From contig NC_017459.1 of assembly GCF_000237865.1 (NCBI RefSeq), positions 1,920,001-1,952,000 on the forward strand: a DNA stretch of 32,000 nt, read 5' to 3'. The position numbers and the translations under genes were made by a program. Under the pieces are notes generated by a model. The model ran no database searches and was not told the origin of the DNA. It saw nothing but the letters and a program-made list of their open reading frames with translations. The DNA is from Haloquadratum walsbyi C23 (GTDB lineage: Archaea > Halobacteriota > Halobacteria > Halobacteriales > Haloferacaceae). This document shows, one piece after another, positions 1 through 32,000 of the stretch (its first letter is position 1; each line of letters starts with the position of its first letter).

Positions 1-257
1 GTTTTTGATGTTGCGTCAATCCGAGGACCCTTGTATGTGAGCTTAGTTGTTGATGTGGCTGTATCGGCTTCATCAGACACATCACGCTCCTCTCGCCGAA
101 TTCGAAGCGCCTCATCTGTTGTTGCAAAATTGCGATGTGGTGCATTATAATATGTATCACGCTGTTCGACATGCCCAACATATGTCGAGTTGGCTTCAGT
201 GAGCGCGGACTCAACTCTATCATGAGACGCACGGATCTTAAGTTCAACCTCGTACAC
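1..257 (-). CDS. CYTH-domain protein (class IV adenylate cyclase / triphosphate tunnel metalloenzyme family), N-terminal part only; runs off the left edge
   Basis: Missing from the supplied ORF track because it has no stop in the window. Reverse-strand translation from GTG at 257 reads VYEVELKIRASHDRVESALTEANSTYVGHVEQRDTYYNAPHRNFATTDEALRIRREERDV...KLTYKGPRIDATSK. It carries the ExExK signature (YEVELK) and the DEALRIRR / TYKGP blocks typical of CYTH/CyaB proteins. An in-frame stop lies just upstream at 288-290. Confidence 0.7.
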   Translation of the reverse strand, partial: MYEVELKIRASHDRVESALTEANSTYVGHVEQRDTYYNAPHRNFATTDEALRIRREERDVSDEADTATSTTKLTYKGPRIDATSK

Positions 258-556
258 ATAGCCTCGGTATAACCGAATTGGAATAAGTTATCTGGTCTGC
301 TAGGTCGACATTGCTGATAGTCTGAGGATCGTTCTCTTGCGTAAAAAGATTGTATTTATTTAAATATATTTGTAATCGATTTAGTTGGATACAAGGGCTA
401 AGTCTCTATCCATAAGAAGTAAATTGTAGATGTATGAACATGATGCAGAAGTCGATCCGAGGAGTCTATTGTCGTGATAATTGGTATTGAGCGGTATGCG
501 ATAATATGCAGGGTCGAAACGTGATTCTTAAGAGTCAGACGGGAGATATTCAGTAT

Positions 557-1609
557 ATGAGTGACGAACCGCAGGCGGAAGAGGCCGATACGGCCGATTC
601 GGGCATTCAAGACGGTGACTTTGTCCGTCTTGCATACACCCTCCGAACGCAGGAAGATAAAACCGTCATCGACACGACAGACCCAGAGGTCGCTGAAGAA
701 GCAGGGTTAGATGACGATGAGCGTGAATTTGAGCCTCGTGTATTAGTTATTGGTGCAGGACATCTTTTCCCCTCAGTCGAAGATGCGATTCTCGACACAA
801 CTGCTGGCGACAGTGGGGCTGTTGAAATCCCTGCGGATGATGCCTTCGGTGAGTATGATGAGGATGAGGTCCGAACAATCAGTGCAAATAAGATTGATGA
901 CGATAATCAGTACCCTGGCGCGCAAGTGCAGATTGATGGCGATCAGGGTCGGATTATAACCATAATCAACACACGTGCACGGGTAGACTTCAACCATCCA
1001 CTCGCTGGTCAGGATCTTGAGTATGAATATGAAGTGCGTGATATCGTTGAGGATCCTGAAACAAAGGCTGAAAGTCTACTTGGAATGTATCTCCAAACGC
1101 CTCCAACCGTTCGAATTGAGACTGATACAGTCGAAGAAGAGCAACCTATTGAGACAGCAGACGAATCAGAGACTGCGGCTGAAGATGATGTCGATGCCGA
1201 TACTGAGTCGGAGATTGAAGCAGAAGTTGAGCCACCAGTCGAAACTGAAACTGAGACGGTTGAAGTTGAAAAGGAAACACTCTATGTGGACTCAACGCCT
1301 GAAATGCAAATGAATCAACAGTGGCTCTTCTCAAAACAACAGATTGCAGAAGAGGTTATTGACCGGACTGGTATTGACCGGATGATTATTCAAGAAATCC
1401 TTGATGGACGAGGTGGCATGATGGGGGGTCTTGGTGGCATGATGGGCGGTATGGGTCCTGAACTCGATGCTGAAGACGATGTTGAGACAGATGTCGATGA
1501 GTCGGATGATGTCGATATCGAGGAAACAGTCGAAGACCTCGAAGAACTTGAAGATGTAGACATCGACGCTGAAGAACTAGCTGCTGAATTGGGCGATGTT
1601 GAAGAGTAA
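557..1609 (+). CDS. FKBP-type peptidyl-prolyl cis-trans isomerase (long archaeal SlyD/FKBP form) with a very acidic C-terminal extension containing a GGM repeat
   Basis: FKBP/SlyD-like blocks are present: DGDFVRLAYTLR..., VLVIGAGHLFPSVEDAIL, IPADDAFGEYDEDEV, RVDFNHPLAGQDLEYEYEV. I prefer ATG 557 (MSDEPQAE) to the track start at 506, whose N-terminus is basic and atypical. Confidence 0.8.
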   Translation: MSDEPQAEEADTADSGIQDGDFVRLAYTLRTQEDKTVIDTTDPEVAEEAGLDDDEREFEPRVLVIGAGHLFPSVEDAILDTTAGDSGAVEIPADDAFGEYDEDEVRTISANKIDDDNQYPGAQVQIDGDQGRIITIINTRARVDFNHPLAGQDLEYEYEVRDIVEDPETKAESLLGMYLQTPPTVRIETDTVEEEQPIETADESETAAEDDVDADTESEIEAEVEPPVETETETVEVEKETLYVDSTPEMQMNQQWLFSKQQIAEEVIDRTGIDRMIIQEILDGRGGMMGGLGGMMGGMGPELDAEDDVETDVDESDDVDIEETVEDLEELEDVDIDAEELAAELGDVEE

Positions 1610-1624
1610 TTGATATGACTAGCA

Positions 1625-1993
1625 GTGAACTACCCTGTCTTACCGCGCTCGGGGCTGCTCGTTGCTTTCCTCTTGCTTATTGAGTACAGGGTTTCCTGCT
1701 TCGCTTCGCTTCGCTGTCAGAAGCATAGTGAGGACATAGAGATTCCAGACTTCACGCGTGTGGTTCGGAGTGTCTCACTCTTACTGGATAGACACTCTGC
1801 CGTACTCGTCAATGCGTGCTTCTTCTCGCACCCGAATACGGCTGAGAACACGGCGAGCATCGTGTGAAACACCGAAAACACACAGGATGCTGATTGTATT
1901 GATCAAACCGTATGACAGAGTAATGACGGCGTTGTATCCCATCCCCGCCTTACTCACTCGCTTCGCTCGTTCCTTGAGGACGGCTTAGCACCT
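1625..1993 (-). mobile_element. Family A repeat, copy A1: internally deleted IS1341-type (IS200/IS605, TnpB-only) element with LE-like hairpin, decayed tnpB 3' end and RE
   Basis: The reverse strand starts with an LE-like hairpin region (AGGTGCTAAGCCGTCCTCAAGG...GGCGGGGATGGGATAC). Decayed coding sequence follows, still translating ...DTPNHTR...LTAKRSEAGNPVLNKQ. The element ends with stem CCCTGT/ACAGGG and terminal TAGTTCAC. Both termini match 9961-10330. Confidence 0.65.
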
Positions 1994-2416
1994 ATTGAAT
2001 AATAGATCGCTCTTATGAAGTACATTGTTGGTGGCGAGCAGTCGGGCGATTTTTTGTATTTCTCTACGGCGCCTGAGCTTCCCAGAACGAGAGTGAGACA
2101 GGGTGAAAGAACCGATTTACCGAATTTACTCAGTTCGGAGAGTCATCACCAACAATCTGCTTCACAAGAGCGTAATAGATAAAGTGGAAATCCTCTCATA
2201 GTGAACAACAGGACTTCCCACAAGCGGAGGGATACTGACTTGGGAGTTCACGGAGTATTATTTCTGAAGGGATACCAACAGTGCCGCACTACTGTACCAT
2301 GCCGCCATATGACATATTCGTCTGATGGCAGTACGTTCCACGGTGAACGGAAGAATCACAGTATTGCCACCATCTGATAGGACATATAAAATATCACTCA
2401 CTTTTACTCACTTTTT

Positions 2417-3031
2417 TCACTTTTTTCTAAGCAATGTCTCGGTGATTGCTGAATATGCCTGTGTGACTACGGGTGAATGAAGTGGTTCAGTTCGTTCAGG
2501 TACACTGTGTAGTGTTGGTGCTGCGAACATTTCTGAGAGTCCACGCGGTGGCGAATCTGTCTGTGTAACAATGACACCTGCAACTGTGGTTCCAAGTGTT
2601 CGAGCCATGGCAGCCGTTTTTGCAGCGTCTTGGATCGAAGCAACTGCTGGTGTAGTGATTATAATGACCATGTCTGCAACTCGGAGAGGGCGGGCTGCAT
2701 CTGGACCTGCTCCGGCGGGACAATCAGTGAATACCGGACCAAGGTTAGCAGATACAATCGTTTTGAGATACCGAATGCGCGCTGTAAGATGTGTAATATG
2801 GTCATCTGGAAGCGGTGCTGGAAGTATTCGGGTCTGTGGATCTACTGGGTCAATATACGTTGTTTCAGATGATGATTTGATTGTATGACGCGAAGTACCG
2901 GCAAGTCGATGTAGGTTTGGGAGATCATAATCTGCATCAACAGCGACTGCAGGACCGTTAACCGCGCGAGCAAGCCCAAGTGTTGTTGTTGTTTTACCAC
3001 AGCCACCCTTACCACCAGCAATCGCGAACAT
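2417..3031 (-). CDS. MinD/ParA-family P-loop ATPase
   Basis: It has the deviant Walker A motif AIAGGKGGCGKTTTTLGLA at the N-terminus and a second hydrophobic strand ending in D (MVIIITTP). At 204 aa the size fits CbiA/MinD-like proteins. Confidence 0.8.
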   Translation of the reverse strand: MFAIAGGKGGCGKTTTTLGLARAVNGPAVAVDADYDLPNLHRLAGTSRHTIKSSSETTYIDPVDPQTRILPAPLPDDHITHLTARIRYLKTIVSANLGPVFTDCPAGAGPDAARPLRVADMVIIITTPAVASIQDAAKTAAMARTLGTTVAGVIVTQTDSPPRGLSEMFAAPTLHSVPERTEPLHSPVVTQAYSAITETLLRKK

Positions 3032-3178
3032 GCTAAAATTGTCAGGTCGGATTGTGATTTGAACACTCGGATCTTTTGAAAATCGCTAACACAATCTCTG
3101 CTATTTATCTGACAAATCGTGTCAGCGAAATAAAGGTATTTTTCCAGAAAACTATGTCGTTATAGTAACCGACACGAA

Positions 3179-3556
3179 TCACTCATCTTGACAACATCCG
3201 CCTGCCTCACCGCCAAAATCAACAGCTAATGGGTCTGAGATTGCTTTATTAATATCCTCAAGTTTGGACTGAAGTGCTTTTTGCGCATCGAGATATGCTG
3301 CCATCTTCGACATATTATGTAGCTCTGACTGTGCGGATTTCACTTTATCAAGCATCTCTTGGGTAGCGGTTCCAGCTTGACGAGCAGTCATAAATGTATC
3401 ACGATGATCCTGGAATTTCGCGATCTGAGCTTGAATTTCATCATCTGCTTCGACAGCTGCTTTTGTTTCTTCGAATGTTTCATACTCCGGAGTTTCAGCA
3501 ATTGCCTCTCCAAGATCGCTTCCAAGCTGCTCAAGTTTGTCCGTTTGAACGCTCAT
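3179..3556 (-). CDS. YlbF/YmcA-like (UPF0342) helical protein with C-terminal Cys pair
   Basis: From ATG 3556 the protein reads MSVQTDKLEQLGSDLGEAIAETPEYETFEETKAAVEADDEIQAQIAKF...GGEAGGCCQDE. It is an all-helical acidic protein of about 125 aa with a Gly/Cys C-terminus, like YlbF-family proteins. The track start at 3637 adds a basic, atypical N-terminus. Confidence 0.55.
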   Translation of the reverse strand: MSVQTDKLEQLGSDLGEAIAETPEYETFEETKAAVEADDEIQAQIAKFQDHRDTFMTARQAGTATQEMLDKVKSAQSELHNMSKMAAYLDAQKALQSKLEDINKAISDPLAVDFGGEAGGCCQDE

Positions 3557-3769
3557 TGTGTAATATATGCTTGGGAAGTATTTCAAAGTGCGGTCATATG
3601 CACGGGTACTCAAGCCAACTGCTTCGGGGTAATTCACTATCTAAATCTGATGAATTGACATATAAATAATCATATGATATATTCAGCAGCTCGGATGAAG
3701 TCAAATAGACACAAGTGGGAAGATGAAATAAGCAAAAGAGTCTAGCGCCCAACCTGTATATATATATAT

Positions 3770-5308
3770 GTGGCACCTGTCTCAACCGACCGGTTCGCGA
3801 CGTTACTTCGCGAGCTTGAACAATCCCGTTTTACAGCCTTTGTAGCTGCCCTCTGGGACGCACGGAATGATGAAGATGTAACGATTGAACAGCAATATAT
3901 CTATATTGGTGGTCAAAATGAGAGTCAATCGCAGACTGTGCTTGCTGTTGTTGGTCATTCATGGATGCCAAGTCGATTTCGCCGATTCACTATTCCTGAG
4001 ACAGTTGATATTCTGATTACGACACAGCAGACAAAACGATATATAGAGACAACTGGCGCTGTTGATGCACGTATTGTCGGTCCTGCAGAATTGCGCTCAA
4101 TTGCACTTTATGCTATTCCACGACCGACTGCTGAGAAACTTTTTAATCAGTATTTCAATACGTCTGTTACGATAGATAGTTCACATGCTGACGAAACCGG
4201 GACCCGCCATCACTCAAATACGTATACGAAACATAGCTTATTGAATAGCCTAACATCACTGATACGAAATACACATGCCAAGCGTCGGCGACCGGTAGCA
4301 TCGGTATTTGTAGTTATCATTTTATTAACTGTGATTACAGGTAGTGGAATCGCACTCGGTGTCATGCCAGGGGTAGCGTCAGATATCTCATCAGAGACAA
4401 CTTCAGGAGACACCACGGTTGGAACGATTATCAATGAAGTAAGTGCTGAGATTCAGGTGTTTCTTGGAGTTTCATCAGCTAGTGCTGAACAGCAGTCATG
4501 GTCACAGCCAGACCCCGGGACACAATCCACAGCATCAGATGCTAGAAGTCAGTTGGCACCAAACGGCTCAGAGCCTAGAAAGACAACAGGAGATACGCAG
4601 ACATTACTCGGATATCCACCGGGCGTCACAACAACTGGCATCGTTGATCCAGACCGATTAGCAGCAGCACATGCTGATACTATCTCAGGACAATCATATC
4701 GATATATCGTCAGGAAGCAGAATGTCAGTGCGTTTGGTAAACAAACCTGGCAAGAGCTCTCAGAAGAGGCAGTAGTCGCCAATCAAATTGATTATTTATA
4801 TACCGCAACAGGAATATTGCAGTCGGAGAATGAGACTGAAGATGTGAATCTAAGTGTTTATGCTGACAGATCAGCAGCTTATATTCGAGTTGATCGCGAG
4901 AGCGAGGAGAATGTTTCATTCGGGAGATTTTCTGTTAGTGGCGGTGAGTTTGGAAGCAACAATGGGCGATTTGCCAACCGCGCAGAAAGCATCATACAAC
5001 GGTATCTTGATACCTCGGAATCACGGGTCGTCCTCTCAAAACCGAACGATGGGACATATACCATTATTGCGAGCGGACAGCCATTTGGAATAAATACAGA
5101 CGGTCGCACTGAGGAGTATCAAGCGGTTGCTCAGGTGAATGAGCAGGGGTTTGTCTCATCGTTTACTGCATCGTATCGTCGTGTCACAGAAAATGAAACG
5201 ACCAATGTTTACGTTTCGTTTGAGTATGAGGATATCGGATCGACAACAACCTCACAGCCTCAATGGTACACAACGGCCCAAAATGAGACAGCGAGATCGA
5301 CACGATGA
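3770..5308 (+). CDS. Hypothetical single-pass membrane protein: cytoplasmic N-domain, one TM helix, large Thr/Ser-rich exported domain with many N-x-S/T sequons
   Basis: It is a long acidic ORF with TM segment VASVFVVIILLTVITGSGIALGV. The C-terminal block YPPGVTTTGIVDPDRLAAAHADTISGQSYRY resembles conserved haloarchaeal exported hypothetical proteins. The start is uncertain, because GTG 3770 directly abuts a (TA)n run at 3757-3769. Confidence 0.6.
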   Translation: MAPVSTDRFATLLRELEQSRFTAFVAALWDARNDEDVTIEQQYIYIGGQNESQSQTVLAVVGHSWMPSRFRRFTIPETVDILITTQQTKRYIETTGAVDARIVGPAELRSIALYAIPRPTAEKLFNQYFNTSVTIDSSHADETGTRHHSNTYTKHSLLNSLTSLIRNTHAKRRRPVASVFVVIILLTVITGSGIALGVMPGVASDISSETTSGDTTVGTIINEVSAEIQVFLGVSSASAEQQSWSQPDPGTQSTASDARSQLAPNGSEPRKTTGDTQTLLGYPPGVTTTGIVDPDRLAAAHADTISGQSYRYIVRKQNVSAFGKQTWQELSEEAVVANQIDYLYTATGILQSENETEDVNLSVYADRSAAYIRVDRESEENVSFGRFSVSGGEFGSNNGRFANRAESIIQRYLDTSESRVVLSKPNDGTYTIIASGQPFGINTDGRTEEYQAVAQVNEQGFVSSFTASYRRVTENETTNVYVSFEYEDIGSTTTSQPQWYTTAQNETARSTR

Positions 5309-5346
5309 TGATATGTTAGCAGGGATATCTGATAGTTCCGACAAAT

Positions 5347-5895
5347 TGCTTGTTATAGCTGATACAGGCGCAATACCACGGTCTTCAGACCGTGTATACG
5401 CGCTGTCGCAGCCGGAGGTCGGAGGTTTCCGAACACTTTCTTTACAACATCATATAAGTATAATTATCGGCGCACTAGCTCTGACCCTGGTGTAGCCGAA
5501 CGCCTGAAACGTGGCGGTTCGAGTGTGAGTGTCCGCTCACGCTTGAAACAGGGTGTGCCTCATGTTGGAAGCAAACAACGCACCGGGCGAGCGTTAACGT
5601 AAGTAACACCGAGTCTGGTGACACCGACCACCAACCACCAATCCTATGACAAAACTAACACAGGAACACGTTTTCGGCTGAAGATAGGAGTATCGGGGGG
5701 AGGGGCTGAGATGTGGCACTCCCAATTGCAAGAGGCTGTCCATTACCTGGTTTCATACCGATTCGCACGGTGTGTGAGATTGGCAGTCTGCAAACCTGCA
5801 CCTGAAACCCCCAACTCAGCGCAGCGGCGCGGTGCCGTGGGATTCCTCCGCGTGAACGTGGAGGAGCATGTCAAGAACTGCTGATTCATCGCCGT
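5347..5895 (+). mobile_element. Family B repeat, copy B1: internally deleted IS1341-type element of a second lineage with LE hairpin, decayed tnpB 3' part and RE
   Basis: The LE is an imperfect hairpin, CGCAATACCACGGTC-TTCA-GACCGTGTATACGCG (5369-5402). One reading frame runs from a zinc-finger-like remnant (WRFECECPLTLETGCASC) to C-terminal GIPPRERGGACQ and is broken by four in-frame stops. The RE hairpin is CCTCCGCG-TGAA-CGTGGAGG (5845-5864), followed by CATGTCAA (to 5874). Confidence 0.65.
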
Positions 5896-6039
5896 GCCGA
5901 TTGGCATTCAGACATCGATAGTGTTTATGCAACCCGAAAAAATGCGGAGTTCTTCACGAATAAATTGATAGAACACCGGGATGAGGGGAAATTTTGGCAA
6001 CATCAGTGAATAACAGTTATCCAGCCAGACAGGTTATAT

Positions 6040-7080
6040 ATGATAATGAGCCAAGAAACAGCAACTGAAGGCGACCTCAGAAATACCGGTATGTCACTCA
6101 AACATGATCGGGAGTGGGATTACGAACTCGATCGAATTGTTGAGGAGATTGAAGAACGTGATGCAGATCGTGTTGGATTACAGTTTCCTGAAGGACTCAA
6201 ACGACGTGGTCCAGCAGTCGCAGATGACCTGCGCGCACTTTGTGGCGATGATGTGACATTTATGCTCTCCGGTCAACCATGTTATGGTGCCTGTGATCTT
6301 GATACATATCTGATGCGTCGAACGGACGTATTCGTGCACTTTGGGCACTCGCCAATGAAGGAGTCTGATAAAATCATATATGTGCCACTATTCTCGAATG
6401 TTGACCCATTTCCGATTCTTGAAGAGGCTGTTGATGAATTACCCGAAGATGATGTTGGTCTCGTGACAACTGCTCAACATATGAATCAGTTCGAATCAAT
6501 GGTCACGTGGCTTGAGACACGCGGGTTTGATGTTCACACTCGGCGAGGTGACGACAGGCTCACACATGAGGGACAAGTGCTTGGGTGTAATTATGCATCA
6601 GCGGACATTGATGCTAATCAGGTACTCTACGTTGGTGGTGGGAAGTTCCACCCACTTGGGCTTGCGATGGAACATCCGGATAAGCACGTTCTAATCGCAG
6701 ATCCGGTCAATAACGTCGTGACTGTTGCTGACACAGAGAAGTTCATGAAGCAGCGATATGCGGCTGTACATAAGGCAATGAGTGCCAACAAGTGGGGAGT
6801 TATCTTCTGTACGAAGATTGGGCAGGGTAGAATGGATACGGCTGAGTCAATTCTTGAGGATAACGACAATACATATCTCATTACAATGGATGAGGTGACA
6901 CCAGATCGACTTCGAAACTTCGATATGGACGCTTTTGTCAACACAGGTTGTCCGCGTATTACCACCGATGATGGGCCGCAGTTTCATAAACCGATGCTCA
7001 CACCTGGCGAGTATCGCATCGCTGTTGGTGATAAGCCATTGGACTCGCTTTCTTTCGATACATTCCACGGCACATGGTGA
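6040..7080 (+). CDS. dph2: 2-(3-amino-3-carboxypropyl)histidine synthase (diphthamide biosynthesis protein Dph2)
   Basis: The sequence follows the archaeal Dph2 pattern: DYELDRIVEEIEERDADRVGLQFPEGLKRRGPAVADDL..., GQPCYGACDLD, VHFGHSPM, GCNYASAD, VNTGCPRI. At 346 aa the size fits. Confidence 0.85.
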   Translation: MIMSQETATEGDLRNTGMSLKHDREWDYELDRIVEEIEERDADRVGLQFPEGLKRRGPAVADDLRALCGDDVTFMLSGQPCYGACDLDTYLMRRTDVFVHFGHSPMKESDKIIYVPLFSNVDPFPILEEAVDELPEDDVGLVTTAQHMNQFESMVTWLETRGFDVHTRRGDDRLTHEGQVLGCNYASADIDANQVLYVGGGKFHPLGLAMEHPDKHVLIADPVNNVVTVADTEKFMKQRYAAVHKAMSANKWGVIFCTKIGQGRMDTAESILEDNDNTYLITMDEVTPDRLRNFDMDAFVNTGCPRITTDDGPQFHKPMLTPGEYRIAVGDKPLDSLSFDTFHGTW

Positions 7081-7337
7081 ATCGCCTCGAGACTATAAAC
7101 AGACCTACATAGTGTCTGTTCTGCATCATTAATAAATTCAATTAGTAGATTACAAACTCACTCGGTAGTGCCAGTGTTGGCGTTATTACGATGGAGTATC
7201 CCAGGTGACCGACCTTTTATTTCATTTCGAAGAATATTTTAATCTACCCTGATATCTCGGGATATTATACATAATATCCATTTGATATTTTTTGTGTATA
7301 AAGCGGTGAGTATTTTCCTTGATTTTTATACCCATTA

Positions 7338-8201
7338 ATGCTTGATATTTACATAGATAATATGAGCACAGTCAAAACTGATTGGGGATCGTGGCTCCCA
7401 CGCGATGTCGAAGCAGCATCACCTAATACAGTTGCTATCTGGTATCTTGGATGTAATGGGTTCTTTCTAAAGGGGAATGAAGGGACAACAATCGCAATTG
7501 ACCCCTATGTTGGAACTGGTGATCCGCCGCGAACGGTTCGGATGATTCCGGTACCATTCGATCCTGGTGATATCACAACCATGGATGCAGTCCTCGCAAC
7601 TCATGAGCACACTGATCATACCCATGGTCCATCACAGGGTCCGATTCTTGAGTCAACAGACGCGCGATTTTATGCACCTGATGATTCAATTGATGTTGCG
7701 CGTGAAACCGAGGCGTGGCAGGATGAATATGATATCAATGAGACACAACTCCAGGTTATATCAGAGGGAGATACAATTGATATTGGAGAGTTCACGGTTC
7801 ATGTTGAGTACGCTCATGATCCTGATTCGACACACCCGGTCTCATATGTGATTGAACATGACACAGGAACATTCTTTCATGGTGGTGATACAAAGCCGCA
7901 CGATGATTTTGACGCGCTCGGGAATGCATATGATATTGACCTTGGGGTACTTGCATTTGGCTCAATTGGTAATATCGATGATAAAGACACTGGTGAACCT
8001 GTCCGAACAAAATGGTATGCAACTGAAAACGAGATTATCCGTGCAGCAGCAGCCCTCAATATTGATCGGCTTCTTCCAAGTCATTGGGACATGTGGAAAG
8101 GATTAACAGCGGATCCAACAGCATTGCACGCACATGCACAAAGTTATACATTCCCTCGGGTGATTGAGATTGCTGAAATTGGCGACCGTATCGATATATA
8201 A
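7338..8201 (+). CDS. MBL-fold metallo-hydrolase (UlaG-like)
   Basis: It has the HxHxDH motif (ATHEHTDHTHG) and a later GGDT block, in an acidic 287-aa ORF. ATG 7362 (MSTVKTD) is an alternative start. Confidence 0.8.
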   Translation: MLDIYIDNMSTVKTDWGSWLPRDVEAASPNTVAIWYLGCNGFFLKGNEGTTIAIDPYVGTGDPPRTVRMIPVPFDPGDITTMDAVLATHEHTDHTHGPSQGPILESTDARFYAPDDSIDVARETEAWQDEYDINETQLQVISEGDTIDIGEFTVHVEYAHDPDSTHPVSYVIEHDTGTFFHGGDTKPHDDFDALGNAYDIDLGVLAFGSIGNIDDKDTGEPVRTKWYATENEIIRAAAALNIDRLLPSHWDMWKGLTADPTALHAHAQSYTFPRVIEIAEIGDRIDI

Positions 8202-8308
8202 CTCCGAAAGGTCGCATTAACATCGTTATTTTATCAAAGGGATGTGAGCACTGTCAGTGTTGATTAACTCATATAATACATCATAACATCGAGATGTGGG
8301 TCGGTCGA

Positions 8309-8985
8309 CACGGTCAGATCAGCATGATGATTGACATCCTCCTCCGCGTTCACGCGGAGGAATCCCGAGCGTTGGGAGTTTCAGGTTTCACACTCCCACC
8401 GAACAACCAGCCAGTGCGAATCTGAAGGGTTGTTCGCGGTCTGATGTGGGTGGGACTGCTGGCGGTGCCAAGCCGCCGGTACTCCTATTCTCGACCATAT
8501 ACGGCGTCCAAGCGTTGTTTTTGCCGCAGGGACGCCGGCAGGCGTTAGCAAACTCGGAGTTACTTTCTGTGGTGTTTTCAAGCAGTCGGGCACAGCATCT
8601 GCATCTGCATCGGTTCAGTATCGGAACCGACCGTTCACCAGACTGGTTCCGATGATTGTCTTATTGCTTGGGGCGGACAGGCCGCCATCGTAGGACTGGC
8701 GGGAATCGCTCTGTTTCCAACCGATTCCTATTTAATCGTGTGATTGCCTGTGATTTAAATGTATGTATTTTGAAATTTAAATCGAGCGACGACAGTAGGA
8801 TTTTGGAGGGCGTGACGGCGCGTATCCACGGTCTGTAGTAGCTCACAGAAGAAGTGGGTGCTTGAGTAGACATGCATCAGTCAGAATAGTTCTCTCGCAT
8901 CGACTTAGTGAATAAGTTCACCCAGAAGTTTGTTGAATCACTAAAGGCCGTGGTATTGCGCCTGCTCAGCATATAAGTCTTGAAA
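8309..8985 (-). mobile_element. Family B repeat, copy B2, carrying a 107-bp insertion inside its LE hairpin loop
   Basis: The reverse strand begins ...TTATATGCTGAGCAGGCGCAATACCACGGCCTTTAG, then the insertion, then CAGACCGTGGATACGCGCCGTC. This is collinear with B1. It ends with C-terminal remnant GIPPRERGGGCQ, the perfect hairpin CCTCCGCG-TTCA-CGCGGAGG (8341-8360 on plus) and GATGTCAA (8331). Confidence 0.65.
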
Positions 8986-9025
8986 ACACAACCGGTTTAA
9001 TTAATCAATTACATATTTTGGAGTA

Positions 9026-9964
9026 ATGACTCAATCAGTTCGAGTGGCTGTACCTCGAAAAGGTCGCCCACTGGAGGCAGTCCTCGAACGTATTGCAATG
9101 GTTACCGATGCTGAATCCGTCGTTGACGAGGTCATTTCGACACTGCGTCACGAGAAAGCAATCACGAAGGGAAGTATCGATCCGACAATGGACGTGTACG
9201 AGCGATTGTCAACTATTTCAACTCTTCATGATGAATATAAGCCAGAATATACACTTCGGCGAGATGACCGTCCTGGGATGCCACGTCGAATTGTTTTTGA
9301 TACTCTCACAATCGACATTTCTGGTATACCAGTACAACTTATTGGTCGCGAGGAGCCGTTTCGAGCATTGCGAACACATACATTCGGGCTTGGATTCGAT
9401 AGTGCCGACCTTGTGCTCGAGGAAGTTGTTGACCTTCGGGCAGATGGGATTGACTCAATCGATGAGATTAACGCGCGAATTGATCCGATGAACACTGATG
9501 TTCGTGTTGTGACGGGACTTGGTGATACAGTATATCATACGCTACTAGCACGCCCTGACGTACTTGATTATGATGTTTCACTTGATCGATCATTCATCAT
9601 TGAGTATCAAGGAACACTGTGTATTTCTCCAAGATACGAGCGGTTGGTTGAAGCTGTTCTTGGAACATACGCACTTGATGATGTGTCGTTCAAATATCCA
9701 CATGAAGAACAACAAGAAGAAGCAGCGATTTCGAATGCCGGTGTCGGGGTATATCTAACGGTGACTGGGTCAACCGCGCGTGAACATGGACTCGTAGTTG
9801 GTGAGGAGCTGTTTCCATCTGAAACAGTGTTGATGCAGAATAATGCAGAAACAACAGCGAAAACAGACCGTGTTCGCGATATATTAGCGACTTGTGAGAT
9901 GGAAGAAATGATGACTGAAATAAACACACAATCCCTAGACGCAAACAACAAAACTACAGAGTGA
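9026..9964 (+). CDS. Divergent HisG-like (ATP phosphoribosyltransferase fold) protein; function uncertain
   Basis: The N-terminal VRVAVPRKGRPLEAVLERI resembles the HisG start (RIAxPxKGRL...LL...G). FGLGFDSADLVLEEV resembles the GIxGxDLxxE block. YLTVTGSTAREHGL resembles the HisG signature DLVSTGxTLxxNGL. A TATA-like TTTAATTAAT lies about 25 nt upstream of the ATG. Confidence 0.5.
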   Translation: MTQSVRVAVPRKGRPLEAVLERIAMVTDAESVVDEVISTLRHEKAITKGSIDPTMDVYERLSTISTLHDEYKPEYTLRRDDRPGMPRRIVFDTLTIDISGIPVQLIGREEPFRALRTHTFGLGFDSADLVLEEVVDLRADGIDSIDEINARIDPMNTDVRVVTGLGDTVYHTLLARPDVLDYDVSLDRSFIIEYQGTLCISPRYERLVEAVLGTYALDDVSFKYPHEEQQEEAAISNAGVGVYLTVTGSTAREHGLVVGEELFPSETVLMQNNAETTAKTDRVRDILATCEMEEMMTEINTQSLDANNKTTE

Positions 9965-10330
9965 ACTACCCTAACCTACCGCGCTCGGGGCTATCAGCTC
10001 CTCGCTTGTTGAGGACAGGGCTTCCTGCTTCCATGTCGGAACTTACATTCAACGTGGACACATCGGTTCCTGACTCCACAGGCGACTTCCCTTCACGAGA
10101 GGTTCAAAGTAACCCACTCCTACCGAATCGACACTCAGCCACAATCAACGGTGCGCGCTTCTTGTCGCGCTTGAACACCGTTGAAGACGTGTGAGTATCG
10201 TACTATCGGCTACGACATGATAGTAAATGTGCCAGTGGAACTGTATGAACAGATGATGACGGCGCTGTATCCCCGCCCTCGTCCTACTCACTCGCATCGC
10301 TCATTCATTGAGGACGGGGGCTTAGCACCT
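9961..10330 (-). mobile_element. Family A repeat, copy A2
   Basis: The reverse strand starts with the LE-like hairpin AGGTGCTAAGCCCCCGTCCTCAATGAATGAGCGATGCGAGTGAGTAGGACGAGGGCGGGGATACAGCGCCGTCATC. The decayed coding part translates ...SPVESGTDVSTLNVSSDMEAGSPVLNKRGADSPERGRLG*. The element ends with stem CCCT..CCT/AGG..AGGG and terminal TAGTTCAC at 9961. Confidence 0.7.
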
Positions 10331-10439
10331 GTATTCAGCTAACATCGTGCGCTTAACCCAGAGTTGATACTATTATAGAGATTCAAGAAGAATACCTGCA
10401 GCTTTCGCTATCCCCAGAAAGCTATGAATTCTGATGTGC

Positions 10440-10985
10440 AAACGAGACTAGCGGTCTCGGTAACGCAGGATGAATCCGGCAATCCGGACTCATTCCACGT
10501 TCGACTGCTCACCCAAGATTTCAATCCGTCATTTTAATTCCTAAGCAACCCTTCTCAACAGAGGGATTAGATCGGGAACAGAGCGATTCCGATTAGTTCG
10601 ACAATGGCGGCTTCGCCACCCCAAGCAATCAAACAATAATCGGACCCGGTCAGGTAAACGATTGATTACGATACTGAATCGATGCTGTGCCCGACTGGTG
10701 TGAACATACAAAAATAACTCCAAGTACGCCGAGGTCTGCCAGACTCCCCGGGGCGGGGCATAACCAACCCTGGGAGTCCCAACATGGCTGAGGATAGGAG
10801 TACTGGGGGTTGAGATGTGGCACTCCCGGTAGTCCATCCCCACTCGACACAGTCTGTGAACCTCGGACGGATTCTCAGCATAATATTTGATGGGACTGCA
10901 ACCCTGAAATCTCCACCATTCACACTCAAGATTCCTCCGCGTTCACACGAAGGAGGATGTCAATCTCATGACCTTGCGGACAAGC
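10440..10985 (+). mobile_element. Family B repeat, copy B3
   Basis: A hairpin sits at 10468-10495. The region from about 10560 is collinear with B2 (AACAGAGCGATTCC...ATGGCGGC.T..CC.CCCCAAGCAAT...). The C-terminal remnant is KIPPRSHEGGCQ, followed by a degenerate RE hairpin (10934-10956) and GATGTCAA (to 10963). The left boundary is uncertain. Confidence 0.6.
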
Positions 10986-11098
10986 AAACGGTGCGAATTC
11001 TTAATTTATATACGAAAACAAACGAACTGTGATTCGAAGATATGATACTCAGGTATTTCTCGAGAGACTACGGGTGCTCTCGGTAGATATCGGAGCTA

Positions 11099-12115
11099 TC
11101 AGGACGGATCGACTGTCGCCCGAGTGATTTGCTGGATTGCAATACTTGCGATATTTATTCCATATTCTGCGCTTCGTTTCAGACTATCAAGGAGTAATCC
11201 AAGAACGTAAGCCTCACTGGGGACATCATGATCATAGAGTTCACGGTCCAGATCTGTCAGTCGAGTTGACAAATCCTCATGCTTGGTGATTGCGGTATTT
11301 GCTGTTGTAATATCACCGTCAGTCAGGACAGCATCCGCAGCATCAGTGATTATACTTCGCGTTGCGTCACCGAGTGATGATAATGTCTCTGTATGGGTTG
11401 AAGAAATAGTCGCATCAGGTCTGAGGGTAAATCGAGCTATTTTTTCAGCGTGGTCTGCAATCCGCTCAAACTGTCGAGCAGTGTAGTAATACTCAAACAA
11501 CTCATCCCGATCAAGTGCTAGTTTCTCAACTTCATACAGATCAGTCAGTGACCGACGAAAGTGACGCGTGATCATTCTAAAGAGTTTATCTGCCTCATCG
11601 TCACGATCAATCACACGTTCGGCAAGCTCTTCATTAGTATTAATGACTGCTGAGACAGCGTCGCGATGCATTGCGAGTGTCACCAACCGAAGTCGTCGGA
11701 CACTTTTTTTAATATCAACATTCTGTGCATCAATCAGATTGGTTAGTTTGATACGGTGCTCATTGACTTCAAGCAACTCAAACCCGGACAACTCCCGGAG
11801 TGTTTCTTCAACGGTTCGGGCTTTCTCATGTCCACTGCCAGCATTGTCTCGTAATGTAACAGTGTCAAATCCAACAGCGTGTAATGCAAGAATCCGCTGT
11901 CGAAGTGCTGTCTCTGAGATTGTTGAAATATCAACTGTCACACCCTGGTCAATGCATGATCGATCAGCAGTTGCCTCAACAAGAAGTGATCCATCACCGC
12001 TTGGGTGGAGCGCAAGTACAGACCCTGATCCAATACCGTGTTCTTGAGCCCATTTTTTTGGAAGTGAGACTGTATATGTGGTCCCACCCGAAAGTTGCAC
12101 CTTTCGTGTTTCCAT
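11099..12115 (-). CDS. PhoU-domain phosphate uptake regulator with N-terminal AbrB/SpoVT-type domain
   Basis: The N-terminus METRKVQLSGGTTYTVSLPKKWAQEHGIGSGSVLALHP is the AbrB/SpoVT swapped-hairpin motif. The rest contains tandem PhoU helical repeats (RDDEADKLFRMITRH..., ARQFERIADHAEKIA). Confidence 0.85.
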   Translation of the reverse strand: METRKVQLSGGTTYTVSLPKKWAQEHGIGSGSVLALHPSGDGSLLVEATADRSCIDQGVTVDISTISETALRQRILALHAVGFDTVTLRDNAGSGHEKARTVEETLRELSGFELLEVNEHRIKLTNLIDAQNVDIKKSVRRLRLVTLAMHRDAVSAVINTNEELAERVIDRDDEADKLFRMITRHFRRSLTDLYEVEKLALDRDELFEYYYTARQFERIADHAEKIARFTLRPDATISSTHTETLSSLGDATRSIITDAADAVLTDGDITTANTAITKHEDLSTRLTDLDRELYDHDVPSEAYVLGLLLDSLKRSAEYGINIASIAIQQITRATVDPS

Positions 12116-12417
12116 ACATTACAGATGCACAGATGTAATTATATGATAGTTTATATGAGTGTGCTTGTCCACTCTTTTCATTCCAATAGGTATATACTCA
12201 CTGTAGAGAGCTATATATAATTATAGAGTCCGATTAAGATAGCGAGAATCATACTATGAGCTGATTGATTATCATATAAATTCGGCTGTTGGAGTGAATT
12301 CCTCGAGTAGCCTAAACATGTTATATTTTTTAGATGCACATATACTCAATATTTGTATGTACCACACTGTACAGTCTATAGGTTATCTCTTTATCACGGT
12401 ATTGTCATTTAGAAATT
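12116..12417. promoter_or_regulatory. Divergent AT-rich promoter region between the two PhoU-domain genes
   Basis: TATA-like CATATAATTA (minus sense, about 12136-12146) lies about 25 nt from ATG 12115. TCTTTATCA lies about 25 nt before ATG 12418. Both genes therefore look leaderless. There is an inverted repeat ATTACA-N10-TGTAAT at 12117-12138 and a perfect 10-bp palindrome ACTGTACAGT at 12366-12375. Confidence 0.45.
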
Positions 12418-13455
12418 ATGTCTAATAGAACATGGCGACGGCCGCATGATGCCACTCGACAGGGTCGTGATGCAACACTTGCCCAAGTCATTGATACGAT
12501 TGATCAGACAGCACCACCGACAAAAGCAGCACTTGCAGAACAGATCGGTATCTCAGAGCAATATGCTTCAGAATTATTACAAGATCTCAAAGCTGATAAT
12601 ATTGTACGGAAGGGGTATGTGGTTGATAATGAACGTGTCTATCAGTCTGTAGATATCGTATCGCGACTTAATAACCAGACAACTTCACAAGCGACAACAA
12701 CAGAATCCGCTGGGGCAGATGCTAATCAGACACATACAGCGAGAAAAACCCGTGATTCTGGTACGGATGTGTCTGAGAGTAACGCACAGACAGGTATCGA
12801 TGCACTCTCATCGACGCTTACTGAGGGATTACAGACAACCGGGAATGAGCGCAGTGCTTCTGTCTTAGACCTATTAAATCGGCTTAATACGGTGACGACA
12901 ACACAATATCATGCTGCTCATGATGCGTTTCTTGATAATAAACCGGACCAACCAGCAGGAACGCTTGAGTCGCTCGCAAATGAGCGGTATTCCGCAGTGT
13001 TGAGTGAACTCAAATCATATACACTGACAACGAATTGGCCAGGTAATCGCATCGCAGCAGATCTTTCAACAATCGCAACAAATCTTGAAATTGTCGGTGA
13101 TCGAGCCTGTTTTATCGCTGATGTCGTTACGCGTGAGCAACCTCCTGCAACAGGTGTCATCGAGAAACGCGTGAGCGATATTTTCGAAGCGGGCGATGCA
13201 ATCAATTCACACCTCGAGACAATTCTTTTTGAGTGTCATCTTAGTGCTCATGAGCAGTTGGTAGCTCTTGAAAAGACCGTCCATCGAGATCTTGATGAAT
13301 TATTTGAACTGGTAACGGCGTACGACCCAGAGATGTATGGATATCTCGTAACCATCACACGTGCACTTGAGCGTGCGATTCACTACTGGGTTGATGCCGC
13401 TGAACTCGCAGTCCAGGTTCACTCTGGTCTTCAACCAGAACATACGAGAATTTGA
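12418..13455 (+). CDS. Winged-HTH + PhoU-domain transcriptional regulator
   Basis: The N-terminal wHTH-like block is TKAALAEQIGISEQYASELLQDLKADNIVRKGYVV. A Thr/Ser-rich linker follows. The C-terminal PhoU-like repeats are NRIAADLSTIATNLEIVGDRACFIADVV and ITRALERAIHYWVDAAE. Confidence 0.75.
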   Translation: MSNRTWRRPHDATRQGRDATLAQVIDTIDQTAPPTKAALAEQIGISEQYASELLQDLKADNIVRKGYVVDNERVYQSVDIVSRLNNQTTSQATTTESAGADANQTHTARKTRDSGTDVSESNAQTGIDALSSTLTEGLQTTGNERSASVLDLLNRLNTVTTTQYHAAHDAFLDNKPDQPAGTLESLANERYSAVLSELKSYTLTTNWPGNRIAADLSTIATNLEIVGDRACFIADVVTREQPPATGVIEKRVSDIFEAGDAINSHLETILFECHLSAHEQLVALEKTVHRDLDELFELVTAYDPEMYGYLVTITRALERAIHYWVDAAELAVQVHSGLQPEHTRI

Positions 13456-13457
13456 AC

Positions 13458-13583
13458 GTGAGTGAGTTTAGCTCGTCGGGTAGTTCCGAGGTTGTGGATG
13501 GAAAGCGCGTCATAGAAACAGGAAGCCCCACCCTCAAGTAGCGACCGGTGCAAGCCGTGAGCGAGTAGGGTGGGGTAGTTCAC
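13458..13583 (+). mobile_element. Family A repeat, copy A3: RE-proximal fragment only
   Basis: The plus strand translates ...VDGKRVIETGSPTLK*. A perfect 9-bp stem follows, CCCCACCCT (13526-13534) / AGGGTGGGG (13567-13575), and then terminal TAGTTCAC (to 13583). It starts immediately after the stop of the PhoU-domain gene. Confidence 0.6.
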
Positions 13584-13639
13584 AGAGAGCAAGTGATTTT
13601 ATTTGCCCGTCGCTACTGCCACTCAGATTATTTTATTAT

Positions 13640-14281
13640 TTAATCAGACGGCGCGTACATATCAAGGAACATCTCAAGATCACGGAATGCAGCAATTCGT
13701 TCACTGAGTGTTTCGTGACTCCAGTGCCACCATTCAGTTGACTCAATACGAGCTGCTATTTCTGGCGCGAATCGACGACGAATAACCGATGCAGGCACGC
13801 CGGCAACAACAGTGTATGGAGAAACATCATCGGTGACGACTGAACCGGCAGCAATGACAGCACCATTACCAATCTCAACGCCTGGTAGGATAGTTGCGCC
13901 ATGACCAATCCACACATCATGACCGATAGTTACTGGATGGTCTGATCGCCACTCAAATACCGTCTCATCGTCGCTGCCGAGATCATACATGGCTGCGCGA
14001 TAGCTAAAGTGATGTGCGGTTGGGCGGGTAATCGGGTGATTTGTCGGTCCCAATCGGGCATCACTCGCGACACTCACAAACTTCCCAACAGATGTGTAGT
14101 CTAATTGAACGCGCTCCATGAGATAACTGTAATCATCGAGTGTTGATTCACTAACACGAGCGTATGAGCGAACATCTGTCCACCTCCCGAGATTGCTCTC
14201 GGTGATATGGACCGGATCATGTAACGTCGGTTCTGGACTGAGCGAATCGATACGTGTCGGTCCATATGACTCGATGTACAT
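13640..14281 (-). CDS. Hexapeptide-repeat acyltransferase of the phosphonate-metabolism-associated subfamily (XAT/CatB-like)
   Basis: It has left-handed beta-helix repeats [51 protein letters not shown], plus the N-terminal [24 protein letters not shown] and C-terminal [10 protein letters not shown] blocks I associate with the phn-linked transferase family. It lies 6 nt downstream of phnE. Confidence 0.8.
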
Positions 14282-14287
14282 GGCTAA

Positions 14288-15295
14288 TCAGCGCTCACGT
14301 CGACCAGCTGTTGCAGTAATGATTTTCTTAGGGGCAGTGATTATCGCTTCAAGAATCCCAGTTTCTTCGACTTCATCATCGTCACGAAGATATGAGCGAA
14401 CTCGCTGGCTGAGGAGTTCGACTGACCCGGCTAGAAGAACAACAAGAAGAATACAAGCCATCATCTCAGTGTAATGGAACGTTTTTCGTTGGATATCAAG
14501 CTCAAGCCCAAGTCCGCCTGCGCCAATAAGACCAAGTCCAATTGCGACTCGGACATTGTGTTCAAGATCGAATGCAATCCACGCAATGAATTGTCGGAAG
14601 ACTTGACTCAGCATCCCAAAGGAGACAATCTGGCTTTTGTTTGCGCCGGTGCTTTGGATTCCCTCAATTGGACCATCAGCGATTTCTTCAAGTTCATCAG
14701 TAAATAGTCGCCCAAGATATCCTGTTGTGTCAATCATAATCGCCAGTGTCGCAGTAAATGGCGTGACCCCACCAAGCGGAATCAGAATTAAGACCCACAC
14801 AAGTGCTGGGATTGCACGAATAAGGCTCATTGTTGCACGAAATACAAAATTGAATGGGTATGGGACGACACGCTCACTTGCCATGATACCAAATAATAAT
14901 GCCCCGGGAAGCCCAAGTATCGTTCCAGCAATCGCAATCGCAATCGTAATTTGAGAGGCGGCAAAGAGATTTTCCGCGATAATGAAGTTCCAATACTGCA
15001 TGAAATCAATAAATGGAATTCCATAATACGTTGTTGGAGGGAAGTACTCTCCAAGTGCTTCGGTGAACTGTGGAATCTGTGCAAATAACTCAGTAAGTGA
15101 AAAACCAACAGCATTTAGACTTGCATTGAATACAATTGCTGCTATGACAATACCGAGACCAGCGTATAGCCGGCGAACTGTCTTACGTCTGCGAAGATCG
15201 GTTAATTTTTTCTCGACTGAAGAGTCCCCGACAGAGGCAAGTCCAAAGTACTGTAACAGGTCGCGGAGTCGAGAGTCAGATGATTGAGAACTCAT
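14288..15295 (-). CDS. phnE: Phosphonate ABC transporter permease PhnE
   Basis: It is a multi-TM protein with the PhnE-type EAA-loop region (IDTTGYLGRLFTDELEEIADGPIEGIQSTGANKSQIV). It overlaps phnC by 4 nt (ATGA). Confidence 0.9.
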   Translation of the reverse strand: MSSQSSDSRLRDLLQYFGLASVGDSSVEKKLTDLRRRKTVRRLYAGLGIVIAAIVFNASLNAVGFSLTELFAQIPQFTEALGEYFPPTTYYGIPFIDFMQYWNFIIAENLFAASQITIAIAIAGTILGLPGALLFGIMASERVVPYPFNFVFRATMSLIRAIPALVWVLILIPLGGVTPFTATLAIMIDTTGYLGRLFTDELEEIADGPIEGIQSTGANKSQIVSFGMLSQVFRQFIAWIAFDLEHNVRVAIGLGLIGAGGLGLELDIQRKTFHYTEMMACILLVVLLAGSVELLSQRVRSYLRDDDEVEETGILEAIITAPKKIITATAGRRER

Positions 15296-16137
15296 GATTC
15301 TACTTGCCGCCCAATAACATCTACCTCATCAGTATCATCACTACCGGTTTCGGTGTCGAAACGAGTACCATCAGAAGTATTTACAGTTGAGTTATCGCTA
15401 TTATCAGTTGCAAGCCCAACCGTCTCGACATTTCCATAGAGATCGTCAACGAGACCTGGGGTAAGTTTCTCAGGACTGACGTCAAAGAGTATCTCACCAT
15501 CGCGGAGTCCAATAAATCGTTCACCAAAGTAAGCTGCAATATTTACTTGATGAAGACTGACGAGTGCAGTAACTTCATGAACGCTTGCTGCTTTTTTGAG
15601 ATAGTCCATTACACTCTCTGCACTTGAGGGATCGAGGCTTGCAACAGGTTCGTCCGCAAGAAGTAATGCTGGATCCTGTACAAGTGCTCGTGCAATTCCA
15701 ACACGCTGTTGTTGCCCACCACTCATCTGTGAGGTACGCTGATGTGACTCCTCAAGAAGGCCAACGGTCTGAAGTGCTTCAAGCGCGCGTTCTTTTGTCT
15801 CTTTATTTTGCTGTTGTAATAGACTGCTAACTGTCGACGTTCGATCAAGTGAACCAGTAAGTGCATTCATATACGCTGAAACACCATCAACGAGATTGTG
15901 TTGCTGGAATATCATCCCAATGTCAGAGCGTGAGCCATTGATCGGATCCCCATTAAGTCGAATCTCTCCTTCGGTTGGATGTGTTAGTCCGTTAACACAG
16001 CGGAGCATCGTTGACTTTCCAGCTCCTGATTCACCGAGAAGGACAACAAATTCATCTTCAATCTCGAATGAGACTGAATCGAGTGCAACGACGTCACCAT
16101 ATGTTTTTGTTACGTTATCTACAGTAAGTGTGCTCAT
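15292..16137 (-). CDS. phnC: Phosphonate ABC transporter ATP-binding protein PhnC
   Basis: It has Walker [13 protein letters not shown] signature [15 protein letters not shown], Walker [13 protein letters not shown] and a PhnC-like N-terminus. It also carries an acidic C-terminal tail. Confidence 0.9.
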
Positions 16138-16181
16138 AATAATTATCTTTAATAAAAGAGTTAGTTGATTGCTACCAGGGA

Positions 16182-17225
16182 TTAGGATCCAAGCTCGATT
16201 CCAAGATTATTGAGTCGTTTAATTACGGGTTGGTAGTCATCGATTGAGGTGTCACGGAGTGTTGTGAATGGTAAATCAGCCTCATTGTAATCCTCTGGAT
16301 AATACTGTTGAATTAAGCTTTTATTTGAGTTAACAAGAAGATCGCCAACCTGTGTTTTATACTCTGAATCCCAGGTTTTTCGGGCATATACTGGCTGTTT
16401 TGGAATCGGGAATGACCACCAGAATGGTCGGAATTTTGGTGACTCAGTATCAAGCACATCCAGTGCTGAACTCTTATCAATGACGCGTTGTGGAAAGTCA
16501 GATTTGTATGATGATGAGATATGTGGCATTCCGTTTCCACCATACGTGGTTGCTGCATCCGCCTCACCAGCACCAAGTTTCTCGAGTGCAACTTCATGAT
16601 TCGACCATGAGCCGGTGAAATCAACCGGGTCACCATCTGGGGCATCACCAACGTCTAGACCAGCTTGTTTCAGCGCATATGTTGCAAAGATTGATCCGCT
16701 TGTCGAGAGACGATCAGCAAAAGCCGCTGTTTTGTCTTCTATATCTTCGCGTTGTGTGATATTTGAGTCTTCATTTGTCAGCATTACTGAGAAATAAAAC
16801 GCCGACCCACCCGTGACGGTTGTCCCATATACATCCATTAAGTCGGGATTCGAAATAAGTGTAACATCGTCCATTCCAATTTCGGCTTGTTCACTATTGA
16901 GCGCTGGGCGAACTGCTGAGTAGTCTTGTGGAACTTGCATCTCAACAGTAACTTCATCAAGTTCACCTTCAATCATCGCTCGCATTGGTTCATACCGTGT
17001 CCGAATATCCGAAGGTGTTCCTGGCGTCAGCACCATGGTGATTGTCGTACCACCACCGCTCGCAGACCCGCCGAGCGTTCCACTACCACTACACCCGGCA
17101 AGCCCAGCAAGGACAGCGCTGGCACCTGCGGCAATAAATCCACGACGCCCTGTTAGCATACCGCGAGACTGATTTGTGTGATTTCGCTCCGGATTTACAT
17201 TCTGATCTTTCTTCTTCATCATCAC
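16182..17225 (-). CDS. phnD: Phosphonate ABC transporter substrate-binding lipoprotein PhnD (Tat signal + lipobox)
   Basis: It has a twin-arginine motif and lipobox (GRRGFIAAGASAVLAGLAGCSG) and a PBP type-2 body with a PhnD-like TSGS block (DRLSTSGSIFATYAL). The start is uncertain between 17225 and ATG 17159. Confidence 0.85.
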   Translation of the reverse strand: MMMKKKDQNVNPERNHTNQSRGMLTGRRGFIAAGASAVLAGLAGCSGSGTLGGSASGGGTTITMVLTPGTPSDIRTRYEPMRAMIEGELDEVTVEMQVPQDYSAVRPALNSEQAEIGMDDVTLISNPDLMDVYGTTVTGGSAFYFSVMLTNEDSNITQREDIEDKTAAFADRLSTSGSIFATYALKQAGLDVGDAPDGDPVDFTGSWSNHEVALEKLGAGEADAATTYGGNGMPHISSSYKSDFPQRVIDKSSALDVLDTESPKFRPFWWSFPIPKQPVYARKTWDSEYKTQVGDLLVNSNKSLIQQYYPEDYNEADLPFTTLRDTSIDDYQPVIKRLNNLGIELGS

Positions 17226-17491
17226 CTGTGTTGAACTAAGTCGAGTGAATAATTATTGTCCTCATAGAGTATATAAGGTCAATAACGAATGGCAAGGAGA
17301 GTTCTTGGACCAATATATTTGATAAATAACCAATAATGGTCTATTCTGGTATAATTGGTTATATATAAGATGTCATTAATAAATAGGCGTCTGTACGAAA
17401 TATTATCGAAGGTAACTATAACCTCACTTGGAGTGACAACATAGAGAGTACTTAGCGCAGGCTTATCAGGTTATTACAGAACAGTGAGTTC
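17226..17491. promoter_or_regulatory. Divergent phnD / phnG promoter region with a 9-bp inverted repeat
   Basis: It is AT-rich. The inverted repeat is ATAACCAAT (17326-17334) and ATTGGTTAT (17354-17362), separated by 19 nt. Its right arm abuts the TATA-like ATATATAAG. A second TATA-like GTATATAAGG sits at about 17265-17275 on the phnD side. Confidence 0.45.
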
Positions 17492-17941
17492 ATGGAGTAC
17501 GATGATCGAAATGATCGGACTATTCGATTTGAGCAGATTGCGCATGCGGAGATAAAAACACTCACAACCCTCGCAAACAGGGTGCTTGCGACCAATCCCT
17601 CGTTATCGGTCTTACAGGAGCCACATCCACAATTAATCATGCAACAGGTGACAGACCCTGTTGAACACCAGCAATTCAATCTTGGTGAGATAGTGGTCAC
17701 GCCTGCTGAGGTTTCGATTAATGATGCACAGGGATTCGCAATGTACCCAGGTAAACAAGAGCGAGCAGCGCTTTCGGGAGCGATTATTGATGCTGCGGTT
17801 GCTGGAAATCATACGCATGCTGAAATAATCCAAAATAAACTCGATACTGTGGATGAACGTCGCAAGCAACAGCGGGACGAAACATGGAGTGAAAGTCAAC
17901 ATACTGCAGTCGAGTTTGAAACAATGGAGAATGAGTTATGA
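17492..17941 (+). CDS. phnG: C-P lyase core complex subunit PhnG
   Basis: It is the first gene of the coupled operon. At 149 aa it matches PhnG in size. Its position before phnH-I-J and a 4-nt ATGA overlap with the next gene support the call. Confidence 0.8.
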   Translation: MEYDDRNDRTIRFEQIAHAEIKTLTTLANRVLATNPSLSVLQEPHPQLIMQQVTDPVEHQQFNLGEIVVTPAEVSINDAQGFAMYPGKQERAALSGAIIDAAVAGNHTHAEIIQNKLDTVDERRKQQRDETWSESQHTAVEFETMENEL

Positions 17942-18612
17942 GAGCTCTTGGGATTGATCCCATTCATGATACTCAAAAAACATTCCGAACGCTATGTGCT
18001 GTATTATCCAATCCAGGAACAATTGAACAGCACAGTGTCACTCCCGTTGATCACGCTGTCGTTGTGACGCTCGTTGATCATGAACTCCAAGCACAGATAG
18101 ATGATGAAAAGCTTCAAAAAGAGCTTGACGCACAAGGGCGATATGAAGATGCGGATGTACGTGAAGCGGATATTATTCATACGCGGGGGGTACCATCATG
18201 GGATATTCGAGATATTCCACGTGGAACACTGCTTGAGCCAAGTGATGGTGCAACAGTAATATATCGAGTTGAGACGCTTACAACAATATCATCACATTCA
18301 GCCGTCGAGTCTGATAATATCCATCAGGATGCGGTTGGGGATGACACCTCAATTACAGTGGTCACAATTGACGGACCGGGAGTTCCAACAAAGACAGGCC
18401 GAACAGTAGCGATTGGGCTTCCTCCAGAAGAGTTGGATCGAATTGCGACTGCGCAGTCAACGTATCCACGGGGTGTCGACGTGATTATCACGACTGCTGA
18501 GTCTATGCTTGCGATTCCTCGGTCAGCAAGCATATCAAGAGTCACGATTGAGCATGCTCAGTCGACAGTAACCGACGGGTCAGTGCGTGAACGCGAATCG
18601 GAGGCACGCTAA
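17938..18612 (+). CDS. phnH: C-P lyase core complex subunit PhnH
   Basis: The N-terminus (DPIHDTQKTFRTLCAVLSNPG) matches the PhnH pattern. It sits between phnG and phnI, and its stop overlaps the phnI start (TAATG). Confidence 0.8.
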   Translation: MRALGIDPIHDTQKTFRTLCAVLSNPGTIEQHSVTPVDHAVVVTLVDHELQAQIDDEKLQKELDAQGRYEDADVREADIIHTRGVPSWDIRDIPRGTLLEPSDGATVIYRVETLTTISSHSAVESDNIHQDAVGDDTSITVVTIDGPGVPTKTGRTVAIGLPPEELDRIATAQSTYPRGVDVIITTAESMLAIPRSASISRVTIEHAQSTVTDGSVRERESEAR

Positions 18613-19763
18613 TGGGATATGTTGCTGTCAAAGCTGGTGAGGAGCTTATCGAACGTGCGGCTGACCTCTTTGAGAAACAGCGTCTCAATGGCGACACCGA
18701 GCCAGTAAGCGTTGACCAACTTGAGGAACAACTTGGTCGTACAGTCGCACAAGTGATGAGTGAAGGAGGTCTTTATGCCCCTCGCCTCGCTGCGCTTGCG
18801 GTCAAACAAGCACAGGGGGATACAGTTGAGGCCGCTTTCCTCCTACGTGCGTACCGTTCAACGCTTGAGCGGTGGGATGAGACTGTTCCAGTTGATCCAA
18901 ATGAGATGTTTGCAACACGACGAGTCTCGCCTGCATACAAAGACGTTCCAGGTGGACAAATTCTTGGTCCGACAAAGGACTATACTCAGCGGTTACTTGA
19001 CTTCGCACTTACCAACGAGGGAAAAACCCAATCCGGCGGGACAAAGGAGCCAATGGATCCAACAGCCGAGTGGGATGTGACGACTGAGGAAGCGCCTGAA
19101 TCGCTCGCAAATGTGATGTCTGTGCTTCGGTCAGAAGGGCTCGTTCATGAGCCAGATTCACCTGAGATAACTGATCCAACAGACACGACACGTGAGTCGC
19201 TTACTCATCCGGCAGATCGCGATGCTATCTTACAGGAGTTAGCTCGTGGCGAAACAGGGGCAATGACTGCACTTGGATACTCTGCACTTCGCGGCTATGG
19301 GCAGGTGCATCCAACGCTTGCTGAAGTACGGATTGGGCGGCTACCGGTCATGATTGAGCATCCATATACTGAGGAGACTGCAACAATCACTGATATTGAG
19401 GTGAGCGAAAGCGAAGCAATCGTCCCTATCTACGCCAAGCGGGATGACCCACAGTTTGCATTTGGGTATGGGCTCACCTTTGGACGGAATGAGCGAAAGA
19501 CGATTGCAATGACAATACTTGATGCATCGATCCAACTTGATAGTGACGCTGAGCCTGCAGAAGATCCAGAATTTGTTTTAGATATTATCGACGGAATGGA
19601 CTCATTTGGATTTATTGAGCATCTTAAATTGCCACATTATGTAACATTTCAGTCAATTCTTGATCGAATCAGAGGGATTCGACAACGAACAGCAGATAGT
19701 GACAGCACTCATGCAACACAATCTGACGGGACGACAACAACGGAGGTTGAGTGTGATGAGTGA
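18612..19763 (+). CDS. phnI: C-P lyase subunit PhnI (ribose 1-methylphosphonate 5-triphosphate synthase component)
   Basis: It has the PhnI N-terminus MGYVAVKAGEELIERA, plus the blocks LAVKQAQGD..EAAFLLRAYRSTL and SALRGYGQVHPTLAE. Confidence 0.9.
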   Translation: MGYVAVKAGEELIERAADLFEKQRLNGDTEPVSVDQLEEQLGRTVAQVMSEGGLYAPRLAALAVKQAQGDTVEAAFLLRAYRSTLERWDETVPVDPNEMFATRRVSPAYKDVPGGQILGPTKDYTQRLLDFALTNEGKTQSGGTKEPMDPTAEWDVTTEEAPESLANVMSVLRSEGLVHEPDSPEITDPTDTTRESLTHPADRDAILQELARGETGAMTALGYSALRGYGQVHPTLAEVRIGRLPVMIEHPYTEETATITDIEVSESEAIVPIYAKRDDPQFAFGYGLTFGRNERKTIAMTILDASIQLDSDAEPAEDPEFVLDIIDGMDSFGFIEHLKLPHYVTFQSILDRIRGIRQRTADSDSTHATQSDGTTTTEVECDE

Positions 19764-20874
19764 AATAAATGCAGAAACAGACGCAGAAGTCAAAGAGGGT
19801 AATCAAGATGATAATGTCACAACTCAATCAAGAGATTATGCCGATCAGCACGCACATGATCAGCCCAAAGATGAAATGACCGAACCCAAGGGAAGTGCTG
19901 TTGAAACCGTTGATTCACTCCTCGGTGAGTTTGATGATGATGATAGCTTGTCAGGATACAACTATGCGTATCTTGATGAGCACACAAAGCGTGAAGTGCG
20001 GCGATCAATTATCAAGGCTATCTCAATTCCGGGACATCAAGTTCCATACGCTTCTCGACCGATGCCGCTAGCCCGTGGATGGGGAACTGGTGGTATTCAG
20101 GCGTCACTCTCACTGCTTGGACCTGATGATACATTCAAAGTGATTGATCAAGGGTCCGATGAATCGGTCAATGCAGCAAATATTAGACGGCTGGCATCAA
20201 ACACTGCTGATGTCGAAACAACGACTGATACGACAAACGCAGATATAATTCAAACTCGACATCGGATTCCTGAGGAAGTTCTCACCGATGAGCAAATTCT
20301 TGTATTGCAGGTTCCCGTCACTGACCCACTTCGGAAAGTTGACGGCTCCGATGCTGCGAATCGTCGACGGCATGCGCATCGTAATTACGGGAAAATGTGG
20401 GTACACCTCTATGAGAACGTCGTTGAGTGGGGTGAGATCAATATCGCCGCTCGATACCCAACAATGGTTGCTGGACGGTATTTGATGGATCCCTCTCCAA
20501 TCCCCCGCTGGGATGTGCCGAAACTTGATCATGCGGATTCATTGTTCATTTTCGCTGCTGGACGAGAAGCACGTATCTATGCTGTGCCACCACACACATC
20601 GGTCGAACCACTTGCATTTGAAGACCGCACATTTCAGGTTGAGCGCTTCCCCGACGTCAGTTGTCATGCATGTGGGTCGACCGATACGTATCTCACTGAG
20701 ATTGAAACAGATGATGGATCGGTCTACTACAGTTGTAACGATGCGTCCTTTTGTCACAAACGACAACAAAAACCCGAATTAGATCGTGATCATCATCTTG
20801 AGCAATCGATTGACGGGTGGGGTCCTGGGGTAAGTGATCCCGATTCTGGAGACACTGCAGGTGATACCGAATGA
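19756..20874 (+). CDS. phnJ: C-P lyase catalytic radical-SAM subunit PhnJ
   Basis: The sequence LSGYNYAYLDEHTKREVRRSIIKAISIPGHQVPY...GWGTGGIQ...IQTRHRIPE...GRYLMDPSPIPRWD...GREARIYAVPP is collinear with E. coli PhnJ as I remember it. The C-terminal Cys pattern is CHAC...C-x5-C. I chose ATG 19756, which overlaps the phnI stop by 8 nt, over the track start at 19660. Confidence 0.9.
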   Translation: MSEINAETDAEVKEGNQDDNVTTQSRDYADQHAHDQPKDEMTEPKGSAVETVDSLLGEFDDDDSLSGYNYAYLDEHTKREVRRSIIKAISIPGHQVPYASRPMPLARGWGTGGIQASLSLLGPDDTFKVIDQGSDESVNAANIRRLASNTADVETTTDTTNADIIQTRHRIPEEVLTDEQILVLQVPVTDPLRKVDGSDAANRRRHAHRNYGKMWVHLYENVVEWGEINIAARYPTMVAGRYLMDPSPIPRWDVPKLDHADSLFIFAAGREARIYAVPPHTSVEPLAFEDRTFQVERFPDVSCHACGSTDTYLTEIETDDGSVYYSCNDASFCHKRQQKPELDRDHHLEQSIDGWGPGVSDPDSGDTAGDTE

Positions 20875-21707
20875 GTATGAGATTACTCGAGGTATCAGAT
20901 ATAAAAAAGCAGTATGGCTCTGGATGCTCAGCGTGTATCGAACGCACTGGTGATGATGCTGGGACGAATCACTGTCCTGTTTGTGACACTGTCATTGCAT
21001 GTGCAAACATTAATTTGACAGTCGACGCTGGTGAGGTGCTCGGGATTGTTGGAGAATCTGGATCTGGAAAGTCAAGTCTTGCAGAACTCATTGCACTTGA
21101 GAAAGATGATGAGGGAGAAGTAGCTGGTGACATTTCATATACAGAATATGATGGCAATCTCTTAGCTGTTGATTATCAAACACGACATGAACTGAAAAAC
21201 ACCCATCTGAGTCTCGTACATCAACATATTCGGGATGGACTCGAGTTAGAGTTTTCTGGCGGCGGTAATGTTGCAGAAAAACTGCTTTCTGCTGGATGGC
21301 GGCGATATGATGATGTCCGTGAACGGGTCCGGAACTTGTTTGACGCAACTGAGATTCCTGTTGACCGGATGGACGACCCAACCCACACATACTCTGGCGG
21401 TATGCAACGGCGTGTTCAGATTGCGCGTGCACTCGCCAATGAGCCTGATATCATCATTCTTGACGAACCAACAGCAGGGCTTGACGTAAGCGTTCAGGCT
21501 CGTGTCCTCGATATGTTTCGACGGATTCAGCAAGCAAACAATGTTGCTGCAATCGTCGTTTCACACGATCTGAGTGTCATCCGGTTGTTGGCTGACCGAA
21601 CGGCGGTGATGCGACATGGACGGATTATCGAGTCGGGATTGACGGACCGTATCATGGAAGATCCACATCACGAGTACACACAGACACTCATTAATTCAGT
21701 AATTTAA
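20871..21707 (+). CDS. phnK: C-P lyase system ATP-binding protein PhnK
   Basis: It has Walker A GESGSGKSS, the signature YSGGMQRRVQIARAL and Walker B IIILDEPTAGLDVSVQA, with a PhnK-type C-terminus DPHHEYTQTLINSV. It overlaps phnJ by ATGA. Confidence 0.9.
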   Translation: MSMRLLEVSDIKKQYGSGCSACIERTGDDAGTNHCPVCDTVIACANINLTVDAGEVLGIVGESGSGKSSLAELIALEKDDEGEVAGDISYTEYDGNLLAVDYQTRHELKNTHLSLVHQHIRDGLELEFSGGGNVAEKLLSAGWRRYDDVRERVRNLFDATEIPVDRMDDPTHTYSGGMQRRVQIARALANEPDIIILDEPTAGLDVSVQARVLDMFRRIQQANNVAAIVVSHDLSVIRLLADRTAVMRHGRIIESGLTDRIMEDPHHEYTQTLINSVI

Positions 21708-21710
21708 CAG

Positions 21711-22655
21711 ATGACATCACAAGCAAATACAGACGATCGCACAAAGACTAAGACACAATCGATATCTCGAACAGAGCTATGTCGACCAGTCCTCACGGTC
21801 AAGCAATTATCAAAAACATTTGCACTCCACACGGTTGATGAAACGGAGGTTGTTGGACTTGATGAGGTCTCATTTCAGGTTACTGCCGGTGAGTTTCTTG
21901 GTGTTGTTGGTGAGTCGGGGTCAGGAAAGTCTTCATTATTAAAATGTATTTATCGAACATATCAAGCGACTGATGGGGATATTCTGTATCATCAGCGTGT
22001 GCAAAATCCGGGGGATGAATCGAGTGATGAAATAACGACTGAGATTAATCTTGTCTCCTGTTCAGACCGAGAAATCATTCGCCTGCGAAAAAACGCAATC
22101 GGATATACATCACAATTTCTTGATGAGATCCCACGAGTTCCTGCAGTTGATGTCGTCGCGCGACCGCTGTGCGAGCAGGGATTTGCAGATAAGAAGGCTC
22201 GTGAACGTGCAAAATCGTTATTATCGCAACTTCGACTTCCCAAGTCATTATGGGAGGCATACCCAGCGACGTTCAGTGGAGGTGAGCGACAACGGGTCAA
22301 TCTCGCACAGGCAATCGCACCAAAGCCTAATCTTCTCTTGCTTGATGAACCGACAAGTGCACTCGATCCAGAAACACGTCGTGCTGCGGTTGAACTGCTA
22401 GAAACGTATTTAGATGATGATACGACGGTTATCGGTGTGTTTCATAATGCGGATGTTGTCTCGGCTGTCGCCGACCGGATTGCCGTTCTTGATGAGGCAC
22501 AACTCAAGCGAATTGAACCCGCTGAGACATACTCAGCGACACACTCGCGCACCGACTCAGTTGCTGTCGACCAGGAGAAAAAAACAAATAACGACTACAC
22601 TGCAGATACTGCGGGCGATTCAGAGACGGACACTAACGGTGGAGACCCTCAATGA
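21711..22655 (+). CDS. phnL: C-P lyase system ATP-binding protein PhnL
   Basis: It has Walker A GESGSGKSS, the signature FSGGERQRVNLAQAI and Walker B LLLLDEPTSALD. It is the second ABC-type ATPase directly after phnK, and carries N- and C-terminal low-complexity extensions. Confidence 0.85.
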   Translation: MTSQANTDDRTKTKTQSISRTELCRPVLTVKQLSKTFALHTVDETEVVGLDEVSFQVTAGEFLGVVGESGSGKSSLLKCIYRTYQATDGDILYHQRVQNPGDESSDEITTEINLVSCSDREIIRLRKNAIGYTSQFLDEIPRVPAVDVVARPLCEQGFADKKARERAKSLLSQLRLPKSLWEAYPATFSGGERQRVNLAQAIAPKPNLLLLDEPTSALDPETRRAAVELLETYLDDDTTVIGVFHNADVVSAVADRIAVLDEAQLKRIEPAETYSATHSRTDSVAVDQEKKTNNDYTADTAGDSETDTNGGDPQ

Positions 22656-23911
22656 GTGATAATCAAACACAAAATGCGCACACCCACGATGGAGATAACG
22701 ATACTCGTGACACAACGAAATCAACACATGCCCAAAAGAAATCTCATGACGACACCCGTATCATGAGTGTTGTTATTGAAAATGGGCAGGTTGTCACGCC
22801 ATCGACCGTAATTAACGGTAGTATTCATATTGAGGGAGATCGAATTAAATCAGTCGGGGAGAATATCAAAAATGAGACACTATCCGCTGCGGACCGGCGC
22901 ATCGACGCCGCAGGGCAGTATCTCGTTCCAGGTCTTATCGATCTTCATGGTGATGATATTGAATCACATCTGTACCCACGAGCAGGCGCGCGAATTGAGA
23001 CACAGATGGCGTTGGCGAGTGCAGACCGCGCGAATGTCGCTGCTGGAATCACAACCAAATTTCATGCAATCTCGTTTGAGGTTGATCCCGAAGCAAATCG
23101 TTCACCTGAACTTGGCGCTGAACTCACCACGGCGGTTGAGCAAACTGATGGACTCATTGCTGACCACCGCATTCATGCTCGGTGTGAAGTGACACAGAAA
23201 CGCTGTGTTGAGGCGATTGAGACGCTTCTTGACGCTGACGACGCAGGATTGGTTTCGGTCATGAGTCATATTCCTGGTAAAGGGCAGTTTCGCGATACAG
23301 ATGCATTCATAGAGTATTATCGAAATTCGCAGAATCATACTGTCGCAGAGGCAGAAGAGATGATTGATGAGCGTGGCAGTCTTGAATTGGAGACAATTCG
23401 TGAACGAGTCCGTCGGATTGTTAACTGCGCACGCGATGCAGATATTCCAGTAGCATCACACGATGATGAGGATCCAACGGAGGTGGCGCAATTGCATGAT
23501 ATTGGTGTCAATATTAGTGAATATCCAATCAACATTGAGACGGCAAAGCGTGCTCATGCCACTGGGATGACTGTCACGATGGGAGCACCCAATCTCATTC
23601 GTGGGGAAAGCCAGTGGGGGAATCTCCGGACAGCGGACGCAATTGAGGCGGATGTGGTCGATGCGCTTGTCACAGACTATCATCCAATGTCGCTACTCGC
23701 AGCGGTATTCATCGATACGGGTGAGCCATTGCCAACGCGCGTTGCACGCGTCAGTAAGAATCCTGCTGATGCTATTGGGCTGACTGATCGTGGGCGCATC
23801 GAAGCTGGTGCACGTGCTGACATTGCAATGGTCGATCCCAATCCAACCCCAACAGTTACTCGTGCATTTGTCGCAGGGGCTCCTGTGTACCGTGCGGAGG
23901 GAGCAAAATGA
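22652..23911 (+). CDS. phnM: PhnM, amidohydrolase-family ribose 1-methylphosphonate 5-triphosphate diphosphatase
   Basis: It has amidohydrolase motifs (VPGLIDLHGDDIE; VASHDDED; DYHP), sits after phnL, and overlaps it by ATGA. The first 37 residues are a polar extension, so ATG 22763 is an alternative start. Confidence 0.9.
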   Translation: MSDNQTQNAHTHDGDNDTRDTTKSTHAQKKSHDDTRIMSVVIENGQVVTPSTVINGSIHIEGDRIKSVGENIKNETLSAADRRIDAAGQYLVPGLIDLHGDDIESHLYPRAGARIETQMALASADRANVAAGITTKFHAISFEVDPEANRSPELGAELTTAVEQTDGLIADHRIHARCEVTQKRCVEAIETLLDADDAGLVSVMSHIPGKGQFRDTDAFIEYYRNSQNHTVAEAEEMIDERGSLELETIRERVRRIVNCARDADIPVASHDDEDPTEVAQLHDIGVNISEYPINIETAKRAHATGMTVTMGAPNLIRGESQWGNLRTADAIEADVVDALVTDYHPMSLLAAVFIDTGEPLPTRVARVSKNPADAIGLTDRGRIEAGARADIAMVDPNPTPTVTRAFVAGAPVYRAEGAK

Positions 23912-24711
23912 GTACACAACAACCACAACTCGGTGCTGCGATGGATGTTCGATTTGGTATCTCAGTCGAATCATTTCTTGAATATATTACCGATCTGGGA
24001 CTCTCACATCTTGAACTCAAACGCGAGTATCTTGAAGGATTTCCAGACACACCAACGCCGGCAACACTTGGCGCGCTCACAGATAGATATGATGTCTCAC
24101 TTACCTATCACGCACCGTTTCGAGACTGGAACATGGGGAGTTTTAATGATGCTATTCGTCGAAATAGTGTTGCACAAGTGAAACAAACACTTGATGACGC
24201 TGCTGCGGCAGAGGCTGGTGGTGTTGTTGTTCACGCTGGGTCAGTCCCTCGTCGCTATCCTGAGTGGGTGCGAGAAAAAGCACATAATAATGCATGCAAG
24301 TCACTTCGAGAGTGCGCAGTCTACGCCGACCGTGTTGGTGTTCCACTCTGTGTTGAGAACCAACCAATAAGTGACCGTGATATTAGACATACAACAACAG
24401 TTGCTGATCTTGCATCAGCAGTATCTATTGACGGGACTGATGCATCACTTGATGTGACATTTGATATTGGACATGCGAATGTGAACGGGCATGAGTATCA
24501 AGAATTCGTTGAGAAATTTGGTGATCAAATCCGAGTCTGTCATCTGCATGATAATGATGGGACGAGCGACCAACATGAACCCCTCAGCGATTATGATAAA
24601 TTCGTGACAGCGATTCCAGCAGATTACTTTGTCTTCGAAATGACATCAGTCGCAGATATTGGAGTCTCGGTCGGCAGACCTGATGTTACTGTCCCTGAAT
24701 GTGAGTTGTAG
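23908..24711 (+). CDS. Xylose-isomerase-like TIM-barrel protein (sugar phosphate isomerase/epimerase, AP endonuclease 2 superfamily), last gene of the phnG-M operon
   Basis: The blocks LELKREY, TYHAPF, VVVHAGS, LCVENQP, FDIGHANVNG and CHLHDNDGTSDQHEPL are typical of the family. The start overlaps the phnM stop (ATGA). Confidence 0.8.
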   Translation: MSTQQPQLGAAMDVRFGISVESFLEYITDLGLSHLELKREYLEGFPDTPTPATLGALTDRYDVSLTYHAPFRDWNMGSFNDAIRRNSVAQVKQTLDDAAAAEAGGVVVHAGSVPRRYPEWVREKAHNNACKSLRECAVYADRVGVPLCVENQPISDRDIRHTTTVADLASAVSIDGTDASLDVTFDIGHANVNGHEYQEFVEKFGDQIRVCHLHDNDGTSDQHEPLSDYDKFVTAIPADYFVFEMTSVADIGVSVGRPDVTVPECEL

Positions 24712-24769
24712 CACATCACAATAGATAATTGGGGAATATTCAATTTTATTTATACTTTCTCATCCGATG

Positions 24770-24835
24770 AGCAGGCGCCAAACCTCGCCGTTCAGGGCGG
24801 GGAGGGTGTCAATGCTTGATTCGCTCATGTGAGAC
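24770..24835 (+). repeat. Solo family B RE remnant (hairpin + GTGTCAA) between convergent genes
   Basis: The stem is CCTCGCC (24783-24789) and GGCGGGG (24796-24802), closed by one G-U pair, followed by AGGGTGTCAA (to 24812). It translates KPRRSGRGGCQ, matching the GIPPRERGGxCQ remnants of B1-B3. The downstream ATTCGCTC also occurs after the RE-like end at 31124. Confidence 0.5.
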
Positions 24836-24936
24836 AGGTCGATCGAAGGTATAGTGATATTGACAAAGAAACACAACCTGCGAGATATCAAACATTCGCT
24901 CCGCATTTGCCCGCATCTTTAGTCACAAGAAAATAT

Positions 24937-25887
24937 TCAAATAGAAATGAAGTTCAATCCATAACCGAGCATAGTCCCAGTCGTAACGACAGTGACGGCA
25001 TAAATAGCGAGGAGTTTCCGCTCGAAGAGTTTGTTAAGTAGGATCAGGTTCGGGATGCTGACACCTGCACCACCGACGACAAACGCGATAACTGTCCCAA
25101 TTGGGACGCCTTGGTCAACGAGCGGAGCAGCAATACCGAGCATTCCTGCCATGCTGACGTAAAGCGGTGCGCCTGCGAGTGCGGCTAGTGGAACAGCAAG
25201 TGGATTCCCAGCAACCTGTTGGAGCCACGAAGCAGGTACTGCTCCGTGAATCAGTGCACCGAGGATCATCCCAAGAAGGAGATACGGGAATGCCCCAGTA
25301 AAGAACGACCAAGCGCCTCCAGCAGCGGTTTCAATCCGTTTGCGGTGTGTTTTTGTCGTCTGTGCATTACTTGAGCACGAACATGATGTGGTACCCCCAT
25401 CCGTCGCGACTGTGCGATCGTTCGTCGTAATTTGCACATTTTTTACCAGATGGTCGAGATTGAGGATATCGATAATGACCCCACCAACGATTGCGGCGAT
25501 CAGTGTCGAGATGAGGTATATTGCTGTCACTTCGACGCCGAATAATCCCAATAACAAGAACGCAGCAATTTCATTGACAATAGGCGACGCCAACAGAAAT
25601 GAGAATGACAATCCAAGCGGTGCGCCAGCGCCAAGTAGCCCTGCAAGAACTGGCACAGTCGAACATGAGCAAAACGGCGTCACAGCACCCAAACCTGCTG
25701 CCGCAACATTTCCGCTTCCTCGATTTCGCTTCTGGAGTATCTCTTCGACCGTTTCCGGCGGCAAGTACTCCTCAACAAGTCCAACGAGAAACGATGCTCC
25801 GATGAACAGCGGAACAAGAATTGTCGCCAGATGAACAAAATAATCTCCAGAATCAATCAGTGCCGTCTCGATACCAGAAGGAGTCAT
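24937..25887 (-). CDS. ArsP_1/DUF318-type permease (putative metalloid/organoarsenical efflux permease)
   Basis: It is polytopic, with the conserved TPFCSCSTVPVL motif, a second CSCS in the central loop, and an internal two-fold repeat architecture. I chose ATG 25887 because it overlaps the arsR stop (ATGA). The track start at 25965 adds a basic leader. Confidence 0.85.
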   Translation of the reverse strand: MTPSGIETALIDSGDYFVHLATILVPLFIGASFLVGLVEEYLPPETVEEILQKRNRGSGNVAAAGLGAVTPFCSCSTVPVLAGLLGAGAPLGLSFSFLLASPIVNEIAAFLLLGLFGVEVTAIYLISTLIAAIVGGVIIDILNLDHLVKNVQITTNDRTVATDGGTTSCSCSSNAQTTKTHRKRIETAAGGAWSFFTGAFPYLLLGMILGALIHGAVPASWLQQVAGNPLAVPLAALAGAPLYVSMAGMLGIAAPLVDQGVPIGTVIAFVVGGAGVSIPNLILLNKLFERKLLAIYAVTVVTTGTMLGYGLNFISI

Positions 25888-26264
25888 GCTGTCTTCCCAC
25901 CAAGTGCGTCTGCAATGTCGAGTAATTGGAGGACGGCTGTATCTCCGATGCGATAATATGTCCACTTCCCCTGTCGACGCGTGTTGACGAGATCGGTGTC
26001 TTTGAGTTCACGAAGATGGCTCGCGACAGTTGACTGAGGAGCATCAAGGACGACCTGTATTTCACACGCACACAACTCCCCATCCCTGAGGGCTTCAAGA
26101 ATTTGAATCCGGTACTCGTTTGAGAGCGCTTTGAATACTGCTTGCGTCGTTTGAATCTCTGTGTCGTCAGCCGTCAACTCGGTCAGCGACGTCAGACGAT
26201 CTTCGGGATTATCATAAAGACGATTAAGCGTTTGTCGTGTCGATTCAGGAGTGGATTCAGACAT
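25884..26264 (-). CDS. arsR: ArsR/SmtB-family metalloregulatory transcriptional repressor
   Basis: It has the wHTH FKALSNEYRIQILEALRDGELCACEIQVVLDAPQSTVASHLRELKDTDLV, including the ELCxCE metalloid-binding motif. Confidence 0.85.
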   Translation of the reverse strand: MSESTPESTRQTLNRLYDNPEDRLTSLTELTADDTEIQTTQAVFKALSNEYRIQILEALRDGELCACEIQVVLDAPQSTVASHLRELKDTDLVNTRRQGKWTYYRIGDTAVLQLLDIADALGGKTA

Positions 26265-26270
26265 TGTTAA

Positions 26271-26384
26271 TTATTCTCCGTCGTCCACTTCCTCAATTTC
26301 AACACCACAGCAGGCGCCGTCGTTCGCATCTGAGTTGGTTCCAAATAGTGTATCTGTGATTCTTCCAAGAAGTGAGTTCGTCAT
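26271..26384 (-). CDS. Candidate 37-aa micro-protein with vicinal Cys-Cys, first gene of the arsR-permease operon
   Basis: It falls below the ORF-track size cutoff. Hand translation gives MTNSLLGRITDTLFGTNSDANDGACCGVEIEEVDDGE. It has an ATG start and a TAA stop 6 nt before the arsR ATG. It is acidic like genuine proteins here, with an AT-rich region upstream. Confidence 0.4.
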   Translation of the reverse strand: MTNSLLGRITDTLFGTNSDANDGACCGVEIEEVDDGE

Positions 26385-26611
26385 ACAAATTGATAATATT
26401 CGGTTTGATACTAGTGACTTTCGATGGTAGTAATTATTTTTACTTCATAATATCTTCGAGCTACCCCTTTATCGGTAGTGAATAATAATTATCACAATTG
26501 AGTTGTAACCATTTATCATGTCAGTGCTTTTCATATTGGTGAATCTCGAATTGTCTGTACCTCATTGAGCGTTCAATTATACAGAACCAAGGAGAATACC
26601 TGCGTCTTTAG

Positions 26612-27265
26612 CCCTGTCTCTTACCCACAACTCGAGTCAGGATTTTAGCGGAACGGAATCGGGATCGGCGAGCACGACAGGAAATCGTCGAGGACTTGCT
26701 CGATTCGGCTGAGGACCTCGTCCATGTCGATAACGTCCTGATGGACCGGGAGTTCGATAGCCAGCACCTCTTGGAGATGATTAGCCAGCGCGGGCTCTCG
26801 TATGTCGTTCCGAAGCGGATGCAGACCAGCGAGAGAGCTCAGACCAAGCGGTTGCTCCAGCGTGACCAAGACCGGTATGAAACTGACCGGAAGCTCCACC
26901 TCGACAAGAACGAGTGGCACGAGACGACGCTGATCTACCGACGCAAAGAGAACTCTGAACACGATGATCACCGACAGTACTCGGTGTTCATGTCCAACCG
27001 TGGCGGTGGATTCCTCAGCGAATACGGCTATCGCTGGGAGATTGAGAGCGGCTATCGGTCGATTAAGTGGTTCATGGTCGCGACAAAGTCAACGGATTTC
27101 GGGCTGCGGTTCTTCTACTTCGCGTTCGCCTGTTTGTTGTACTCGATTTGGCGAGCGGTCGATCTGCTCGTCCAAGTCAAGTTGACTGGAGAATACGAAC
27201 GGTCACCGATGGTGACTGCCGATAATACGCTCACGCTGTTGAAGAAGGAGACCGAAATCGGGTAG
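26612..27265 (+). pseudogene. 5'-truncated DDE transposase (ISH3/IS4-like), C-terminal portion only
   Basis: The open frame from 26612 reads ...AERNRDRRARQEIVEDLLDSAEDLVHVDNVLMDREFD...YVVPKR...YGYRWEIESGYRSIKWF...LLYSIWRAVDLL. It contains the second-D and E/Y-R-K regions of a DDE transposase. There is no N-terminal domain or first D. The fragment is visibly more GC-rich than its surroundings. Confidence 0.75.
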
Positions 27266-27855
27266 CACGGTGCTCTACCCGTGATAGAGCGTCGTCCGAG
27301 TGGCAATGCTACCGAAGGTTACAGAAAATCGTCCATATGGTAGGAACTTCAACAAGAATGGTCGTTTAGAGAAGGTTCTGAAGCAGTCTCCACTTATCGA
27401 TTCGGTCGAAACTACACATCACAGACCCGCTAAACCCACTGTAGTCTCAACTACTGGATCAGTACTTTGATATAGCGTTATATGGTTTATACGTCGCAAC
27501 GCGGACGGAGATTTGCCAGGAGATAATATATTATTCACCGGATACGTATGGAAATTTACCATACATCGCCATCAGCAGCACTGAGTACTGGCATTAATAA
27601 TAGTTTAGCACATCTACCAGATCAAATTTCATCTGGAAAAAGCAAGATTACAGGAAGAATTCAGTATACACACCCTGGATAAGAGCAGCAATTTGTAATC
27701 GCGTAGTTGAATAGAACCTGGACAGTGAACCTCGCTGACACAGACAAACTGTTTTAGCAATCGATAGACCTTGGATATTATCTCATGAGTAATTCCGCCA
27801 GTTTATGTGTGGGTGACTTCGGAGATGTGTGATGAGTATTGTTGCTACAGCATAA

Positions 27856-28959
27856 CTACAGTATCGTGTATATGTGCTCTTCATAGGTTTCACGGACTCT
27901 GTCACCCCAGTTGTGAGTATATGTCTCAATAATGTCACCGCCAACATCACCCCGAAGATACTTGACAATACCACGGTCACCAGTTCTATCTCGAAGATGT
28001 GTCGTGAAGAAATGTCGAAAATAGTGTGGGGTGACATTTTCTGTGGCATCGCCCCCATCATTGTGCCATCCAACATCCTTTGCGTGGGTTTCAACTATGT
28101 GATGGACCATATGTGGTGTAAGACGTTTCCCCCACTGTCCTGTGGTGCTGACAAATAGTGGTTGAGCAGGCGACGTTGTCTGTGGGCGAATCGCAAGCCA
28201 GCGTCGTAGCGCCCAATCGAGTTCCTCATCGATTGGAATCGTTGTTGAGCGCTGACGCTTGTTTGAGGCAGTTCGCTCCTCACCAGCGACAACAACTCCG
28301 ACCGCTGGAGCGTCTGAAACATACATCGAAGGTCCTCGTCCCTCAAGATGTGCCCGTAATGGTTGAGAATTACTTGTCGACACCTCATCAAGTGCTTTTC
28401 TATCGGTAAGTACGATATCCCGTAGATCAAGATTACAGAGCTCACCGGCGCGTATCCCAGTTTTGATGAGTGTCATGATTACCGCGTGCTCAAGTGGGTG
28501 ATGTATATCTGCAAGGAATGACCGCATATCTGTTAGTGAAATCTCTCGTCGAGATGGATTTGTATCAATACGCTCATCCATTTCAGCGATGACAAGTGTC
28601 ATTGGATTAGATTCGAATGCACCGATCTGAGACATATATGCATAAAATCGGTGAAGATAGGAGGCATATGTAGCGATGGTGCTATCTGCGGTCTCTGTTT
28701 GCCGGAGTGAGTGGATCCATGCCATACAATCGCGGTGTGTTGCACGTGCGATATTACTAGTGGCAGTCGAATCGATCTCTGTCGGTGATGTTTGATCGGA
28801 TGCATCTTGACTCTCCTCTGTGAGAAACGTCTCAAAGCGGCGAAGAACACGGTTGTATGCATCCCGTGTTTGCGTTGATTTTCCATGATAGGTCATATCT
28901 TGGATGAAGTATCCAACCGGGTCATGAACAACCTCGCCGTCTGCTGTGTTAACACTCAT
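27856..28959 (-). CDS. Tyrosine recombinase / phage-type integrase
   Basis: It has an N-terminal SAM-like domain (GKSTQTRDAYNRVLRRFETFL). The catalytic signature is present: TGIRAGELCNLDLRDI (Arg), TPHYFRHFFTTHL (His-x-x-Arg) and LRGD...IIETYTH (Tyr). Confidence 0.85.
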   Translation of the reverse strand: MSVNTADGEVVHDPVGYFIQDMTYHGKSTQTRDAYNRVLRRFETFLTEESQDASDQTSPTEIDSTATSNIARATHRDCMAWIHSLRQTETADSTIATYASYLHRFYAYMSQIGAFESNPMTLVIAEMDERIDTNPSRREISLTDMRSFLADIHHPLEHAVIMTLIKTGIRAGELCNLDLRDIVLTDRKALDEVSTSNSQPLRAHLEGRGPSMYVSDAPAVGVVVAGEERTASNKRQRSTTIPIDEELDWALRRWLAIRPQTTSPAQPLFVSTTGQWGKRLTPHMVHHIVETHAKDVGWHNDGGDATENVTPHYFRHFFTTHLRDRTGDRGIVKYLRGDVGGDIIETYTHNWGDRVRETYEEHIYTIL

Positions 28960-29444
28960 TAGCTCTCGCCTCCGGAGAGAATTTCAGTATCAGCGTTATC
29001 GATCATATCAGCGTCCTCACGGAGGGTATACCCACCGTGACGACCGCTGTAGGTGATAACACTCGCCTCTTGAAGTTCTGCGAGGGTTTTATCAAGCCGC
29101 TCTTCAATATTTTCTGAAACGATTGCAAGAAGCTCATCCCATTCGTGATACGTGTCCGCTGTGAGAGCGTCAATGACACGTGCTCTCAGAGAATTTGTCT
29201 GTGTGTTCGCCGAATTATTGGTATTTGTGTTCGTCGAATCAGTGTTTTGAGACGCTGTCTCAGTCGTAATAGACGAACGATCTGGGACAGTAAAGTCACG
29301 ACGACCCGCTTGGACCATCGTTCGGACGAACTCACTTTGACTCATATTGAGCGTCTCAGCATGAGTAACCCATTCTTGCTTCTGTGCGGGTGAAACGTAC
29401 GTCATTACGCTGGTGCGGTCGGTATTTGATTCAGTCTCAGACAT
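28959..29444 (-). CDS. Ribbon-helix-helix + C-terminal winged-helix DNA-binding protein coupled to the integrase
   Basis: The RHH-like segment is VMTYVSPAQKQEWVTHAETLNMSQSEFVRTMVQAGR. A low-complexity Thr/Asn linker follows. The C-terminal segment is wHTH-like (RVIDALTADTYHEWDELLAIVSE...ELQEASVITYSGRHGGYTL). Its stop overlaps the integrase start (TAATG). Confidence 0.65.
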   Translation of the reverse strand: MSETESNTDRTSVMTYVSPAQKQEWVTHAETLNMSQSEFVRTMVQAGRRDFTVPDRSSITTETASQNTDSTNTNTNNSANTQTNSLRARVIDALTADTYHEWDELLAIVSENIEERLDKTLAELQEASVITYSGRHGGYTLREDADMIDNADTEILSGGES

Positions 29445-30228
29445 AGTTTATTTCATGATTGGTATGCATTTCAAAGTACTGTCTTTACACATCTAATCTA
29501 TGTTATCTGTGTAACTACAATTTTTAATCACGGTTATTACTTACTTAGTTGTGTAGAGACTGTGCTTTTCGGACATAATGATGTATCTACACAAATAAGT
29601 TGGTGCGTAGATTAGGTTCTTTCTGACATAAGAGTAGATTGCAACGATGCAACATCGCAACAGTTCTCACATCGTTTGAATCCAAACTAGAGGTGTATCG
29701 TGCTCATATGAGCGACGTCGTGACATATCGTTATTTGCCAGCGTCTACTCGATATATGAAACCGAAAGTGAGAGACACAGGTGGGATCCAATCTGACAAC
29801 AAGGGCGATTGCATGTTTCAAGCAGAGCAGTCAATCGTCTGTAAAGTGTGTTAAATGAGTAGGAATCGTAGCGTTAGCGGTTGCTTGATCATCAACTATC
29901 TTGAGTCATTCTGTAGAAGGGTCAACAGAGACGTTTACTCCAGGGGTTGACGTCATTAGAAAGGTGATCTAGTGCACCATGCATAGTTGTCAGTCTGAGC
30001 TTAAATTATATCAGAATTATTTATCATTATTTCAACTAATCATCCAGGATAGCTCTCCAGAACAGGCTTGTGGATTAATTTCAGTCGAGCCGGGAGATTG
30101 ATACTCGTTATCTCGCCACTTGCGTACTTAATTTATGCGCTAATCGCTGCAGTGTAATTACGACCGATATAATATTTTGTTTCATTGATAAAATTGTAAT
30201 TTGCGGAGGTCAGTACGGTCGGTTTAAT

Positions 30229-31146
30229 ATGAGCAATGACAGGGGCGACGACCGATTCATACGACTCCAACTGGGAAAGATCAGCTGGTTCAAGATTCGC
30301 GCAGACCGCGACGTCCCACCAGCAGGCGATATTAACAAGATATCCTCAAAAGGAACCAATAGGCAGATCGTGCGTCTCACTCGTGACCATCGTGGAAGAC
30401 ACGCCCGAGAAGTCGCCACTCGGTGAGAGTGACTTTGAGGACTGCATGAGTGTTGACCTCGACATTACGAGCTACATTCACACGTCTGAAAATCTGTCCG
30501 TTGACGTGGTTTAATCGGTTAGGACGAGGACGCCGAATCAACACCCTCAGAATCGGTTCGCGATTCTGGTGTACGAATGAGAGTTTTGTTCTCGTTGCAG
30601 ACTGCACTCTCTCCGTTCACGTCTTGTCGAGAGGTTGTGGATACAAACCGGATTCGTGAGAGCATCTCATAGGCTGTCAGACGCCGTCTAACAGGGTCGT
30701 TCGGGGTGAGTTCATACTGCGAACATTGTGCGGTAATGTTGCGGAATATAGAAACATATCTCAGTCCATATATACGGCTACTCAAGCCTGCCGTTGAACA
30801 AGCCGAAATAGGACTTGGGTACTCGCAGTGGTCCTCACAAATTAGCGAATACTGGGAAGACTGACGATCTCATATACATCGATACGGCTATTGAAAGAGA
30901 ATGTGTCCAGGTGGTCACACTATCGGCAGGGACCGTACAAAACGGTTTGAATCGAGCAAGAGACCAATTGTGAAAGCACCGGTCTTGATAGATGAGTGTT
31001 GTAATCAGTAGAGAAAGTATCTAAACACCAATAACTTGCAGGGTGCAGTGTTGATCACATCAGCAGTTTGATCATTCGATGCGAGTGTTCGGGTAATCTG
31101 CCCCACAGTGGACAAGAATGTCAAAAAGGCATTCGCTCGTATCTCT
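30229..31146 (+). pseudogene. Decayed IS1341-type tnpB (family B lineage) with multiple frameshifts and stops, plus a putative RE
   Basis: Successive plus-strand frames give DRFIRLQLGKISWFKIRADRDVPPAGDINKISSKG, then VSLVTIVEDTPEKSPLGESDFEDCMSVDLDITSYIHTSENLSVD (RuvC-I-like), then NRLGRGRRINTLRIGSRFW, then EYWED.RSHIHRYGY.KRMCPGGHTIGRDRTKRFES (zinc-finger region). The end translates LPHSGQECQ at ...GAATGTCAA (31116-31124), like the family B RE. Confidence 0.55.
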
Positions 31147-32000
31147 TCCGTGGTACTGCGACATCAATCCCAGATGCAATAACTTACCCCAAATAGCAAA
31201 GCGTGAGTTTTCCAGCGTTGATCGACTTATCTGGAGTGAGTAGTGAACGGCTCAGTGTTTGGACCGGTATCACCGCATCAATTCACGAATCACATGTTTA
31301 TATCAACGTCATATGCTGATTGAGATAAAATGGATCCCCCAAATTAGATGTATGGAGTGAGACCGACGAAAATATCGAATTAACGGTTTGTCGATAATCA
31401 TAGATTGAAAAGACCGATTTCATTTTCTGTGTTGTATGGAACATATATATCGTATGTCGCTATATCAAATTATCAGGATGAGATCATACAGCTCCAAAGG
31501 GTACTGTCCATATACGTGCACTCTGTTTCATTATCTTCAACAAAACCGATCGGACGCTTCCAGTTGTCCCTGACATTTGTTTTTATATCACTCAGGAATT
31601 TCGAGGTAACTCGACTCTGAGACCTAAATCAACGATTCAAGCACTGTTACTGTGATTTCCGTTCCACGATATCTTTCATCAGTGTCTCACTCAGGTACTC
31701 ATTTGTCGCGGAAACAAACGGTATTCCCGCATATCCGAGTTGAACCATGTTCAGAATTCTGAGCTATTCGTGATGACACATCAAGTGGCGAGTGATAGGT
31801 CACAGAGGTGATGTCAAATGTAGGCGTGAACACTTTCCCCGACCATCGGACCCGAACCACGTATCTGTAAAATATGAACGCGGATTGGAGGCTATTTTCC
31901 ATCCGGAGATTGTGTGTCTGTCAAACTGTTTTGAAGAACGCATTGTTCTTTTTAGCTCAAGCCCTCGATTGCAGTAGTGGTCTGTCAAATTATGATTAGC

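Follow-up and report, generated by a model that had tools for sequence, protein, structure and literature searches.

A PATE of the HqIRS71 group abutting the stop codon of a HisG_halo gene in Haloquadratum walsbyi, with a segment homologous to omega-RNA scaffolds

The element and its host gene

The locus lies within a stretch of 32,000 nucleotides of Haloquadratum walsbyi DNA (the window) and consists of a gene of the HisG_halo family and, on the opposite strand, a short element without proteins of its own, here called A2, whose right end overlaps the stop codon of that gene (Table 1). Two related copies, A1 and A3, are located in the same window.

Table 1. Features of the A2 locus and related copies; positions refer to the window, strands are relative to it.
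Feature	Positions	Strand	Description and basis
Copy A1	1625..2000 (approx.)	-	A2 family, strongly decayed; blastn 68% identity over 390 nt
Host gene, HisG_halo family, 312 aa	9026..9964	+	ORF list; PF25936 HisG_halo on record
Would-be guide flank TCTGTAGTTTTGTTGTTTGC	9941..9960	-	omega-RNA guide position; antisense to the last host-gene codons; by position only
A2, whole non-autonomous element	9961..10338	-	HqIRS71-type PATE, 378 bp; ends match published HqIRS71/ISNph20 ends
Segment homologous to omega-RNA scaffolds	9961..10085	-	closing stem CCUGU/GCAGG, helices P3 and P4, RE hairpin, terminal GUAGUUCAC
TnpB C-terminal tail remnant, frameshifted (VDSVGVGYFE / SPVESGTDVST..MEAGSPVLNKRGA..*)	9966..10132	-	three-frame translation
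Right-end subterminal palindrome (GCCCTGTCCT ... AGGTTAGGGT; inner stem GGAGC/GCCCC)	9968..10021	-	read; family-wide compensatory changes
A2 central part	10086..10275	-	left-end-proximal 5'UTR-like sequence and start of tnpB-tail homology (nhmmer, alignment)
Left-end subterminal palindrome (CCCCGTCCT ... AGGACG-AGGG)	10276..10319	-	read; homologous to left ends of full-length elements
TTAG target tetranucleotide	10339..10342	-	directly 5' of the A2 left end; sequence read
Copy A3	13471..13583	+	short remnant, different subfamily; RE hairpin and 3' strands of P3/P4 kept

Read on its own strand, A2 begins with TTAG|CTGAATACAGG.GCTAAGC... and closes with ...GAAGCAGGAAGCCC...GGGTAGTTCAC, the same ends as those published for HqIRS71 and ISNph20; its length was obtained with a regular expression for these boundaries. 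The right-end string ...GAAGCAGGAAGCCCTGTCCTCAACAAGCGAGGAGCTGATAGCCCCGAGCGCGGTAGGTTAGGGTAGTTCAC has its last base at 9961, where the original prediction had placed it, but the left end, predicted at 10330, is in fact found at 10338, after the TTAG at 10342-10339. This tetranucleotide is the TnpA target and the expected TAM of TnpB, and TTAG or TTAC also precedes the left end of most full-length relatives of A2. Palindromes are present near both termini, and both ends align to full-length tnpB elements; the RE-hairpin part of our covariance model (R1, see below) weakly matches the left end as well (10269-10345, 23 bits). The central part contains a further hairpin, GGAGTG-GGT-TACTTT, at 10106-10120. 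A2 is too short for a transposase, with all three frames interrupted, and no ORF is listed inside it; neither a TnpA gene nor an intact TnpB gene was found in the window by Pfam or by tblastn with intact TnpBs.

The flanks of the element, ...GATGTTAG| and |TCTGTAGT, are without a repeat, that is, there is no target-site duplication. Terminal inverted repeats are likewise absent: by reading, the 5' CTGAATACAGG and the reverse complement of the 3' end, GTGAACTACCC, share only TGAA. MITEs resemble A2 in being short, non-autonomous, multi-copy elements that are mobilised in trans, but they are marked by terminal inverted repeats and, in most cases, by target duplications; as A2 has neither, this identity was rejected. 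A2 is a protein-less, non-autonomous PATE of the HqIRS71 group within the IS200/IS605 family, a kind of element that has already been described: HqIRS71-type TnpB-less IS200/IS605 derivatives are catalogued in H. walsbyi as PATEs, with TTAG, the tetranucleotide at A2, as the HqIRS71 target in Table S9 (Dyall-Smith et al. 2011, PMC3119063). The PATEs HqIRS71-HqIRS80 of that catalogue agree with A2 in species, TTAG target, 5' end and 3' end, in having no inverted terminal repeats, target duplication or ORF, and in keeping a C-terminal tnpB remnant; HqIRS73-78 measure 368-396 bp, a range that includes A2. The annotation of 9961-10338 should read PATE of the HqIRS71 group rather than a new kind of element, and beyond this correct annotation the significance of A2 is small.

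CAJ52704 of H. walsbyi and the HBSQ001 and C23 proteins share 99% identity with the host protein; the Pfam HisG match of the protein encoded at 9026..9964 is below the cut-off. A2 contributes the last base of codon 312 (9961) and the whole TGA stop (9962-9964) of the gene, located within the terminal GTGAAC as predicted. The further claim that the insertion defines the present C-terminus of the protein is true only in a trivial sense, because an empty-site allele of a related Haloquadratum lineage, in which the flanks are joined once, encodes a protein of the same 312-aa length, ending in ...STD-TGA. The agreement in length has a simple candidate explanation. TnpA acting in trans would paste A2 as single-stranded DNA 3' of TTAG without target duplication. 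CTAA, the complement of the TTAG target, would have held the ancestral HisG_halo stop codon, and on the gene strand the right-end terminus would supply G-TGA in place of the target's C-TAA; the host gene would therefore keep its length, the changes being D312E and the stop codon only. The HisG_halo gene beside A2 should be read as intact, and the empty-site allele dates the insertion after the split from the related lineage, barring precise excision there.

It is very unlikely that the host has taken A2 into its own use, be it as a 3'-end structure or terminator of HisG_halo or, by read-out transcription, as an antisense regulator. In favour of such a use, the right end lies directly at the stop codon, the insertion is fixed among the H. 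walsbyi strains sampled, and read-out transcription would yield an RNA antisense to the last HisG_halo codons; yet the related lineage has a HisG_halo gene of equal length without the element, A2 evolves faster than neighbouring non-coding DNA, and we saw nothing in its sequence that is specific to a function of this kind. PATEs number 177-194 per genome and are commonly found in intergenic DNA (PMC3119063), which also speaks against a special role of this one.

Relation to intact tnpB elements

In nhmmer searches, positions 1 to ~110-180 of A2 match the non-coding left end and 5'UTR of full-length elements, and the last ~160-200 nt (positions ~180-378) match their 3' ends. E-values to 1e-66 in other genera reject a chance repeat. 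These alignments suggest that A2 arose by internal deletion from an ISNph20-like IS1341-type element. A left end with a 5'UTR-like part (~180 nt) would then be fused to the last ~200 nt of such an element, and this 3' part would comprise the right end together with the C-terminal tail of TnpB and the region of the omega-RNA scaffold. The nhmmer matches and the match to R1 bear out the proposal of a TnpB-less IS1341-type derivative that keeps the segment formed by the 3' end of tnpB and the RE. Two of its particulars need revision. The ~220 nt of decayed coding sequence are an overestimate, the 5' part of this stretch matching the non-coding left end/5'UTR; and the omega-RNA end is not all that is kept, since the complete left end, its palindrome and the TTAG are retained too, making A2 a mobilisable PATE.

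The predicted peptide SPVESGTDVSTLNVSSDMEAGSPVLNKRGADSPERGRLG* reads in one frame. Its resemblance to the C-terminus of TnpB is real, but it covers the last ~42 residues only and needs one frameshift. When the frames are joined, the remnant aligns with residues 367-408 of an intact TnpB of 413 aa (BLASTP, 43% identity, E 6e-8) that has the domains OrfB_IS605, Cas12f1-like_TNB and HTH_OrfB_IS605. Intact relatives of A2 encode bona fide TnpB, and A2 can be aligned with the 3' end and RE of intact tnpB genes. Pfam gives no match for the 44-aa remnant peptide, and A2 is not among the tblastn matches of intact TnpBs in the window at E < 0.01, as a remnant this short and frameshifted aligns only as the joined peptide.

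ISNph20/ISHwa28-type IS1341 elements, which are tnpB-only members of IS200/IS605, are homologous to A2 in the left end, the right end and the TTAG target, as well as in the last ~160-200 nt with the TnpB tail (...GVGHSE.TPVE...EAGSP.L) and the RNAalifold helices. The full elements measure 1.5-1.9 kb and encode a TnpB of ~410-420 aa, whereas A2 misses ~1.2 kb, including all catalytic domains. The A2 lineage differs further by ~16 nt of extra sequence after the first hairpin and by its helix P3, which is GGAAC/GUUCC in place of GCGCU/AGCGC. Among the genome-scan matches listed, neither the exact parent with the A2 scaffold subtype nor the copies of the H. walsbyi reference genome were found; none of the 13 sampled A2-type copies among these matches has a tnpB, and they share the ~16-nt lineage-specific insertion and the re-paired P3. 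An 898-aa ORF beside one relative (locus L061) was considered as a parent tnpB and rejected: the copy at this locus is itself a PATE of ~370 bp, and the ORF is therefore a mere open frame in high-GC DNA.

Full-length homologues of A2, 376-380 bp in length, occur in Halorubrum, Natrinema, Saliphagus and MAGs. Natrinema gelatinilyticum harbors several copies of the family at different loci, pointing to mobility of the family. Both related copies that had been proposed in the window are present, A1 at ~1625-2000 on the minus strand and A3 with a related segment at 13488-13583 on the plus strand. A1 is found by nhmmer with E 4e-37; it reaches only 25 bits with R1, has lost P3 and P4 and has a fold z-score of +0.7. 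A3 consists of the RE end only, with a TTAG at 13467-13470 beside it. It scores 64.6 bits with R1, having 13 nt in place of 46 model positions, and matches TnpB residues 397-419 in tblastn.

The omega-RNA scaffold in the A2 family

The covariance model R1 (128 positions) was built from 36 intact tnpB 3' ends only. It matches A2 at 9961-10085 over all 128 model positions with 85.4 bits (E 1e-16); the scores are 70-97 bits for other TnpB-less relatives and 114-147 bits for intact elements. A model made from intact elements alone is therefore able to find copies that lack TnpB. The curated Rfam models give no match, neither at the gathering score for the whole window nor at E up to 10 for the region 9800-10500, sotRNA/HgcC-type families included. 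The flank TCTGTAGTTTTGTTGTTTGC proposed as a guide is present at 9960-9941. In its predicted form the target of such a guide would read TTAG-TCTGTAGTTTTGTTG; within the window, TTAG followed by the would-be guide occurs only at the locus itself.

The original prediction took covarying stems in the three copies of the window as a sign of selection on structure. The stem sequences are indeed present, but the one that covaries beside TAGTTCAC is the same as the subterminal palindrome recognised by TnpA, has a counterpart in the left end, and is therefore by itself no evidence for an RNA. TnpA of the IS200/IS605 transposon family recognises subterminal DNA hairpins at both ends. The RE stem covaries massively across at least 120 loci of other genomes, where variants such as CCCCACCCT/AGGGTGGGG, CCCTACCCT/AGGGTAGGG, CCCCTGCCT/AGGCAGGGG and CCCCGCCCT/AGGGCGGGG are found. 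Covariation in the interior helices is better evidence for an RNA than that of the stem next to TAGTTCAC. Scaffold covariation is present in intact elements, and 14 TnpB-less relatives from several genera have 93.4% of cells paired and both-sided changes at 13 pairs, five of these double changes lying in interior helices; these counts refer to a structure derived from related sequences. No shuffle out of 500 reaches this level of pairing and covariation, although relatedness inflates such shuffle tests, and slid controls are 33-41% paired. Judged from the alignments, the scaffold helices are kept by compensatory changes at the level of the family, even in copies that have no TnpB. The motif TTTACTAT inside A2 was considered as a promoter and rejected, as it belongs to a covarying hairpin in the family alignment.

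The same covariation could arise if the helices served only the single-stranded DNA steps of TnpA excision and integration, with TnpB-less copies making no guide RNA. Recognition of subterminal hairpins by TnpA, the similarity of the left and right ends of A2 and the fact that the RE palindrome covaries most strongly all fit this explanation. We nevertheless regard it as unlikely: P3 and P4 lie ~65-105 nt inside the right end (P4 ~75-95 nt) and in TnpB-less copies show five changes on both sides of a pair, G-U pairs are frequent or invariant at several positions, which fits an RNA of the A2 strand better than DNA, and sotRNAs and omega-RNAs map to the corresponding region of intact haloarchaeal elements.

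Since the helices are maintained in TnpB-less copies, the A2 family probably still makes omega-RNAs, which a compatible TnpB would use in trans. There is published precedent for this proposal. PATEs often encode omega-RNAs that need TnpB in trans (Meers et al., PMC10055086), and standalone omega-RNAs are functional in trans when the effector is compatible (Altae-Tran et al., as summarised in PMC10691335). Such standalone and PATE omega-RNAs of OMEGA systems are, like A2, bounded by element ends, without nuclease or transposase, and keep the omega-RNA region and the guide position; their trans function is demonstrated experimentally, whereas that of A2 is putative and this copy looks eroded. 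Haloarchaeal sotRNAs (Rfam RF02656/RF02657, PMC12558985) and VNG_R0052, a PATE RNA expressed in Halobacterium salinarum (Gomes-Filho et al. 2015, PMC4615843), are ncRNAs that overlap IS1341-type tnpB genes at their 3' ends, and a transcribed PATE of fused left and right ends is among them, but they belong to a sequence subfamily different from that of A2. The idea of an orphan guide RNA that is served in trans is itself already published (PMC3119063, PMC4615843, PMC10055086, PMC10691335), and the scaffold covariation in nuclease-less copies supports the published view of PATEs as carriers of guide RNAs.

A more far-reaching suggestion, which we put forward tentatively and rate as less probable than its negation, is that the A2-type elements of 376-380 bp form a long-lived, genus-spanning lineage of nuclease-less transposons with nothing but a guide RNA, hyperparasitic on ISNph20-like TnpB and TnpA, whose scaffold is maintained by selection and which spares protein length at host stop codons. 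Selection on the scaffold would then include the ~16-nt insertion and the re-paired P3 helix, and the sparing of protein length would result from end mimicry, the complement of the target being C-TAA and that of the right end G-TGA.

Age and erosion of A2

HBSQ001 and metagenome contigs carry the insertion at this very site, and from the protein we infer the same for C23. Identity to HBSQ001 falls from 99.5% in the gene to 98.2% in the downstream non-coding DNA and 97.1% in the PATE; the HBSQ001 allele differs from the A2 allele at 11 positions, and mismatches in the stems differ between A2 alleles. Three of the 38 scaffold pairs of A2 are broken, and its MFE fold is not the consensus fold. 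The outer RE stem has one G-U pair and one mismatch, the inner RE stem one A-C mismatch. The fold z-score is -1.46 (relatives: -3.5 to -3.8), and the consensus-fold energy of -29.7 kcal/mol, compared with -44 to -58 in relatives outside Haloquadratum, is the weakest in the family sample, with the largest gap to the MFE, but low host G+C by itself lowers folding energies. A scaffold that appears weak in silico could also gain stability in vivo from high salt and from bound protein.

A2 is an old insertion common to H. walsbyi strains that is gaining helix-breaking substitutions, and because these accumulate, this copy is, as far as the fold predictions can tell, most likely a weakly functional or inert relic and not an active guide module. 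We consider it likely, on the whole, that A2 is a PATE derived by internal deletion from an ISNph20-like element, old, eroding and by now most likely weakly functional or inert, within a family that probably makes omega-RNAs.

The original prediction had instead pointed to an orphan guide module at this locus; the corresponding segment is kept, but for A2 the function is rather disfavoured. As an active module, A2 would give rise to a minus-strand transcript with the guide TCTGTAG... and would rely on a TnpB from elsewhere, for example an intact ISHwa28 of the ISNph20 type, so that after excision guide-directed cleavage of the empty TTAG site and subsequent recombination would restore the PATE. 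Although R1 from intact elements matches A2 over its full length, with its closing stem and P3 intact and all changes in P1 being from G-C to G-U, one mismatch each is found in P4, the inner RE stem and the outer RE stem, and these vary between alleles. The family covaries without tnpB, and trans-acting standalone omega-RNAs and an expressed PATE RNA in Halobacterium are known (PMC4615843), as are IS1341-type loci among the highly expressed genes of natural H. walsbyi populations; against this, A2 has the weak consensus fold described above and diverges faster than the adjacent non-coding DNA. As to helpers, one intact ISNph20-type tnpB exists in HBSQ001 but none in C23 (Table S8, PMC3119063), and every tnpA gene of C23, as well as all but one of those in HBSQ001, is a pseudogene (PMC3119063). 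An active guide module at this locus is thus improbable in our judgement.

The three C-to-T changes in the GGAGTG/TACTTT hairpin are each still G-U paired; they could hint at a residual constraint on A2 at the RNA level.

Membership of A2 in a published class

A2 belongs to a class of elements that is already known. The mobile elements of H. walsbyi HBSQ001 and C23 have been catalogued by Dyall-Smith et al. 2011 (PMC3119063), who defined palindrome-associated transposable elements (PATEs) by palindromes near both ends, without terminal inverted repeats and without target duplication. PATEs are too short to accommodate a transposase, have ends akin to those of IS605-type transposons and number 177-194 per genome; some originate from deletion of a transposon core (PMC3119063). 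The ends of HqIRS71, which are related to ISNph20 of Natronomonas, are TTAG preceding CTGAATACAGGCGCTAAGC... and ...GAAGCAGGAAGCCCCGCCCTCAGCGAGGCCGTCAGGCCGAGCACGGCGGGGTAGTTCAC (Table S9), and HqIRS72-78 of the same group are 340-396 bp long (Table S8; PMC3119063). A2 has exactly the HqIRS71 ends and a length of 378 bp, and is therefore a member of this group.

The original prediction of a TnpB-less IS1341-type mini-element had the identity of A2 right; its observations are borne out and its interpretation is supported in part. All strings, stems and the peptide it quoted are found in the window, and its right limit (9961) holds. Its sole coordinate error concerns the other limit, which is 10338 rather than 10330. 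In a self-comparison of the window (G+C ~47%), A1 has the orientation of A2 and is 68% identical, and the short A3 lies on the opposite strand. The window contains neither tnpA nor an intact tnpB, only two small tnpB fragments.

Features of the window (minus-strand sequence read 5' to 3')
Feature	Position (strand)	Evidence	Remarks
A2 element	9961-10338 (-)	HqIRS71 ends	378 bp
Target TTAG	10342-10339 (-)	sequence reading	directly 5' of A2 start CTGAATACAGGTGCTAAGCCCCCGTCCTCAATGAATGAGCG...
A2 right end ...GAAGCAGGAAGCCCTGTCCTCAACAAGCGAGGAGCTGATAGCCCCGAGCGCGGTAGGTTAGGGTAGTTCAC	terminates at 9961 (-)	sequence reading	
Flank TCTGTAGTTTTGTTGTTTGC	next after 9961 (-)	sequence reading	
A2 scaffold	9961-10085 (-)	covariance model, 85.4 bits, E 1e-16	128/128 model positions matched
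A3	13488-13583 (+)	covariance model, 64.6 bits	P3/P4 deleted
A1 scaffold	1625-1752 (-)	covariance model, 25.4 bits	decayed
A1 element	~1625-2000 (-)	self-comparison	
Left-end hairpins	10269-10345, 1945-1983	covariance model, weak	RE-hairpin part of model only
tnpB fragment	13497-13565		
tnpB pseudogene fragment	30347-30511 (+), possibly to 30687	tblastn, E 3e-6	TnpB residues 158-214
Faint match	30595-30687	tblastn	TnpB C-terminal part
HisG_halo gene	9026-9964 (+)		TGA at 9962-9964
HqIRS56-type PATE	8331-8971 (-)		TTATA, then TGCTGAGCAGGCGCAATACC ... GGAGGAGGATGTCAA
Insert in this PATE	~8831-8945		~115 bp, splits left-end palindrome
HqIRS56-like copy	10574-10963		degenerate, 68% identical, opposite orientation, just past A2 left end
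HqIRS56-like end fragments	5365-5388, 5839-5874		
Phosphonate C-P lyase cluster	17492-24711		PhnG, H, I, J, ATPases, amidohydrolase, TIM-barrel protein
Phosphonate ABC transporter	14288-17225		adjoins C-P lyase cluster
DDE transposase remnant	26696-27265		
Tyrosine integrase	27856-28959 (-)		
DUF5805 gene	28959-29444 (-)		

Relation to intact tnpB elements

Scanning species-representative genomes for the pattern CAGGAARCCC-N30-60-GGTAGTTCAC yields at least 120 loci, mostly in haloarchaea. Many of them carry an ORF of 400-460 aa that stops 8 or 18 nt short of the right end (RE); the product of one such ORF is a TnpB, in which Pfam recognises OrfB_IS605, Cas12f1-like_TNB and HTH_OrfB_IS605. The full-length elements among the matches listed comprise 1.5-1.9 kb, with TTAG or TTAC in front. 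When the 378-bp element is used as nhmmer query, its positions 1-110 (sometimes to ~180) correspond to left ends of full-length elements and positions ~180-378 to the last 160-200 nt of these elements. At the protein level the remnant is restricted to the TnpB tail, with VDSVGVGYFE and SPVESGTDVST..MEAGSPVLNKRGA in different frames; the joined pieces cover residues 367-408 of a TnpB of 413 aa (43% identity, E 6e-8, pairwise). A2 therefore consists of a left-end/5'UTR-like part fused to a 3' terminal part, and the earlier estimate of 220 nt of decayed coding sequence was too high.

Copies of the same RE subtype can be aligned with A2 along their whole length (376-380 bp). They come from Halorubrum yunnanense (L012, which keeps TTAG and the left end), from three loci of Natrinema gelatinilyticum, from Saliphagus and from several MAGs; tnpB is found in 0 of 13 copies sampled among the matches listed. 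An insertion of ~16 nt common to these copies shifts the former reading frame, which marks the family as a non-coding lineage, and the several loci in one Natrinema genome imply that it has been mobile. Two N. gelatinilyticum copies at different loci, on the chromosome (L014, 6558-6742) and a plasmid (L055, 1429-1613), have in common a ~60-nt GC-rich hairpin-like insertion inside the scaffold region, between the interior helices P3 and P4; the third copy (L059) is without it. Judged from these sequences, the pattern indicates recent mobility of a variant.

Evidence for a probable guide-RNA scaffold

Gomes-Filho et al. 2015 (PMC4615843) described RNAs that overlap the 3' end of IS1341-type tnpB in sense orientation; they also showed expression of VNG_R0052, a PATE made of fused left and right ends, and predicted the same for other haloarchaea. 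Such RNAs are today regarded as omega-RNAs, the guide RNAs of TnpB (PMC12558985). Together with Meers et al. (PMC10055086), this work makes the orphan-guide idea an established concept, here extended to a class of elements already catalogued.

For 38 intact tnpB 3' ends, RNAalifold predicts a closing stem CCUGU/GCAGG, P3, P4 and the RE hairpin, one pair of P4 having two-sided changes in 17 sequences. A covariance model trained on 36 intact 3' ends only was searched against the window with filters off (see table); scores are 114-147 bits for intact elements and 70-97 bits for TnpB-less relatives. Covariation was counted in 14 TnpB-less copies, using an independent MAFFT alignment and a hand-written structure derived from related sequences. 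Paired cells amount to 93.4% (slid controls 33-41%), several pairs are G-U, and two-sided changes are found at 13 pairs, a number reached in 0/500 shuffles, in a kind of test that relatedness inflates. Five of these 13 double changes lie in interior helices, beyond the RE palindrome.

TnpA of the IS200/IS605-type family uses a subterminal palindrome, and this palindrome is the covarying stem that was originally read as a sign of selection on structure. Alone it says nothing on an RNA role; what bears on that question is the interior helices. As far as sequence comparison can tell, the A2-type family is probably still under selection for an omega-RNA scaffold.

The A2 copy itself looks, on balance, like an old, drifting relic, a predicted state whose certainty is limited by the low host G+C. 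The insertion is also present at this site in HBSQ001 and several metagenome contigs. The HisG_halo protein shares 99% identity with HBSQ001 CAJ52704 and C23 CCC40712, and the C23 protein end ...TTE implies the insertion there too. Identity between window and HBSQ001 is 99.5% for the HisG_halo gene, 98.2% for downstream non-coding DNA and 97.1% for the PATE. Helix mismatches differ between the alleles: P4 has C-A in the window and U-C in HBSQ001, and there is an A-C in the inner RE stem of the window allele and a C-A in the outer stem of the HBSQ001 allele. The fold z-score of A2 is -1.46 and its MFE structure is not the consensus fold, which has an energy of -29.7 kcal/mol, 11.8 above the MFE; A1 has a z-score of +0.7. 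For TnpB-less L012 and L059 and intact L016, z-scores are -3.5 to -3.8 and the MFE structure has the consensus architecture. Consensus-fold energies are -50.2 (L012), -56.5 (L059) and -44 to -58 kcal/mol (relatives outside Haloquadratum, A6 sample). Against a relic points the GGAGTG/TACTTT hairpin, where 3/3 changes turn G-C into G-U. The proposed orphan-guide function appears plausible at the level of the family; for A2 itself it is rather unlikely, given its helix mismatches, weak predicted fold and divergence.

The HisG_halo stop codon and neighboring features

As had been proposed, the TGA of the HisG_halo gene lies within A2; the element thus supplies this stop and also the third position of the final codon. 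IS200/IS605 elements insert 3' of their target without duplication. With A2 removed in silico, the gene strand reads ...ACA GAC TAA CATCGTGC..., so the ancestral gene already stopped at the same codon. An empty-site allele is P0126, a cluster member ending ...STD and encoded on two contigs (L131, L132), whose sequence ...ACAGAC TGA ATCTTGCGCTTAACTCAGAGTTGATAC... directly connects the stretches that lie on either side of A2 in the window, with the element absent. As P0126 has 312 aa, like the host protein, the only effects of the insertion are D312E and a different stop codon. That the insertion defines the C-terminus is therefore true of the stop bases and otherwise trivial. Host length is unchanged because the target complement C-TAA (10339-10342) and the RE complement G-TGA (9959-9964) place the stop at the same offset. 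The element end thus mimics its target, and a member of this family that inserts where the other strand has a ...C TAA stop leaves the ORF length as it was.

PATE debris surrounds the HisG_halo gene. The HqIRS56-type PATE just upstream has its palindrome interrupted by the insert in the way described for SMR elements, which target PATE palindromes. This ~642-bp block is missing from metagenome contigs L122, L125 and L126 and present in HBSQ001 (L124), and thus varies between strains. On L125 (ENA ERZ24790406) identity to the window is 99.6% in the HisG_halo gene and only 91.8% in the same-site PATE; from 12 nt beyond the PATE left end the sequence is unrelated, and an acyl-CoA dehydrogenase takes the place of PhoU. 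From this alignment, a breakpoint of recombination or replacement seems to coincide with the element boundary. Further downstream, the C-P lyase cluster and transporter are ordinary for H. walsbyi, and the region 26696-29444 possibly marks the border of an integrated element.
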